Source: a virus
Virus record (IMG/VR): IMGVR_UViG_3300032070_000632
Coordinates: 1-64,000 of that record
Direction: 5' to 3' (one strand)
DNA: 64,000 nt
The notes below the pieces were generated by a model that made no database searches, was not told the origin of the DNA, and saw only the letters and a list, made by a program, of their open reading frames with translations. Positions 1-64,000 of the stretch are shown piece after piece. Within the stretch, counting starts at the first letter, position 1; the number at the start of each line of letters is the position of its first letter. The position numbers and the translations under genes were made by a program.

Positions 1-18
1 CGCTTTTTGTATTCGCTC

Positions 19-61
19 GGGCGTGGCGGAATTCCCCCCAAACCCCCCTTCCGCCACGCCC
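19..61. repeat. GC-rich stem-loop (REP-like)
   Basis: GGGCGTGGCGGAA ... TTCCGCCACGCCC, 13-bp perfect stem around a C-rich loop. Confidence 0.6.
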
Positions 62-286
62 TCGCTGGGACGATTCTTTTTTTCGGCGGAATTTGAGGCT
101 GTATTTTGCAAAGCAAAATGCGCCACCAAAGGAGATGTTGCCCTTGACCCACCCAACCCATTCGCGGGCAACGCTAAGGAACTCCCTTTTTTCTTTACTA
201 ATATCAAATATTTTGGTAATATTAAATTGTTGGAAGTAAAATTGCTCATATATAAAGATACCACAATATAATATTACTAATAAATT

Positions 287-499
287 ATGACAGAGTCAAG
301 TAAAAACAACATATCAAAAATCGTAAAGCAATTACGAGAGAAAACGGGCTTATCTCAAGAGAAGTTAGCTCGGCTTGCTGATGTGTCTAATAATACGATT
401 ATTAACATTGAAGCAGGAAAACAAAATAATCCTACGATTGAAACATTGAAAAAAATCGCCAAAGCGCTTGAGGTTGGTGTTGATGATTTAATAAAGTAA
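287..499 (+). CDS. XRE-family HTH regulator (possible R-M controller)
   Basis: LREKTGLSQEKLARLADVSNNTIINIEAG...NPTIETLKKIAKAL. Confidence 0.9.
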   Translation: MTESSKNNISKIVKQLREKTGLSQEKLARLADVSNNTIINIEAGKQNNPTIETLKKIAKALEVGVDDLIK

Positions 500-504
500 A
501 AATT

Positions 505-1179
505 ATGCCAAAGATTAAAGATATTCCAAAAGTTGATAGGCCACGGGAAAAGCTGATTAAGTCCGGAGCAAAATTTCTAAAAGATTATGAACTTTTGGCT
601 ATTCTTTTAGGCACTGGCACAAAAGGCAAAAATGTTCTTGAGGTTGCTCAAGATATTCTTTCAAATTTCCCCAAAAAAAAGTTGCTTGGATTAGATTTTG
701 CGCAATTTAAAAAAATCAATGGCATTGGACCAGCCAAAGCAACACAAATTTTGGCCGCCTTTGAATTCGCTGGTAGAGTTTTAGAGGTTGATTCTTCAAA
801 TACTCTGCCGTTAGTCCAGACTACAAAAGACATAATTGCTCAAATTTCCTTTTTGCGTGAACATAAAAAAGAAAATTTTGTTGTTTTATATTTGAATTCA
901 CGCAACGAGCTATTAAATAAAGAGACCATTTCTGTTGGGACGCTGAATGCGAGCTTGGTACATCCGCGCGAAGTGTTTGAACCAGCGGCACGAATTTTTG
1001 CCGCTCAAATTATTTTAGCCCACAATCACCCCTCCGGGGATTCGACGCCGTCAGAAGATGATTTAGATTTAACAAAAAGAATGATAGAAGCTGGTAAAAT
1101 ATTAGGAATTGAAGTCGTTGATCATGTTATTATTTCAAATTTAAATTCATTCAGTTTTAAAGAAAAGAAATTGATATAA
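505..1179 (+). CDS. radC: RadC/JAB-domain protein
   Basis: RPREKL N-terminus, HhH (GIGPAKA), VHPREVF, HNHPSGD, PSxxD. Confidence 0.95.
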   Translation: MPKIKDIPKVDRPREKLIKSGAKFLKDYELLAILLGTGTKGKNVLEVAQDILSNFPKKKLLGLDFAQFKKINGIGPAKATQILAAFEFAGRVLEVDSSNTLPLVQTTKDIIAQISFLREHKKENFVVLYLNSRNELLNKETISVGTLNASLVHPREVFEPAARIFAAQIILAHNHPSGDSTPSEDDLDLTKRMIEAGKILGIEVVDHVIISNLNSFSFKEKKLI

Positions 1180-1186
1180 AAATACT

Positions 1187-2875
1187 ATGGAAAATAATCA
1201 AACAAAAGAAAAACTCCTTGCCGAAATTGAACGGCTGAAAAAGGAATTAAAGAAAAAAAAGAAATACGGTTTAGTTTGGGAAAACAAACCGGAAGATGTT
1301 GTTGAAATGTGCAAAGAAAAATTGCCGGTGCTAAAAGAAGTAAAGGGCAAGGAAATAATCACAGACAAAAACAAGCCAGTAAATCTACTTATTGAGGGCG
1401 ATAATTATCATGCACTTTCGGTTTTAAACTATACTCACGCCGGAAAGATAGATGTAATTTATATTGATCCACCATATAACACCGGTGCGAGGGATTGGAA
1501 GTATAACAATGATTATGTTGATAGTGAAGATGGATTTAGGCACAGTAAATGGATAAACATGATGTCTTCACGGCTAAATTTAGCAAGGAAACTTTTAACG
1601 GAAAAAGGCATAATAGCCATTGCAGTAGATCATAACGAGCTCTTCAATTTAGGCCTGCTGTGCGACCAAATTTTCCGGGAAGAGAATAGATTGGGCATTG
1701 TTGCAGTAGTACACAAGTCGGAAGGCAGAAATCAAGAAAAATTCTTTGGCACAAGCCACGAGTATATGTTTTTTTATGCGAAAAATAAGAAGGCGTGTGA
1801 TTTTCAAAAAATCGTTTTGGATGATTCGGTCGCCGCTAGCTTCGATAAAGAAGATGAGAAAGGCAAGTTTAGATTAAATAATTATATTAGAACGGGCGGA
1901 GGAGATCAAAATTTAAAGATTAATAAACAGCATTTCTTTTATCCAATTTATGTAAGTAAAGAGTTAAAAGACATTTCGTTAGAGAAGAAAACTGGATACA
2001 GCAAGGTGTTGCCGATTACGGGGAGTGGTCAAGAAAGAACATGGAAAACAACAAAAGAAACATTCCAAGACAGATTGGAAGATGGTGAAATATTGGCACA
2101 GAAAGATGATGGTGGTAATGTTCAAATTTACGAAAAATATAGAGAAGACCAAGTTATAAAAACCCATTGGATAGATGTCAGGTATCATGCCATTCATCAT
2201 GGAACAAAGGTTCTAGAAAATATATTAGGAGCAAAAATATTTGATTTCCCGAAGTCATTGTATTTGATATTCGATACATTGAAATTGACAGCCAAAAGTG
2301 ACGCCATAATTTTAGATTTTTTTGCTGGCTCCGGAACGACAGGGCATGCGGTTTTAGAATTAAATAAAAAAGATGGTGGTAACAGAAAATTTATATTATG
2401 CACAAACAACGAAAATAATATTGCTACGGATGTTAGTTACCCAAGAATTAAAAAAGTGATTGAGGGTTATAAAAATTTAAAAAAAGAAAATATTGTTGGT
2501 CTTGGTGGAAATTTAAAATATTTCAAAACTGATTTTGTTGATTATAAAGAATCAACCGACAGAAATAAAATTAAACTAACAAAAGAAGCTGTAGAAATGC
2601 TTTGTGTTAAAGAAGGAACATTTGAATCAGTATTAAATAATGAAGATTTTAAAATCTTTAAAAATCACAACCATTATACCGGAATAATTTTTGAGCAATT
2701 AGCGATTGAAGATTTCAAAAAAGAAATTAAGGGTATAAAAGATAAAATCAGCGTTTATATTTTCTCTCTTGGTGATGATTCATTTGAAGATGAGTTTGAA
2801 GATATAAAACAAAAAGTAAAATTATCGCCAATTCCCGAAGCGATCTTGAAAGTTTATAGAAGAATTTATAAATAA
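1187..2875 (+). CDS. mod: Type III R-M modification subunit (N6-adenine methyltransferase)
   Basis: IEGDNY, IYIDPPYNTG, DFPKS, LDFFAGSGTTGHAV; followed by a res-like start. Confidence 0.9.
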   Translation: MENNQTKEKLLAEIERLKKELKKKKKYGLVWENKPEDVVEMCKEKLPVLKEVKGKEIITDKNKPVNLLIEGDNYHALSVLNYTHAGKIDVIYIDPPYNTGARDWKYNNDYVDSEDGFRHSKWINMMSSRLNLARKLLTEKGIIAIAVDHNELFNLGLLCDQIFREENRLGIVAVVHKSEGRNQEKFFGTSHEYMFFYAKNKKACDFQKIVLDDSVAASFDKEDEKGKFRLNNYIRTGGGDQNLKINKQHFFYPIYVSKELKDISLEKKTGYSKVLPITGSGQERTWKTTKETFQDRLEDGEILAQKDDGGNVQIYEKYREDQVIKTHWIDVRYHAIHHGTKVLENILGAKIFDFPKSLYLIFDTLKLTAKSDAIILDFFAGSGTTGHAVLELNKKDGGNRKFILCTNNENNIATDVSYPRIKKVIEGYKNLKKENIVGLGGNLKYFKTDFVDYKESTDRNKIKLTKEAVEMLCVKEGTFESVLNNEDFKIFKNHNHYTGIIFEQLAIEDFKKEIKGIKDKISVYIFSLGDDSFEDEFEDIKQKVKLSPIPEAILKVYRRIYK

Positions 2876-2886
2876 GGAATAAAAAT

Positions 2887-3021
2887 ATGCAACTAAAAAT
2901 ATATCAGGAAGATGCCATAGCCGATTTATTGGATAAAGCCAAAAAGCTTTTAAGCGCGGACGGCGGTAAGAAATTGGTTTTTAAAGCACCGACCGGTTCG
3001 GGCAAAACAATAATGATGGCG
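2887..3021 (+). pseudogene. res: N-terminal 45 aa of a type III restriction (Res) helicase, truncated
   Basis: MQLKIYQEDAI...FKAPTGSGKTIMMA (Q motif and Walker A), then an abrupt switch to unrelated sequence. Confidence 0.8.
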
Positions 3022-3456
3022 GGGGGATTGGTATTCGAACAAGTGTGTCTTGATTTGGAAGCCAGTGGTTACGAAGTCCAACCGTTTATTATTCCAGCTG
3101 TCGCCGTCAATGCTCCCCACCGGAGAGATAGGGTCTGGTTTATTGCCCACCGCAAGGACGACGGAGGCAGAGGGCGGGACGGTCAAAAATGCGGAAATGA
3201 TAAACGGAAGTTGGAGCCGGAAAAACAAGGACGGAATACGCCACGGCGTGAAAGTCAAAGACGCATTAGCTGGAGCGAAAACTGGCTTGAAGTTGCAACC
3301 AGCCTTTGTGGAATGGATGATGGGCTACCTATTGAATTGGACGGATTTAAACTCACCAAAGCAGGGCATAGAACGGAAAGATTAAAAGCGTTGGGAAACG
3401 CCATTGTTCCGCAGGTGGCGATTGAAATTTTGCAAGCAATTAAAAATTGTCAATAA
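3022..3456 (+). pseudogene. C-terminal half of a phage C5-cytosine DNA methyltransferase, fused in frame to the res stub
   Basis: VFEQVCLDLEASGYEV, APHRRDRVWF (motif VIII), RLKALGNAIVPQVA (motif X); motifs I-VI absent. Confidence 0.8.
3050..3385 (+). CDS. Nested alternative-frame polypeptide carrying C5-MTase motif IX
   Basis: LQPAFVEWMMGYLLNWTDL in a second frame inside the MTase fragment; start codon uncertain. Confidence 0.55.
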   Translation: MIWKPVVTKSNRLLFQLSPSMLPTGEIGSGLLPTARTTEAEGGTVKNAEMINGSWSRKNKDGIRHGVKVKDALAGAKTGLKLQPAFVEWMMGYLLNWTDLNSPKQGIERKD

Positions 3457-3460
3457 AAAT

Positions 3461-3661
3461 ATGATTTGCAAAATTTGCCATGTCAATCAAGTGGATACCA
3501 CTGAAGGCCGGTGTCGGTTTTGTTTTAATGAACAGGAAAAAATAATAAACCGTACGGATTTACCGTACAGTTGTACGCCAAGTTCGTACGATGGTAAGGG
3601 CAAGGATACCTTGGCTTTGGCTGGGCGTATTCCTGCCCTTGCCATTAATCAGCGGTTATAA
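3461..3661 (+). CDS. Small Cys-rich hypothetical protein
   Basis: CKIC...CRFC; 3' half overlaps a strong hairpin. Confidence 0.4.
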   Translation: MICKICHVNQVDTTEGRCRFCFNEQEKIINRTDLPYSCTPSSYDGKGKDTLALAGRIPALAINQRL

Positions 3662-3693
3662 TATACTGTTAATATTAAATCTATTTTCACGGA

Positions 3694-3765
3694 CGCTCGG
3701 TGGAGAAACGGCATCTCGCCTCGCTCATAACGAGGAAACAGCGGGTTCGACTCCCGCCTGAGCAA
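3694..3765 (+). tRNA. tRNA-Met (CAT), initiator-like, no encoded CCA
   Basis: Acceptor CGCTCGG/CTGAGCA with C1:A72 mismatch, D stem GAGA/TCTC, anticodon arm CCTCG-CTCATAA-CGAGG, T arm GCGGG-TTCGACT-CCCGC. Confidence 0.9.
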
Positions 3766-3802
3766 CTAACCTTAAAATGGTTTTTTGGAGTGAGTCGCAA
3801 GA

Positions 3803-3829
3803 AAGTCCTGACGTTTTCAGGGCTTTTTT
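3803..3829 (+). terminator. Intrinsic terminator after the tRNA
   Basis: AAGTCCTGA-cgttt-TCAGGGCTT followed by a T run. Confidence 0.7.
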
Positions 3830-3838
3830 GTTTGCCTA

Positions 3839-3867
3839 TTGACTTTTTTTCAAAGATGGTATATAAT
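3839..3867 (+). promoter_or_regulatory. Sigma70-type phage promoter, copy 1 of 3
   Basis: TTGACT-17 bp-TATAAT; near-identical copies at 55493 (+) and 55077 (-). Confidence 0.8.
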
Positions 3868-3897
3868 GGTATTATAATAATTTAAACTTCTAAATTT

Positions 3898-4125
3898 ATG
3901 ACCGAAGTAACCGGCACTTTAAGCGGAGCGACCGTGTCTTCTCCCCGAGAAGAATTGGAGAAGGCAGTCGCCGAGCCCAGGGAAAGAACTAAAAGATATT
4001 ATTTTACTCTGCGACCGTCGTTTATCAGGCAGGTTGACCATTACCGCAAGATTTGCGGAAAAAAATACACTAGCCGCTCCCAACTGGTGGTTGAGGCGAT
4101 GAAAAAATTTATGGATATTTTATGA
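3898..4125 (+). CDS. Ribbon-helix-helix DNA-binding protein
   Basis: RYYFTLRPSFIRQVDHY...SRSQLVVEAMKKF. Confidence 0.7.
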   Translation: MTEVTGTLSGATVSSPREELEKAVAEPRERTKRYYFTLRPSFIRQVDHYRKICGKKYTSRSQLVVEAMKKFMDIL

Positions 4126-4331
4126 ATACTTTTTTAGTGTCTTTTATTCATGGTATTGGATTTGTATTATTGTGGGTAATTGGGATGTTCCTTATTCCGC
4201 TGGTTTGTACAATAGGTTATATTTTTTTTGTTGAATCTCATGACGAAGAATTTAATCACCTAATATTTTGGTCGCTGTTTATTCTCTATTGGATTGCCAC
4301 TGCTTTGTTTTTAATTTTCTTTAAATTATAA
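4122..4331 (+). CDS. Small two-TM membrane protein
   Basis: Two hydrophobic stretches; ATGA overlap with upstream gene. Confidence 0.55.
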   Translation: MNTFLVSFIHGIGFVLLWVIGMFLIPLVCTIGYIFFVESHDEEFNHLIFWSLFILYWIATALFLIFFKL

Positions 4332-4353
4332 TAGCAATATTGCTGGATAGCAT

Positions 4354-4821
4354 ATGTACATCATTTCTCCCCATTCCCTCCGCAGCCGAGAGGTTCAAGA
4401 AACTGATTTAATCAGATTGAAAAAAGAGGTTCCGCAAATGATTAATTTATTGAATAATCCCGAGTCTGGGCATCTGCACGGATATGCCTTGGCCCATTCG
4501 CAAGTCTGCAACGCGGACCCCCTGCGGTTTTTTGTTACCGAAACTGGGGTGGTCGTCTGCAATCCCCGCATTACTAGACATACTAATCAGATTATTTCCC
4601 GAAAAGAAGGTTGTCTGTCTTTCCCCTATGAACCAGTAATAATGGTGGGAAGATATAATAAATGCGAAGTGGAATATTATGAATTTATTGATGGAGGTTT
4701 GAGAGGACCGATTGTGAGTAATTTTTCCGGTCTGGATGCGGAAATATTCCAGCATGAAATTTCCCATATGAATGGACACTACATTTATGAGGATGGCGCT
4801 TGCGCCGAGCAGGTCTTATAA
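4354..4821 (+). CDS. def: Peptide deformylase
   Basis: GYALAHSQV (motif 1 variant), EGCLS, QHEISHMNG. Confidence 0.9.
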   Translation: MYIISPHSLRSREVQETDLIRLKKEVPQMINLLNNPESGHLHGYALAHSQVCNADPLRFFVTETGVVVCNPRITRHTNQIISRKEGCLSFPYEPVIMVGRYNKCEVEYYEFIDGGLRGPIVSNFSGLDAEIFQHEISHMNGHYIYEDGACAEQVL

Positions 4822-4837
4822 AATAAAAAAAATAATT

Positions 4838-5308
4838 ATGAAAGATTTTTTTAAACCAGTTATTCAATTTGTTTTAATTTTATTTTGCAGTTTTTTAATC
4901 ATGCTTGGGACTATCGTTATAGTTAATAAAATAAGAGAACCTATGGTTATCGTAAAAACTGAAATTAAATATGTTGGTTTACAGGAAATTTGTAGGGATA
5001 AAATAAAAGAACAGAAAAAACCTCCCTGTAAATTAAGTATCCTGGTAAGAAAAGATGATATGGAAGGATTTGTGGATAAAAATGGTATCTCACTTTTTGA
5101 AGAATATTTATTAGATGGAGAATTTTGTGAAACTTTAAATTGGAAAAGTCAGACTACTTACGGATTCAAGAATGGGGAAGTTTTTGTGGAGATGTATAAA
5201 TTGCCATGGACAACTTCTGATAATTTTTACGACCATGGAAAGAGATACAAAACTATATGGCCGGTAGAGAAAATTAATTTAAAAAAATGGGCAGAAAAGA
5301 AAGAATAA
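4838..5308 (+). CDS. Hypothetical protein with N-terminal membrane anchor
   Basis: ATG 4838; hydrophobic N-terminus. Confidence 0.55.
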   Translation: MKDFFKPVIQFVLILFCSFLIMLGTIVIVNKIREPMVIVKTEIKYVGLQEICRDKIKEQKKPPCKLSILVRKDDMEGFVDKNGISLFEEYLLDGEFCETLNWKSQTTYGFKNGEVFVEMYKLPWTTSDNFYDHGKRYKTIWPVEKINLKKWAEKKE

Positions 5309-5448
5309 AAATTTATCATATTTGCCAAAGCTGTCATCATGATAAAAAAACTCATAAATGGAACAGCAGTAGACCAACCGCCTGTCGGAGAATAGATTGT
5401 CATTGTATAATTTATCGAGACACGATAACATTTAAAAAACCGTCATAA
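5287..5448 (+). CDS. 53-aa Cys/His-rich mini-protein (not in the ORF track)
   Basis: MGRKERIKIYHICQSCHHDKKTH...ACRRIDCHC, fills an intergenic gap. Confidence 0.5.
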   Translation: MGRKERIKIYHICQSCHHDKKTHKWNSSRPTACRRIDCHCIIYRDTITFKKPS

Positions 5449-5462
5449 AATTAATAATATTT

Positions 5463-5729
5463 ATGTTACAAATAACTGGAGAGCAGTATGAAAAAAATAA
5501 ATTTCCGGATGTTTTTATTGAAGTAACAGACCCATTAGGAACAGTGAGTGGTCTTAAATTAGAAATGCCGCTATTACAAAAGAAAGAAAAAGAAGTGATG
5601 GATAGCATGAGAAAAAGTTTATTACAAATTGCAAAAGGAAAATGTGGCAGACCAGCTAATTTAAGAGTTTTTTGGAAAATTGTTAATGGAACTAAAATGG
5701 AATATTTTAAAGAAAATATTTATTCTTAA
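5463..5729 (+). CDS. Hypothetical protein
   Basis: ORF in co-directional array. Confidence 0.55.
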   Translation: MLQITGEQYEKNKFPDVFIEVTDPLGTVSGLKLEMPLLQKKEKEVMDSMRKSLLQIAKGKCGRPANLRVFWKIVNGTKMEYFKENIYS

Positions 5730-5733
5730 AAAA

Positions 5734-5964
5734 ATGGAGAATAATAAATTAAAAATAAGCGAAGTCTGTTTTCCTTGCGGTATAACCGCCAATTATTTGA
5801 CGTGTCTGAAAAAGTATGGCCGACCGCCGAAGAAGTTTGCGTTTGACGTATCAACATATCACAACGGAATCTGCGATGTCTGCGGACATAAAGACCAAGT
5901 GACCGAGACAAGAGACTTTTTCTATCCTGATTTTAATTTAATAATTGAAAAAATAAAATCTTAA
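5734..5964 (+). CDS. Small zinc-binding hypothetical protein
   Basis: CFPCG...STYHNGICDVCG...VTETRDF. Confidence 0.6.
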   Translation: MENNKLKISEVCFPCGITANYLTCLKKYGRPPKKFAFDVSTYHNGICDVCGHKDQVTETRDFFYPDFNLIIEKIKS

Positions 5965-5983
5965 TTAATTTATTTTAAATTTT

Positions 5984-6268
5984 ATGTATCAAAGAGACAA
6001 TGAACGCCGCAGTCCATTCCTCCGCGAGGCGTTAGAGGATAATGGAGATTTAGAAATGTTGGTTTGTGCCAAGACCGGTCGTGTCTGGATTGGCTATAAA
6101 GAAGACAGTTTTTCTAATTTTATTCCGACCAGAGTTTTTGTAGATTTAATTACTAAAAAAATAAAGCCGTTGCCGGAACGGCGGTTTGAAGGAGAACATT
6201 ATGAATATCCAAAATATCCTCCAGGAGGACACTATGAATATCCCAAATATCGCCGAAAAGAAGAATAA
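5984..6268 (+). CDS. Hypothetical protein
   Basis: ORF; duplicated HYEYPKY at C-terminus. Confidence 0.5.
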   Translation: MYQRDNERRSPFLREALEDNGDLEMLVCAKTGRVWIGYKEDSFSNFIPTRVFVDLITKKIKPLPERRFEGEHYEYPKYPPGGHYEYPKYRRKEE

Positions 6269-6632
6269 AGACGAATTTCTCTATCCTGGAATTTTATTTT
6301 TTAAACATACGGCGATGGATAGGTTGTTTGCCGATGTTAATGATTTAATGCTGTGGCTTCGCCTGCGGGGAGCATATGCTTTAGAGCAGGAGTTGCGTCA
6401 CCGGAGCCGGCCTGCTTTGGAAAGCATAGAAAAAAGAGTGGCGGAAGAAAATAAAAACAGAATTAATTTGAAAGAGAAATGGGAATATGAATTAAAAAAA
6501 ATAGACGCTTCGGAAATTACCGCCGGTGATATTATAAAAGGAAAAACTGTTGCCAAAGATTTATTCGGTCCGCAACCTATTAAGCAAACTGGTTTTTTAA
6601 AATGGATGTGGGACAAATTGACAATTTGGTAA
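6201..6632 (+). CDS. Hypothetical protein
   Basis: ORF; start ambiguous because of a 33-bp duplication. Confidence 0.5.
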   Translation: MNIQNILQEDTMNIPNIAEKKNKDEFLYPGILFFKHTAMDRLFADVNDLMLWLRLRGAYALEQELRHRSRPALESIEKRVAEENKNRINLKEKWEYELKKIDASEITAGDIIKGKTVAKDLFGPQPIKQTGFLKWMWDKLTIW

Positions 6633-6829
6633 TCTAAATTTTTCGCCTATGAATTATAAAGCATTTTTTTTGGCTTGCTTATTTTGGAACATATTTTTCT
6701 TTCTTTTCTTCTTTGGCGGAAAATATTTGGAAAAAAGCAAGATTATCGGCACGGTCTGCCTGCTCACGGCCGGAGTTATCAATGGCGTATTATATTATAA
6801 GGCATTTTTAAATAAATAATTTTATTTTT

Positions 6830-7069
6830 ATGACTAAAGGAAAAGACCCGCAATCGGAAAATGAAATTGTCGGTTTGTTGCGGACGGCCGTTGTCCGTTC
6901 TAAAGTATCTAGCTTAAAAAGCCGGCAACGGCAGTATATTATCGATATTAAAATTGAAACCAGCGAACCCACCAATGCCACTTTTATGCTTTCTTCCCTG
7001 CTGGATAAAGTTGTCAGCGTGAAGATTGATAAAAAGCAATTGCAGTTCGGAGATATAAAATCAATATGA
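6830..7069 (+). CDS. Hypothetical protein
   Basis: ORF; ATGA coupling to the next gene. Confidence 0.55.
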   Translation: MTKGKDPQSENEIVGLLRTAVVRSKVSSLKSRQRQYIIDIKIETSEPTNATFMLSSLLDKVVSVKIDKKQLQFGDIKSI

Positions 7070-7299
7070 TAAAAAATTGTAAAAAATGCGGGGAAGAATT
7101 ATCAAAAATTTTTGGAGCAATTCTCACATTAAACCATGATAAATATATTAATTTATTTATTTGCGGCAATAGATGTTGTGAAGATTTTGGAGTAGTTAAA
7201 GTTATTAGTGAATGCCCCGACCATTTAGACGGACATAGTTTTATTTCTTGTGATGATTTACCGGCGCCTTGTAGTTGTGGAGGACAAAATTATGAATAA
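7066..7299 (+). CDS. Cys-rich hypothetical protein
   Basis: CKKCG, CGNRCC, CSCG. Confidence 0.5.
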   Translation: MIKNCKKCGEELSKIFGAILTLNHDKYINLFICGNRCCEDFGVVKVISECPDHLDGHSFISCDDLPAPCSCGGQNYE

Positions 7300-8941
7300 A
7301 ATTAAATTAAATAATTCGCAAACATTAAATTTGGATGTTCTTTTAGATACCCGTCTCTTGGTCCAGGCAAATAGCGGTGGCGGAAAGTCATGGCTCTTGC
7401 GGCGGTTGCTTGAACAGTCGCATGGTCTGGTCCAGCACATAATCATTGACCTGGAAGGTGAATTTTCCACCCTGCGTGAAAAGTATGATTATGTTTTGGT
7501 AGGTAAAGGCGGCGACACGCCCGCAGATCCGCGCAATGCGGCCATGCTGGCTAAGAAATTACTGGAACTCAATGCCTCCGCCATTATAGACTTGTACGAA
7601 TTACACCATTACGAACGAAAACATTTTGTGAAGTTATTTTTAGAGGCGATGGTGAATGCTCCTAAGGAATTATGGCATCCCTGTCTGGTTATCATCGACG
7701 AGGCCCATATCTATTGCCCAGAAAAAGGACAGTCAGAAGCCATGGAGGCAGTAATAGATTTGGCCACCCGTGGCCGCAAGCGTGGTTATTGTGCGGTTTT
7801 AGCCACTCAAAGACTTTCTAAACTGCATAAAGACGCCGCGGCCGAGTGCAATAATAAACTCATCGGTCGGACTGGTTTGGACATTGACATGAAACGGGCA
7901 TCGGAGGAATTAGGATTTACTTCCAAAGAACAATATTTGTCTTTACGCAGTTTGGAAGCGGGCGAGTTTTTTGCCTTTGGTCCAGCCATCTCTACGGAGA
8001 TTAAAAAGGTTAAGATTGGCGAAGTGGAGACTACCCACCCTAAAGCCGGTTCCAGAATATCGCTTAAAGTTTCTCCGCCGACTTCTAAAGTTAAAGAAAT
8101 TTTGAAAAAGATGGGCGACTTGCCTGAGGAAGCCAAAAAGGAATTAAATACCATCACCGATTTAAAGATGGAAATTTCAAAATTGCATCAGCATCGTTGT
8201 CTAAAAGTTTCTTCTCAGGAAGACATAGACCGAGCGGTTAAAATCGCTATTAATAAAAAAGACAGGGAATTATTTAACGAACGGTCTAAATGGCAAAAAC
8301 AGATTGAAAATTTTTTTAGTATTCTCAGACAGATTGGAAATATTGTTAGCAAAGAATTGAAAAATAAAAATAATAAAAAAATAGAAGAAAAAACTCCGTT
8401 AAAAATTTATGAAGATAAAGAACCGTTTAAGACAATAAAAATTAACGTTTCTCAAGATGATGACGGGAAGAATTTAACCGGCGGGGCGTTGCGGATGCTG
8501 CAAGTTTTGGTTTCTCGGTATCCAATAAAATTAACAAAAGTACAATTGGCCACTTTCGCCAGATTAAAGTCATCAAGTGGAACTTTTGGCACTTATTTGT
8601 CAACTTTAAGAAGCAATGAGTTTATTGAAATGGAAGGAAATTTATTTTTTGCCTCGGAAAGAGGACTGGATTATATCGGTCGAGATAATATCCGGCCACC
8701 ATCAACCTCGGAAGAAGTCATCCAACAATGGCAGTCTATTTTAAAAGGCGGAGCACGGCGGATGTTTGATATTTTAGTCGGACAATATCCTAATACTTTA
8801 AACAGGGAAGAACTTGGAGAATTGACCGGATTAGCGTCTAACAGCGGAACGTTTGGAACATATTTAAGCACATTACGGAGTAATAATTTAATTGAGATAG
8901 CCAATAATAGCATAATGGCATCGGAGGATTTATTTTTATGA
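7292..8941 (+). CDS. HerA/FtsK-superfamily ATPase (DUF87-like) with tandem C-terminal winged helices
   Basis: QANSGGGKS, VIIDEAH, RGRKRG, LATQR; duplicated GGAxRM...SGTFGTYLSTLRSN. Confidence 0.85.
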   Translation: MNKIKLNNSQTLNLDVLLDTRLLVQANSGGGKSWLLRRLLEQSHGLVQHIIIDLEGEFSTLREKYDYVLVGKGGDTPADPRNAAMLAKKLLELNASAIIDLYELHHYERKHFVKLFLEAMVNAPKELWHPCLVIIDEAHIYCPEKGQSEAMEAVIDLATRGRKRGYCAVLATQRLSKLHKDAAAECNNKLIGRTGLDIDMKRASEELGFTSKEQYLSLRSLEAGEFFAFGPAISTEIKKVKIGEVETTHPKAGSRISLKVSPPTSKVKEILKKMGDLPEEAKKELNTITDLKMEISKLHQHRCLKVSSQEDIDRAVKIAINKKDRELFNERSKWQKQIENFFSILRQIGNIVSKELKNKNNKKIEEKTPLKIYEDKEPFKTIKINVSQDDDGKNLTGGALRMLQVLVSRYPIKLTKVQLATFARLKSSSGTFGTYLSTLRSNEFIEMEGNLFFASERGLDYIGRDNIRPPSTSEEVIQQWQSILKGGARRMFDILVGQYPNTLNREELGELTGLASNSGTFGTYLSTLRSNNLIEIANNSIMASEDLFL

Positions 8942-9345
8942 AAATAGACATTGGAAAATTAATTGACGAGTGGTCAATTTTAAAACTCAAGGTCGAACGG
9001 ATAGGAGATAAATACAGTCAGGAAAAAATAAAAGAATATGAGGAAGTAATTGTTACTTTAAAAGAGAAGCATCCTAATATTGACTGGGGTCAATTTCAGA
9101 GTATCCTTGTAAGTATAAATAGTTATATTTGGCAGTTAGAGGCCGGTCTAAAAGGCGAAAAAGAGCATCTGCCTAATCCAGACTATCTTTTTGACGAACA
9201 TAATAACAGTGTCTTGCGGAAATTCGGTCTGACGGTATTGATTATTCGTAATTTTAATAATTTGCGAGTGCAAATTAAGAATATAATCAATTCTTTAATC
9301 GGAGAGTCATATCAAGACATCCGAAAAGACCACTTAAATAATTAA
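8938..9345 (+). CDS. Hypothetical helical protein
   Basis: IGKLIDEWSILKLKVER...INSYIWQLE...NNLRVQIKNIIN. Confidence 0.6.
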   Translation: MKIDIGKLIDEWSILKLKVERIGDKYSQEKIKEYEEVIVTLKEKHPNIDWGQFQSILVSINSYIWQLEAGLKGEKEHLPNPDYLFDEHNNSVLRKFGLTVLIIRNFNNLRVQIKNIINSLIGESYQDIRKDHLNN

Positions 9346-9629
9346 ATATGAAAAATTCAACTAATTTTTTTATTCCTTTGACTATAATTATTGGAGTAAT
9401 ATGTATTATTGCCTTTGTTATTAAAGAGGAAATTAAAAAAAAATAAATAATTATAAACATATGACGAATTTTAATCCTACGGTCAAAGAATTTTTGGAAA
9501 AAAAACAAGATTTGACCTTGATTGGTTTATATTGGGCCGGTTATTGGCGATTCTTTGTCGCCGTTTGGGGAATTGTATTTTTAGTGACATTATTTTTTGC
9601 CATTATGGGCAAAATATTAAGTTAAAATT

Positions 9630-9812
9630 ATGAAAATGTTTAAAATTTTAGCAATGTTGTTTTTGATTGTGTTTTTATCCGGTTGCGTAAGCACTACTGA
9701 CTTTAAAAGAGCGAAAAAACAAGCAGACCAATGCGAAAAAGCCGGACTTGACTATGAAATATCAATCCAAAATGGATGTACCATTTATGGAATAGAATGT
9801 AAAGTAGAATAG
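9630..9812 (+). CDS. Small putative lipoprotein
   Basis: Signal peptide ending in LSGC lipobox. Confidence 0.6.
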   Translation: MKMFKILAMLFLIVFLSGCVSTTDFKRAKKQADQCEKAGLDYEISIQNGCTIYGIECKVE

Positions 9813-9896
9813 GAGAAAAATAGTGAACAAAAAAGCGAGAAAGACACGGAGAAAGGCGGGACGGACGAGATTTTATAACCGGAGGCATAGAAAAAA

Positions 9897-10262
9897 ATGA
9901 TTAATGCCATCGCCACCAGTTCTTTGCGGACGCCGGAAACGTTTGCTCGTTATGAAGAGTTTAAAAAACAGTTTCCGGCGAATGGGAAATGCCGTTTTTG
10001 CGGATTGCAATACGTCCACAAGTTTGGATTTTGGAAAATCTGCGAAAACGCATTTCCCTATGACGCCGTTTTCAGCGTCAGTCATTTGCTCATTCCCATC
10101 CGCCACGTCGAGCGGACCAGCGATATTTCCCTGGCGGAATTGTTTGAATTGAACGTCTTGCGTAATTCCTATCTGGAAGATAACTATCATTTAATCATGG
10201 AGAATTTAGGAAAACGCCGGTCAATCGACCACGTTCATTTTCATCTGCTGGTGTACAAATAG
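9897..10262 (+). CDS. HIT-family nucleotide hydrolase
   Basis: CRFC, NAFPYD, HLLIPIRH, SIDHVHFHLL. Confidence 0.8.
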   Translation: MINAIATSSLRTPETFARYEEFKKQFPANGKCRFCGLQYVHKFGFWKICENAFPYDAVFSVSHLLIPIRHVERTSDISLAELFELNVLRNSYLEDNYHLIMENLGKRRSIDHVHFHLLVYK

Positions 10263-10287
10263 GGAAATCGCTAAACGGTTTCCCTAT
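10260..10287. terminator. Intergenic hairpin
   Basis: TAGGGAAATCG-ctaaa-CGGTTTCCCTA. Confidence 0.5.
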
Positions 10288-10300
10288 ACTTTTAATAAAT

Positions 10301-10897
10301 ATGAACAAAATAATTTTATATCACGGCACTAATGAACGGTTATTGGCTAAAATTTTAAAATATGGCTTAAAACCAAGGGGAGAGAGAAAATCTAATTTTG
10401 ATGGGGCCATGGGAGAATCAAGGAATGATTTGGTTTATCTGACTAATTGTTATGCTCCTTATTATGCCGGATTATCATGCCTAAAAAAGAATGATGTCCC
10501 AGTAATTATTAAATTATCCATTGACCCAGACAAAACTAAGTTGTATTTAGATGAGGAATTTATTTTTAGACTAATAATCGGCGAGAAAAAGAATAGACAG
10601 CAAATAACAAATAAAGAAATTTCTAAAATTTATAAAAGCATTAATCCTAAAACAGCCGGAAAAAAATTTTGGAATAAAAAAGAAGAAAGAAATATCGATT
10701 GGCGTGATTCACTTAATTTTATGGGGACGGTAGCTTGCAGTTATGTTAGTAGAAAAGATTTAATCGGCGTGGCCAGGGAGAAAAGAAAATTAGAATTTGT
10801 CTTAAATTGCGACCCTTCGATTACTCCTATCAACTATGAAATTTGCGGTCCGCGATATAAAAAATATTTAGATAGTTTAAAATTTTTATCTATATGA
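10301..10897 (+). CDS. ADP-ribosyltransferase-fold (Tpt1/KptA-like) protein
   Basis: LYHGTN...ILKYGLKP...VYLT...YYA. Confidence 0.6.
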   Translation: MNKIILYHGTNERLLAKILKYGLKPRGERKSNFDGAMGESRNDLVYLTNCYAPYYAGLSCLKKNDVPVIIKLSIDPDKTKLYLDEEFIFRLIIGEKKNRQQITNKEISKIYKSINPKTAGKKFWNKKEERNIDWRDSLNFMGTVACSYVSRKDLIGVAREKRKLEFVLNCDPSITPINYEICGPRYKKYLDSLKFLSI

Positions 10898-11322
10898 AAA
10901 AGAAAATTATAGCCGTTTCCGGGTACTTTAATCCTTTACATAAAGGCCATATTGAAATGATTAACGAGGCCGCCAAACTAGGTGATGTTTTAGTTATTGT
11001 GAATAATGACCGGCAGGTTAAATTAAAAGGGAGCGTGCCCTTTATGGATGAAAATGAAAGGCGTTTTATAGTTGGCAGTTTGAAGAAAGTAAGATGGACG
11101 GTGATTTCTCTTGATGATGACCGCAGCGTTTGCCGGACGTTAGCCGCGATGAATCCTGATATTTTTGCCAACGGCGGAGATGTCACCGACAAAAATATTC
11201 CGGAAAAGAAAATTTGCAAACAACTGGGAATCAAATTACTTTTTGGCGTCGGCGGAGGGAAAGTACAGAGTTCATCGCAACTAATTGGAAATGCCATAAA
11301 ATACGATAAAAAGAAAAAATAA
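10894..11322 (+). CDS. Cytidylyltransferase-family nucleotidyltransferase (TagD/RfaE-like)
   Basis: SGYFNPLHKGH, VIVNND, FANGGD, KVQSSS. Confidence 0.9.
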   Translation: MKKKIIAVSGYFNPLHKGHIEMINEAAKLGDVLVIVNNDRQVKLKGSVPFMDENERRFIVGSLKKVRWTVISLDDDRSVCRTLAAMNPDIFANGGDVTDKNIPEKKICKQLGIKLLFGVGGGKVQSSSQLIGNAIKYDKKKK

Positions 11323-11326
11323 TCTT

Positions 11327-11833
11327 ATGCCCATTAGGAAAGTGCCAATAGAAAAAATAACTGAAATTTTGCGTCTGCGTTCGGAACAGAAGATGATATA
11401 CGATGATATTGGCATAAAGTTTGGCATCACTAGGGAACGGGTTAGGCAAATTTGTTGTGAACATGGATTGACTGAAAGATATTATATTCCTTGTGATAAA
11501 TGCGGCGAAGAAAATTCTCCTACCAGGATGTGCGGCAAGACAAGATTTTGCCGGCAATGCCGGAGAGAAAGACAAAAAAATTATTTTGATTTAAAGGCCG
11601 GCAAGAGATGGACGGTAAAATTTAAGCGTTGTTGCGTTTGCGGTCAGACTGAATATAAACATGCCCGTCATGGCATTTGCGTTCGTTGTTCACAAAAATA
11701 TTATTATAATCTGCCGAATAATGCTGAATATAGAAAAAAACGAGCCACATATTCTAAAAAGCATTATTTATTACACAAAGAAAGATGTTTAGAGACTATG
11801 CGGAAATATCGTTTGCGGAAAAAAATAGATTAA
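11327..11833 (+). CDS. Sigma70 region-4-like HTH plus Cys-rich DNA-binding protein
   Basis: YDDIGIKFGITRERVRQI; several CxxC. Confidence 0.7.
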   Translation: MPIRKVPIEKITEILRLRSEQKMIYDDIGIKFGITRERVRQICCEHGLTERYYIPCDKCGEENSPTRMCGKTRFCRQCRRERQKNYFDLKAGKRWTVKFKRCCVCGQTEYKHARHGICVRCSQKYYYNLPNNAEYRKKRATYSKKHYLLHKERCLETMRKYRLRKKID

Positions 11834-11844
11834 TTACATTAGAT

Positions 11845-12246
11845 ATGTATTTAAAAGCGTTAAAAATAGCCCATCGAGCGCATAAGAGTCAAACCAGAAA
11901 AGATAGTTGCGTGCCCTACATTGTCCACCCCATTAGAGTCAGCGGATATTTTAACGATGACCTTCGTAAAACTATCGCCATTCTGCATGATATTATTGAG
12001 GATACTGCCGTAACGTTAGGGGATTTGGCCAAAGTATTTCCTGATAATGTTGTGGTGGTAGTTGGCTTGCTGTCAAAGAAAAAAGAAGAAAAGTATTTTG
12101 ATTATATTAAAAAAATTGCTCTTCACGAAACGGCTACGGAAATAAAAATAGCGGATATTGTTGATAATTTATCAGATACCATTTCCATAATTTCTCCGTC
12201 AATGATAGACCGGTACGTAAAAGCGTTAAATATTTTAATTAAATAA
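11845..12246 (+). CDS. HD-domain (p)ppGpp hydrolase-like protein (small alarmone hydrolase/Mesh1)
   Basis: AHKSQTRK..PYIVHP, ILHDIIEDT, IKIADIVDN. Confidence 0.85.
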   Translation: MYLKALKIAHRAHKSQTRKDSCVPYIVHPIRVSGYFNDDLRKTIAILHDIIEDTAVTLGDLAKVFPDNVVVVVGLLSKKKEEKYFDYIKKIALHETATEIKIADIVDNLSDTISIISPSMIDRYVKALNILIK

Positions 12247-12247
12247 T

Positions 12248-12808
12248 ATGTTTATTTTCCCCCACAATTTAGTGGCCATTGATTTGGAGACGACTGACAT
12301 TGACCCAGTGAAAGGTTCAATCGTGCAGATTGGTGCCATTAAATTAAACAAACAATTTGAGATAGAAGACGAGTTTCAAACTTACATCATGCCACTGGAC
12401 GGTCATTTTTCTCCCGAGGCACAAAAGGTTAATAAAATTACCATTGAGCTGCTGAAAGAAAATAACGCTCCAGATTTGAATAATGCTTTAGGGAAGTTTG
12501 AATTATTCTGCCATGACTGCACGCATCTCGGTGCCTGGGCCGCCAATTTTGATATTACTTTTTTAGAGGAACAGTATAAAAAGATAAACCGCAAGTTTAT
12601 TTTTTCCCACCGGCAGTTTGACATGCGGCCGATAGCCATGTGGGAGATGGCAAAAATCGGTAAGTCGATAGCTTATCGAATTGATATGTTTTTACAATTA
12701 TTGGGCAAAAAATTTCAGGGCGGAAAGCATGATGCTTTAAATGACGTTCGCAACGCTATTTACATATTACAGAATTTTAGAGATAAATATTATGATACAA
12801 ATGAATAG
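12248..12808 (+). CDS. DEDDh 3'-5' exonuclease
   Basis: IDLETT, NFDITFL, HDALND. Confidence 0.9.
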   Translation: MFIFPHNLVAIDLETTDIDPVKGSIVQIGAIKLNKQFEIEDEFQTYIMPLDGHFSPEAQKVNKITIELLKENNAPDLNNALGKFELFCHDCTHLGAWAANFDITFLEEQYKKINRKFIFSHRQFDMRPIAMWEMAKIGKSIAYRIDMFLQLLGKKFQGGKHDALNDVRNAIYILQNFRDKYYDTNE

Positions 12809-13070
12809 ATTTGTCAATAATCAGGAATTTAAGATGTGCATGGCTTGCAAAGAATGGAAAGAAATTGATTGTTTTGACAAAGAGATGTATGAGTTTGGCG
12901 TCGGAGCCAGGCAATCGGATTTACGGATAAATTTAAGATGCAAGCAATGCAAGAGCGAACTACCCAAAAGAAGACTGCATTTTTGCGGATTCGTTATCAC
13001 TAAAAAAGACAGGGAAGAAAACAGAAAAAAGCAGACAGAATTTTTAAAATCTAAAATGGTAAAAATATGA
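12792..13070 (+). CDS. Zinc-finger hypothetical protein
   Basis: CMACKEWK...F...CKQC. Confidence 0.5.
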   Translation: MIQMNRFVNNQEFKMCMACKEWKEIDCFDKEMYEFGVGARQSDLRINLRCKQCKSELPKRRLHFCGFVITKKDREENRKKQTEFLKSKMVKI

Positions 13071-13576
13071 CGGAAATATTATCCATAATTTTGGCTTTCC
13101 TGTTAATCGGCGGCTCGTCTTTATTTAATGGACCGGCGGATATTGGGGGAATGACCAAACCGAAGTCATTGCCTAAGTCTTATGAAGTTAGCAACGCTAA
13201 AGATGTTGACGCCAATAAAATAATTGATTTAATAAACGAATACCGGACGGGAAAAGGATTAAATAAATTATCAAAAAACGATACGCTTAAATCCAGCAGT
13301 AAATTAAAGGTCGCTGACATGGACGCCAATGATTATTTTGGCCATTACAGCCCGAGCGGAGAAAAATGGTCGGTTAATTTTAAGAAAGCCGGTTATAAAT
13401 ATAAAACTTCGGGCGAAGTCCTGGCGATTGGTTATGCCACGCCGGCGGAGATAGTGATTGGCTGGGAAAATTCTCCATCCCATAACAATATTTTAATTTA
13501 TGCCAATTATAAAGAAATTAATTGTGCGAGCATTAAAACATTGGTGGCTTGCCATTTCGGCGAACCAACTGATTAA
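13067..13576 (+). CDS. CAP/SCP-domain secreted or anchored protein
   Basis: N-terminal TM; INEYR..GL..L, YFGHYSPSG, GEVLA, GWENSPSHNNI. Confidence 0.85.
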   Translation: MTEILSIILAFLLIGGSSLFNGPADIGGMTKPKSLPKSYEVSNAKDVDANKIIDLINEYRTGKGLNKLSKNDTLKSSSKLKVADMDANDYFGHYSPSGEKWSVNFKKAGYKYKTSGEVLAIGYATPAEIVIGWENSPSHNNILIYANYKEINCASIKTLVACHFGEPTD

Positions 13577-13580
13577 ACTT

Positions 13581-14009
13581 ATGCTAAACATATTTTTCAA
13601 CGTCAAAAAGAAAGAGGTAGAACCGAAGATATATTCCATTTTATATCGGATTGATTTTAACAACCGAAATTTTGTTCAAGCATTATGGACGGGCATCGCT
13701 TATTCTTTAGAGGAAGCGGCCGAGTATGCTTTGCAAACTACCAAAAAAGAAAATCCTAATATTCAAGCGATAAACCATACTGTTTTAGCTCATAACATCA
13801 TTACCTTGAAAGATTTGCACGCCATGTTATCCGCCGCGGGAGCGATGGAAGTTATTATGACCGAGGATAAAATTGAGATTGAACTGGATGATAAACAGAA
13901 ATTAATGAAAACCATAATCAGTAAAAAAGATTCCGAGATGTTAAAACAAAACCAGACTAAATTCTCTAAAGCGGAAGTGAAATATATTGAGGAAGAAATA
14001 AAAAAATAA
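13581..14009 (+). CDS. Hypothetical protein
   Basis: ORF in array. Confidence 0.55.
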   Translation: MLNIFFNVKKKEVEPKIYSILYRIDFNNRNFVQALWTGIAYSLEEAAEYALQTTKKENPNIQAINHTVLAHNIITLKDLHAMLSAAGAMEVIMTEDKIEIELDDKQKLMKTIISKKDSEMLKQNQTKFSKAEVKYIEEEIKK

Positions 14010-14020
14010 TAAATTATCGT

Positions 14021-14548
14021 ATGATGGAAATGACGGTTGAAGCGCCAATTTGGGGAGCTGGGTGTCCCAAGATGTTTGGCTGGCAACAACACGGTTTCGG
14101 CCGGTTGGGCGTGGGCGTGCGAGAAGATATTTTACGCCAGCATAGCCAGGTGAAGATTAATTTTAAACAAGGAAGCATTAAGGGAATATTGGTTGATTGC
14201 CAAACGGCTTTGAAATACGCCGAGACGTATAAATCTTTTCAATATCTTCGGGGCGGGATAAAAATAATCATTTTTCCGGTATTGGCGTTTCAAATTATTA
14301 AGGAAGAAAAACCAGAGATAGACGAATGGGACTTAAATTCAATTCGTTATCCGGAACTTGATTATAAGGAAGTTTATTCTTTGCGTTTATTTTTTAAAGG
14401 AAAAACCAAAGAAGAAATTATTGCCGTTGGAGAAAAAACAAAAGATGAGTGGTGGGATGCCTTTTTAGCTAAAAATTTTGAACGAGCCGATAAAATAGCC
14501 AAACGACTTAATTATTGGCGGAAACTTTATGAGGAAACATTTTGTTAA
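14021..14548 (+). CDS. Hypothetical protein
   Basis: ORF in array. Confidence 0.55.
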   Translation: MMEMTVEAPIWGAGCPKMFGWQQHGFGRLGVGVREDILRQHSQVKINFKQGSIKGILVDCQTALKYAETYKSFQYLRGGIKIIIFPVLAFQIIKEEKPEIDEWDLNSIRYPELDYKEVYSLRLFFKGKTKEEIIAVGEKTKDEWWDAFLAKNFERADKIAKRLNYWRKLYEETFC

Positions 14549-14590
14549 TTGACTTTTTTTCGTTTTTATTATAAATTAAATACAAGGAGT

Positions 14591-14878
14591 ATGTTTAAAT
14601 TTAAAGAACCAGTAAAAATAGAGGTCATGGTAACGCCTCGGCTGGGCAAAGATGCTTTAATTACCACCTCAGTATTTTCTGGAAAAAATGAAGGATTGAA
14701 TTTAGAAGCAATATTTTTCATTTTTCATTCACTGTACAAATCAATCTTGCACAATACTTTTATGAAGAGCAAGGATATAAATTTACAGCAATTTTGCGAA
14801 AAAATAAATGAAAAAATTGTCACGGAAGAAGTTAATGTGGAAACATTCAAAGAATTAAAAAAATTATTTACTACTTAA
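14591..14878 (+). CDS. Hypothetical protein
   Basis: ORF from ATG 14591. Confidence 0.5.
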   Translation: MFKFKEPVKIEVMVTPRLGKDALITTSVFSGKNEGLNLEAIFFIFHSLYKSILHNTFMKSKDINLQQFCEKINEKIVTEEVNVETFKELKKLFTT

Positions 14879-14885
14879 AAAAAAT

Positions 14886-15356
14886 ATGTATTTTCACAAA
14901 ACAACCAACAATCAATATCCGCAAGGATTTTATTTAAGCGACATTCGCCTGTTCGCCATTGGCATAAAACATTTTGCCGCTGGCGGTGGTCAGATTGACA
15001 TTCTTTATCGCCAGATAAATTGGAATGTTATTTTTTCCCTTCCATTATCCGCTCCCTCTCGGGAATCAGCGATAACTGTTTTGGCAAAAGTGCAACAGAC
15101 GTTATTCGGCGTATCGACCAAGAGCAGTGATGCGATGGTTGATATTTTAAAAAGTAAATTTTCCGAATCGGAAAAGAAAAAAATAGAGGAACCAAGAGAT
15201 GAAGATGAAGTTGAAACTCATGATTACAAGGAAGCAAAAATAAACGAGGAGGTTGAAAAGGAAATTTTAGATGATAACGGGGCATCGTCCGGAGAAGCGA
15301 CAATAGAGGCGGAAAAGAAAGAAGAAACGGAAGACGTCCAAACAGAAAAAGAATAA
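14886..15356 (+). CDS. Hypothetical protein with acidic C-terminus
   Basis: ORF; E/K-rich tail. Confidence 0.55.
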   Translation: MYFHKTTNNQYPQGFYLSDIRLFAIGIKHFAAGGGQIDILYRQINWNVIFSLPLSAPSRESAITVLAKVQQTLFGVSTKSSDAMVDILKSKFSESEKKKIEEPRDEDEVETHDYKEAKINEEVEKEILDDNGASSGEATIEAEKKEETEDVQTEKE

Positions 15357-15363
15357 AATAAAT

Positions 15364-15777
15364 ATGAAATTGCATAAGTTTCTTAAAGAAGAGACATTCT
15401 TGAAGTATCTTGATAAAAAATCAATTCATTTTTATCAAATTACTCCAAAACAAAGCAACTTATTAAAAAAGATAAGAAATTTTTTCTTGTCTTTTTTATT
15501 TGAAAATCATATTCAACTGCCAATCTTCACCAAAGAAGGCGGAGTTGATAAAAATGTTTTGTTGTATGATTGTTTTTTCAGCAATGTTTTTTTAAATTTA
15601 ATCGTTGCCAAAAAAGAAACTTGCTGGATTTTACTGGGAATGCCGCAAACGCACAATGAAAAAGTTTTTGCCGTAAAAATGAAAGCGGAAAGGAATGTTC
15701 AAAATAATACAGTACATTGGCATTTCATTCAGACGCCGATAATGAACAAAGATGAAGTTAAAATAAACAGCAGATAG
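15364..15777 (+). CDS. Hypothetical protein
   Basis: ORF upstream of terminase. Confidence 0.5.
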   Translation: MKLHKFLKEETFLKYLDKKSIHFYQITPKQSNLLKKIRNFFLSFLFENHIQLPIFTKEGGVDKNVLLYDCFFSNVFLNLIVAKKETCWILLGMPQTHNEKVFAVKMKAERNVQNNTVHWHFIQTPIMNKDEVKINSR

Positions 15778-15800
15778 AAATTAATCGCTGATATTTTTAT

Positions 15801-15836
15801 GAACTGCCGGACAGTCTGTTGTGGCTGTCTTTTTTT
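15801..15836 (+). promoter_or_regulatory. Leader motif GAACTGC-NN-GACAGTC with hairpin and T tract, copy 1
   Basis: GAACTGCcgGACAGTC-tgttgt-GGCTGTC-TTTTTTT just before the terL ATG. Confidence 0.55.
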
Positions 15837-15844
15837 AAAAAAAT

Positions 15845-18800
15845 ATGCCACGACCAAGAAAAAACATAAAGCCAAAGTATAAGACGATTGAAAGCCGAGC
15901 GGTTATTTATCCGCCTTTCTCTAAAATAAAAGACTTGACCGAGAAGCAAAAAAATCGTTTGAATTTTTTGCGTCAATACGGCCAGTTTTTTGATGAGCCG
16001 CCGGTAACGATTGGCGAATTTATCAATTCTCCGGATTATCTTAATTTGGAAGGAGTTTGCCGCCAGCGTATCCGCAGGGAATTAATAAATATCTTCGGTG
16101 ATGAAGTTGACCCTTACAGTTTATCAAAAAATTTGTATGCTTTAATCACGGGCGGAATCGGGTTGGGAAAATGCCATAAAAAAGGCACGCAAATTTTAAT
16201 GTATGATGGTTCTCTTAAAAAAGTGGAAGACATTAAAATCGGCGATTTATTAATGGGAGATGATGGCGATTATCGCACTGTTTTAAATTTAAGTAGGGGC
16301 AAGGAAATGATGTATTGGGTAAGACAAAAAAAGGGTATGGATTATTGCGTTAATGAATCGCATATTTTAAGTTTAAAAAAACATAATGGAGATATTGTTG
16401 ATATAGATATAAAAACATACCTGTCTTTGAATAATAGAGAAAAATTACATGGGTGGAAATCAATTTTATCCGATAAAAAAATAATTTTTACTGATATAAA
16501 ATTAGAAAAAGACTGTGTTGATAAGTATTATGGATTTGAATTAGATAAAAACCATAGATATTTATTAAAAGATTTCACTGTTTGCCATAACAGTTTTGCT
16601 GGTGGCATTATATTCTCATATTTGGTTTATCGTTTGCTTTGTATAAAAAATCCTCAAGCATTTTACGGTTTTGCTCCCAATACCCGCCTTTCTTTCATGA
16701 ATATGTGTCTTGATGGTGACGAAGAAGTTTATTTATCAGACGGTAGTAGGTTGAAAATGAAAGATATTGATTTATTAAAAAATAAAAATGTTTTATCAAT
16801 ATCTAATATTGATAAATACAATAAGAATAATGCCGTTATTGATGTTAAAAAAATAAAAAAATCTGTATATACCGGATATAAAAAGGCATATAAATTATCT
16901 CTAAAAAACGGCACTTCTATAATTGCCACAAATAATCATCCCTTTTTTGTAAAAAATAAAGGCTGGACCGCATTAAGCGATTTAATTATTGGCGAAGATG
17001 AATTAATGACCGTTAATTTTTTACCAATTAATGGCAAAAAAGAAATACCAGAAAATGAAGTAAAGATATTAGCCTATTTAATTGGCAACGGTTGTACTAA
17101 AAATCCATCCGTTTCATTTAGTTCAAGCAATAAAAAAGTGTTGAAGGAGTATGAGGAAGCGTGCTTATTATATCCAGATATAAAACACGTCAGAAAAGTA
17201 TTAAAAAAGAATAAAAAAACTTTTGAACTTATCACGGCAATAAAAAAGATGGGAAATAGATTTATAAAGAGAGAAAATCCGATAAAAACTCTTTGTATTA
17301 AATATGGTTTATATGGCAAAACGGCATTAAAGAAAAGAATACCAGCAAAAATATTTCAATTAAATGACAATTTATTAAAAATATTTATTTCTCGGTTATG
17401 GGCTACTGATGGATGTATTTATGCTCGTGATAATGAAAGTTGTTGTTTAGTGTATTCTACATCATCTCCGGAACTGGCATTAGACGTTAAAAATATAATG
17501 ATGTATTTTAACATACCAATGAGAATATTAGAAAGAAGAACTGATTATGGATTTACTAAAGGAAAAAAAACAAACAAAGGATACCAAGTATATTGCGGGG
17601 AACAATGGGCGATAAAAAAATTTATTGAAGAAATAGGAATTTTTGGCAGAGAAGAAAAATGTCAAAAATTTCTTAAAATGATTAAGATTAAAAAAGAATA
17701 TAAAAATAAAAAAATTACTTATAGCGGAATTAAATCAATAAAATTTATTGGAAAAAGGAAGGTATATGATGTTGAAGTAGAAGATACTCATAATTTTATT
17801 GTTAATGGCATTGTTTGCCATAATTCAACTAGCAAGAATAATGCCATGGACGTACTTTTCGGAGAAGTGAAAGCCCGCATTGAAACATCGCCCTGGTTTA
17901 TGAAAGGCAAATATTTGCCTGACCCAAGATTCACTAACATTTTAAAATTTCCTAAAAATGTTTTCGTTATTCCTGGCGACTCTTCGGAAACTACTTTTGA
18001 AGGTTATAATATTATTGGCGGAATCCTCGATGAAGCCGATTCGCATAAAATTACTTCTCGCAAAGATTACGCCGACCAGGGATTTGATACCATTAAAATT
18101 CGCGTTACCTCCCGTTCCAATCCTAAATTTGGCCACATTGGTTTTTTATTGGTAATCGGTTCAAAGAAAAAACAAAAAGGATTTATCGCCAGAAAGTACG
18201 AGGAGTTTAAAAATATGCCGGATGCTTATGCCGTGCATTTGCCGATTTGGGAAGCCAGGGATAAATCAGATTTTACCAGAAAGAAAAATTTTTATTTTAA
18301 CGTCTTAACTAAAGAACCATGCGAATTTAGAGATTGGAACAGCGGAAACAATCCGATTGTTTTAAAGATACCGATTGAATACGGCCATGATTTTCTTACC
18401 AATCCAGACAAAGCCCTGCGTGACTTGGCCGGTTATCCGCCATATGCCAGACAGCCATTTTTTTCCTTAGTGGAAAAAATACAAACCATTGGTTCTTCCG
18501 GCGTAATACAGAATCCGGTCAAACAAGCCGTATCCACGGAAATTGTCTTTCATAACTGGTTTATTGGCGGAAATCATAAATATTATGTTCATTTCGATTT
18601 AGGTTTGAATAAAGATGGCGGAGATTTCTGCGGCATGGCAATGGGGCATTTGGCTGATTATCAAAAAGTTGATAATGAAATGAAACCAATCGTGCATATG
18701 GATTTGATGTTGCGGATTGAAGCTTCGCCCGCCGGAGAAATAATTATTTCTCAGTTGCGAAGGGTAATTTATGATTTAAAAGACAATCATGGATTCAATA

Positions 18801-20047
18801 TTGTTGCCGTTACTTTTGACGGCTGGGAGTCTTCCGAGAGCATCCAGCAACTTAAAAAGAAAAGAATCAACGCCAAAATAATTTCCATTGACCGGACTAA
18901 TGAATGTTATGATGATTTGAAAGACGTACTCTATGAAGACCGGTTCGTCAGTTATTATTATCAGCCTTTTATTGACGAATGTTTGGAATTAGAACATACT
19001 GATAGTGGGAAGATTGACCATCCAGCATTTGGATGTTTTACTGGAGAAACAAGAGTGGCTTTAGCTGACGGCACTAACCCAACTTTTAAGGAACTTGCGG
19101 AAAGAAAAAAAGAATTTTATGTTTATTCTATAAATAAAGAAGGCATTTGCATAACTGAAGCCAGAAATGCCAGAATAACAAAAAAGGCGACTGAACTTGC
19201 CGAAATAGTATTAGATAATTTTCAAGTCATAAGATGCACGCCTGAACATTTGTTTATGACTTTAGATGGTGGATGGATACAAGCAAAGAATCTTACTATG
19301 GATATTCCAATAATGCCATTATATAGAGCAAGGTGTTATAAAGGCGGTTATGCTGATTATGAACGGGTATGGTGTCCAATAAAAAGAAAAAGAATTTTAA
19401 CTCATCATTTAGCAGTCGGCGGATGTTCGAAGGGAATGGTTGTTCATCATAAAGATGAAATAAAACACAATAATAACCCTAAAAATTTGCAATTAATGAC
19501 CATTAGCGAACATTATTATTATCATGGTAATAATAATTGGGATAAAAAAGAAAAAAAGATGCGGAAAGGACACGAGAAATATCGTAATGATAAAAATGCA
19601 CAATTAAAACACTCGGAAAGAATGAAAAAAAAATGGCAGGAAGGTGTTTATGGAGAAAAGGCAAAAAAATGTGCGATTGAAAATTGTGAAAATATTTCTG
19701 AGGCAAGAGGATTATGCGATTTACATTATCAGCGTGCGAAACGGGCAAAAATACTTCCAGAAACAATAGGAAAAACTAAAAAAAATCATCGTATTTTATC
19801 TGTAAAAATAGTTAATGTAAATGAGGATGTTTATGATTTAACCGTTCCTAAAACTGAAAATTTTGCTTTAACTTCTGGAGTATTTGTTCATAATTCAAAA
19901 GATGTGGCCGATGCCGTGGCATCCGTCACGCACCAGATTGTTTTAAACCGACGCCGAGCGTCAATGGTTATAAATCAGCCGATTATTTTAGGCGATAACC
20001 GGATGGTTATGTCTAATAATAAATTTTATGAAAAAATCAATCGTTAA
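15845..20047 (+). CDS. terL: Terminase large subunit, about 600 aa after removal of three inteins
   Basis: GGIGLGK/S Walker A, ILDEAD Walker B, HFDLG, TFDGW, KIDHP..G/SKDVADA nuclease motifs; upstream of portal. Confidence 0.92.
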   Translation: MPRPRKNIKPKYKTIESRAVIYPPFSKIKDLTEKQKNRLNFLRQYGQFFDEPPVTIGEFINSPDYLNLEGVCRQRIRRELINIFGDEVDPYSLSKNLYALITGGIGLGKCHKKGTQILMYDGSLKKVEDIKIGDLLMGDDGDYRTVLNLSRGKEMMYWVRQKKGMDYCVNESHILSLKKHNGDIVDIDIKTYLSLNNREKLHGWKSILSDKKIIFTDIKLEKDCVDKYYGFELDKNHRYLLKDFTVCHNSFAGGIIFSYLVYRLLCIKNPQAFYGFAPNTRLSFMNMCLDGDEEVYLSDGSRLKMKDIDLLKNKNVLSISNIDKYNKNNAVIDVKKIKKSVYTGYKKAYKLSLKNGTSIIATNNHPFFVKNKGWTALSDLIIGEDELMTVNFLPINGKKEIPENEVKILAYLIGNGCTKNPSVSFSSSNKKVLKEYEEACLLYPDIKHVRKVLKKNKKTFELITAIKKMGNRFIKRENPIKTLCIKYGLYGKTALKKRIPAKIFQLNDNLLKIFISRLWATDGCIYARDNESCCLVYSTSSPELALDVKNIMMYFNIPMRILERRTDYGFTKGKKTNKGYQVYCGEQWAIKKFIEEIGIFGREEKCQKFLKMIKIKKEYKNKKITYSGIKSIKFIGKRKVYDVEVEDTHNFIVNGIVCHNSTSKNNAMDVLFGEVKARIETSPWFMKGKYLPDPRFTNILKFPKNVFVIPGDSSETTFEGYNIIGGILDEADSHKITSRKDYADQGFDTIKIRVTSRSNPKFGHIGFLLVIGSKKKQKGFIARKYEEFKNMPDAYAVHLPIWEARDKSDFTRKKNFYFNVLTKEPCEFRDWNSGNNPIVLKIPIEYGHDFLTNPDKALRDLAGYPPYARQPFFSLVEKIQTIGSSGVIQNPVKQAVSTEIVFHNWFIGGNHKYYVHFDLGLNKDGGDFCGMAMGHLADYQKVDNEMKPIVHMDLMLRIEASPAGEIIISQLRRVIYDLKDNHGFNIVAVTFDGWESSESIQQLKKKRINAKIISIDRTNECYDDLKDVLYEDRFVSYYYQPFIDECLELEHTDSGKIDHPAFGCFTGETRVALADGTNPTFKELAERKKEFYVYSINKEGICITEARNARITKKATELAEIVLDNFQVIRCTPEHLFMTLDGGWIQAKNLTMDIPIMPLYRARCYKGGYADYERVWCPIKRKRILTHHLAVGGCSKGMVVHHKDEIKHNNNPKNLQLMTISEHYYYHGNNNWDKKEKKMRKGHEKYRNDKNAQLKHSERMKKKWQEGVYGEKAKKCAIENCENISEARGLCDLHYQRAKRAKILPETIGKTKKNHRILSVKIVNVNEDVYDLTVPKTENFALTSGVFVHNSKDVADAVASVTHQIVLNRRRASMVINQPIILGDNRMVMSNNKFYEKINR
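16172..16591 (+). mobile_element. Mini-intein (140 aa) in the TerL Walker A motif
   Basis: GK|CHKKGTQILM...FTVCHN|S. Confidence 0.9.
16706..17824 (+). mobile_element. Intein (373 aa) with LAGLIDADG homing endonuclease
   Basis: M|CLDGDEEV...ATNNHPF...LAYLIGNG...RLWATDG...IVCHN|S. Confidence 0.92.
19034..19894 (+). mobile_element. Intein (287 aa) with HNH endonuclease
   Basis: G|CFTGETRV...CTPEHLF...VVHHKDEIKHNNNPKNL...VFVHN|S. Confidence 0.92.
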
Positions 20048-22247
20048 AGTTGAAAAATTTAAAAAAGTTTCAACTAAATCCAGCAAAGAAAAAGCGATAA
20101 AAGTCAACGAGGATGTTTCTTTATCGCCTAATGATTCTTTGGAATATTCAGACATCCGCTGGAAGTTGCCGGATGGCAGTCCTTTTATCCCCGACACTTC
20201 CGGTCTTTCCTTGGCTGATTATTACAAAATGACGAAAGATTATCAGGTATCGGCCTGCATAAACACGATTGCTTTCACCATTCAACAAATAGACTGGGAT
20301 ATTAAATGCGAAGACCAAAAAGTTAGAGACTTTTTGGTTTTTGCGTTTGGGAAAATTTGGAATCAGTTAATCCGCGGCATTTCCCAGGCATACTGGGCCG
20401 GATTTTCGCCAATGGTTAAAGTTTTTACGCAGGTGGAAAATGGACCCTATGCCGGCAAAATAATCATTAAAAAGTTAAAAGATTTGGACCCGACTGAAAT
20501 TGAAGTGTCTAAAAGCAAAGAAGACGGTTCGTTCGAGGGTATGAAAAAGGGCACTGATTTAATTTCAGCCGAATATTGTTTTTGGTACACTTTTTTAATG
20601 AAAAACGGCAATTATTACGGCACCTATCTTTTAGAGGCCGCTTACATGCCCTATTATTATTCGCAGGTAATTCATTTATTCGCTAACCGTTATTATGAAA
20701 GATTCGGCGAACCATTAGTGAAGGGAATGTATCCGGAAGACAAAAAAGTCAATTATAATGGGGATGAGGTTGATGCCCATGACTACATGGCGGATATAGT
20801 GAAAAAACTCCGCAATCATTCCTCAGTGACGATGCCGTCAACCAGAGACGAAAGCAACAATCCCGACTGGGTATTGGAATATCTGGAATCAAACATGCGA
20901 GGCGTTGATTTTGAAACTTATTTAAAACGTCTGGATATTGAAAAAGCCAGGGCTATTTTTGTGCCGGATTTGCTGTTCGGCTCGGGTCGGGTAGGTTCTT
21001 ATAAATTGGGCGACCGCCATACCAATACTTTTTTAACTTTATTAAATTCTTTGATTGGCGACATTAAAGACCATATTGATAAATATATTTTGCCGCAATT
21101 GGTTGATTATAATTTTTCTAAAAAAGTTGATGCGTTCTGGTCGCCGGAACAACTTGGTCGTTCTAATGCGGAAATGCTGGAAACGATTGTTCGGGAAATG
21201 ATACGCCAGGGAATGGCCACCGTCAATGTGGTGGAACTTGGCCGCCGCATCGGACTTGATTTGAAAGTGGTGGAAAAAATTGTCAATGAAGAAACAATTA
21301 AAAATGAAACCATTAAAAAAGAAAAAGTAAAAGGCGGAATCAAGCAGACGGCGGTGCCGGATAAAAAAACAAAAGAAAAACAACCGGTTCCCAAAGAGAA
21401 ACAGCAAAAAAAAAACTATTTTTTTCGCCAATTCGCTGGCAAGAATCTGACCGAGCGGGAAGCGTCCGTTAATTTTTCATTGTTGCAGAAAACTTACGAT
21501 GAAAATGAAAAAGAAATGCGGTCCGCTTTAATAGAAGTCGTTTCTAAACAGCAAGAACGGGTAGAGGAGACGGTTAAAAAAGCCTATAACGAAGGCAACG
21601 GAAAGATAAAACAGATTAAATTGGGTTATCGGGGGGCTTACGAAAAGATTTGGCAATCAATGGTTTTGGCTCTTTACTTGGTGGGAGCGGAAGAAGAGAT
21701 AAAACGGTCTGACTTGAAAGTTAAAGACATAATCACTAAAGAGGAGCGAAATTTTTTAGAAGACAATGCGGCTTTAATCGCTAAAACCCAACTGGATGAT
21801 TTGGAAAATAAAATCAATGAAAAAATATTGCAGATAAATGACTTAAAGGTGGCAAAAACGGCCGCTCTGGCGATAATCGCTTCCGTCTTCAATGAATTTT
21901 CGGCTGATAACAGTTCGCTGGACAAGTCATTACGCCGGTCAGTCGTCTGGGGAGTGCGTCAGGGCAAGGTGGCCGTGGCGGAACGTTCCGGCAAAGAAAT
22001 AATGGCTAAAGTTTGGTCGGCGATATTAGACGACCATGTTTGCCCGTTATGCGAGAAATTGCACGGTTCATACATTAAAACTGATTCGGAATATTTTTCC
22101 GCTCTAGTGCCGCCGGCTCACTACTTTTGCCGATGCGAGGAAATAATAGTTTACGAAGGACAGGAAAAAAACAGCGATGAAAAAAAGTTCGTCAAGCCGT
22201 CAAAAGAATTAATTAATAAATATGGAGGATTATTGCCTTCAATATAG
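20028..22247 (+). CDS. Portal protein (Mu gp29/DUF935-like) fused to a MuF-like minor head domain
   Basis: YYERFGEP, LVDYNF portal motifs; C-terminal WSAILDDHVCPLCEKLHG...PPAHYFCRC. Confidence 0.85.
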   Translation: MKKSIVKVEKFKKVSTKSSKEKAIKVNEDVSLSPNDSLEYSDIRWKLPDGSPFIPDTSGLSLADYYKMTKDYQVSACINTIAFTIQQIDWDIKCEDQKVRDFLVFAFGKIWNQLIRGISQAYWAGFSPMVKVFTQVENGPYAGKIIIKKLKDLDPTEIEVSKSKEDGSFEGMKKGTDLISAEYCFWYTFLMKNGNYYGTYLLEAAYMPYYYSQVIHLFANRYYERFGEPLVKGMYPEDKKVNYNGDEVDAHDYMADIVKKLRNHSSVTMPSTRDESNNPDWVLEYLESNMRGVDFETYLKRLDIEKARAIFVPDLLFGSGRVGSYKLGDRHTNTFLTLLNSLIGDIKDHIDKYILPQLVDYNFSKKVDAFWSPEQLGRSNAEMLETIVREMIRQGMATVNVVELGRRIGLDLKVVEKIVNEETIKNETIKKEKVKGGIKQTAVPDKKTKEKQPVPKEKQQKKNYFFRQFAGKNLTEREASVNFSLLQKTYDENEKEMRSALIEVVSKQQERVEETVKKAYNEGNGKIKQIKLGYRGAYEKIWQSMVLALYLVGAEEEIKRSDLKVKDIITKEERNFLEDNAALIAKTQLDDLENKINEKILQINDLKVAKTAALAIIASVFNEFSADNSSLDKSLRRSVVWGVRQGKVAVAERSGKEIMAKVWSAILDDHVCPLCEKLHGSYIKTDSEYFSALVPPAHYFCRCEEIIVYEGQEKNSDEKKFVKPSKELINKYGGLLPSI

Positions 22248-22256
22248 GATGCTCAT

Positions 22257-22502
22257 ATGATTGAAGTTCCAAACAAGGAAAAGGTATATGAACATCGCTG
22301 TTTTTGCCGACCGCAAGTGTTGCTAGGCATAGTAGGATTAGATTATTACGAATTTAAGGCTAATAAACCGAAACATTATTTAAAATTTATCGGCGATGGA
22401 GTGGTTGAAGTGATGTGCAATAATTGTTTTCGCCTGCATCGTTTTCATTTATCCGACCTGAGAAAAAAATTGTCAGAGCCGAAAATTGACACAAAAGAAT
22501 AA
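22257..22502 (+). CDS. Small zinc-finger protein (Mu Com-like)
   Basis: EHRCFC...LLG...VEVMCNNC. Confidence 0.55.
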   Translation: MIEVPNKEKVYEHRCFCRPQVLLGIVGLDYYEFKANKPKHYLKFIGDGVVEVMCNNCFRLHRFHLSDLRKKLSEPKIDTKE

Positions 22503-22592
22503 AACGTTATATAATATATTCATAAGCCCTCGAACTGCATGACAGTCAAAAAGGCTATATTCCTATTTTTGATTTATTTATGCAGTTTTTTT
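22486..22592 (+). promoter_or_regulatory. Promoter plus leader motif copy 2
   Basis: TTGACA(22486)-18-TATAAT(22510); GAACTGCatGACAGTC at 22532; AACTGCAT pairs with ATGCAGTT, then a T tract. Confidence 0.6.
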
Positions 22593-22594
22593 AT

Positions 22595-22762
22595 ATGGAA
22601 GAATTTTTAAAAGCAGTAGCCAATTTCGGTTTTCCGATTGTGGTAGCCGTCTATTTGCTTTTCCGAATGGAAAAAAAAATGGAACAATTGAGCGGCGAAA
22701 TAGGAAATTTAAGTAAAACTATTATTTCTTTATGCGAAAAGATAGATAGTTTGCGGAGATAA
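22595..22762 (+). CDS. YvrJ-like small membrane protein (holin-like)
   Basis: VANFGFPIVVAVYLLFRMEKKMEQL. Confidence 0.7.
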   Translation: MEEFLKAVANFGFPIVVAVYLLFRMEKKMEQLSGEIGNLSKTIISLCEKIDSLRR

Positions 22763-22766
22763 CCAT

Positions 22767-23078
22767 ATGTTTGATGCTTTATTTTCGGTCATGCAAACTC
22801 CATATTTCTGGCAATCGCTGGGAATGGTGAGTGCCACTTCTTTGTTCATTTCTCCGATTTTGTACAATGGCGACTATAAAGCTGCCACCAAGACGGTAAT
22901 TTGCATAGGTTTATACGGATTTTACATAGCTTTGCTTAGTTTCTTCCATTTATTGGAGGAAGGGAAAAATATGACTTCATGGATGCAACCGATTGACATT
23001 GTTGTCTTTGTGACAGTCGCTTACGTATTTGGATTGTATTTAGGAATTTTTTTACAAAGAAAAATACTTAGAAAATAA
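22767..23078 (+). CDS. Three-TM membrane protein
   Basis: Hydrophobic segments. Confidence 0.6.
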   Translation: MFDALFSVMQTPYFWQSLGMVSATSLFISPILYNGDYKAATKTVICIGLYGFYIALLSFFHLLEEGKNMTSWMQPIDIVVFVTVAYVFGLYLGIFLQRKILRK

Positions 23079-23089
23079 CCAATAATTTT

Positions 23090-23338
23090 ATGCCATACCC
23101 AGGCGTATCTCCATCTCAAACAGCTAAAGTAGAAAGTTGCGTCAGTGATTTGATGGCTGACCCAAAGTTCAAACCACGCAAAAAAGGTCAAACTAAAAAG
23201 AGTGCCGCCGTGGCAGTCTGCGTTTCTTCCGTTAAGGGCGATAAAAAGTCCAAGGATTATCAAGAAGAAATTTTTGATAAATACGTGGCCACGCCCGAAG
23301 CGGAAGATTTTGTTAAACGAACGGAAACATATGAATAA
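23090..23338 (+). CDS. Small head-associated protein
   Basis: MPYPG...KVESCV...SAAVAVC; C-terminus resembles the scaffold C-terminus. Confidence 0.6.
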   Translation: MPYPGVSPSQTAKVESCVSDLMADPKFKPRKKGQTKKSAAVAVCVSSVKGDKKSKDYQEEIFDKYVATPEAEDFVKRTETYE

Positions 23339-25145
23339 AGAAAAAATAATTTATCGCTACTTCATGACTGCCGAGGGATTTTCCGCCGGTAAATCATTGA
23401 AAAACGTGGAAATTTTTAAAGCCGGAACCTATCGTGGCCGGACGTATGTTGTCAATGATTTAAAAAAGATGGTCCGAAATTTCAATTTTTTGAAAAAGAA
23501 CAATATTTTTCCCAATGTTCCGGTAAGAGTTGACCATTCGGCCTCCGCTTACGATGTGGCCGGTTATATTGAGGCAGTCAGGGTGAAAGGAGACAAGTTA
23601 TTGGCGGACATGGCGATTACGGAAGAAGGCGTCTATAAAAAAATCAAACGGACGACTTTACGCAGTCGTTCGATTGAAATAGGAGAATACGAAGATAATA
23701 AAGGAAACGTGTATTCTCCGGTTATCTATGGAGTCGCCTGGGTGGACATCCCACAGGTCGAAGGATTGGCTCCGGTTCTTGCCGCCGCATACGGCAAGGA
23801 CACTAAAATAATTAATTTAAACGAACTAACCGATATGTCTAAACTAAATAAAGAAAAATTTGATAAAAAAGAAGAAATTGAAGAGGATGAAGAAGACGAA
23901 GAGGAAGACGACGATAGTAAAGAGGACGCAACCGAAGATGAGGACGAAGAGGATGATAAAAAGGAGGATGAGGAGGATAAAGAGGAAGATGAAGAAGAGG
24001 ATAAGGAAGGCGACGAAAATAAAGACGGCGAAGATGAGGAAGAAAAAGAGGAGGAGGACGATGACTCTAAAGGAGGAGACGAGGAAGAAGATGACGAAGA
24101 TGAAGAAGAAGAAAATGAAGATGATAAAAAAGAAGAAGAAGAGGATGACGATACTGAATCTTTGGTAAAAGAATTAGATACCAGAATCGCCGGTGGCGAA
24201 AAAGGGGATTTTGTCGATGATTCCGATTTTAAGAAAAAATTTCAAAAAGTCATTAAAATGGCTAACAGCATCAAAGTCGGAGACATTAAAAAATTATTAA
24301 CCTCTTTAAAGTCAGTGGCAAAAGGATTGATTGATAATGGGAAATATTACTCAGCGGGAAGAGTGGGTGAATTACTTGCTTCTTTAGAGAGTATTGTTTC
24401 CAGTGATAGTCCGACTTTTTCCCAAGAAGAATTGAAAAAGAAAGAAGACTCTGAAAAATGGACTAAAGATTACGTCAACGACCTTCCCGATTCTTCCTTT
24501 GCCGTCATCGAACCTGATTTTACCGCCGGTAAAACTAAAGATAAAAATTGCCGGCACCTTCCTTATAAAGACAAAGATGGCAAAGTTGATTTGGTCCATC
24601 TGCGAAATGCTTTAACCGAATTGGACCAATCAGAACCAGTCACCGATTCAATTTCCCTTCAAGAATTAAAATTAAAAGCGAAGACTGTATTGACTAAAAT
24701 GGCAAAACGCTATTTAAAATCAACTCAGTTTGCCAAGACGGTTTCCAACGAGAAATCAGGCAAATTTGTGCAGCTTCGCCGTGAAGATTTCGATTCCCTG
24801 ATAAGGGATTCGGAACTCGCCGACGAATTCCGTCACAAGACGGACGAAGTGAAGCGTGAAAATAAACGCCTCACTATCCAGCAATTTGCTAAGGATGGCA
24901 AAACCACCCCAGCGATGCTGGAGATAGAACAGGAACTTGTTTCTGCTCTTTCCGATGAGCAGATGGCTCTTTACCAAAAGGTAAAAGAGGCAACGCCGAC
25001 AATCGTTCAGCTCAATAAAGAGCACGTTGCCAACCATGATAAAAAGCCGTCAACTGAAAAGTCGAACTCAAAAGAAGAAACAGAAAAAGTTGCCGATGAT
25101 TTTGTAAAACGAACTGACCCAATATCTGCTCCAAGCGAAGAATAA
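23331..25145 (+). CDS. Prohead protease/scaffold (Mu gpI-like) with long acidic tract
   Basis: VEIFKAGTY, PVRVDH, RSIEI, GVAWVDIPQVEGL; about 100-aa D/E tract; upstream of decoration and capsid genes. Confidence 0.8.
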   Translation: MNKEKIIYRYFMTAEGFSAGKSLKNVEIFKAGTYRGRTYVVNDLKKMVRNFNFLKKNNIFPNVPVRVDHSASAYDVAGYIEAVRVKGDKLLADMAITEEGVYKKIKRTTLRSRSIEIGEYEDNKGNVYSPVIYGVAWVDIPQVEGLAPVLAAAYGKDTKIINLNELTDMSKLNKEKFDKKEEIEEDEEDEEEDDDSKEDATEDEDEEDDKKEDEEDKEEDEEEDKEGDENKDGEDEEEKEEEDDDSKGGDEEEDDEDEEEENEDDKKEEEEDDDTESLVKELDTRIAGGEKGDFVDDSDFKKKFQKVIKMANSIKVGDIKKLLTSLKSVAKGLIDNGKYYSAGRVGELLASLESIVSSDSPTFSQEELKKKEDSEKWTKDYVNDLPDSSFAVIEPDFTAGKTKDKNCRHLPYKDKDGKVDLVHLRNALTELDQSEPVTDSISLQELKLKAKTVLTKMAKRYLKSTQFAKTVSNEKSGKFVQLRREDFDSLIRDSELADEFRHKTDEVKRENKRLTIQQFAKDGKTTPAMLEIEQELVSALSDEQMALYQKVKEATPTIVQLNKEHVANHDKKPSTEKSNSKEETEKVADDFVKRTDPISAPSEE

Positions 25146-25172
25146 ATCGTTTGAGGCAGTAAAAGTATTTTT

Positions 25173-25580
25173 ATGCCTATTTACGAAAAAACAACGGGCA
25201 CAAAAAAATACGAATACCTTAAATCTCAAGAAGGCATCTTTCTGCCAATCACTTTGGCAGAAGGAGCTGTTTCCGCTGATGCCGATGGCAATAAAATTGT
25301 CATCCCTGGAACCGTCTTAGCCATCATTACTTCCGGTACTGATGCCGATAAGTACGGGCCTTACAGCACGACAGCGGCCGACGGACGCCAGACAACTAGC
25401 AATATCAAGTGTTTGCTTGATACCTATGCTAATTTGAAAGACGGCGACCTTGAGGTTGGAGGATTGTTTGAGGGCCATGTTGAGACAGCGAAGGTCACTT
25501 CTGATGGCGTTAAGGGCACGGTATCTGATGCCGTGAAAAATGCCTTGCGTTCTCAGACTTCCGACGTTCACTTCCATTAA
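25173..25580 (+). CDS. Head decoration protein (lambda gpD-like)
   Basis: IPGTVLA...KYGPY...ADGRQ; directly upstream of capsid gene. Confidence 0.75.
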   Translation: MPIYEKTTGTKKYEYLKSQEGIFLPITLAEGAVSADADGNKIVIPGTVLAIITSGTDADKYGPYSTTAADGRQTTSNIKCLLDTYANLKDGDLEVGGLFEGHVETAKVTSDGVKGTVSDAVKNALRSQTSDVHFH

Positions 25581-25585
25581 TCCTT

Positions 25586-26635
25586 ATGTTTAACAGACAA
25601 CCGCCTTTATTGCAAAAAGCTACTTTGACCAGAGTGGTGAATAAGATAAAAATCTCATCTCACCTGGGCGAAGAGTTTTTGCCGTTTAAACCGGTGCCAA
25701 CTGAGAAAACAATTTGGGATGTCGTGGAAGCGGACATGGGAATGGCGAAATTTGTGGCTCCTGACGCTGAATCGCCTTTGGTTGATAAACGAAAAATCGA
25801 CCAGGTGATTGCGACTATCGCTTCCATTCGTGAAAAGGAAAGATTCATCGAATCCGACCTTCGAGCGATTAGAGAAGCGGGTGAGCTTCCGATAGTGGAG
25901 GATTCTCCGACACTAATGAACGCTCTCAAGACCCAAGCCGAACAGCGGCTTCGTGATTCTCTCACACGGCTTAAAAACAGGGTAGCGAACAGACTAGAGT
26001 GGATGCGATGGCAAGCGATGTTAGGTACCGTCAGCTATGACGATGGCGATGTAATATTCTCCGTCGATTATGGCATCCCAGCGGCTAATAAAGTTACCTT
26101 ATCAGGTACGGCCGTCTGGAGCGATACTACCAACGCCGACCCGCTAAAGAATATCAATGACTGGATTGATACCTACATTGATAATCAAAGCGGTCTTGCT
26201 CCGACCCGCATGGTCATGTCCCGCAAATCATTAGGTTACATTGCTCAAAACGCCAAAATTCGGGATTTATTGAAGTATAACAACAACATTAATCCGGAAG
26301 TTTTTGGTTCGCCGAAGATGGCCCAACAGTTGATTCTCAACTTGACGGACATCGTTAAAATTCACGTATATGATTCTTTTTATGAAGATGCCTCAGGGAC
26401 CTCTTTGAGATACCTGGCTCAAAATAAAATTATCATGCTGCCTGAACCAGTAACGAACGGCGAAACTTTGGGCGACGTTGCCGATGGTCCTCATCCGCAC
26501 AACAACTACAAACCAGGTCTTTATACTTGGACTGAAACCAAGAAAGACCCCTATACAACGTTTGTGGGAGTTGGCCGTGAGTGCTTCCCTCGTATTTTCC
26601 ATCCAGATTGGATTTTTGTGGCAACCGTATATTAA
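25586..26635 (+). CDS. Major capsid protein (lambda gpE-like, HK97 fold)
   Basis: RLEWMRWQAM, VDYGIP, WSD...ADPL, DP...FP; size and position. Confidence 0.9.
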   Translation: MFNRQPPLLQKATLTRVVNKIKISSHLGEEFLPFKPVPTEKTIWDVVEADMGMAKFVAPDAESPLVDKRKIDQVIATIASIREKERFIESDLRAIREAGELPIVEDSPTLMNALKTQAEQRLRDSLTRLKNRVANRLEWMRWQAMLGTVSYDDGDVIFSVDYGIPAANKVTLSGTAVWSDTTNADPLKNINDWIDTYIDNQSGLAPTRMVMSRKSLGYIAQNAKIRDLLKYNNNINPEVFGSPKMAQQLILNLTDIVKIHVYDSFYEDASGTSLRYLAQNKIIMLPEPVTNGETLGDVADGPHPHNNYKPGLYTWTETKKDPYTTFVGVGRECFPRIFHPDWIFVATVY

Positions 26636-26644
26636 GGAGTGGCG

Positions 26645-26671
26645 GGACCGGCTCTTTTACTCAGCGGTCCC
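26645..26671 (+). terminator. Hairpin after the capsid gene
   Basis: GGGACCG...CGGTCCC; no clear U tract. Confidence 0.4.
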
Positions 26672-26742
26672 AAATGGTTGTTGGATATACTACCCTAAGT
26701 GGCATATCCAACACACTTAGGGAATCATTAATTAATAAATTT

Positions 26743-27018
26743 ATGTCTATTAAAATTGACATTCATCGCAATTCAAGAATTTGGAAAATAGGAGATAATA
26801 AGGGATTATTTTTCGGACAATTTAAAGAAGAGGCTATCGCTGGCTTGTTCGGCAAAGGAATTATATCGGAAAATCCGGAAAATGATTCCAAAACAACCGC
26901 CTCTTTGGGAAAGATTATTGATGCCAGATTTTTCAGCCAGATTCCGGAAATTGCGAAGGAAATCAGCCGACGGGTTTTAACTTATCCGATTATCGTTGAG
27001 ACTTTGAATGAGTTATAA
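26743..27018 (+). CDS. Hypothetical protein
   Basis: ORF from ATG 26743. Confidence 0.55.
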   Translation: MSIKIDIHRNSRIWKIGDNKGLFFGQFKEEAIAGLFGKGIISENPENDSKTTASLGKIIDARFFSQIPEIAKEISRRVLTYPIIVETLNEL

Positions 27019-27547
27019 ATTAATAGGCATAGTTAAAGTCAAAGATATGCAACCAAAAACCGTTCCCGAGGGAACTAAAATTGATTACGATAAAGATAAA
27101 TTTTCAGAATTTATTTGCGTTAATTGCAACCGAACTTTTATCGCTGATAAAGATTCCGGCCGGATATTATGTGGCGAACATGAGTGTATTAAAGAACATG
27201 GAAAAATTGTTTTTGCACAGACGATAATGCAAAGAAAAAAAATAAAAGAAATGAAAAGGCCGCAAACTATAATTTTGGACAAGAAACCTGATAAAAGGTC
27301 AGTTAAGGAAAGAAAACGCGAAGTGTTGCTTGCCATTAGAAATTATACGATTAAAAACAGAAAAGAATTGAAAGGTTCTTATCCAACGATGGCACAATGG
27401 ATGGCAGACAGGATGACACCGACTCCCAGGGTTATATTGAGAATATTCAGTTCCTGGGTTGAAGTGATTAAAGAAGTAAAAAAAATGCCCCGACCGTTCG
27501 TTTATACGCTGGAAAGAAATAAAGAAATAAAGTTAAGCAATAAATAA
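27008..27547 (+). CDS. Hypothetical DNA-binding protein (Zn finger plus homing-endonuclease-associated-repeat-like segment)
   Basis: CVNC...CGEHEC; YPTMAQW...PTPRVILRIFSSW. Confidence 0.5.
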   Translation: MSYKLIGIVKVKDMQPKTVPEGTKIDYDKDKFSEFICVNCNRTFIADKDSGRILCGEHECIKEHGKIVFAQTIMQRKKIKEMKRPQTIILDKKPDKRSVKERKREVLLAIRNYTIKNRKELKGSYPTMAQWMADRMTPTPRVILRIFSSWVEVIKEVKKMPRPFVYTLERNKEIKLSNK

Positions 27548-27566
27548 TTAAGCCAAAGTTAAAGAT

Positions 27567-28637
27567 ATGAACATTTTATTTATAGCGGATGACAAAAAAG
27601 GCACCGGCTTCTATCGCATGATGATGCCGGCCAATGAAATCCGCAAAGCCAACATGGCCAACGTGAGACTTTGTTTCGCCGTTGACCAAAATGACATTCA
27701 ATGGGCAGACATCGTGGTAGTCCAGCGGGCACACCATCCGTCAATGTTTGAAATGTTTGACTGGGCGAAATCAATCGGCAAAGTAATGGTGTACGAAATT
27801 GATGATTACTTGCAGGGAGTTGACCCGACCAATCCGGCCTATCGCAGTTGGACGCCGGCCGGACCGCACTTACAGCGGGCACTGGCTTTGATGGAAAAAG
27901 CGGATGCGATGACGGTGACTACCGACCGGTTGCAGAGAGAATATGCTCCTTGGAATAAAAACATTTTCGTCATCCCGAATTTTCTGGATAAAACCTTGTT
28001 TCCGCCGGCGAAAAAAGTTTATAAAGATAAATTAATTAGAATTGGTTATACCGGATTTTCTTCCCACCAGAAAGACTTGGAATTGATTGATGATATAATG
28101 ACGAAGATATGCGAGAAGTATCCGGAAGTGAGATTTAAGGTAATGGGAATAATTCCCGAGCATGCGTTCAAAAGAATACCGCAATATAATTATAAATATC
28201 GGGGAGTAAAGATAAAATCGCAGTTGGAATATATTAGCGGAACGGACATTACGGCTTACTTTTATAAGTTGGCCGACCAAGGATGGGATATTGGATTGGC
28301 ACCATTGATTGATAATTCATTCAATGCCTGCAAATCAGACCTGAAAATAAAGGAATATGGCGCATTGAGCATACCGGTCGTGGCTTCCAACGTCTATCCA
28401 TACCAGAAAGCGATAAAACAGGGATACAACGGCTTTTTAGCCTCCACGGGCAAGGAATGGTACGAAGCGATAGAAAAATTGATTCTGGACAAAAAATTGA
28501 GACAGGAAATAGGCAATAACAACCTGGTATGGGTGAATGAAAACGGTTGGATTCAGGATAATGTCGCTGTCTGGATTAATACTTATCAACATATTTATGA
28601 TAATATGTTAAAAGCGACGGGAATAACGCCGCAATAA
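27567..28637 (+). CDS. GT-B (GT4-like) glycosyltransferase
   Basis: GFYRMMMP, YEIDD, DIGLAPL..N.FN.CKSDLKIKEY, PVVAS. Confidence 0.9.
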   Translation: MNILFIADDKKGTGFYRMMMPANEIRKANMANVRLCFAVDQNDIQWADIVVVQRAHHPSMFEMFDWAKSIGKVMVYEIDDYLQGVDPTNPAYRSWTPAGPHLQRALALMEKADAMTVTTDRLQREYAPWNKNIFVIPNFLDKTLFPPAKKVYKDKLIRIGYTGFSSHQKDLELIDDIMTKICEKYPEVRFKVMGIIPEHAFKRIPQYNYKYRGVKIKSQLEYISGTDITAYFYKLADQGWDIGLAPLIDNSFNACKSDLKIKEYGALSIPVVASNVYPYQKAIKQGYNGFLASTGKEWYEAIEKLILDKKLRQEIGNNNLVWVNENGWIQDNVAVWINTYQHIYDNMLKATGITPQ

Positions 28638-28676
28638 AGGTCGAAAGAATTAATAAATAGAAAGGAAATAAATTTT

Positions 28677-29751
28677 ATGGCTGCAACATTTAGTGATTAA
28701 GTTTATGAAAAATATAAAACATCATGATGTAGTTGATATAAAAATGGAAAAAATATATCAAGAAATAAAAAAACTTAATCATTAACTAAGTGTTGAATAT
28801 TTGGCAACAAATATTAAGAAACTCCGTAAATTCAGGGAAAGTCCTCAATAAATTTAGCCAGAGGATAACCCTGAGCCAAACCCTATTAGGGGAGGTGCAG
28901 AGACTATAATCGGAGAATCCTATATTTAGGATTAAGGGATAGTCCGAACTGTATAGTAATATACAGAGCTAAACAGAAATGTTTTAGCCCTCTATTAAAG
29001 AGAGTAACAAAATGTTAAATGGGCACAAACCAATGGTGCTGGTGTGGTAGTCACGGAACTTGGTCCGTCGGGCAATCTTTTCAATTTTAAAAATGCCGAC
29101 AATGCTGTTCCGTCTGATTACACCAGTTATCCGGTTACTGCCGGTAGAAACTCTTATCGAGTTTATTTAAGACCAAAGTTTAAAGGTGTAGGTTCATTCA
29201 ACAAGATAAATTTTTGTGTCTTGTATAAATCTCTTCTGATTAATGGGGAAACTCTTATCGCTAAGACGAAGACAACCCTCAACAAGCAGATTATGAAAAT
29301 AATCGTGCAGTTGCAACGACTGAGTGAAGAGACTCTTGTTAAATTAACAAGGGAAGCGACAGTCTGAACTTTATGGAAACATAGAGAGGCAAGCAGAAAT
29401 GACTTGTCCATAATTGCATATAGAGTGCAATTATAGTAACAATGTTGTCAAAATATTCAATTTTGGAAATCAGCCGGTGCCTATGGCACGGGTGAAGTAA
29501 TTAAGTGGGACCCAACTACCCCGACCGCATTTGCGACGCCAATTACTGGTGCGATTGCCGGCGGAGCGAATATCCCCACTGCCGACCCTGGTGCGGCCAA
29601 CGTCTCAATCGGCGGTGCGGCACCTTCGGCGTCAGAATTAACCACGACTGGTTATTCCGACTATCTCGTATTGCAATTCCAAACCACGACGGGTGCGGAG
29701 GCAGGTGACACTAATACATTCACGTACAGCCTCCAGTATGATGAAAATTAG
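28677..29751 (+). CDS. 169-aa probable virion structural protein split by two group I introns; exons 28677-28689, 29015-29207, 29448-29751
   Basis: Spliced frame is open: MAATFKWAQTNGAGVVVTELG...GSFNKIQNIQFWKSAG...YSDYLVLQFQTT...YSLQYDEN*. Confidence 0.85.
28690..29014 (+). mobile_element. Group I self-splicing intron 1 (325 nt)
   Basis: Exon CAACAU pairs with IGS GUGUUG (U.G at the splice site); AAATTCAGGGAAA, AACCCTGAGCCAA, AGGTGCAGAGACTA, P8 AATCCTA/TAGGATT, GGGATAGTCC; ends in G. Confidence 0.92.
29208..29447 (+). mobile_element. Group I self-splicing intron 2 (240 nt)
   Basis: Exon CAAGAU pairs with IGS GUCUUG; P3 TCTTC/GAAGA, P7 GACTG/CAGTC, P8 CTTGTTAA/TTAACAAG; terminal G at 29447 (G 29444 is also in frame). 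Confidence 0.88.
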
Positions 29752-29816
29752 AAAACAATTTGACTAATTAGTCAAGTAATTACTCTTATGCGTAAGCCCA
29801 AATACAATTGGCGGTT

Positions 29817-29856
29817 AAACTGGGAAACGAATACTAAAAATTCGCCCCAGTTTTTA
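29817..29856 (+). terminator. Intrinsic terminator-like hairpin
   Basis: AAACTGGG...CCCAGTTT followed by a T-rich run. Confidence 0.5.
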
Positions 29857-29880
29857 TTTATTTAAGTTAAAGTTAAAGAT

Positions 29881-30330
29881 ATGCAAAATAAATATCATTT
29901 CGTTTGGCGGGCACATTTTAAAGATGGTTCCATTCTTAATCAAATTGAGGGCGAACAGGAAAAAACTTACAGGGACATAGACCAGCATCCGGAAAAAGTA
30001 AAAAAGTTTGAATTAATAAACGTGCAGAATCCGGAAAAAATTTATAGCGTTGATTTGGAGACGGGAGACTTTAATTTCAATGGCGTAATTTTTAAAAACA
30101 ACATTGACGTTTCCGACTGCCAGTTGCGGTGCATCTATTTTCGTCGCCGGCAAAAAATAATGTTTTCCGCCATTCCCGATATTATTTCCGCTTATCTTCT
30201 GGGTTGGCAGACGACTAAAAATAACATTAATATTAAGAAAGAATATATTATTTCTCCTGATTGCAGTATTAAAGAAATAATACAAAAAGGAAAAAGATTA
30301 ATCAGTTCTAATATAAAAATAATAAAATAA
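29881..30330 (+). CDS. Hypothetical phage protein
   Basis: WRAHFKDGS..Q, VDLETG.F, IYFRR, YLLGWQ. Confidence 0.65.
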   Translation: MQNKYHFVWRAHFKDGSILNQIEGEQEKTYRDIDQHPEKVKKFELINVQNPEKIYSVDLETGDFNFNGVIFKNNIDVSDCQLRCIYFRRRQKIMFSAIPDIISAYLLGWQTTKNNINIKKEYIISPDCSIKEIIQKGKRLISSNIKIIK

Positions 30331-30356
30331 AAGTTTTTATATAATTTGTTAAATTT

Positions 30357-32192
30357 ATGGCAAATCCTGGTACAACAGGCGTTAATACGATAGTAGGCAC
30401 AAAAACTTGGGTTAATACTAACAATGTTAAAGTAAGCGATAATGTTTATGCAAATGCTTATACTGGCGCGAATTGGAGTAATATTTTTACCTACACGACT
30501 AATGCGACTGCTACTTTAGTAACTGCTTGGATAGGAGCGGCAATTAATACCTCACCAACCATTCCAGCTGTGATAAATGGACAAGCAACTATAGTCAATG
30601 CCAATTCCACTTTTAGGGCAAATACTGCTTTAACTAATTGTTTTATAAACGCTAATGTAGCATTTGTGTCTAATATTATGACAGATGCTTTTAATGCGTG
30701 CAGTAATTTAGTAGGCGTAGATGCTATCCCAAACAGTGTGACGAGTATGGATTCTACTTTCTATTCCTGCACCAATCTTGTCAACGCTCCGACTATCGGT
30801 GTGAATGTGACGAGTATGTATTTTACTTTCTATTCCTGCACCAATCTTGTCAACGCTCCGACTATTCCTAACAGTGTGACGAATATGGATTTTACTTTCC
30901 GGTCCTGCACCAATCTTGTCAACGCTCCGACTATTCCTAACAGTGTGACGAATATGGATTCTACTTTCCGGTCCTGCACCAATCTTGTCAACGCTCCGAC
31001 TATTCCTAACAGTGTGACGAATATGGATTCTACTTTCGCTTCCTGCTCCGGCATTGTCAACGCTCCGACTATCGGTGTGAATGTGACGAGTATGACTTAT
31101 ACTTTCTATTCCTGCACCAATCTTGTCAACGCTCCGACTATTCCTAACAGTGTGACGAGTATGGATTCTACTTTCTATTCCTGCACCAATCTTGTCAACG
31201 CTCCGACTATCGGTGTGAATGTGACGAGTATGACTTATACTTTCTATTCCTGCACCAATCTTGTCAACGCTCCGACTATTCCTAACAGTGTGACGAGTAT
31301 GGATTCTACTTTCTATTCCTGCACCAATCTTGTCAACGCTCCGACTATCGGTGTGAATGTGACGAGTATGTATTTTACTTTCTATTCCTGCACCAATCTT
31401 GTCAACGCTCCGACTATTCCTAACAGTGTGACGAATATGGATTTTACTTTCCGGTCCTGCACCAATCTTGTCAACGCTCCGACTATTCCTAACAGTGTGA
31501 CGAATATGGATTCTACTTTCCGGTCCTGCACCAATCTTGTCAACGCTCCGACTATTCCTAACAGTGTGACGAATATGGATTCTACTTTCGCTTCCTGCTC
31601 CGGCATTGTCAACGCTCCGACTATCGGTGTGAATGTGACGAGTATGACTTATACTTTCTATTCCTGCACCAATCTTGTCAACGCTCCGACTATTCCTAAC
31701 AGTGTGACGAGTATGGATTCTACTTTCTATTCCTGCACCAATCTTGTCAACGCTCCGACTATCGGTGTGAATGTGACGAGTATGACTTATACTTTCTATT
31801 CCTGCACCAATCTTGTCAACGCTCCGACTATTCCTAACAGTGTGACGAGTATGGCTTATACTTTTAATTCCTGCACCAATCTTGTCAACGCTCCGACTAT
31901 TCCTAACAGTGTGACGAATATGGCTTATACTTTCGCTTCCTGCTCCGGCATTGTCAATGCTCCGACTATCGGTGTGAATGTGACGAGTATGGGTTATACT
32001 TTCTATTTCTGCACCAACCTCGCTGGTAATATAACCATAGTAAATGCCAATGTAACCAATTTTACTGCGTGTTTTACTGGATGTAATGCTTCTATTGCTA
32101 AAACATTAAGATGTCCTACTGGTTCAGCAAGTTATAATTTAGCGATAAATGTTTGCAATGGAATAAACGGCGTTACTGTCGTAGCTTATTAA
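30357..32192 (+). CDS. BspA/DUF285-type leucine-rich-repeat protein
   Basis: 19 x 23-aa units I(PNS/GVN)VT(S/N)MxxTFxxC(TNL/SGI)VNAPT. Confidence 0.9.
   Translation: MANPGTTGVNTIVGTKTWVNTNNVKVSDNVYANAYTGANWSNIFTYTTNATATLVTAWIGAAINTSPTIPAVINGQATIVNANSTFRANTALTNCFINANVAFVSNIMTDAFNACSNLVGVDAIPNSVTSMDSTFYSCTNLVNAPTIGVNVTSMYFTFYSCTNLVNAPTIPNSVTNMDFTFRSCTNLVNAPTIPNSVTNMDSTFRSCTNLVNAPTIPNSVTNMDSTFASCSGIVNAPTIGVNVTSMTYTFYSCTNLVNAPTIPNSVTSMDSTFYSCTNLVNAPTIGVNVTSMTYTFYSCTNLVNAPTIPNSVTSMDSTFYSCTNLVNAPTIGVNVTSMYFTFYSCTNLVNAPTIPNSVTNMDFTFRSCTNLVNAPTIPNSVTNMDSTFRSCTNLVNAPTIPNSVTNMDSTFASCSGIVNAPTIGVNVTSMTYTFYSCTNLVNAPTIPNSVTSMDSTFYSCTNLVNAPTIGVNVTSMTYTFYSCTNLVNAPTIPNSVTSMAYTFNSCTNLVNAPTIPNSVTNMAYTFASCSGIVNAPTIGVNVTSMGYTFYFCTNLAGNITIVNANVTNFTACFTGCNASIAKTLRCPTGSASYNLAINVCNGINGVTVVAY
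30726..32036 (+). repeat. 69-bp tandem array, 19 units, containing a 552-bp (8-unit) duplication
   Basis: Units 1-8 repeat as units 9-16; identical antisense ORFs at 30830 and 31382 are 552 bp apart. Confidence 0.95.
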
Positions 32193-32215
32193 ATTTAATA
32201 ATTAACATAAAATTT

Positions 32216-32575
32216 ATGGAATTTAGAATTTTGAATAATGATTTGTGGATTAACAAAGAAGGCAACCACGAATTATTCTTACAGATAGAGATAAATGACG
32301 GTAAAGAAATCTGGAGAAAAGCCGCCAGACTTCCTGCGGAAGAAGTAGCTTTAGTCGTGGCTGATGCAAAAGCTATCAACGATATAGCTTTACGAATGGC
32401 GAACAGGGCGGTAATAACCAGACCGCAAGAAAAAATAGACGAAGAAAACGAACGAATTTATAGATTAGAACAAATCAGATTAGAAGCGGCGCAAGAAGAA
32501 TCTAAAGTGGAACAGATTAAACTTGATACTGCCAAAGAATTGGTTAGATTAGAAAACTTAAAAGCAACGAAATAA
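32216..32575 (+). CDS. Hypothetical protein with C-terminal coiled coil
   Basis: ORF from ATG 32216. Confidence 0.6.
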   Translation: MEFRILNNDLWINKEGNHELFLQIEINDGKEIWRKAARLPAEEVALVVADAKAINDIALRMANRAVITRPQEKIDEENERIYRLEQIRLEAAQEESKVEQIKLDTAKELVRLENLKATK

Positions 32576-32576
32576 T

Positions 32577-34142
32577 ATGAATGAAGACAAAAAAGAATTG
32601 CCCGATGGTTGGTTTCACGACGGCGATATAAAACAATATCGTTCTTTAGCAGAGCAAGTGCCTAATAACGGGTCAATTATTGAATTAGGCGTATGGAAAG
32701 GCAGAAGTTTATGCTCTATTGCCGACATAATAAATAGAAAAAATTTAAAAGTATTCGCGGTAGATACTTTTAAAGGTACGCCGGGCGAAGATAAAGAACA
32801 TAAAGAAGCCAAAAAAATAGATTTGCGGAAAGTTTTTGAAGAGAATATGAGAAAATTTGGCATTGCCGTTCAGATTTACGCAATGACTACGGATGAAGCG
32901 GCGGAAAAGATAACAGATAAGTTTGATTTAATTTTTATAGATGCCGACCATTCTTTTGAAGCTATCACTAAAGATTTAGCTAACTGGGTTCCTAAATGCA
33001 AAGGCATTATAGCGGGGCACGATTATGAAAAAGACAGCATTAAAAAAGCAGTTGATAAAATATTTCCTAATGTTAATTATTTGCATTGTTTCACCGACCC
33101 CGGACGAGGGACAATGTGGTGGAATGATTGTAGAAAAATAACTATGAGCACAAAAAAGTTAGATGTGATTATTCCCGCGTATAAAGCGCAAAATACCATA
33201 GAACGAACTTTGGCTTCTATTGTGATGCAATCCGTGGTGGATAAGATAACTGTTACTATCGTGAATGACGCTGACGGGATTGGCTATGACAAGTTTGTCA
33301 AGCAGTTTGCCGACTATATGGATATTAAAGAAATAACAATGAAAGTTAATGGCGGTCCTGGTGTAGCTCGGCAATACGGGATAGACAATACTATCTCGCC
33401 ATATTTTACCTGCATAGACGCTGACGATACTTTCGCTGGAGCATTTGCTTTAGAAATACTATTAAGGGGCATAGAAGCTAATCCTGGGTATCATACGGTA
33501 GTTGGCAGTTTTGCCGAACAACATAATTTTTTGACTTTTATCAATCATCAGAATGATATGGTTTGGATGTTTGGCAAGTTATACACTAGAACTTTTTGCG
33601 AGAAATATAAAATTAGATTTAACGACACCAGAGCCAATGAAGATAACGGTTTTAACACTATTATCAGATTAGTAAGTTCGCCCGAAGAAAAAGTTATGTT
33701 TTTGCCTGACATAGTTTATTTTTGGCATCATAAAGAAGATTCAATTACCAGAATAAATAACGCCCAGTATTCATACGACCAAAGTTTTTGCGGATATACC
33801 GACAACATGATTTACGCCATTAAGCACGCCAAGAGAATAAAACCGTTTAATAATTACATCGATATGTGGGCAATTCAGACTATGGCGCAATTATATAATT
33901 ATTATTATCAGACTGTTAAAAGAGATCCCAGGTTCACGGAACAAAACTATTCTTATTGCGTTAAATATTATCAGGAAGTTTTTAAGGATATGTATGAAAG
34001 AATGGACAAGTCAAATTTTGATGACATATTCGCTCAGACTTTATCGGAACAAGCCATTAACATGAAGGACAATGTGCCTGATAAAACTATTTATCAGTTT
34101 ATTGAAGAATTAAAAAATTATGGCGGCAGTAACATCATTTAG
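32577..34142 (+). CDS. Class I SAM methyltransferase fused to GT-A (GT2) glycosyltransferase
   Basis: IELGVWKGRS, FIDADHS, GHDY; then DVIIPAY, VND, GPGVARQYG, IDADD, NED. Confidence 0.9.
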   Translation: MNEDKKELPDGWFHDGDIKQYRSLAEQVPNNGSIIELGVWKGRSLCSIADIINRKNLKVFAVDTFKGTPGEDKEHKEAKKIDLRKVFEENMRKFGIAVQIYAMTTDEAAEKITDKFDLIFIDADHSFEAITKDLANWVPKCKGIIAGHDYEKDSIKKAVDKIFPNVNYLHCFTDPGRGTMWWNDCRKITMSTKKLDVIIPAYKAQNTIERTLASIVMQSVVDKITVTIVNDADGIGYDKFVKQFADYMDIKEITMKVNGGPGVARQYGIDNTISPYFTCIDADDTFAGAFALEILLRGIEANPGYHTVVGSFAEQHNFLTFINHQNDMVWMFGKLYTRTFCEKYKIRFNDTRANEDNGFNTIIRLVSSPEEKVMFLPDIVYFWHHKEDSITRINNAQYSYDQSFCGYTDNMIYAIKHAKRIKPFNNYIDMWAIQTMAQLYNYYYQTVKRDPRFTEQNYSYCVKYYQEVFKDMYERMDKSNFDDIFAQTLSEQAINMKDNVPDKTIYQFIEELKNYGGSNII

Positions 34143-36819
34143 TTCAGTAAAACTAATAAAAGGCGGGGTAATAAGTGGAGATGAAAAAGCCACGGGAGCG
34201 ATAACTACTTCCGATGCTTATTATTCGTTTGGTGGTTCTGTAGATTTGTGGAGATTAAGTTTGTCTCCCGCGGATATAAATGCTTCTACTTTTGGAGTAG
34301 CGGTGTCATTAGTTGGAAGTGATTATGAAGCGGAAAATCTTACGACAAATTATGTTACGGCCACTAATTTTGGATTCACGATTCCTGTTGGGAGTACGGT
34401 AAATGGCGTTCTAGCGGAAGTTGAAGTAAAAGAAACTGCTGGCGTTACCAGTATAGACCACATCCGTATTACGGTTTATTATATTACAACTACTTTGAAA
34501 ACAATTCAGTCAAATATTAATATAAAATCTAAATTAACTAAGTCAATCCAATCAAAAACCAGCATTTCAATTATCGGAATAACAAAAAGTGTCCAGTCTA
34601 AAACAAGGATTGAAAAAATAAATCAAGCGACGGTTTCTAGTAAGACTCGAATAGAGCAAAATTTACAAAAAAGCATTTCTTCACTCGCTAATGTAAAAAA
34701 TACTTTTACCAAAACAACATTTTCGTTAGTGAGAATAGAACAAAGTCGAGAGAAAACAGCATCTTCTAAATTAAATATTAAACAAACTAAAACCAAATCA
34801 GTAAATTCCAATGCTGATGTGGTTATTTTAGGTACGCATAAAACGATACAAAGCATTGTTAGAATCCAAAAAAATAATGTTTCAAAAAACATTTCTTCAT
34901 TGGCAAGGATAGAAAAGACATTTTTAAAAATTATCCAGTCGAAAGCAAATTTAATTACTTTCATTACCAGAGATAAAACAATATCCTCATTAGTTCGGAT
35001 TCAAAAAATATTTTTAACTTCATTACAATCTAAAGTTAATATTTTAGCGGCAAAAGAAAAGCAAATTTCCAGCAAGACCAGAATAAAGATACTTTCAATT
35101 ACCAAATCAATTTCTTCATTAACTGATATTAAAAACCTGGCAATAACCAAAACTCTGTCATCGTTAGGTCGTGTTCAGGTTACAACCAACCAATCAATAG
35201 AATCTGTTTGCCGTGTTGAAAAAATTGGCATAAATAAATATATCTCAAGCAAGGCGGATATATTTAAAACTCAACAACGGCAAATAAACAGTTTAGCGAG
35301 AATAGAAAATACAAAAAATAAGCAAATTCAAAGCATTATTGACATTGCTAAAATCGGCAATAAAACTATTTTATCAAAATTGGATATTGCCAAAACTTCA
35401 TTAAAACAAATATCTTCAAAGGCAAGGTTGCAGATGCCGGCGGTGAACCAGTCAATCAGTTCCAAAGTTGATATTGCCAAACTGCAAACCAAGACTGTTT
35501 CTTCTCTTTCTTCAATATTTAAGACTGGAAATAAATTATTGTCTTCTAAGACTAATATTTTATTGCATCGGTTAAAAACGGTTTATTCGTTGATTGATAT
35601 TTTTAAGACTTCAATTAAGAATATCAATGGCATCGCACGGATTCAAACCACGGAATTAAAAGAAATAAATTCCAAAGCAAGAATTAATCGCATTGAATCA
35701 AGACAAATATTTTCTTTGGCGAATATCAAGGCGACGATAGAAAAAAATATCACTTCTAAGGCCAGAATAAAAATAATTTCAATCACTAAAATAATTTCTT
35801 CCCTGGTTAGAATAGAAAACACGAAGATAAAAAATTTGTCTTCATTATCCAGAATACAGACAAATGAAATTAAAAATGTAAGTTCGCTGGCAAGAATGCA
35901 AAGAATTGAAAGCGAGACAATTCAATCAAAAGGACGGATAAAAATTGCCGGCGTGGTTAAAAGCGTCCAATCAAAAACAAACATTAAAGCGATTTTAGAT
36001 AAAAATATTCAAAGTTTAGCCAGAATAGAAAAAACTGAAAATGTATATATTTCCTCTTTAGCGAGAATACAACAGGCAAGATTAAAAATTATTGAAAGTT
36101 TGGCTAATATTAAGAGTATAATTAGTAAATATATTCAGTCAAAGTTGAATATTTTAGCAATCAATAATGTACAGATTCAATCTAAGGTTAATATCAGAGC
36201 CATTCAAATAAAATCGCTCGATTCAAAAACGATGGTTAAGGTAAGTAAAGAGAAAAACGTCCAATCAGTGACAAACATTAAGGCGACTGTCAGTCGGCAA
36301 ATAAACAGTTTAGTTAGAATATTAACGACCGAAAATAAACAGATTGAAAGCAAATCCAGAATTAAGATACTCTCCATAACCAAATCAATCGAATCTAAAA
36401 CGGCAATAAATTTATTACGCACAAAGGCAATTTCATCTCGGGCAAACATTAAAGAAACTTTTAAAAAGAACATATCTTCTCGGACTTCAATCAGATTAGT
36501 TTTCTCTAAATTTATTTCCTCAGTCATTGATATATTTAGAGTGCAGACTAAGCAAATTACTTCCCAAGGATGCGTAACCAGAGGCAGAACAAAAAATATA
36601 TCGTCAAAAGCGAGAATAATGTCCATTGGCGTCACCGCCATCATTTCCAGCAAGGTCAGAATAAATGTCATTAACACCACAACCATCCAGTCCATCTGCA
36701 AGATAAAACCTTATTATCGCCGGTTGGTGCCGGATGACATTTTAGCCGAGGACAGTTATATCTCTAATGACATTTTAGCCGAGGACAGTTATAAACCGGA
36801 TGAAATATTCGTAGATTGA
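34120..36819 (+). CDS. 899-aa putative virion fibre: beta-rich N-domain followed by dozens of 16-17-aa KxIxS(K/L)xxI repeats
   Basis: Periodic Ser/Lys/Ile/Thr repeats over about 740 aa; location in head-tail region. Confidence 0.7.
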   Translation: MAAVTSFSSVKLIKGGVISGDEKATGAITTSDAYYSFGGSVDLWRLSLSPADINASTFGVAVSLVGSDYEAENLTTNYVTATNFGFTIPVGSTVNGVLAEVEVKETAGVTSIDHIRITVYYITTTLKTIQSNINIKSKLTKSIQSKTSISIIGITKSVQSKTRIEKINQATVSSKTRIEQNLQKSISSLANVKNTFTKTTFSLVRIEQSREKTASSKLNIKQTKTKSVNSNADVVILGTHKTIQSIVRIQKNNVSKNISSLARIEKTFLKIIQSKANLITFITRDKTISSLVRIQKIFLTSLQSKVNILAAKEKQISSKTRIKILSITKSISSLTDIKNLAITKTLSSLGRVQVTTNQSIESVCRVEKIGINKYISSKADIFKTQQRQINSLARIENTKNKQIQSIIDIAKIGNKTILSKLDIAKTSLKQISSKARLQMPAVNQSISSKVDIAKLQTKTVSSLSSIFKTGNKLLSSKTNILLHRLKTVYSLIDIFKTSIKNINGIARIQTTELKEINSKARINRIESRQIFSLANIKATIEKNITSKARIKIISITKIISSLVRIENTKIKNLSSLSRIQTNEIKNVSSLARMQRIESETIQSKGRIKIAGVVKSVQSKTNIKAILDKNIQSLARIEKTENVYISSLARIQQARLKIIESLANIKSIISKYIQSKLNILAINNVQIQSKVNIRAIQIKSLDSKTMVKVSKEKNVQSVTNIKATVSRQINSLVRILTTENKQIESKSRIKILSITKSIESKTAINLLRTKAISSRANIKETFKKNISSRTSIRLVFSKFISSVIDIFRVQTKQITSQGCVTRGRTKNISSKARIMSIGVTAIISSKVRINVINTTTIQSICKIKPYYRRLVPDDILAEDSYISNDILAEDSYKPDEIFVD
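36734..36793 (+). repeat. 33-bp-period tandem duplication encoding DILAEDSY twice
   Basis: ATGACATTTTAGCCGAGGACAGTTATA repeated. Confidence 0.8.
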
Positions 36820-36896
36820 CATTAGCCGTTTAAATATCTATAATATAATCAGAACTGCTTGACAGTCAAAGATTATATTTAACTGTCAAATTTTTT
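36816..36896 (+). promoter_or_regulatory. Promoter plus leader motif copy 3
   Basis: TTGACA(36816)-17-TATAAT(36839); GAACTGCttGACAGTC at 36852; TTGACAGT/ACTGTCAA stem then T tract. Confidence 0.65.
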
Positions 36897-37211
36897 ATGA
36901 CAGAGGAAAAGAAAAAAGAAAAAGAGGCATTTTCCTTAATTCTAATGAAAGACTGGGAAAAATGGCTTAATATTAAAGACCCAGACTTAGCGGAAGCATT
37001 AGACGATTTCTCCGGCAGTTTGAATATGGAGATGCGGAAGATGACGGCGATAATTTGCAAAACATTGGAAGACGCCAGCATTAAAGATTCGCCGAAACAA
37101 GAGGTAAAAGATGCCATCAATAAATGCTGGTATGACATTAATTCGCATCAAAAAGTTGGTAATAGCAAATTATGCTTTATCATAAAAAAATATTTAAAAA
37201 ATGATATATGA
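36897..37211 (+). CDS. Hypothetical protein
   Basis: ORF; ATGA coupling. Confidence 0.6.
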   Translation: MTEEKKKEKEAFSLILMKDWEKWLNIKDPDLAEALDDFSGSLNMEMRKMTAIICKTLEDASIKDSPKQEVKDAINKCWYDINSHQKVGNSKLCFIIKKYLKNDI

Positions 37212-37987
37212 TAGACCAAGCACGACAAAATAGTAATGAACGCCTTGAGGTAATGTTTAAAGCATTATCCGGCGGCGTTTATACCAACATCACTCCCGAC
37301 ATCTGCACTCTTTTATTAAGAAATTTAGACACTAATTTAATTATTGCTTCCGGCTTGGCGGTTAATTTAGGCCAGCCTTGCTATTATGACCTAACTCCAC
37401 TCTTAACTGACGTTTTAGGTCAATACGAGGCTGTCTGGACGGCGGAGATAGGCACGCAGGAAATAGAACATGTCCAGTATTATGAAGTGATAAAACGTAA
37501 AACCAGATACGCCAACGTGAAAGATGTCATCGAGAGAACGAAAGAAATAGAATTTCCCTCGGGATTGGACATCACTAGATATATCATCGGAGCCGAAGAT
37601 GACATTGATTTATATTTAGGCGAAGTTTATTCCGTGCCGATAGATTTAAAAAGCACTTCACTCACTAAAAAGGATATTCAAACGATTGAGGATTTGGCGG
37701 CGGATTTGTCCACCGGTCGGCTGATAAACGGCTTATCGATGGCGAGCGGTTCCCGCAACGAAGTAGCGAGTGATATTGAAAAAACCGCTTGGAAAAAATT
37801 AATGGACATCAAAGATGGAAAATTGGAATTAGAAAGCGTTACTAAACGTTCAACCGCCACCCGTAAAGATTTGCCGAAAGTCAGCGAGGACCATCCTGAT
37901 TATATTGATAATGAAATTGATGATAATAGTTTTTTCGGTAATACTGATAAAATCGGGTCGCAGAATATTTGGCGGACGCCATACTAA
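37208..37987 (+). CDS. Head-tail adaptor (Mu gp36-like C-domain) with extra N-terminal beta domain
   Basis: YANVKDV, AEDDIDLYLGEVYSVP, LMDIKDGKLEL. Confidence 0.7.
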   Translation: MIDQARQNSNERLEVMFKALSGGVYTNITPDICTLLLRNLDTNLIIASGLAVNLGQPCYYDLTPLLTDVLGQYEAVWTAEIGTQEIEHVQYYEVIKRKTRYANVKDVIERTKEIEFPSGLDITRYIIGAEDDIDLYLGEVYSVPIDLKSTSLTKKDIQTIEDLAADLSTGRLINGLSMASGSRNEVASDIEKTAWKKLMDIKDGKLELESVTKRSTATRKDLPKVSEDHPDYIDNEIDDNSFFGNTDKIGSQNIWRTPY

Positions 37988-37989
37988 TT

Positions 37990-38514
37990 ATGCCCATCCA
38001 AATTGACATAAAAGTTGATGATAGTCAGGTGAGAGGATTGCTGGAGAGAATGGAAAGCATCACCAGCAAAACGGCAAAGTTTTTATCATCTTCGGCCGCG
38101 CCTTACATGCGAGAGAGTTTTCAGAAAAATTTTGAAGCCGAAGGACGACCAAAGTGGCCGGCATTGGCTCCGGCAACGGCGGAATTTAGGCGTAAGGGCA
38201 GAGAACAGGGCTGGTGGGACGCCGGTGATACTTCTCCCATTCTCCACCGCACCGGAGATTTAATGAAAATGGTTGTTTCCACCGAAGAAAAAATAGAGGA
38301 AAATACCGGAGAAATAGTAATGGAAATGAATCCGGAAGATATGCTGGGAAAATTTATCGGTTCGCCACATGGCGGAGCAACATCATATTTAAAACATCAG
38401 TTGGGCGAAGGAAAATTAAAACAGAGACAGATGGTGCTTTTCCAAAACGAAGACATTGAATGGCTAAGCAAACGCTATCAAGATTTTATAACTGAAACAA
38501 TTCAAAATGATTGA
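37990..38514 (+). CDS. Virion morphogenesis/tail completion protein (Mu gpG-like)
   Basis: NFEAEGRPKWPALAPAT, ILHRTGDL, HQLG. Confidence 0.8.
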   Translation: MPIQIDIKVDDSQVRGLLERMESITSKTAKFLSSSAAPYMRESFQKNFEAEGRPKWPALAPATAEFRRKGREQGWWDAGDTSPILHRTGDLMKMVVSTEEKIEENTGEIVMEMNPEDMLGKFIGSPHGGATSYLKHQLGEGKLKQRQMVLFQNEDIEWLSKRYQDFITETIQND

Positions 38515-38983
38515 TAAAATTGTTGACAAATTAATAGAAGTTTTAAATACGGAATTGGGTCCAAATTCTTCGGCGTCAATTAAATTAGGATTGGTGACTA
38601 ATAAATCATTAACCGATTTATCACCGAATAAAACAGTGGCGGTGATTGAGGGACAGATAGAACCTCAGATATTTGAGATAGGAATAAAACAACCGGCGAC
38701 TTGGCTTTATCAGCCGATTGAATTGCAATTATTATGCAAGGGGACGGAAAATGAAGGCAAATCAGCCAGGCGGGAATTAATTTCTTTAATCAGGCAGACA
38801 ATTTATAAAGATAGCGTCAACAGTCAGTTATTGGCTTTGGAAGATACTATCGGCGATGAAAAAGAAAAGGTTTTAAAATATAACATTATAAGAATCCGGA
38901 CTGATTCCGGATTATTAAAAGGGCAGTTTATCTATATTGCCGTATTTCAATTATCTTTTACGACGGAGATAAATGTTATTTAA
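38507..38983 (+). CDS. Putative tail terminator
   Basis: Size and position before the tail tube gene. Confidence 0.55.
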   Translation: MIDKIVDKLIEVLNTELGPNSSASIKLGLVTNKSLTDLSPNKTVAVIEGQIEPQIFEIGIKQPATWLYQPIELQLLCKGTENEGKSARRELISLIRQTIYKDSVNSQLLALEDTIGDEKEKVLKYNIIRIRTDSGLLKGQFIYIAVFQLSFTTEINVI

Positions 38984-39054
38984 TTGAAGTACGGCAATAG
39001 AGAAAAATTAAAAGGTCGTTCTCTAAGCAAATTTAATAAACGAAGATTACAAAT

Positions 39055-40041
39055 ATGTCCTATTCATCACAAACTGGCCATTTTGGGGCCAGAAAACAAG
39101 ACAGTAAAGGAACTTACAAAACTCCGTTATTCTTCTTCAAGTTGACGGCTGGCGGTTTGGGTTCTAATTCGGAATTATTGGTTCCGGACCCGGAAATCGG
39201 TGGCGGTCGTGATATTGATGAAGCGGCCGTGGGAGCAATTTCTTACGGAGGCACGTATGAATTTAATTTTCGTTCCGAAGATATTGGCGTTTTATTGTAT
39301 GCCGCTTTAGGTGCGGTAACTGTATCCGGTTTGGGAGGCGGTGCTTATAAGCATACTTTCACTCCGGCCAATACTTTACCTTGGTTATCGATTGAGGAAA
39401 AAATATCCGATACTTACGATACTTTCCAATATACCGATGCCAGAGTTTCATCTTTGGAATTAAATTCAGACGCTAACGCTTTCTTGAACGGTTCGTGCGA
39501 TATGATTGCCATTACGCAATCAGGCAATGCTACTGCATCATCGCCGACGTTTGACGCTTCCCCGATTTTAACCGCTCATACCGGTTATATCAGTTTGGAA
39601 GGTGCCCAAATTTACGTCCGCAGTGCGAAATTCTCTTTCAATAATAATTTGGAAGATGACGATTTCCGCGTTGGACGCCGCACGCTGGGAGATATTCCCG
39701 AGCATCGCCGTGAGTTATCCGCTACTTTAACTATTCGCCCCGATAGCAACGCCCTATATCGCAAAGCCGTTTATGGCAATGCTTCGGCTCACGTTCCAAC
39801 CAATGACGTCTATTCCGGTGAATTGATAATGCAGTGGGATTCCGGTTCAAACGTGATTGGTTCCACCGCCTATCCTTACAAACTCAAAGTCACTGTTCCT
39901 AATGCGTATTTCCGCCCGTTCACCATTGAACCGTCCGGAGACGACATTATTGAACACGATTTGGAACTTTTACCAGTTGCTTTGTCAGGGAACATCGTCA
40001 CAATTGAATTGTGGAATGGAGTGGCGAGTTTTGAGGCATAA
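39055..40041 (+). CDS. Major tail tube protein
   Basis: LLYAALG, YKHTFTP..LPWLSIE, FNNNL; position. Confidence 0.85.
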   Translation: MSYSSQTGHFGARKQDSKGTYKTPLFFFKLTAGGLGSNSELLVPDPEIGGGRDIDEAAVGAISYGGTYEFNFRSEDIGVLLYAALGAVTVSGLGGGAYKHTFTPANTLPWLSIEEKISDTYDTFQYTDARVSSLELNSDANAFLNGSCDMIAITQSGNATASSPTFDASPILTAHTGYISLEGAQIYVRSAKFSFNNNLEDDDFRVGRRTLGDIPEHRRELSATLTIRPDSNALYRKAVYGNASAHVPTNDVYSGELIMQWDSGSNVIGSTAYPYKLKVTVPNAYFRPFTIEPSGDDIIEHDLELLPVALSGNIVTIELWNGVASFEA

Positions 40042-40093
40042 TAAGTTGTAATCTTCTCAACTTCAAACCCTTAAATAATCTAAAGATAAATAT

Positions 40094-40564
40094 ATGGGAG
40101 AAGAAAGTGTGAAAGATTCGCAGACACCAGAAAATAAACCGGCGGAAAAAACTCCGAAGGTTTATTTTGGTGTTCATCAAACAAACGTATTTCGTTTTCC
40201 GGAAGATGAAAATCAATTCATCGAGTTCAAAAAACTGAACGAAGGAGAACGCCAACTCTACGAAGACCGCACTGGCCGCCAATTGTCAATGGATAAAAAT
40301 TCCGATAACGTCAAAATGGATTTATCCGCCGGCAAGGACCGTGCGGTTTTGTTTTCCTTGGTGATGACAAAATACAGTTTTTATATCATGGAAAATGACA
40401 AGCCGGTATTAAAACAAGGAGACAGCAAAAACAGAGCCGAGTGGGAACAATTGGTTAAAGAGATGGACGGAGAATTAGCCCAGTCATTTTTTGAAGAAGT
40501 AAAAAGATTAAACGTCTGGATTAAAGCCAATGAAACCGAGGTAAAGGTTGAGCAAAAAAAATAG
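40094..40564 (+). CDS. Tail assembly chaperone (lambda gpG-like)
   Basis: Between tail tube and tape measure; ends CAA AAA AAA TAG. Confidence 0.8.
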   Translation: MGEESVKDSQTPENKPAEKTPKVYFGVHQTNVFRFPEDENQFIEFKKLNEGERQLYEDRTGRQLSMDKNSDNVKMDLSAGKDRAVLFSLVMTKYSFYIMENDKPVLKQGDSKNRAEWEQLVKEMDGELAQSFFEEVKRLNVWIKANETEVKVEQKK

Positions 40565-40818
40565 TTGAACTCAGGAGACAGGCTAACTATTGGGCGAAGG
40601 GAATAAAAATTTCCAATCCCGACCCAGTGTTATCGCTTTATTCTTTGTGTAAAGAGTTTAATATTCTTCCCAATGCGGGAGGATTATATGAACAGTCTCC
40701 TGAGGTGGTATTCTATTTTTCCGTTATCGCCGGAGAAGTCAATAAGGTTGAATCGGAAAAAGCCAAAGAAATGGAACGAAAAAATAAGTTTTCAGGCAGA
40801 GGGATACGCCACAGGTAA
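40554..40818 (+). CDS. -1 frameshift extension of the chaperone (gpGT-like)
   Basis: A8 run at 40554-40561; -1 frame open: IVELRRQANYWAKG...LPNAGGLYEQ. Confidence 0.8.
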
Positions 40819-40846
40819 AGCCTAAAAAATTTAGGTTGATTTAATT

Positions 40847-43800
40847 ATGGCTGACACACAAGCCACCTTGGTATTAAAAGTTAATATTGCCGAAATTGCC
40901 AAATTAAAAGAAGTGGCAAAGAATTTAGATACCATAAAAGAAAAAGCCAAGGCGTTTAATTCCGTTAGCCGAGAGGCATCCACGGCTAAAACATCAATCA
41001 AAGAAATGACCACGGCGGTTTCCACCGCCCAAAGTGCCATGGGAAAATTAGAGAGAGGAATGGCATCGGCGAATACCAGCATCGCCACTTGGCGGCAAGG
41101 ATTATTTTCCTGGTCGGAACGGATGATAGACGTTAATAAAAAACTATTGGGATTTGGCAAAAATATCCAATGGACCGGCCGTCAGCTTACTTATGGTTTT
41201 TCTCTGCCGATTGCTCTTGCCGGATTTTTAGCGGTCAAGACCGCTATGGGTATAGAAAGTTCATGGATTAGAGTTAAAAAAGTTTATGGCGATACGGCGA
41301 CGGAAGCCACTTCTTTTGCGGAAGTGCAGGAAAAAATATTAAGTCCGGCGGTTGACCGGCTTTCTTTAGTTTTTGCCCAAAGCAAAAATGACATAGTAGA
41401 TATTATGGCTAGTTGGGCGGCGATGGGAGTTACTGGAAAAGATTTGGCGAATATCACACAAGAGACAATGAGTTATATGGTCGCCGGCGACATTGATGCG
41501 GCGAAGGCGACGGAATATCTGTCTTCTGCCGTAGCAATTTTTAATTTAAACACGGAACAAGCCCACACATCTATGGCTCAGCTTAACGCCGTAGAAAATG
41601 CCACAAAAGCGACGATGGTTGATTTAGGCGAGGCAATTATGCGTGTCGGCGAATCAGCCAGCCAAGCTGGATTAAGCATCGCTGATACGGCGGCTTATGT
41701 CGCTCAATTGCGTTCCTCGGGTGCGACTGCCACGGTATCCGGCCGTGCGTTGCGAAGCGTCATTGGCAGTTTGGCTAAACCAACCTCTGAGGCGATAAAA
41801 TTAGTAAGCGCATTATCGCAAAAATATTTAGGAGTAGGTTTGAATATGAACAGTGCCGCTTTTCAATCAATGTCATTTAAAAAAAGAATGGAGGAACTAG
41901 GCAGAGTTTATGAAAAATTATCCGAGGCTCAAAAAAATCAATTAGCATTGGTCGTCGCCGGCAAAGACCAGTTTGCCAGGTTTTCATCTTTATTAAAAGG
42001 CGTGGTTGATGAAACGTCCGCTTATCATATCACTTTGGCGGCCGCTTTGGACCCGTCAGTAGTCGCTAACTATGAAAAAGAAGTAGTGACCGTATTGGAA
42101 TCAGCTCCAATGATGTGGCAGGGATTAAAAGTGGCGGTGGAAAATATGGCGGCTTCATGGGGAGGGATTATTTCTCAGACATTAATGCCGTTAGTTCAGT
42201 GGCTGATTGGTTTGGCATCGGCTTTTAGAAAAATATCTCCCGAAGTGCAAAGAAACATTACTATTTTTTTAGCATTGGCGGCAGTACTCGGACCGGTCTT
42301 GATGTATATTGGTTTCATCGCCCAAGGTTTGGCTGTATTAAAAATAGCCTTCTTTTCTTTGACGAAAATGATTGGATTGAGTACTGGTTCATTTCTTATT
42401 TTTTTATCAGTATTAATGGCTTTATGCGCCGCCTTCAAATTAAACATCGGCGGTATGGGCGATTGGGTAAAAGGATTGATGAATAACATTAAAGAGTTGA
42501 CTTATAGTATTGGTGATATTGGCAAAGTGGTGGATGAAAGTGCCACCGGCTTAAAATCTTTAGGCGGAGTAATGAATAAGACTGGCGAAGACATGGCGGA
42601 TGGTATCGGCGAGGGTTTAGGTGAAGGATTATCCAGTCTGACTAATTCCAATATTAGAAATCAAATGGAAACGTTTGGTATGGCTTTGCAGAAAAATTTT
42701 TTAAAAGGATTTTCCGAAGTTGACACTGGCATGTTAAGCACCGCCATTAGTTTGATAAAAGATTATTATAATGATTTGATTCAATCAAACGAAATGTCGG
42801 TTGAAAACGCTTTGAGCGGAATAAAATCATCAATTAATTCCGTCGCCGAAGCGATTGCCAACAGCAACGCCACTAAATCAGTGCTTAATATTTACGACGC
42901 CTTAAAAGATAAAATCGGTGCGGTCAACGCTGAGATGTTAAACAGCGTTTTGGCCGCCCAGCAAAAAGTGGGAAAACTTGACGCTGAATTGGAAGCTCAT
43001 AAAAAAATATATGAGGCGGCTAAAAGCGAATACGAAGCACAAAAAGAGTATGTTGATTTTTTAACTCAAAGCAACAAAGACATCAGTATCGAAGTAACAA
43101 CCAGTGAAAAAAATAGAATGTGGGAAATCAAGGCAAAAATAAAAGAAGTCTCTAAAGCTAATTTAGAGGAATTGCAGGCGGAAAAAAGAAAAGCATTAAT
43201 ATTGGCTAAAGGAATGAAAGACCAGGAAAAAGATATTAAAAAACGAGAGGAAGAATTAAACGCGGCTAAAGATTTGCTAAAAATAGAACAAGAACTAATG
43301 CAAATTAGAAGAAGCATGCTGGATATGGTTCAAGTTACGTCAACTGCCGGCGGATTAACTGCGACGACTGGTTTAACCGATGTTGCCGCTACCATGCCCG
43401 ATTTAGGCGGGACGTTGGGTGGATTAAGTGAATTTGGTGCGGTTAGCGGTGAATTTGATAAGAATGTTGACGGCATGATGGATAAGTTAAAAGATTTAGG
43501 CAAAGTAGCCGAAGTAGTCGGTCTAGCATTATTAGGCGGTGCTCTTAATAGGGCGGTTAAAACAATATTCGGCGTAAGTATGGTCGAATATGCCAAGAGC
43601 ATTTTAGGTTTGACTTCCGCCTTGAAAATACTTGCCGGTTTGGGAGTGGCGGCGGCGACTATTTATACGATTAGCGTAATTTTTAAATTTTGGAAAGGAA
43701 CGGAAGAAATAAAAACAAATATAGAGGATGCTTTGAGCGGCACTTTACAATTAATGGATAATTTAAGAAAACAAGGAAATTATCAGGCGGCGATTGAAAT

Positions 43801-44890
43801 CGGTGTTAAATTCAGTTTGGATATGCAAAATTTAGATAAAATGCTGGCGGGTGCTCAAGAAAAAATAATAACGTCTTTTGGTTTATTATTAGGCGGGGCG
43901 GTCATTGCTTTATTAGGTCTGGGCACTGGCGGTGCGGCTCCATTAATTGCTTTAACTTTAGGAACATTGATGGCCACAATTCCGTTTGTCTTTGATATGA
44001 AAGACGTGACGGTAAAAGATTGGTCGAAAGAATTTGTTAATTTGGCGTGGGATTTAATAAAAAGTCTTGGTAATTTTAATCCTTTTGACGTCATCTTTGA
44101 TACTGGAAAATTGCGAGAACAAATAACCGAAGCTATAAGAAATTTACCGTCAACTATCAGCAGTGCTTTCAGCAGTATAAAGCCAGTGATTGACAATGTC
44201 GTAAATTGGTTTGCTGAATTGCCAGGACGAATATGGAACGCTACAGATGATATTTTAACTTCATGGAAAAAACTTCCTCAAAATTTAAGAGAAGTTTGGA
44301 GTGATATAAAAACTAAATTTTCTACATGGATTTCCGAGATGAGTATTGGAGCAAATTTTTCAAGTATAGTTAATAATATTTTAACATCATTTAAAAATCT
44401 TCCCCAAAATTTAGCAGAAATTTGGGACAAAATAAAAAGTGGTTTTTTAGGCATATTTAGTAATGCTAATTTTAGTATTAATTTAGAACCATTAAAAACT
44501 AAATTTAATGAGTTAGTTACTTTTTTTAAAGAAATACCAAATAGAATAAAAAATACATTAAGAACTTATGGCGGTTGGCTTGGAACTTTTATTGCTGACC
44601 ATTTTCAAACTGGAGGTTTGGTATCAGGTAATTTTTCTCAGGCGGTTCCGGTTATAGCCCATGGAGGAGAAATGATTTTAAACAGGCATCAACAATCGGA
44701 ATTATTTAATCAATTAAATAATCCATCGCCGATGTCTTATGAAAAAAATAATGGTAATAATCAAATTAATTATACCATTGAGTTTAATGTGGGGAATATG
44801 ATTTGTAGTGAAGCGGAAAAGAGAGAATTTGCTAGGTCAATACAACGTAGTCTTCAACAGGATGTCAGAAGAATCGGCCCGGCGTTATAG
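40847..44890 (+). CDS. Tape measure protein
   Basis: 1347 aa, Ala/Gly-rich helical with TM-like segments; ends FQTGG...AHGGEMIL. Confidence 0.92.
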   Translation: MADTQATLVLKVNIAEIAKLKEVAKNLDTIKEKAKAFNSVSREASTAKTSIKEMTTAVSTAQSAMGKLERGMASANTSIATWRQGLFSWSERMIDVNKKLLGFGKNIQWTGRQLTYGFSLPIALAGFLAVKTAMGIESSWIRVKKVYGDTATEATSFAEVQEKILSPAVDRLSLVFAQSKNDIVDIMASWAAMGVTGKDLANITQETMSYMVAGDIDAAKATEYLSSAVAIFNLNTEQAHTSMAQLNAVENATKATMVDLGEAIMRVGESASQAGLSIADTAAYVAQLRSSGATATVSGRALRSVIGSLAKPTSEAIKLVSALSQKYLGVGLNMNSAAFQSMSFKKRMEELGRVYEKLSEAQKNQLALVVAGKDQFARFSSLLKGVVDETSAYHITLAAALDPSVVANYEKEVVTVLESAPMMWQGLKVAVENMAASWGGIISQTLMPLVQWLIGLASAFRKISPEVQRNITIFLALAAVLGPVLMYIGFIAQGLAVLKIAFFSLTKMIGLSTGSFLIFLSVLMALCAAFKLNIGGMGDWVKGLMNNIKELTYSIGDIGKVVDESATGLKSLGGVMNKTGEDMADGIGEGLGEGLSSLTNSNIRNQMETFGMALQKNFLKGFSEVDTGMLSTAISLIKDYYNDLIQSNEMSVENALSGIKSSINSVAEAIANSNATKSVLNIYDALKDKIGAVNAEMLNSVLAAQQKVGKLDAELEAHKKIYEAAKSEYEAQKEYVDFLTQSNKDISIEVTTSEKNRMWEIKAKIKEVSKANLEELQAEKRKALILAKGMKDQEKDIKKREEELNAAKDLLKIEQELMQIRRSMLDMVQVTSTAGGLTATTGLTDVAATMPDLGGTLGGLSEFGAVSGEFDKNVDGMMDKLKDLGKVAEVVGLALLGGALNRAVKTIFGVSMVEYAKSILGLTSALKILAGLGVAAATIYTISVIFKFWKGTEEIKTNIEDALSGTLQLMDNLRKQGNYQAAIEIGVKFSLDMQNLDKMLAGAQEKIITSFGLLLGGAVIALLGLGTGGAAPLIALTLGTLMATIPFVFDMKDVTVKDWSKEFVNLAWDLIKSLGNFNPFDVIFDTGKLREQITEAIRNLPSTISSAFSSIKPVIDNVVNWFAELPGRIWNATDDILTSWKKLPQNLREVWSDIKTKFSTWISEMSIGANFSSIVNNILTSFKNLPQNLAEIWDKIKSGFLGIFSNANFSINLEPLKTKFNELVTFFKEIPNRIKNTLRTYGGWLGTFIADHFQTGGLVSGNFSQAVPVIAHGGEMILNRHQQSELFNQLNNPSPMSYEKNNGNNQINYTIEFNVGNMICSEAEKREFARSIQRSLQQDVRRIGPAL

Positions 44891-44897
44891 TTTATTA

Positions 44898-44984
44898 TTA
44901 AATTAATAAGAATAAAGCATAAAAAACGATTAACCAATAAACCAATTCTTTTAAATTTTTACGAGGATTCAAATCTAATTTCAT
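44898..44984 (-). CDS. 28-aa antisense hydrophobic peptide (not in the ORF track)
   Basis: MKLDLNPRKNLKELVYWLIVFYALFLLI then TAA TAA TAA. Confidence 0.45.
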   Translation of the reverse strand: MKLDLNPRKNLKELVYWLIVFYALFLLI

Positions 44985-45020
44985 ATATATAAATTAATAA
45001 TATAATTATATCATAAAAAT

Positions 45021-45368
45021 ATGTCTTGGGCAACACTTGGAAGCGTACAACTTGATAATCCAAATAGTTTAAGAGAGAGTAATATCGTGCACGGAGCGGA
45101 TACGACTACTCTAAACGGCACTACTCGCCGTGCCATTCGGGCAATAAAAAAAGCCTGGACGTTTTCTTATAATTATTTAAGCGTATCAAAATATGACGAA
45201 ATTTACGCCTTAGTCTCCGCCGGCGATGCCGTTATTTTTTCTATCATTGATACGAGTGTTGTTAATATACAAAATAAAACTGTTTTTATTAATATGGACG
45301 CCAGAGAATTTGTCGCCGGCAATCCCAGTTATTTAGCCGGAGTCACTATCACTTTGACGGAAGAATAA
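45021..45368 (+). CDS. Distal tail protein (lambda gpM-like)
   Basis: Follows tape measure; TLNGT.R, WTFSY..L, ITLTE. Confidence 0.7.
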   Translation: MSWATLGSVQLDNPNSLRESNIVHGADTTTLNGTTRRAIRAIKKAWTFSYNYLSVSKYDEIYALVSAGDAVIFSIIDTSVVNIQNKTVFINMDAREFVAGNPSYLAGVTITLTEE

Positions 45369-45370
45369 TA

Positions 45371-47347
45371 ATGCCTACCAATAATTCAACAATTAATTCC
45401 AAGGCGCGGATAAACGTTTCTTACGCCAAAGCCATTGAAGCACCCACCCGTTTTCCGAGTGCTAAAATTTTTTTTTCCTGGGATAGGTCGCGTAATTTGA
45501 CGGCTGATGGCTGGCAATTTTTAAACGAAAGCGAACACTTATCGGGCGTGGAAGTTTTTGACGAATTAGAAGGTTCAGTCGGGGAATCGGTGATTACCGA
45601 AGCTGATATTTCTTTGGATAATATAGATGAGAGATTCTTGCCAGGCGATTTTAAAAATAAATTAAAAAATCCTTCTTTTGAATTAAACGCCACGGCGACT
45701 TACTGGACGACAATCTCCGGCGGCGGAGCGATAAACACCAGTGAAGTAAAAACACGTTTGCGAAGTTATAAAATACAGACCGTGGCGGCAAAGTTGTTAT
45801 CCGACAATATGTTCATCGCTTCCGGTTTGGGGGAAGAGTATATTAATCAGGACGAAAATTGGGTGTTTTCTTTATACATGAAAGGAAGTGGCAATGCCGC
45901 CTTGCGATTGTATGCGTTTGACGTCACTAATTCCGGCGGGACTGATTATGCAACCGGCTTATTAGCGTCCGCTTCGACTACTGGAATCGCCCTAACCGGC
46001 AGTTTTGCCAGGTCAAACGTGTCTTTAGTGGTTCCATCAGGTACCGCTTCTTTGCGGGCACTATTTGAACTTGAATCCGGCGTTAATTTATACGCCGATG
46101 ACGGCATGGTGGAACGGGGAAGCGTAGCGACTGATTTTTTTGACATTGACGAATATATCCGGCACTTAATTTTGCCTAACCGACCAGTGGTTGTTGATAT
46201 TGGTTTTTCCACCCAAGGAATTACCGCCTCAGGTACCGGCATTACTTATAAAAGAGTTTTTAACGGATTGACTGATTCGCTAAAACCAAATCTAAAAGAA
46301 GAAACCATCGCTATTCATTGTCTTGATTGGGCGTCAAAATTAGAGGAGATGCAAGCCCCGTCAATCATGTATGAAAATAAAAGGACGGATGAATTATTAG
46401 AATATCTCGCTTTAGCGGCCGGGCTGACTATCACTGAATATGATTTTGAAGTCGGAGTATTAACCATTCCTTTCTGTTGGTTCAGCGATGAGGAAGACCA
46501 AAGTATTTGGTGGTGGATGAAAAAAATAGCGGAGGCGGAAAACGGCCGGATATTTTTTGACACGGATGGCATTTTAAAATTTTGGAACAGAAACCATTAT
46601 AAAAATAATAAAACATCTCAATATGTTTATAATTTTGACAGTAATACTGATGACATAAATTTTGAAGTTTCACCGGAAAAAATAATCAATCACGTTAAAG
46701 TCATCGCCAAGCCTCGGGCGGTCCAGCCAAATCAAATTATTTGGATTTTACAAAGTTATGAAACCATACCGGCTGGAGAATCACTGGATTACGAAATAAC
46801 AGTTGACGACCCTTGCTATGCCATGAGTACGCCGGTCGCCAGCATTGATTATTTGGGAAACAGCGAAAGCGATGGCAGTGGCACTGATTTAACCGCTTAT
46901 CTGACTATTACTGATTTCGTCGTCAAAGCAAAAAAAGCGACGATGAAGATAAATAATATTCATCCGACTGATATTGTTTATCTGACGTTTTTTCAAGTCA
47001 AAGGAGAACCGGCTACTATTTTGCAGGAAATGGAAGTGGAGGTAAAAGATACGGAATCAATTTCTTTATATCGTGATAAATATTTGGAAATTGAAAATGA
47101 GTATATTCAGGATTTGGATGAAGCGGAGGCGTTGGCAAAAAGAATTATTATTGAACGCCGCAATCCCTTGACTTTTATTGAAATTGAAGCGGTCGGCAAT
47201 CCGGAAATAAACGTGGGCGACGTAGTCACCGTGCAGGATAATTATGACGGCACTACTAAAGATTTATTTGTGGTAGGCAACAGATTAAGTTTTTCCGGCG
47301 ATGTCATTCAAAATTTAAGATTAGAATCAAAAATTTTAGATTATTAA
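45371..47347 (+). CDS. Tail tip/hub protein with inserted carbohydrate-binding-like domain
   Basis: ISLDN.D.RF, NPSFE...W insertion, GRIFFD.DG.L.F, GNP.INVGDVV. Confidence 0.75.
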   Translation: MPTNNSTINSKARINVSYAKAIEAPTRFPSAKIFFSWDRSRNLTADGWQFLNESEHLSGVEVFDELEGSVGESVITEADISLDNIDERFLPGDFKNKLKNPSFELNATATYWTTISGGGAINTSEVKTRLRSYKIQTVAAKLLSDNMFIASGLGEEYINQDENWVFSLYMKGSGNAALRLYAFDVTNSGGTDYATGLLASASTTGIALTGSFARSNVSLVVPSGTASLRALFELESGVNLYADDGMVERGSVATDFFDIDEYIRHLILPNRPVVVDIGFSTQGITASGTGITYKRVFNGLTDSLKPNLKEETIAIHCLDWASKLEEMQAPSIMYENKRTDELLEYLALAAGLTITEYDFEVGVLTIPFCWFSDEEDQSIWWWMKKIAEAENGRIFFDTDGILKFWNRNHYKNNKTSQYVYNFDSNTDDINFEVSPEKIINHVKVIAKPRAVQPNQIIWILQSYETIPAGESLDYEITVDDPCYAMSTPVASIDYLGNSESDGSGTDLTAYLTITDFVVKAKKATMKINNIHPTDIVYLTFFQVKGEPATILQEMEVEVKDTESISLYRDKYLEIENEYIQDLDEAEALAKRIIIERRNPLTFIEIEAVGNPEINVGDVVTVQDNYDGTTKDLFVVGNRLSFSGDVIQNLRLESKILDY

Positions 47348-47348
47348 T

Positions 47349-49256
47349 ATGGCGGATGAGACAACAATTGAAACTAATACCAAACGGCATGATGGAGCCG
47401 TCTGGATTAATGGTGGTCGGTTGTATGCCACGACGGCGGCCGGAATTTTAGCTATTCGTGCCGGCGAAATTTTAGGTTCGGGAATCGCTTTAAAAACAAT
47501 CAGTGAAAGCAATATCGCCGACCGAGCGATAACGACCGTTAAAGTGGCTTTAGGAGCCATTCAAGAGTCATTAATCGCCGCTGGAGCGGTTACGGAGACT
47601 AAAATTGATGATGATGCCATTACTTCCCCTAAAATCTTCGCTGGGGCGGTGGTAGCGGGCAAGATAGGGGCAAATGCCGTCTATGCCAATAATATCATCG
47701 CTGGGGCCGTCACAACCGTTAAAATAGCCGTCTCAGGTGTGGCGGCGGACCGGATTGCGGCCAATGCTATTGTTTCATCTAAAATCGCCGCCAACGCCAT
47801 CCAGTCAATTCATATCGCCGCTTATCAAGTGATAGCGGAAAAAATCGGTTCCGGGACTATTGATACGCAAAAAATAACTCTATCCGGCACCGGAGCGAAT
47901 GGCATTATTGAAATAGATGCCCAGACGTCAAATAACAGACCAACAATTAGAGTTGCTAAACAAGGAGTTAATTTGGCTTTGTTTGGAAATTTAAAAGAGG
48001 AGACTGGCGTGGAAGAATATGGTTTATGGGTAAAATCGGGAGCGGCCTATATCGGCGGTTATCGTTTATACGAAGCGGTGGTTGACGCCGGCGGAGATGG
48101 CGATTACACGACAATCAAAGATGCGGTTGATGCCGGCAAGACTAGAATTTTTGTCCGAAACGGAACATATACTCTCGCCGCCGACATAACCATCAGCAAT
48201 AATGACGTGACGATTATCGGAGAAAGCAGGGACGGAGTAATCATAAATTCCGGCGCGACTTCAACAAAATATAAAATATTAGTCACTGGACATCGATGCA
48301 CTCTCAGTAATTTTACAAAAGACCGGGGACCAAGCAGTGAATGGAGTATTAAAGCCAGCGGAGACGATTGCCATATTTATAACGTAAAAATAGAAGACAG
48401 TGATTCTCATTCACGAGGAATTTATTTTGCCGTTGGCGCTGATAACGGCATTGTTAATAATTGCATTATAAAAGTGGCCGTCTGGGGGATTTATTGCGCT
48501 GGAGATTTTACAAAAATTACCGATAATTATTTTGACAGCGGTGACGGCGGAGAATTGATGATTTCAGGAGATAATAATGTATTTTCCAGAAATACCTGCA
48601 AGAGAACTGGTTCGACTAACACTGCCGGCATTGATATAACCGGAATTAATAATATTTGTGCGGATAATTACGTTTATCATTCGTCAACCACTAATGTTGG
48701 AATTTACGTTAACGGCAATTACAATAAAATTTCCAATAATTATATTGAAAATTTTGAGAAGGGAATATACGTCGGCGGGGATATTGGCATTACCATAACC
48801 AATAATACGATTTATAATAGTGCCGTTACTGGAATATACGTCATTTCTTCCAGCACCGCCGGAGAAGGATTTTATACTATCTCAAACAATGTGGTTTATA
48901 GTTCTGGAACCACCGGCATTAAACTTTCTTATGGATTTAGAATAGTTTGCACTTCCAACGCGGTATATGGTTCGGGAGGAAATGGAATTGAACGTGAAGA
49001 TGTGACTTTTAGAGAAGCGATTATTTCAAATAATATGGTGCAAGGATGCGCTGGGGCTGGATTTTCATTCCGAGGGACATATCAGGCAATCAGATGTTCA
49101 TTTGTCGGCAATATGTCGCTTGACAATGGCACTTACGGATTTGACATAAAGGATTACGAGTGCGTTATCGGCAATAATTTAGCTAACGGAAACGGAACGG
49201 CTAATTATAATGTCGATGCCGATGCTTCTACTATTTATGCTCACAACTATGGTTAA
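47349..49256 (+). CDS. Tailspike/receptor-binding protein with right-handed beta-helix
   Basis: ITxxKIxxGA stalk repeats; GDYTTIKDAV, IFVRNGTY, repeated I(S/T)NN..Y and GIY. Confidence 0.85.
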   Translation: MADETTIETNTKRHDGAVWINGGRLYATTAAGILAIRAGEILGSGIALKTISESNIADRAITTVKVALGAIQESLIAAGAVTETKIDDDAITSPKIFAGAVVAGKIGANAVYANNIIAGAVTTVKIAVSGVAADRIAANAIVSSKIAANAIQSIHIAAYQVIAEKIGSGTIDTQKITLSGTGANGIIEIDAQTSNNRPTIRVAKQGVNLALFGNLKEETGVEEYGLWVKSGAAYIGGYRLYEAVVDAGGDGDYTTIKDAVDAGKTRIFVRNGTYTLAADITISNNDVTIIGESRDGVIINSGATSTKYKILVTGHRCTLSNFTKDRGPSSEWSIKASGDDCHIYNVKIEDSDSHSRGIYFAVGADNGIVNNCIIKVAVWGIYCAGDFTKITDNYFDSGDGGELMISGDNNVFSRNTCKRTGSTNTAGIDITGINNICADNYVYHSSTTNVGIYVNGNYNKISNNYIENFEKGIYVGGDIGITITNNTIYNSAVTGIYVISSSTAGEGFYTISNNVVYSSGTTGIKLSYGFRIVCTSNAVYGSGGNGIEREDVTFREAIISNNMVQGCAGAGFSFRGTYQAIRCSFVGNMSLDNGTYGFDIKDYECVIGNNLANGNGTANYNVDADASTIYAHNYG

Positions 49257-49282
49257 AAATTTATTTAATAATTTTAGAATAT

Positions 49283-49492
49283 ATGAAAAAATATCTTAAA
49301 CAAGACGGCAAATATTATACCATTTCCCAAGAGGTTAAAGAAATTGACGAGGTTAAAAAAATCAATGACCAGCTTATTTTTTTAAAAAAACGGCATGATG
49401 AAGAAATTAATAGAATCGAAACAAAATATCAAGAACAAATCAATGAATTAAAACAAAATTTAATAGAATTAAATAATTTAGAATTAACTTAA
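49283..49492 (+). CDS. Small coiled-coil protein
   Basis: ORF after the tailspike. Confidence 0.55.
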   Translation: MKKYLKQDGKYYTISQEVKEIDEVKKINDQLIFLKKRHDEEINRIETKYQEQINELKQNLIELNNLELT

Positions 49493-49496
49493 ATAT

Positions 49497-50237
49497 ATGC
49501 CAAATTTTCAATTAAAAAAACCGCTTGATTATTGCGTAGTCACACAGCCTTTTGGCGTCAACTATGTAGATTTTTATCAGAAAAATTTTAATCCGCCAAT
49601 GAACGGCCATAACGGAACTGATTTTCGCACAAATGGAGATAAAGTCTATGCTTGTTTTGATGGTTTTGCTATTTTTGCCGGCACATACAGCGACGGTGGA
49701 ATCGGAGTAGAGATGGTCAGCGACCACATTGAAGAAGAAAAAAGGTATAAGGCAATATATTATCATTTAAAATCAGTAAACGTTAAAATAGACGACTGGA
49801 TAAAAGCCGGAGATTTGATAGGAATTTCCGATAACACTGGTCTTATGACTACCGGTTCTCATTTGCATTTAGGATTAAAAATTTGCGATGCCTATACGCC
49901 ATTTGCCACTCTGAATAAAGACAACGGATATTATGGCTGTATTGACCTTGTGCCTTTAATGGAAGAAGGTTGGGATAAGTTGCCGGTTGATTTATATTAC
50001 GGCAAACAAAGAAATTGGTATGCCGAATGGCTGTTAAGATTTAAAAATGCGTGGGTCCATCGCCGGCTGATTCAGGTTTATCATCGTGGTCCGTTATCGT
50101 TGACAAACCGAGAAATGTCGGCCATAGTTTATGGTAGTTGGGGATTTGATGAAGTATTAAATCCTGCCTTATGGCCAATTTGGGCAATGGTTACAAAATC
50201 AGATTGGGAAATAAATAAAAAAGTTCCCTATTGTTAA
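49497..50237 (+). CDS. M23 peptidase, probable endolysin
   Basis: GHNGTDF, YYHL, GDLIGISDNTG.TTGSHLHLG. Confidence 0.88.
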   Translation: MPNFQLKKPLDYCVVTQPFGVNYVDFYQKNFNPPMNGHNGTDFRTNGDKVYACFDGFAIFAGTYSDGGIGVEMVSDHIEEEKRYKAIYYHLKSVNVKIDDWIKAGDLIGISDNTGLMTTGSHLHLGLKICDAYTPFATLNKDNGYYGCIDLVPLMEEGWDKLPVDLYYGKQRNWYAEWLLRFKNAWVHRRLIQVYHRGPLSLTNREMSAIVYGSWGFDEVLNPALWPIWAMVTKSDWEINKKVPYC

Positions 50238-50646
50238 TTCTATCAATAGAGGTATTATCTTTTCCAAATTGTTCACAATGTTTTGAATAACTTTTGTACA
50301 TATCATTCTTAAAATCATTAAAATTTTTCCATAAACATTTTATCCCACGAGCACCATAATATTTATAAGAAATATCATTTTTATTATAACATCTTTTTAT
50401 TATTAAATAATAAATATTATAAAATTGCGTGCCGGACATTTTATGAATAATATGTTTTTGTGCACTGTTATAAATTGAACAATCACGACAATTTTTTTTA
50501 AATTTCAAAACATCACCTCTAGCAGAAAATTTTTTACCACATTTGCATTCACAAAGCCAATATATATGACCATTTTTTTTAAAATTAATTTTTTTAACAA
50601 TAATCTTACCAAATTTTTTATTAGTTAAATCAATTATTTTTTTCAT
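50191..50646 (-). pseudogene. Truncated HNH-type homing endonuclease
   Basis: DLTNKKFG, WLCECKCG, RCYN, YGARGI, SIDRINN, then the frame ends inside the convergent lysin gene. Confidence 0.7.
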
Positions 50647-51461
50647 ATATAATTTTTAAGAAAATTTATCGCTTCATAAAATGGCATTTCGTATTTATCC
50701 ATCACAAATCTAATCGCCCCTCCGCCCCGTCCGCAACCATAACAATAAAATCCTTTTCCCTCGTTGTAAATGGCACAAGACGGGGTTTTTTCATTATGGA
50801 AAGGACAGTCTATTTTTTCTCCTCCGGAAAAAGGAAATTTTTTATGGTATTCGTTAAAGAAAGACAGAATATAAACCGCATCGCAGTCATCAATTACTGA
50901 TTGGTCTATCTCTTTATTTTTAAAACCGAATAACTGTCCTTCCAATCTTATCAGTTCATTTTCATATTTTGGATAATCATTAAAATCATTAAAAATATCC
51001 AATAACCATTGGGGACAATTTGAATTTTTTAATTTTTTATAAGATTCTTTTATTTGATTAGTTTGCAATTTTAAAAAGTTTATTCTGTCAATCAAATATT
51101 CCGACTTTCTGGCGGACGACCATTCTTGGTCTATTTCCAATTCCAATTCGGCTAAATAATTTTTTATTTTAGGAATTTCAATTTTCTCATACCACTTTTC
51201 TATTTCCAATTCCAAACCATTGCCGTCGGCATAATTTAAATCAAATTGGCAGATTATATCGGAGAAACTTTTTGCTAATTCTTGCCATCCATTGGCATCA
51301 GCCATTCCCCAAAAGCGATAAGCAGTCTGGACTAAAGTATATCTGTCTGCCCAACGAATAAAATATTTGTCGGCGTCGCGTTCATTATAAAAATATATCT
51401 TATCCCAGTCTTTTTTTCTTTTGTTATAAACATAAAAACTTTGGAGAAATTGGTTGGTCAT
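50643..51461 (-). CDS. Protein with C-terminal CHC2 (primase-type) zinc finger
   Basis: CPFHNEKTPSC...FYCYGCGRGGGAIRFVM. Confidence 0.8.
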   Translation of the reverse strand: MTNQFLQSFYVYNKRKKDWDKIYFYNERDADKYFIRWADRYTLVQTAYRFWGMADANGWQELAKSFSDIICQFDLNYADGNGLELEIEKWYEKIEIPKIKNYLAELELEIDQEWSSARKSEYLIDRINFLKLQTNQIKESYKKLKNSNCPQWLLDIFNDFNDYPKYENELIRLEGQLFGFKNKEIDQSVIDDCDAVYILSFFNEYHKKFPFSGGEKIDCPFHNEKTPSCAIYNEGKGFYCYGCGRGGGAIRFVMDKYEMPFYEAINFLKNYI

Positions 51462-51464
51462 AAA

Positions 51465-52937
51465 TTATCCAAGGCTATTAACAAAATCAATCGCCTCTTC
51501 TTCCGGTATTTCTCGGTCTATTTTCCAGAGATACCTGTTTCTTGTTTTAGTGCAATGATGCGTAAAAAATTCAAATATGGCCACTCCTGGCCTGGCATGC
51601 CTAACTTTATTGACATAGGCGGTTATAAACTCGTCGTCATCACGCTCTAGGAAGCCACTGGAGCCATCAGGATTCTTTCTCATGGCAAAAAGGGGATTCT
51701 CTATGTTACTGCCGAATTTCTCGCTGTACTTGTCTCGTATGCGTGGGGATATGCCCTTCTGGAGCCAGATACCGACGTCAGTGATGTTCTTTATTTCACC
51801 CGCTCCCTTAAATGACATCATTTTGTCTCCAGTCTCCCGTGATTCGTTATCAGACAGCTGGGAAACGTTTATCAGACTAATGTCGTTGCTTAAGGCACAT
51901 TGTTGCAAAGCCATGGCAACTTTGCTCATTTGCGTAAAAATATCTTTTTCCCAACTATTAAGATTTTGCATGTAATCTATTAAAACAATATCGCACTCAT
52001 TTCGCAGTTTGTGCATGGAAATTAAAGAAATTATTTGATTGGCGTCAAAAATTTTATCGTAGATAATCAACGGGCAATCTTCCAAGTCATGAAAGTGCAT
52101 ATCCACGTTCGCTTTTTGTTCTTCGTTTAAATTATTGGTTTTGATGTCAATAAAATCATAACCGGTTCTTGCTCCCACCAAACGATAAAGATTATCTAAG
52201 GCACTATTTTCAGTGGAAAATATTACTGCCTTTAATCTTGGTTTTCCATCATCGCCAATGCTGTTGGTGAGCAAATCGCTCAATAATTGCAAAGCAAAAA
52301 AACTTTTTCCCGTGCCGGAATGTCCGCCAATAGTCCAGATGTGATGAGGAAAAATGCCTTTGGTTATTTCGCCTAAATTGCTAAAAGAAGACGGTAATAG
52401 TATTTTTTTCTTGTTTAAAGAAAAATCATTCATTTCCTTTATCGCCAGCGGAACCAAGTATTTAACCGAGGCGTTTGTTTTCTCGTCTATTTGGCTGTTG
52501 ATTAAGTTTAATTCCGATTGCAGATGGTTTATCATCATTTCCGAATCGGAACTTAATGCTTTTCTTTTTGATTTCTTCAACAAGACTGATATTTTACGCC
52601 GGAGATAATTTTCTTTTACTTTCAAGGCGACATCTTTAATGGTCGAACCACTGGAAGCGACCAATGTTTTGGCATGCTGGATTATTGTCCGGTCGATAAT
52701 TCCGATGGTAAGTTCATCCGTGTTGGGAGCTTTTTTCAATAATGCTTCGTAAATCAGTCTAAATTTGTCATATTCAAAATATTCCGGTTTGACAATTTCA
52801 ATTATTTCCAGCAATCTTTCACGGTTATCAATCAGCAAAGATACGAGTTCAAGCTCTTTAGTGCTGTGTTTTTGCATGCTTTCTTTCTCAACCTCTTCGT
52901 CGCTTTTTCTTTTTTCTTCTAAATTAGTTTGAATCAT
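51465..52937 (-). CDS. DnaB-like replicative helicase
   Basis: GGHSGTGKS, FSTE, LIDYMQ, VSQL, KGAGEI, KVRH. Confidence 0.9.
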   Translation of the reverse strand: MIQTNLEEKRKSDEEVEKESMQKHSTKELELVSLLIDNRERLLEIIEIVKPEYFEYDKFRLIYEALLKKAPNTDELTIGIIDRTIIQHAKTLVASSGSTIKDVALKVKENYLRRKISVLLKKSKRKALSSDSEMMINHLQSELNLINSQIDEKTNASVKYLVPLAIKEMNDFSLNKKKILLPSSFSNLGEITKGIFPHHIWTIGGHSGTGKSFFALQLLSDLLTNSIGDDGKPRLKAVIFSTENSALDNLYRLVGARTGYDFIDIKTNNLNEEQKANVDMHFHDLEDCPLIIYDKIFDANQIISLISMHKLRNECDIVLIDYMQNLNSWEKDIFTQMSKVAMALQQCALSNDISLINVSQLSDNESRETGDKMMSFKGAGEIKNITDVGIWLQKGISPRIRDKYSEKFGSNIENPLFAMRKNPDGSSGFLERDDDEFITAYVNKVRHARPGVAIFEFFTHHCTKTRNRYLWKIDREIPEEEAIDFVNSLG

Positions 52938-53017
52938 ATTTTCGGCGGAATTAATAAAAAAATACTTTTCAACAATAAAAAATAAGGGGATAGATAATAT
53001 ACTTGACAAAAACGTCT

Positions 53018-53130
53018 AAAAGTGTTTGTTCGTCTACACGAACAAATGATATTAATATAATTAATAATTATATAATTAATAATATATATATATATATATA
53101 ATATGTTCGTCTACACGAACAAACACTTTT
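53018..53130. other. Candidate phage replication origin
   Basis: Two copies of TGTTCGTCTACACGAACAAA around an almost pure A/T spacer, between initiator and helicase genes. Confidence 0.65.
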
Positions 53131-53210
53131 TTGACAATTCCGTCAAGTTTGTGTTTTAATATATGATTTTTTAAATAAACAATTAATTGACAATTTATAA
53201 AGTTTATATT

Positions 53211-53600
53211 CTAATAATCAATTCCAACTACTTTTAATTTTTTTCCGGTAAAATTTTCATACCCAAATCCTTTAACATAACGCAATTTATCCACCTTCTC
53301 TGTCAACTTGACAAAAATTGTTTGATGTTGTTTTTTAATAATTTTTATAAAACCAGATTGTTCAATTTTTTTAATTCTTGGCGTGATTGAACTTTTTGTT
53401 TTTATTCCTAATAATGGCAATGATTGCATTAAATTTTCATAATCAATCCAGGTAAAACCATTTATTCTTTTATTGATAATATATTTATTTTGTGACGTGC
53501 AAATATCAATAATATAATCCAAAATACTTAGGTCTTTAAAATCAAGTTTTGTCTTTAATTTTAAGACCGCAAACTGATTGATGATGATGTTATATTTCAT
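53211..53600 (-). CDS. Replication initiator N-terminal winged-helix protein
   Basis: LDFKDLSILDYI, FTWIDYENLMQSLPLLGIK; upstream of helicase. Confidence 0.7.
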   Translation of the reverse strand: MKYNIIINQFAVLKLKTKLDFKDLSILDYIIDICTSQNKYIINKRINGFTWIDYENLMQSLPLLGIKTKSSITPRIKKIEQSGFIKIIKKQHQTIFVKLTEKVDKLRYVKGFGYENFTGKKLKVVGIDY

Positions 53601-53626
53601 AATTTTGTCTTAGTGAATAAAAATAA

Positions 53627-53718
53627 ATAACCTTCATTAATTTTTGGCGGGGGCAATTTGGCATCACTCACAGACACCAACACGACAAGCGTGTCCGCCA
53701 AAAATTAATAAAGGTTAT
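53627..53718 (-). promoter_or_regulatory. Long leader stem-loop upstream of the initiator gene
   Basis: 24-bp stem whose single mismatch is a G.U pair on the minus strand. Confidence 0.55.
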
Positions 53719-53741
53719 GGTGAGTATTATTTTATTGCCAC

Positions 53742-54194
53742 TTAAATATTACCAGTTTTTTTAGAAATAATCAACGGTCTGTCGCTGTAATCAAATTTGA
53801 AAGGGCGACCTTGCTTTAGTTTTTTTATTGTCTTTCCTTCTTTTTTTGCCAGATAAATTTTACTGCCGCGTTCTTTCCACCACTTTTTTTTTCTAGCCGA
53901 TACTATTTCTTTATTTTTTTGATAATATTTTTTCATGGCCTTATTAGACCTTTCGTTCAGTATTTTTCTTCTTTCTGGATTATTTGATACTTCATCGTGA
54001 TATTTTGTCCGATATTTTTTTCTGATTTCTTCTCGATGCTTATGATAAAATTTGGCATTGTATTTTCTGTTTCTGATTTTACGGCAATTAGAAGAACACC
54101 ATCGTCTGGTTCGTTCGGGATTTTTTCCTTTTTTTGCCAGGAACGTCTTTCCGCAGATAACGCATCGTTGCTTTATTTTAGCGATATATTTCAT
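53742..54194 (-). CDS. Basic zinc-finger DNA-binding protein
   Basis: CVICGKTF...WCSSNCR; K/R-rich helices. Confidence 0.6.
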   Translation of the reverse strand: MKYIAKIKQRCVICGKTFLAKKGKNPERTRRWCSSNCRKIRNRKYNAKFYHKHREEIRKKYRTKYHDEVSNNPERRKILNERSNKAMKKYYQKNKEIVSARKKKWWKERGSKIYLAKKEGKTIKKLKQGRPFKFDYSDRPLIISKKTGNI

Positions 54195-54214
54195 ATTTGA
54201 GACAGTTTATTGCC

Positions 54215-55021
54215 TCAAAATGGTATTTTGGGTCCGTCTTCTTTACCTTCAACTTCGCCTTCATTGTCAATTTCTATGGTTGGCAATTCTTCTTGAGTAT
54301 TTTCTGTTTCTTCTTTTTTATTTTTTTCTTCCGGTTCAAATTCACTGTCTTCTTGGACTTTAGCTTTGCTGGTGAAATCTTGTTTATATACTGAAAATTC
54401 TTCAATTTCTTCCACTGTGGCTTCCCGCACTGTATTTAAAATATAAATATAATATTTTCCTTTGCCGCCGATAACTAATTCCGGCACCAACTTAATAATA
54501 TAATTATATAAAGGTTTTTTCGTCCTGACGCATTTATTGATTAATAATTTTGCCTGTTTGAAAGATGCCCCTCCAACCGACATTAAAAATGGCTGGCGAG
54601 TTTCCATTACTATTCCCAGAAAATTATATTTTAAATTGCACTCCGGCTTGCTACTGCCATTCCACATGGCATAAGGGCAGACGGAACAATCTCCGCCAGG
54701 ATTGCCTTGGCCATTGCGGGAATCATTTGACCGGCAAACTGGCGGTTCTTTTAAATTAACGGTGCCATCGTCATTAATCAGCCATCTCACTCGGCTTTTG
54801 TGGACGGCTAAAAATACTATTTCCAGTTCTTTAAATTCCTCTCCGGTGGCTACATTGTAAATTGTGCCGGCGGTCGCTCCCATTTGTGAAGTTGGCTGTA
54901 CTATTTGCAGACGGGGGATAATTAAATCGCTGGCGTCAATATCTTCCAACCCGTCTAATCCGCTGATTGGGTTAGCTATCGATTGGTTGTTTTGCACAGC
55001 TACGGCTTTTTGTTCTTCCAT
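54215..55021 (-). CDS. Putative phage single-stranded DNA-binding protein
   Basis: DLIIPRLQIVQPTS, CRSND, CSVCPY..W..C; acidic tail ending IPF. Confidence 0.7.
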   Translation of the reverse strand: MEEQKAVAVQNNQSIANPISGLDGLEDIDASDLIIPRLQIVQPTSQMGATAGTIYNVATGEEFKELEIVFLAVHKSRVRWLINDDGTVNLKEPPVCRSNDSRNGQGNPGGDCSVCPYAMWNGSSKPECNLKYNFLGIVMETRQPFLMSVGGASFKQAKLLINKCVRTKKPLYNYIIKLVPELVIGGKGKYYIYILNTVREATVEEIEEFSVYKQDFTSKAKVQEDSEFEPEEKNKKEETENTQEELPTIEIDNEGEVEGKEDGPKIPF

Positions 55022-55048
55022 AGAAAAAAAATTAATTGTTATAATACC

Positions 55049-55077
55049 ATTATACAGTATCTTTGAAAAAAAGTCAA
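55049..55077 (-). promoter_or_regulatory. Conserved phage promoter, copy 2 (replication operon)
   Basis: Minus strand TTGACT-17-TATAAT followed by GGTATTATAA, as at 3839. Confidence 0.8.
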
Positions 55078-55083
55078 TACACA

Positions 55084-55111
55084 ACAAAGACCGCTATTAA
55101 CGGTCTTTGTT
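55084..55111. terminator. Intrinsic terminator
   Basis: ACAAAGACCG-ctattaa-CGGTCTTTGT. Confidence 0.7.
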
Positions 55112-55131
55112 TAAATCTTTAGTTCAAGTTA

Positions 55132-55425
55132 TCAACTTGCCTGCGTGTCAGCGGTTTCTGATTTCTTTGCTTTTATTTTTCCTTCCCAGTAATAAACATA
55201 TACCGCTTGCGACACGGTGGCCGTAGCGGTGACTGTGGCGATAACCTGGGAAACGCTTTCAAAAGCGGTTGCCAGCATAACTAAGATGCCGGCCGCTATT
55301 GAAGTCGCTAAGGCGATAGTATAGCGTTTCTTTTTGTCCGCTACTTTGGCATTGACATATGCAATCGCCGGAGGTAAAATAATTCCAAGTAGAGATGAAA
55401 TGCTGACTGGTATTAATTCATTCAT
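55132..55425 (-). CDS. Holin-like membrane protein
   Basis: LLGIILPPAIAYVN, 2-3 TM segments, SQAVY, charged C-tail. Confidence 0.6.
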   Translation of the reverse strand: MNELIPVSISSLLGIILPPAIAYVNAKVADKKKRYTIALATSIAAGILVMLATAFESVSQVIATVTATATVSQAVYVYYWEGKIKAKKSETADTQAS

Positions 55426-55492
55426 ATTTTTATTAAATTAAAAGAACTGACCCTGATTTAATTCTATTCCCATCAGCCGGTTCATGTCAATA

Positions 55493-55521
55493 TTGACTTT
55501 TTTTAAAAGATGGTGTATAAT
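55493..55521 (+). promoter_or_regulatory. Conserved phage promoter, copy 3; likely leaderless transcript
   Basis: TTGACT-17-TATAAT; ATG 55528 lies 7 nt after the -10 box. Confidence 0.8.
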
Positions 55522-55527
55522 GACAAT

Positions 55528-56463
55528 ATGGTATCAGGCAAAGCAAAAGCAAAAGATAAAATAGATTTCAACGACAAGAAGCTTATCAGTTATACCCGCT
55601 TCTCGTCGTTTATGAATTGTCCCTATAAATTCAGTCTAAAATATAAAAAAGGGATAAGACCGGAAAAAGAATCTGTTAAATATTCTTTTGGAAAAGCCAT
55701 GCACGCCGCATTGGCTTATTTTTATGAAACGAAATGCACGGAAGAAATGGCGATTGAATATTTTTCTTTAATTTGGGAGGAGATGACTAAAAGCGAAGCG
55801 ATTGATTATGGCACTAAAAAAGTGACTAAGGCGATGGTTAAAGAAGACCCAGGACTAGCTGATGAAGAGCATGTGGCTATCACGCCAGCTTATTATCTTG
55901 ATTTGGGGGCAAGGATGCTGATGAGTTATTTTGAAACTTATCGGGGAGAAAAAATAGAGGTTGTCGGGGTGGAACAATCATTTACTTGTCCGTTTAAAAA
56001 TCCGGACACTAATTATAAAAACAGAAGATGGGAATTAACCGGCGTGATTGATTTATTGTTAAAAAATGAAGATGGAACTTATGAATTTTGGGACCATAAA
56101 ATGATGGGGAAAAAAGTCAGTGCCGGCGTATTTCAACTTTCTCATCAGGTTCCGGCTTATATTTTAGGGGCCGCTTTTTTGCTTCAAATTCCCATTGATA
56201 AAATTAAAAGATGCGTTTTTAATATTATTTATAAAACCGGAGATTTAGAATGTGAACGGATAGAGGTGACGAGGACTAAGGAAGAAATGACCATGTTTTT
56301 TAAACAATTGACGCATGTCGCTAAGGCGATTGATAATGATAAAATTTTTCAAAATTTTAGTTTTGCCTGTGCTTCTTGCGAATATCTTAATTATTGTTTG
56401 GGGAAAAAGGATAAATATCTCGATACGATATTTTCCGATGCCGAAGACCCCGATGAATTATAA
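55528..56463 (+). CDS. PD-(D/E)XK exonuclease (RecB/Cas4-like)
   Basis: ISYTRFSSFMNCP, GKAMH, GVIDL, WDHK, QVPAY, CASCEY..YC. Confidence 0.85.
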   Translation: MVSGKAKAKDKIDFNDKKLISYTRFSSFMNCPYKFSLKYKKGIRPEKESVKYSFGKAMHAALAYFYETKCTEEMAIEYFSLIWEEMTKSEAIDYGTKKVTKAMVKEDPGLADEEHVAITPAYYLDLGARMLMSYFETYRGEKIEVVGVEQSFTCPFKNPDTNYKNRRWELTGVIDLLLKNEDGTYEFWDHKMMGKKVSAGVFQLSHQVPAYILGAAFLLQIPIDKIKRCVFNIIYKTGDLECERIEVTRTKEEMTMFFKQLTHVAKAIDNDKIFQNFSFACASCEYLNYCLGKKDKYLDTIFSDAEDPDEL

Positions 56464-56465
56464 AT

Positions 56466-56756
56466 ATGTTATATTATACCCCGCCAACAAACGAACAATT
56501 TAATGAGGTTAAAGAAAAATCTATTCAACTTTGGAAAGAGATTGATACTGATAATGACAAATATGGATATGCCAGCAGTAAAATAAACAGAATCAAAGAC
56601 CTTGAAAATATTAGTGATAATTTTATGGTTATGGTGGCGATGTTTAGTATTAATAATCAAGCCACACTTGCCAGTAAATTAAAAGAAGAAACAAGGACGG
56701 CAATAAAAGAAAGAATGATTGAAGACAGAAATTTTGGTAAAGAATTTGTTTTTTAA
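56466..56756 (+). CDS. Hypothetical protein
   Basis: ORF in operon. Confidence 0.6.
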   Translation: MLYYTPPTNEQFNEVKEKSIQLWKEIDTDNDKYGYASSKINRIKDLENISDNFMVMVAMFSINNQATLASKLKEETRTAIKERMIEDRNFGKEFVF

Positions 56757-56764
56757 TTTTTTAT

Positions 56765-57169
56765 ATGGAAAGAATAACTTTAAATTCAGTATCAGTCGGC
56801 AAACAGGTCAGAAGAGTTCCTCATAACAATAGCAATATGCGGATGCACTGGACTGTAAAAAATCAATGGAAACACGCCTGGCAGAAAGAAATTGAAATGC
56901 AGATAATGATTAATCGCAAGAAATTAGGAAAGTTACCCTTGATAAAACCGGAAATAAAATTTATATTTTATATGTGCAAACCATATGACTTGGATGGGGC
57001 ATATAATGCGGCCAAACCGTTGTTGGACAGTTTAAAAATTTGGAAAAGCAAAAATAATCCTGGTATGGGAATAATTACGGATGATGATGATAAAAATTTA
57101 TCTTATTGCGTTTTGACAAAGAAAGTTTATAGCGTAAAAGAGGAGCGAGTAGAATTAATCATTAATTAA
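56765..57169 (+). CDS. RusA-like Holliday junction resolvase
   Basis: DLDG...KPLLDSL...GIITDDD. Confidence 0.75.
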   Translation: MERITLNSVSVGKQVRRVPHNNSNMRMHWTVKNQWKHAWQKEIEMQIMINRKKLGKLPLIKPEIKFIFYMCKPYDLDGAYNAAKPLLDSLKIWKSKNNPGMGIITDDDDKNLSYCVLTKKVYSVKEERVELIIN

Positions 57170-57175
57170 ATAATT

Positions 57176-57979
57176 ATGCCAAGCGAAACTGTTAAACAGT
57201 CAGTGGGAATAATCGGTATGGGTGTATTAGGCCGTGCGATTAAGAATTATTATAAAAATGCTCTCGTATTTGACATCAATCCGGAAATCGATTCCAATGA
57301 TTTTAATTTGGTCGCCCAACGAGACTGGGTTTTTGTTTGCGTCCCCACTCCATCAACCGCAGATGGAAAAATTGATTTATCGGCGATAGAGGAAACGATA
57401 GAAAGATTGAGCAAGACGGCTATTTATGAAAAAACTAAAATAGTCATTAAATCAACCGTCGTTCCTGGCACCGCCCAACGATTGCAGGACCAGTATCCGC
57501 ATTTACAGATTATTTCCTGTCCGGAATTTTTAACGGAGAACACGGCTTGTGAAGATTTTGCTTATCCGGACAAAAATATAATCGGTACTACCAGGCAATA
57601 CCCGCGGCTCGGAGCAGACCTGGCCAGAATATTGCCGGTGGCACCGGTTTTAATTATGACTTCAACGGAAGCGGAAATGGTTAAGTATGCCATTAATTCT
57701 TATTACGCCATGAAAGTTATTTTTGCGAATGAATTGTATGATTTATGCGAGGCATTGGATGCAAATTATAATGCCGTGCATCGAGGATTGGTGGCTGATA
57801 AGAGAATTAATGATTCTCATTTTTCTATCTTTCACGGCACGCATCGTGGTTTCGGCGGAAAATGTTTAACAAAAGATACTATGGCTATTGTTGAAAAGGG
57901 CAAAGAGCTTGGAATTGATATGGGTCTGTTAAAACAGGTTTTAGAATTAAATAAAAAATTTATTAAGATAACTTTTTAA
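57176..57979 (+). CDS. UDP-glucose/GDP-mannose dehydrogenase family, short form
   Basis: GIIGMGVLG, VCVPTP, KSTVVPGT, PEFL, KYAIN, GFGGKCLTKD. Confidence 0.92.
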   Translation: MPSETVKQSVGIIGMGVLGRAIKNYYKNALVFDINPEIDSNDFNLVAQRDWVFVCVPTPSTADGKIDLSAIEETIERLSKTAIYEKTKIVIKSTVVPGTAQRLQDQYPHLQIISCPEFLTENTACEDFAYPDKNIIGTTRQYPRLGADLARILPVAPVLIMTSTEAEMVKYAINSYYAMKVIFANELYDLCEALDANYNAVHRGLVADKRINDSHFSIFHGTHRGFGGKCLTKDTMAIVEKGKELGIDMGLLKQVLELNKKFIKITF

Positions 57980-57995
57980 ATATTAATAAAAATAT

Positions 57996-58238
57996 ATGGG
58001 AATACCATCGATTAAAATAGTGGAGAGTGAAGAAAATGAGAAAGAAAAAATACTTTCTCATGGCAACATTCACTCTATCAGAAAAGATATTGACGGAATA
58101 ATCAAGAGAGTGAAAGAAATACAATTATCAACTCCCGATTCACGCCAGAATGACCTTGCTTATCAGCGGACGATAGAACACGCCATTGTCGGGCTGATTG
58201 AAGCTAAAATGTGGCTCGGCGAATATATAGTGTTATGA
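57996..58238 (+). CDS. Small helical protein, Acb2/Tad1-like
   Basis: RTIEHAIVGLIEAKMWLG. Confidence 0.5.
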   Translation: MGIPSIKIVESEENEKEKILSHGNIHSIRKDIDGIIKRVKEIQLSTPDSRQNDLAYQRTIEHAIVGLIEAKMWLGEYIVL

Positions 58239-58909
58239 TTGAAGTATGCTTCTGCGTTTATAAAAGATGGCAGCGTGTGCCGGATATTTTGCAAAATTTA
58301 TTAAACCAAACAAATCAAGATTTTAAAGTTAATATTTGGAATAACAGCGGTCAGAATCTGGATGTCAGCAAATTTCCCGCCGGTCGGATTCAAGTGATTG
58401 ATTTGGGATGCAATCTTGGTTCGGCCGCCAGATTTAAAATAGTGCCACGGACAATGGGAAATCCAATAATATTTTTTGATGATGATGAAATTTTAGATAA
58501 TGATTTTGTTGATTATTATTGGAAACAATATCAGAAATTCGGACCAGATTATATTTTAGGATGGTTCACGAGAATTTTTAACCAAGAACATTATTGGCAC
58601 TCAATTCCTTATTCTATTTATGGCACGGAGGTTGATTATGTCGGTACTGGCGGAATGATATTAGACCGGAAAATTTTTGACCAGGAACAGTCTTTAGCGG
58701 ATATACCGGAAGAGTTTAGCCGAGTCGAAGATTTGTATTTAGGTTATATTGCCAGAATGAAATATGGCATGAAATTATCGGCGATTGAGAAAAAATGTTC
58801 TATTATGGTAGATGTCCATGACCAATTCCGGTCGTTGACTGATTATAAACAAAAAACCTTTTTATTCATGCGACAGAAAGGGTGGAAAATTTTAAAAGAT
58901 AAAATATGA
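58235..58909 (+). CDS. GT-A glycosyltransferase
   Basis: IWNN, NLGSAARF, FFDDD, DYVGTGG, EDL. Confidence 0.8.
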   Translation: MIEVCFCVYKRWQRVPDILQNLLNQTNQDFKVNIWNNSGQNLDVSKFPAGRIQVIDLGCNLGSAARFKIVPRTMGNPIIFFDDDEILDNDFVDYYWKQYQKFGPDYILGWFTRIFNQEHYWHSIPYSIYGTEVDYVGTGGMILDRKIFDQEQSLADIPEEFSRVEDLYLGYIARMKYGMKLSAIEKKCSIMVDVHDQFRSLTDYKQKTFLFMRQKGWKILKDKI

Positions 58910-59493
58910 ATATTGAAAAAGAAAAAGAATATTGGAATAAAAGATACGCCAGCAATAAAACCAGTGGTGGCGGTTCATATGGAGAAGAGGCTGAATTTAA
59001 GTTAAAATCAATTAATGAATTTATTATCGATAAAGAAAAAATAAGAACAATAGTTGATGTTGGTTGCGGGGACTTCAATATTGGTTCGCAATTCATTAAA
59101 TTTTTTCCCAACGCCAAATATTTAGGATTGGATGTTTCTAACGAGATAATCAAAAGACATCAAAAAAAATACATATCAGATAATTTACGGTTTGACGTAA
59201 TTAACGAAAATAGAGGATTGATTTTCTTCTGTCCGGATATTCTTATTTGTTTTGATATGTTGTTTCATGTGATGGATGACGAAACTTATAATAATATTTT
59301 AGAAAATTTAAAAAAATCATGGAGAAACTATCTTTTAATTGCTACCTATAACGATACCAGATTGGATATGCCGTATGATTTGAATTATATAAAAAAGAGA
59401 AAATTTGACCCTAAATTTTTTGCTGAGGAATGGAAAGAAATTTTAATCCCTTTCTACGATGGAAATAAATCATTATATTTTTTCACTAAATAA
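58906..59493 (+). CDS. Class I SAM methyltransferase
   Basis: YW..RY..SGGGS, VDVGCGD, YLGLDVS, DMLFH. Confidence 0.85.
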   Translation: MNIEKEKEYWNKRYASNKTSGGGSYGEEAEFKLKSINEFIIDKEKIRTIVDVGCGDFNIGSQFIKFFPNAKYLGLDVSNEIIKRHQKKYISDNLRFDVINENRGLIFFCPDILICFDMLFHVMDDETYNNILENLKKSWRNYLLIATYNDTRLDMPYDLNYIKKRKFDPKFFAEEWKEILIPFYDGNKSLYFFTK

Positions 59494-59496
59494 TTT

Positions 59497-60090
59497 ATGC
59501 CCATAGCCAGACCAGATGTGATACCGTTCGTTTGCGAATGGTTTAGCCAAAAAAGCATTAAAGAAATAAAAAGCGTTTTGGATGTGGGGAGCGGTTTTGG
59601 CTTGTGGGGATTTTTAGCCAGGCAATATATTCAGATTTGGCAGCCAGGAATAAAAGAAGATGACTACATAAATTTTAAAAATAAGATGAGAGTTGATGCG
59701 ATTGAGATAGTTGATTTTTACGTTACCGACATCCAGCGTCAAATTTACAATAACATTTATTGTGCCGACATGCGGATAAACTTGCCATCGTTAAGCTGGT
59801 ATGACCTTATAATCTGCGGCGATATTTTAGAACATATCAATTTTACTGACGGACTAAAACTTTTAGAGGAAATGAGAAGGCGGTCAAGATGGGTAATAAT
59901 AACTATGCCTGATTATTTTGCCAGAGGAAATGAGATAATGGGGCAGATAAGCGATTTGCACGAATATGTCTGGAAAGACAATGATTTCCCCGACCGGCCA
60001 GTTGTTACCCATATTAACAAACAAAAAGTAATTATTTACGAAGATTCTAATTATGCCGACAAAAGAAAACTCTTTGAAAAATCTCGTTGA
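59497..60090 (+). CDS. Class I SAM methyltransferase
   Basis: VLDVGSGFG, DAIE, YDLIICGDILEH. Confidence 0.85.
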   Translation: MPIARPDVIPFVCEWFSQKSIKEIKSVLDVGSGFGLWGFLARQYIQIWQPGIKEDDYINFKNKMRVDAIEIVDFYVTDIQRQIYNNIYCADMRINLPSLSWYDLIICGDILEHINFTDGLKLLEEMRRRSRWVIITMPDYFARGNEIMGQISDLHEYVWKDNDFPDRPVVTHINKQKVIIYEDSNYADKRKLFEKSR

Positions 60091-60673
60091 TTTTAAAAAA
60101 GTAATGGACGAACTAAAGATATTTTTTTGGTTAGATTCCGGCACTTTACTCGGGGCTTATCGTGATAAAAATATTATTACCGGCGACGAGGATGACAGCG
60201 ATATTTGCATGTGGAAAGACAATGCGGTCCGCAGTCCTGAATTTCTAAAAAAATTAAGAGAAGCCGGATTTTCCATTCTGCATGATTGGCGGTTTGTCAA
60301 TGCCACTTCCGAAGGAATTGGCATTAAAAGGGATGGCAATAAGATTGATATTGTCATGATGCACCGCAAGAAAAACGAACATGGCGATGTGGCGTTTTAT
60401 TTGTCCAGAAATTTTAGCGGACAAATGGGTTCAATGCCCTATTATGCCTTTGTCTTCCCTGGAAAACTGTATGATGAATTTAATGAAATAGAATTAGGCG
60501 GAGTTAAATATAATTGTCCTAAAGATGTTGAGGGATATTTAGTGGCTCGCTACGGCCAAAATTGGAATATTCCAATTTTACGTGGACAGGGTTGGAATCC
60601 TATCGACCCGTCTAATAATCCTTGTCATCGCACTAACTGGAAATATGACGACCCAAAAGCAATGCTCTACTAG
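60053..60673 (+). CDS. LicD-family (fukutin-like) CDP-alcohol phosphotransferase
   Basis: FWLDSGTLLGAYRD...DEDDSD, KIDI, YLVARYG.NW.IP. Confidence 0.85.
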   Translation: MPTKENSLKNLVDFKKVMDELKIFFWLDSGTLLGAYRDKNIITGDEDDSDICMWKDNAVRSPEFLKKLREAGFSILHDWRFVNATSEGIGIKRDGNKIDIVMMHRKKNEHGDVAFYLSRNFSGQMGSMPYYAFVFPGKLYDEFNEIELGGVKYNCPKDVEGYLVARYGQNWNIPILRGQGWNPIDPSNNPCHRTNWKYDDPKAMLY

Positions 60674-61514
60674 GGTTGATTCCCTTTATGAGCTTTTACA
60701 AAAAAATAAATTTGTCAGAGTGCTTGAGGCCCATAATGGCTTGTCTGGTTTAATTGTGGAAAATTCAGACTTTGATGCCATTTGGGAGAGTTCATTGACT
60801 GATTCGGCTTCTAAGGGCTTGCCGGACATCGAACTGGTTAGTATGGATTCCAGGATGGAAACTATCAGGCAGATTATTGACGTGACCACCAAGCCGATTA
60901 TTGTTGATGGCGACACCGGCGGCCAGATTGACCATTTTCCGTATTGGGTAAATAAAATGGAGAAGGCTGGCGTATCAGCCGTGATTATTGAAGATAAAGC
61001 ATTTCCTAAAAGGAATAGTCTGGATGAAAGTGCCCAACATCAGTTAGAAGAAGTGGATATTTTTGCTAAAAAGATTGAAGCCGGAGTAAAAGCGAAGATG
61101 AACGATAAATTTATGATTATCGCCCGTTTGGAAAGTTTGATTGCCCAGCATTCAGTTTATGAAGCGTTAATCAGAGCCGAGGCATTTTTGAAAGCTGGCG
61201 TGGACGGGATTATGATTCATTCTAAAGAAAAAATTTCTGCCACGGAAGTTTTTGAGTTTGCAAGAAGATTTAAAATGATGTCAAAAAAACCATTGGTTTG
61301 CGTACCTACCACTTATAATGATATTTTTGAACAACAATTACAGGAGGCGGGATTTAATATAGTTATTCATGCCAACCACTTATTGCGGGCATCTTTTAAA
61401 GCAATGGAGAAAGCAGCGGAAAAAATTTCCGTCAATCACCGCAGTAAGGAATTGGATGATGATATTTCTTCGGTGAAAGAAATATTTAACATTGTCGGTT
61501 ATGATAAATTATAA
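60645..61514 (+). CDS. pepM: Phosphoenolpyruvate mutase
   Basis: Diagnostic EDKxxxxxNS loop (EDKAFPKRNS); EAHNGLSG, DGDTGG, ARLESLI, ANHLLRA. Confidence 0.95.
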   Translation: MTTQKQCSTRVDSLYELLQKNKFVRVLEAHNGLSGLIVENSDFDAIWESSLTDSASKGLPDIELVSMDSRMETIRQIIDVTTKPIIVDGDTGGQIDHFPYWVNKMEKAGVSAVIIEDKAFPKRNSLDESAQHQLEEVDIFAKKIEAGVKAKMNDKFMIIARLESLIAQHSVYEALIRAEAFLKAGVDGIMIHSKEKISATEVFEFARRFKMMSKKPLVCVPTTYNDIFEQQLQEAGFNIVIHANHLLRASFKAMEKAAEKISVNHRSKELDDDISSVKEIFNIVGYDKL

Positions 61515-62682
61515 AAAAATTATTGAGTGTTTAAAGGAAAATGAAATTAAATTTATTACTGGCGTTCCAGACAGTACGCTTAAGCACATAATCTGTGCTA
61601 TCGCCGACGATAAAGATTTTCAACACGTTCCAGCCACTAATGAAGGAGAGGCCGTGGCCTTGGCAGCCGGATATTTTTTTGCCACAGGAAAAGTTCCCAT
61701 GGTATATATGCAAAATGATGGATTATTTAATGCTGCTAATGCTTTAGCTTCGTTATGCAGTTTTAATGTTTATGACGTCCCGATGCTTTTAATGATTGGC
61801 AAACGTGGCATTGAAGGCGATGAGCCACAACATTTAATGGCAGGAGAAATGTTGGAAGATTTTTTAAAATTATTACATATCCCCTGTAATTATCAACATA
61901 TAGAAAATAATGAAAATATTGAAGATGAAATTTTGGAAGACCTTAGTTCAGCAATAATTTACGCTCGCCGAGAAATACGTCCGGCAGCCATTATTTTTCA
62001 AAAAGGAAGTATCTATGATTTAGAAGAAAAAAATAAAATTGGAACGACGGAACCATCAATGCGGGAGAAGTGCCTTGATATTTTATTGAACTATATCGGT
62101 ATAGGTATAGTTGTTTCCACTACTGGTTTAACTTCTCGTGAATTGTATGAATTGAGGAAAAAAAGAGGTGAAAAAACAGATGATATTTTAATGGTTGGTT
62201 CTATGGGATGTGCTTCGGCGATTGGTTTAGGCGTAGCACTTCAAGAAAATAACGATTATCAGCACGATAAGTCGAGTTACCGCAATGTTTATGTTCTGGA
62301 TGGTGATGGAGCGGCTTTAATGATGTTGGGAAATATGGCTACTATCGGTTATTATCTGCCGGAAAATTTAGTGCATATTATTTTTGACAATGGCGGTTAT
62401 GTCAGCACGGGCAAACAACAACGGATAGGTGATAGAATTAATTGGCAAATGCTCGCCCAGGGATTGGGATATTATACTTTTAAAGAGGTTGACGGCCGAA
62501 GCATGGCTGAAACTAAATGTTTCGGTAAATTGGGTGAAATATTGGATTTTCATAAAATGCCTATGCCGGCATTGATAGTGATTAAAATTGACCAGTCGGT
62601 CCGTGGTGATTTAGGCAGACCAAAAGATTTAAAGGAAATCAGAAAAAATTTTATGATTAAAATTTTTAACAAAGACATATGA
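61501..62682 (+). CDS. ppd: Phosphonopyruvate decarboxylase
   Basis: TGVPDS, NEGEAVALAAG, YMQN, DEPQH, STTG..SREL, VGSMGCA, DGDGA...N TPP motif; follows pepM. Confidence 0.93.
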   Translation: MINYKKIIECLKENEIKFITGVPDSTLKHIICAIADDKDFQHVPATNEGEAVALAAGYFFATGKVPMVYMQNDGLFNAANALASLCSFNVYDVPMLLMIGKRGIEGDEPQHLMAGEMLEDFLKLLHIPCNYQHIENNENIEDEILEDLSSAIIYARREIRPAAIIFQKGSIYDLEEKNKIGTTEPSMREKCLDILLNYIGIGIVVSTTGLTSRELYELRKKRGEKTDDILMVGSMGCASAIGLGVALQENNDYQHDKSSYRNVYVLDGDGAALMMLGNMATIGYYLPENLVHIIFDNGGYVSTGKQQRIGDRINWQMLAQGLGYYTFKEVDGRSMAETKCFGKLGEILDFHKMPMPALIVIKIDQSVRGDLGRPKDLKEIRKNFMIKIFNKDI

Positions 62683-63674
62683 TTCTATACGGAGATTTCA
62701 AAGAAAAAATTAAAAAAATAACAAAGAGAGAATTTGGCGTGGAAATGCTGGTTTTAACTAATGATGTTTTTAAAGAATTTATTTTGGAAAATCCTAATGG
62801 GTTGACAGTGCCTGCCAATCCGACTGATAAATTTTTAGATAAAGCCAGAAGTTTCGCCAGCGACCGATTTTATAAAGGACCATTCAAATTTATTGTTTCC
62901 ATCGGCGGCGGGTCGGTAATTGACGTGGGAAAAATATTATCAGTATTATTTGAAATTCCGCACATTGTCGTGCCTACCACCTGCGGAAGCGGAAGCGAAG
63001 CAACTTCCTATGCGGTGATAATAGAAAAAGAAAAAAAGGAAACAATAACTAATAAAGAGTTTTTGCCTAAATATGTGGTTTATGATGAATATTTTTTAAA
63101 AGAAATTGACCATAATAAAGAGGCAATAGCATTAATAGCTGGAGTATTTGATGTATTATGCCATTGCGTTGAATCTTATCTTTCGCCAAAATCAACTCCA
63201 GTAAGTGAAAAATATGTCCATAAGGCGATAAATTTATGGAAAAGATTTTCTTGGCAATGGTTGGATGGACAAAAAAAAGCATCATTGGAAATGTTTGAAG
63301 CGGCATTTTATGCCGGCAAAGCGATTGATATTACGCAGACTGGAATTTGCCATGCTGTTTCTTATCCACTAACAACAAAATATGGCATACCACATGGCTT
63401 GGCGGCCGCATCCATGCTGGCAACTTTAATTTTTTATATCGACCAATTAGATAAAAAAGCGGAAGAAAGATTCTATCAGTTATTTTCCAAAAAAGAAAGA
63501 TACGGATTGCTCGGGTTGATAAGTATTTACTGCAAAATGGAAGAAATGAAAAAACTTTTTAAAAAAATTGATATTGAATATGTTATGAAAGAGGCAAAAA
63601 AATCTTCCAGATTTAAGAATAGTATTTTAAAATTGCCACCTAAATTTATTTATTTTTTCAATTATGTTAAATAG
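62679..63674 (+). CDS. Fe-dependent alcohol dehydrogenase (phosphonoacetaldehyde reductase-like)
   Basis: IGGGSVIDVGK, PTTCGSGSEAT, D.LCH.VES, CHAVSYPLT..YGIPHG. Confidence 0.88.
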   Translation: MILYGDFKEKIKKITKREFGVEMLVLTNDVFKEFILENPNGLTVPANPTDKFLDKARSFASDRFYKGPFKFIVSIGGGSVIDVGKILSVLFEIPHIVVPTTCGSGSEATSYAVIIEKEKKETITNKEFLPKYVVYDEYFLKEIDHNKEAIALIAGVFDVLCHCVESYLSPKSTPVSEKYVHKAINLWKRFSWQWLDGQKKASLEMFEAAFYAGKAIDITQTGICHAVSYPLTTKYGIPHGLAAASMLATLIFYIDQLDKKAEERFYQLFSKKERYGLLGLISIYCKMEEMKKLFKKIDIEYVMKEAKKSSRFKNSILKLPPKFIYFFNYVK

Positions 63675-64000
63675 AATAGGTTATCTCCCAATGACGGCTG
63701 ATTTGTTGCATGTCGGGCACATTCACGCCATTTCTCAAAGTCTTGTTTTTTGCCGTCATTTAATAATTGGCTTATTAAACGACAAAGCGATTGAAGATTA
63801 TAAAGAAAAACCGCCAGTAATACCATTTAAAGAAAGAAAAGCGATGTTGGAATATGTTTTGCCGTTTTTTTCAAAACATACCGGTCAGACTACCCAAATT
63901 GTTGAACAAGATAATATTGATTTTACCGAAAATTTAAAAAAATATAAACCGGATTGCGTATTGAGCGGGGATGGCTGGCAAGAAGAAGAAAGAAAATCTG
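63664..64000 (+). CDS. Cytidylyltransferase (phosphonate-activating type), partial, not in the ORF track
   Basis: MLNRIGYLPMTADLLHVGHI...IGLLND.AI..YK...IPFKERK; open to the window edge. Confidence 0.85.
   Translation, partial: MLNRIGYLPMTADLLHVGHIHAISQSLVFCRHLIIGLLNDKAIEDYKEKPPVIPFKERKAMLEYVLPFFSKHTGQTTQIVEQDNIDFTENLKKYKPDCVLSGDGWQEEERKS

Follow-up and report, generated by a model that had tools for sequence, protein, structure and literature searches.

The window, that is, the whole stretch of 64,000 nucleotides that was analysed, comprises bases 1-64000 of a sediment phage genome of 77,054 bp that was assembled as a circle (record IMGVR_UViG_3300032070_000632, whose coordinates are those of the window), with a 127-bp terminal overlap and a completeness rating of 100%. 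A 13-kb operon goes on past the window edge up to position 70,263 of the record, where it meets a convergent integrase gene (Table 1). An earlier, sequence-only reading had described a phage phosphonate and glycan operon at this locus, and nearly every element of it was confirmed in its place. The tight coupling was also borne out: neighbouring genes overlap or lie no more than 16 nt apart, and all reading frames are intact and translationally coupled. The GC content of the operon agrees with that of the remaining genome. An att site or a coverage step before the cluster would have refuted the reading; however, a 45-kb contig, probably from the source run, bridges both cluster junctions (53.5-73 kb) with zero differences, and all bins of the stretch are also covered in a second sediment sample. 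With the cluster enclosed in a circular assembly, there is no att site or host flank between it and the phage.

Table 1. Features of the phage genome by position ("beyond": past the window edge, same operon).
Feature	Position	Strand	Evidence or remark
Major capsid gene	25586-26635		
GT4 (GT-B) glycosyltransferase, head module	27567-28637	+	three genes after major capsid gene
Methyltransferase-GT2 fusion, head/neck module	32577-34142	+	PF13578 + PF00535
Beta-helix tailspike	47349-49256		
Divergent leftward promoter, twin of operon promoter	55490-55461	-	11/12 consensus matches on each strand
Sigma-70-like promoter TTGACT-17-TATAAT, head of rightward operon	55493-55521	+	consensus match only
PD-(D/E)XK recombination nuclease, operon gene 1	55510-56463	+	PF12705, E 1.9e-24
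134-aa protein, function unknown	56765-57169	+	
Short two-domain UGDH-like NAD dehydrogenase	57176-57979	+	UDPG_MGDP_dh N + central domains
GT2 glycosyltransferase	58211-58909	+	
Class I SAM methyltransferase	58906-59493	+	PF13649 + PF13847, at or above cut-off
Possible second methyltransferase (weak)	59497-60090	+	PF13489 17.9 bits, cut-off 27
LicD-family phosphotransferase, predicted CMP-phosphonate:glycan transferase	60053-60673	+	PF04991 35.7 bits, cut-off 22.6
PepM (phosphoenolpyruvate mutase)	60582-61514	+	TIGR02320 347.4 bits, cut-off 319.55; EDKAFPKRNS
Ppd (phosphonopyruvate decarboxylase, TPP enzyme)	61492-62682	+	TIGR03297 313 bits, cut-off 312.5
Fe-ADH, predicted phosphonoacetaldehyde reductase (to 2-hydroxyethylphosphonate)	62679-63674	+	solid family membership; GGGS
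Cytidylyltransferase (HVGH), cut by window edge	63664-64000 (full 63664-64101)	+	
FkbM methyltransferase	64088-64747		beyond
PIG-L deacetylase	64744-65316		beyond
GT2	65688-66377		beyond
GT2	66567-67289		beyond
GT2	67286-67960		beyond
GT-B	67982-68890		beyond
GT4	68887-70263		beyond
Tyrosine integrase, convergent with operon	70211-71032	-	

The operon promoter stands as a consensus match (11 of 12 positions). The late-gene leader GAACTGCNNGACAGTC, which precedes terL, the capsid module and the neck module in this phage, was not found before the operon at the 55.5-kb promoter. The exonuclease proposed for the first gene is indeed a PD-(D/E)XK nuclease; the RusA proposed for the 134-aa product was not confirmed, there being no match in Pfam, PHROGs or the PDB.

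The phosphonate enzymes could be assigned with different degrees of certainty. PepM (289 aa from about 60645 by the gene caller's start) retains the diagnostic motif and scores above the equivalog cut-off, so that, as far as sequence evidence goes, the inactive PepM that would have refuted the proposal is not what is seen. Ppd also passes its cut-off and contains the GDG-X26-N TPP motif. The iron-dependent alcohol dehydrogenase (ADH) belongs to the expected family but reaches no more than 96 bits on the PsrA/PhpC-type equivalog, whose cut-off is 423.7, and for this reason its reductase role is assigned from context. The cytidylyltransferase has the expected HVGH motif, and its best solved relative is the Fom1 cytidylyltransferase domain (PDB 5x3d, E 3.2e-15), which activates 2-hydroxyethylphosphonate (PMC6697681). 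On inspection, the catalytic motifs of the cluster are retained.

The operon also encodes three methyltransferases (one weak), a PIG-L deacetylase and six glycosyltransferases. The nucleotide-sugar dehydrogenase of the sequence-only reading has UDPG_MGDP_dh domains, with GxGxxG and the GGKCLTKD catalytic Cys motif, but is an atypical short form without the C-terminal UDP-binding domain, and its match to TIGR03026 (positions 69-295 of 413, 162.7 bits) falls below the cut-off of 189.8; this short family is virus-dominated and includes fusions to PF01467 cytidylyltransferases. The GT2 at 58211 was found as proposed and is 52-53% identical to the N-terminal half of 424-432-aa GT2-LicD fusions, single polypeptides in related phages. 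As for the two methyltransferases proposed beside it, the first is a class I enzyme, while the second remains below Pfam cut-offs and has no NCBIfam match. LicD carries the GTLLGAYRD...DEDDSD motif, and its AF2 model (pLDDT 93.9) has as top PDB folds FKRP complexes with CMP or CDP-ribitol (E 3.5e-7); its best NCBIfam match is the Mycoplasma diacylglycerol cholinephosphotransferase Mf1, at 50 bits far below the cut-off of 225. Both glycosyltransferases proposed among the head genes are real. Nowhere in the genome is there a polytopic membrane protein, a flippase, a polymerase or a priming transferase.

A homologous cassette is present in related phages. In at least seven podovirus contigs (G001, G002/G004, G005, G016, G026, L126 and L127) it is part of the late operon, flanked by the major capsid gene (PF25209) on one side and the SU10-type head-tail adaptor gene (PF24175) on the other, with TerL and portal upstream, which is the terminase and capsid neighbourhood where it had been suggested to look for it. 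Synteny is shared with other phages and not with cellular loci: the GT2-LicD...PIG-L arrangement was absent from all 80 best cellular loci. The cassette also occurs in G003, a complete relative of 40.6 kb in which neither a tyrosine nor a serine recombinase was found. A GT-B gene is next to the capsid gene in G000, L039, G003, G005, G016, L207, L208, L211 and L212; in the podovirus clade it is immediately 3' of the capsid gene, analogous to the head-module GT4 of our phage, which is conserved in synteny and with 69% identity in the related siphovirus fragment L039. Across unrelated morphotypes cassette identity is 37-70%. The cassettes of G001/G002 have no ADH, those of G005 and G026 add a B12-radical-SAM enzyme, and none in the relatives includes polytopic membrane proteins. 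In a phylogenetic tree, a single clade (SH-aLRT 99) unites the phage PepMs and contains none of the 80 best-matching cellular sequences; PepM identity is 65-72% to viral or unbinned contigs and at most 58% to the best cellular match among 185,579 species genomes.

These genes suggest the following pathway. PepM would convert PEP to phosphonopyruvate and Ppd would decarboxylate it to phosphonoacetaldehyde, both identities being backed by equivalog score and motif. From gene order, the Fe-ADH is inferred to yield 2-hydroxyethylphosphonate, and from homology the Fom1-type enzyme is expected to form its CMP conjugate. The FKRP-like LicD is then inferred to transfer the phosphonyl group to a sugar hydroxyl, the sugar probably being placed by the GT2 at 58211, given that GT2 and LicD are fused in relatives. 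The glycan would be built by the five further operon transferases and the two head-module ones, deacetylated by the PIG-L enzyme and methylated by the methyltransferases. The final phosphonate may be other than 2-hydroxyethylphosphonate, considering the low reductase score of the ADH and the cassettes that lack it.

Overall, the interpretation given by the sequence-only reading is supported. The pathway appears self-contained and cytoplasmic, the phosphonate being made and then put on a phage-built glycan, most likely on virion proteins. Because genes for lipid-carrier priming, flipping, polymerisation and export are lacking, the acceptor must be accessible from the cytoplasm, a condition that virion proteins satisfy during assembly, and the gene placement in relatives agrees. 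As related phages hold the cassette between capsid and adaptor genes, it is most likely the virus particle that is decorated. We therefore favour, with slightly better than even confidence, the reading that virion proteins (capsid or head decoration) are phosphonoglycosylated in the cytoplasm. Phage-encoded virion glycosylation has a precedent (Freeman et al., 2023, cited in PMC12619734). The virion as target has strong indirect support but is still an inference: neither a glycan nor a phosphonate has been directly shown on a particle, Ser/Thr-rich acceptor tails are not evident at the C-termini of the capsid and tail-tube proteins, and the operon here is outside the late module, behind recombination genes, without the late leader and abutting the integrase. 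The last is a classic moron position. Late operons can also harbour morons, and for this reason the placement in relatives is only suggestive, not proof.

A possible, though less probable, explanation is that the soluble enzymes act on host undecaprenyl-linked precursors at the inner membrane face, and that host flippases and ligases display the phosphonylated glycan, the benefit being lysogenic conversion, exclusion of superinfecting phages or the hiding of receptors on debris. The adjoining integrase and transcription with early/middle-type genes would agree with this, as would the tailspike, which suggests a polysaccharide-coated host. Moreover, bacterial LicD and GT2/GT4 enzymes normally work on lipid-linked precursors (PMC6697681), and surface glycans carry most bacterial phosphonates (PMC8942020, PMC8931226). 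Against host-envelope modification, GtrA/B/C, Wzx, Wzy, a priming transferase and polytopic membrane proteins are all absent, the eight transferase domains far exceed the number in known serotype-conversion modules, the cassette occurs in the podovirus late capsid-adaptor operon and in a complete recombinase-free genome, and none of the 80 best cellular loci shares the GT2-LicD...PIG-L synteny. It is unlikely that LicD acts on a lipid or glycolipid, giving a phosphonolipid, or that the product is a soluble phosphonate conjugate: the Mf1 match and the B12-radical-SAM enzyme of some relatives, as in small-molecule phosphonate pathways, point that way, but the former is far under its cut-off, LicD is fused to GT2 in relatives and surrounded by glycosyltransferases everywhere, and the genome has no lipid-synthesis genes. 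We consider very improbable a phosphonylated sugar placed on phage DNA by the transferases and LicD against restriction. Recombination genes do start the operon, and glycosylated phage DNA is known (Pyle et al., 2024, cited in PMC12619734); however, we found no thymidylate-synthase-like hydroxymethylase and, among the genes scanned, no DNA polymerase, DNA methylases are already encoded by the phage, and the relatives' cassette sits in a late structural operon. Recently captured host DNA without a phage role is the most disfavoured explanation: a donor lineage missing from databases cannot be excluded because the host is unknown, but the coupled intact frames, retained motifs, uniform GC content, cassette conservation across morphotypes and phage-only PepM clade speak against it.

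No report of a matching phage phosphonate-glycan pathway was found in the literature consulted. A published survey, in which 364 huge phage genomes were also scanned, found no Ppm in RefSeq viruses, and its sole viral Ppm is in one giant-virus MAG (Li et al., 2022, PMC8942020). With serotype-converting prophage modules (GtrABC, O-acetylases, Wzy variants) the phage cluster shares the integrase-adjacent position and one weakly GtrB-like GT2, but it has no GtrA, GtrC or any membrane protein, is far larger and also occurs in an integrase-free relative. Giant viruses (chloroviruses, mimivirus) likewise encode host-independent glycan machinery, and the NCLDV MAG with Ppm-Ppd-AEPT (GCF 881) has a predicted viral phosphonoglycan (PMC8942020); these, however, are eukaryotic viruses using the AEP branch, and no link to capsid genes is on record. 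Virion glycosylation in mycobacteriophages Che8, Corndog and Myrna (Freeman et al., 2023, via PMC12619734 and PMC11256854) is similar in phage-encoded glycosyltransferases and methyltransferases, absent export genes and cytoplasmic glycosylation of capsid and tail-tube subunits, particle glycosylation being undemonstrated here; their operons comprise two to four genes and involve no phosphonate, as compared to eight transferase domains and a full C-P pathway.

The early steps of fosfomycin synthesis use Fom1 (cytidylyltransferase and PepM), Fom2 (Ppd), FomC (Fe-ADH) and Fom3 (B12 radical SAM). The phage shares the PepM-Ppd-ADH-cytidylyltransferase set, with the cytidylyltransferase nearest to the Fom1 domain, and two relatives have the B12-radical-SAM enzyme. 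In contrast, its cytidylyltransferase is a separate protein, the epoxidase and FomD hydrolase are lacking, and the CMP-2-hydroxyethylphosphonate is predicted to be a LicD donor, not a transient antibiotic intermediate. Clusters for phosphonoglycan tailoring in bacteria (Rice et al., 2019, PMC6697681; Li et al., 2022, PMC8942020) combine Ppm-Ppd-AEPT or PhpC with a PntC cytidylyltransferase, glycosyltransferases and LicD-like transferases. The phage cluster has the same sequence of C-P formation, decarboxylation, reduction, CMP activation and LicD transfer onto glycan, with identical enzyme families; it differs in lacking lipid-carrier, flippase and export genes, in using the 2-hydroxyethylphosphonate branch (ADH) instead of the common AEP branch, and in being phage-encoded, with a PepM from a phage-only clade and, in relatives, a position between capsid and adaptor genes.

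The full 77,054-bp record of this phage (IMGVR_UViG_3300032070_000632) has identical 127-bp ends, the signature of a circular assembly, and a completeness rating of 100%. The stretch from 53.5 to 73 kb was found with zero differences in a single 45-kb contig of a sediment metagenome; in a second sediment sample near-identical fragments fell in every bin, and a third contained a diverged strain. This mapping of metagenome contigs onto the genome gives neither coverage steps nor expression. No tRNA gene that might mark an att site is present between 57 and 77 kb. Since the record is circular and complete, the 45-kb contig spans the region unbroken and the second sample covers all bins, the worry that the phosphonate and glycan genes are preceded by an att site or by an unseen junction with host DNA is answered: the cluster sits within the phage chromosome.

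The genome is that of a tailed phage of the siphovirus type (see table). The ORF of the putative large terminase is broken by two or three inteins, with Hint/intein splicing, LAGLIDADG and HNH endonuclease domains. Further cargo, at 4354-4821, 13067-13576, 505-1179 and 1187-3456, comprises a peptide deformylase, a CAP/SCP-domain protein, RadC, an N6/N4 DNA methylase and a C5-methylase fragment fused to a ResIII fragment. A single-sequence portal scan of the genome contigs of 185,579 species revealed no related prophage, and for this reason the host remains unidentified. The portal scan of viral contigs gave two small fragments only, and a single-sequence PepM scan of viral contigs gave no matches.

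Positions of phage genes and of individual ORFs in the 77,054-bp record
Feature	Position	Strand	Remarks
Second PF01467 cytidylyltransferase (HKGH)	10894-11322		beside a sigma-70 region-4 protein
Putative large terminase	15845-20047		1400-aa ORF, intein-laden; from position and 65-67% match to related fragments L039/L040; no terminase family scored
Mu-type portal	20028-22247		
Head protease	23202-25145		
Major capsid protein, E-type	25586-26635		
GT4 of the head module	27567		
MT-GT2 of the head module	32577		
Tail tube	39055-40041		
Putative tape measure	40847-44890		1347 aa; from size, position and hydrophobic segments; no family-library scan
Beta-helix tailspike	47349-49256		
M23 lysin	49497-50237		
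134-aa ORF	56765-57169		no match
Short UGDH-like dehydrogenase	57176-57979	plus	
80-aa ORF	57996-58238	plus	no match
94-aa ORF	65247-65531		past the window end; doubtful
Tyrosine integrase	70211-71032		convergent to the operon
DnaB-like helicase and primase		minus	

A divergent promoter pair at 55.46-55.52 kb starts a plus-strand array that ends at 70,263. It encodes, in this order, a PD-(D/E)XK nuclease, two unknown proteins, the short UGDH-like dehydrogenase, the 80-aa unknown protein, a GT2, a methyltransferase, a weak second methyltransferase, LicD, phosphoenolpyruvate mutase (PepM, or Ppm), phosphonopyruvate decarboxylase (Ppd), Fe-ADH, a cytidylyltransferase, an FkbM methyltransferase, a PIG-L deacetylase (AHLDDE and HSDH motifs), three GT2, a 302-aa GT-B and a 458-aa GT4. 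Its junctions overlap or are no more than 22 nt apart, with the sole exception of a 372-nt gap at 65.3-65.7 kb, and its GC content is that of the remaining genome. The sequence-only reading had described a tightly coupled operon running from a phage promoter and an exonuclease into the glycan and phosphonate genes, and the single packed array agrees with it. The right side of the phage, which lay beyond the window, turned out to be a continuation of the operon up to the convergent integrase, whose end is overlapped by the 458-aa GT4 gene by 53 bp. The name RusA, given to the 134-aa ORF among the recombination genes, is unsupported and was dropped. The one sizeable gap in the operon holds the 94-aa ORF, which overlaps the 3' end of the PIG-L gene and has two hydrophobic segments; the cluster has no other membrane-like candidate, and this ORF may not represent a true gene. 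The 16-nt element GAACTGCNNGACAGTC has exactly three copies in the genome, at 15801, 22532 and 36852, which precede terL, the scaffold/capsid module and the neck/tail module; two of them follow TTGACA/TATAAT promoters. A genome-wide occurrence check showed that this late leader is absent before the glycan operon.

PepM scored 347.4 bits with TIGR02320, above the trusted cut-off of this equivalog (319.55), and far under the cut-offs of the phosphonopyruvate hydrolase and methylisocitrate lyase models. The EDKX5NS motif, which distinguishes Ppm from the rest of the isocitrate-lyase superfamily, is represented by EDKAFPKRNS at residues 137-146 and is invariant across 24 and across 36 aligned homologues. 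The equilibrium of the PepM reaction is unfavourable, and a coupled downstream enzyme, Ppd, pulls it; here pepM overlaps at its 3' end with the Ppd gene. Ppd reached its own equivalog only marginally (TIGR03297, 313 bits vs. 312.5) and has the TPP-binding motif GDG-X26-N at residue 271. The identification of these two enzymes from sequence alone was therefore sustained. The third enzyme proposed for the synthesis of 2-hydroxyethylphosphonate (2-HEP), Fe-ADH, fared less well: its family membership is sound, but its score with the PhpC/FomC/PsrA-type phosphonoacetaldehyde reductase model TIGR03405 was 96 bits vs. a cut-off of 423.7, with a match that begins only at residue 94. Its role as phosphonoacetaldehyde reductase is predicted from gene order alone.

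The top PDB match of the cytidylyltransferase (PF01467, 35.2 bits; HVGH at residues 16-19, as previously noted) is 5x3d, the CyTase domain of Fom1 (E 3.2e-15), with ethanolamine-phosphate and glycerol-3-phosphate cytidylyltransferases ranking below. The Fom1 domain cytidylylates 2-HEP (Rice et al., 2019, PMC6697681). Fold, motif and closest characterised relative predict an enzyme of the phosphonate type; its preference for 2-HEP and CTP is inferred, without an assay. The second cytidylyltransferase of the genome is distant from the cluster, and in about 35 loci, cellular and viral, a homologue of it immediately precedes PepM.

LicD scored above the PF04991 cut-off (35.7 vs. 22.6 bits), with an alignment limited to residues 22-56. 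Because Pfam covers only the N-terminal metal site, we gathered 2,332 homologues, aligned 72 of them and folded the protein with AF2. G30, L33, G34, R37, D45, D48 and D50 vary little or not at all. The model (pLDDT 93.9) found nine FKRP chains among its best ten Foldseek PDB matches (E 3.5e-7 to 2e-6, TM 0.52-0.57), and the highest-ranking structures show FKRP bound to CMP, CDP-ribitol and a sugar acceptor (E 3.5e-7). FKRP is a CDP-ribitol-dependent ribitol-phosphate transferase. The predicted fold supports phosphotransfer from a CMP donor to a sugar. The LicD assignment thus holds, with its transferase activity inferred; that it moves a phosph(on)o-alcohol from a CMP/CDP donor onto a glycan is supported only by context, namely the GT2-LicD fusions of three related viral contigs (G001, G002 and G004).

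Of the nucleotide-sugar dehydrogenase proposed at the head of the glycan genes, the UGDH-like part stood (GxGxxG and GGKCLTKD, with the catalytic Cys, are retained), and the full assignment did not: the protein scored 162.7 bits with TIGR03026 vs. a cut-off of 189.8, aligned to positions 69-295 of 413 only, and lacks the C-terminal UDP-binding domain PF03720. Neither the 80-aa ORF nor the upstream 134-aa ORF could be recognised as the missing domain. Short UGDH-like proteins of about 265 aa form a virus-dominated two-domain family which, judged from these comparisons, is a genuine one; homologues lie near PepM in viral contigs L011, L013, L031, L036 and L037, and an ESM Atlas cluster (81 members, 93% viral) consists of 403-aa fusions with a PF01467 cytidylyltransferase. 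This frequent fusion in phages is the basis of an untested idea, that the substrate may be a CMP- or CDP-activated alcohol, with CMP-HEP, for example, being oxidised, and not UDP-glucose. As for the two methyltransferases placed after the GT2, the first was confirmed and the second gave only a weak match.

Among 185,579 species representatives no cellular PepM exceeds 58% identity to that of the phage, as compared to 65-72% for matches on unbinned or viral contigs. The flanking GT2, LicD, FkbM and PIG-L genes are shared by four IMG/VR contigs (G001 to G004) and by none of the 80 best cellular loci, so that synteny is with related phages and not with host loci, as expected from the original phage assignment. 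The order in G001 is a scaffold-like gene, the major capsid protein (PF25209), a GT, the GT2-LicD fusion, PepM, a split Ppd, the cytidylyltransferase, FkbM, PIG-L, an SU10-type head-tail adaptor (PF24175) and a fibre. The same capsid-cassette-adaptor frame, with TerL and portal upstream, is found in G002/G004, G005, G016 and G026, and the frame recurs in the JGI contigs L126 (42 kb) and L127. In G003, a 40.6-kb genome with terminal repeats and no tyrosine or serine recombinase, the cassette is placed elsewhere, yet a GT4 lies beside the capsid gene; this capsid-then-GT4 pair is also present in the additional relatives L207, L208, L211 and L212. A PepM tree groups this phage with the podoviruses in a single clade (SH-aLRT 99) that contains no sampled cellular sequence, which indicates that the module is exchanged among phages whose morphotypes are unrelated.

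Another PepM clade (SH-aLRT 96), made up of viral sequences only, holds 17 contigs from within L018-L038 (IMG/VR G011-G031), one of them a 189-kb genome that has terminal repeats (G025); LicD is also present in four contigs of this clade (G011, G012, G014 and G015) and, outside it, in G017 (425 kb, rated 97% complete) and G018. Phosphonate genes thus seem commoner in large phages than published work implies. In the cultured Vibrio phage Va2 (L007, MW073017, 128 kb), the ribonucleotide reductase genes lie between genes annotated as phosphoenolpyruvate mutase and as TPP-binding protein (104837-110942); the mutase shows 27% identity to our PepM over 59% of its length and is known by annotation only, its EDKX5NS motif being unverified. 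Some podovirus cassettes contain a B12-binding radical-SAM enzyme similar to AprD4/TokK/OxsB (L010:3926-5431 in G005, where a 465-aa putative 3k9t-like peptidase adjoins it, with a homologue in L033, i.e. G026). Fom3, of the same class, methylates CMP-HEP; by analogy, this hints at 2-hydroxypropylphosphonate as the product in these podoviruses. Two human-faecal PepM fragments deposited in GenBank as 'Bacteriophage sp.' (L005, MT837901; L006, MT836947) were excluded, as they nest inside Clostridia PepMs and probably stem from bacterial DNA that was present in the virome preparations. The family phrog_7162 was rejected as a specific marker, as it was also matched in 5 of 14 control cellular genomes.

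The two additional glycosyltransferases reported among the head genes were both recovered, so that phage transferases lie among structural genes without export genes. The GT4 is three genes past the major capsid gene and is kept at 69% identity in the related siphovirus fragment L039. The C-termini of the capsid and tube proteins showed no Ser/Thr-rich tails. When all 111 ORFs were scanned for hydropathy, none encoded a polytopic membrane protein, which leaves the phage without Wzx, Wzy, a priming phosphoglycosyltransferase, GtrA/C or an ABC transporter; only the putative tape measure has more than three hydrophobic segments. The cassettes of the relatives also lack polytopic membrane proteins. 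Because the cassette lies among capsid genes in virulent-looking podoviruses, no export function is encoded and a capsid-adjacent transferase is always present, cytoplasmic modification of virion proteins, with a phosphonate cap, would best explain the cassette. Our preference for it is slight: the product was not shown on any particle, the operon adjoins an integrase without the late leader, and morons can occur within late operons. Glycosylation of virion proteins in the cytoplasm has a precedent in mycobacteriophages (Freeman et al., 2023, to the extent that it is cited in PMC12619734).

The integrase and the missing leader would suit the main rival, modification of the host envelope via host lipid carriers, which we regard as possible but rather improbable, considering that the membrane components of a serotype-conversion-type module are not present in the genome. 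The position near an integrase, a feature of conversion modules in temperate phages, is seen in this phage and not in the complete relative G003, which has no recombinase. DNA modification is unlikely, since the genome encodes no hydroxymethylase and the cassette is a late-operon feature in the relatives; little weight is given to a lipid or small-molecule acceptor or to inert cargo. According to the virion-protein explanation, a virus-encoded, export-free pathway would make a C-P group (2-HEP or a methylated derivative) carried by glycans, which would be placed on the phage's own particles. Whether sediment tailed phages indeed do so, with a trait ancestral in the podovirus clade that moved horizontally into this unrelated 77-kb siphovirus-type phage, is in our judgement evenly balanced.

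Phosphonates withstand phosphatases and many hydrolases and make up a large share of marine high-molecular-weight organic phosphorus; to our knowledge, all known makers are cells. Here the full predicted chain of synthesis, activation and transfer is encoded by a complete phage and by an entire clade of others, in which it forms part of the capsid operon. Should virions be what is modified, C-P chemistry would be seen for the first time on a virus particle, and glycosylation of particles would reach past actinobacteriophages and gain a new chemical class of virus surface modification. Virions would then directly supply organic phosphorus that resists hydrolysis, and a viral route into the environmental pool of phosphonates could be tested. 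The compact soluble enzyme sets (GT2-LicD fusions, stand-alone HEP cytidylyltransferase), whose activities are only predicted, may be useful for phosphonoglycan biochemistry.

Our literature search gave no report of a phage-encoded phosphonate pathway or of C-P chemistry tied to capsid genes. An inventory published in 2022 detected no Ppm among RefSeq viruses and also scanned 364 huge phage genomes, its lone viral Ppm being on one giant-virus MAG contig (Li et al., 2022, PMC8942020). What appears new, in that we could not find it in the literature, is the phage-encoded pathway with its capsid-gene link. Serotype-converting modules (GtrA/GtrC, Wzy, acyltransferase) have membrane components of their own, acting on glycan that is periplasmic or lipid-linked, and none is found here. 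In mycobacteriophages, phage enzymes are already known to glycosylate virions; in the present case a phosphonate cap would be added, on a particle glycan that is not demonstrated. The enzymology corresponds to that of bacterial phosphonoglycan tailoring and of the first steps of fosfomycin synthesis.
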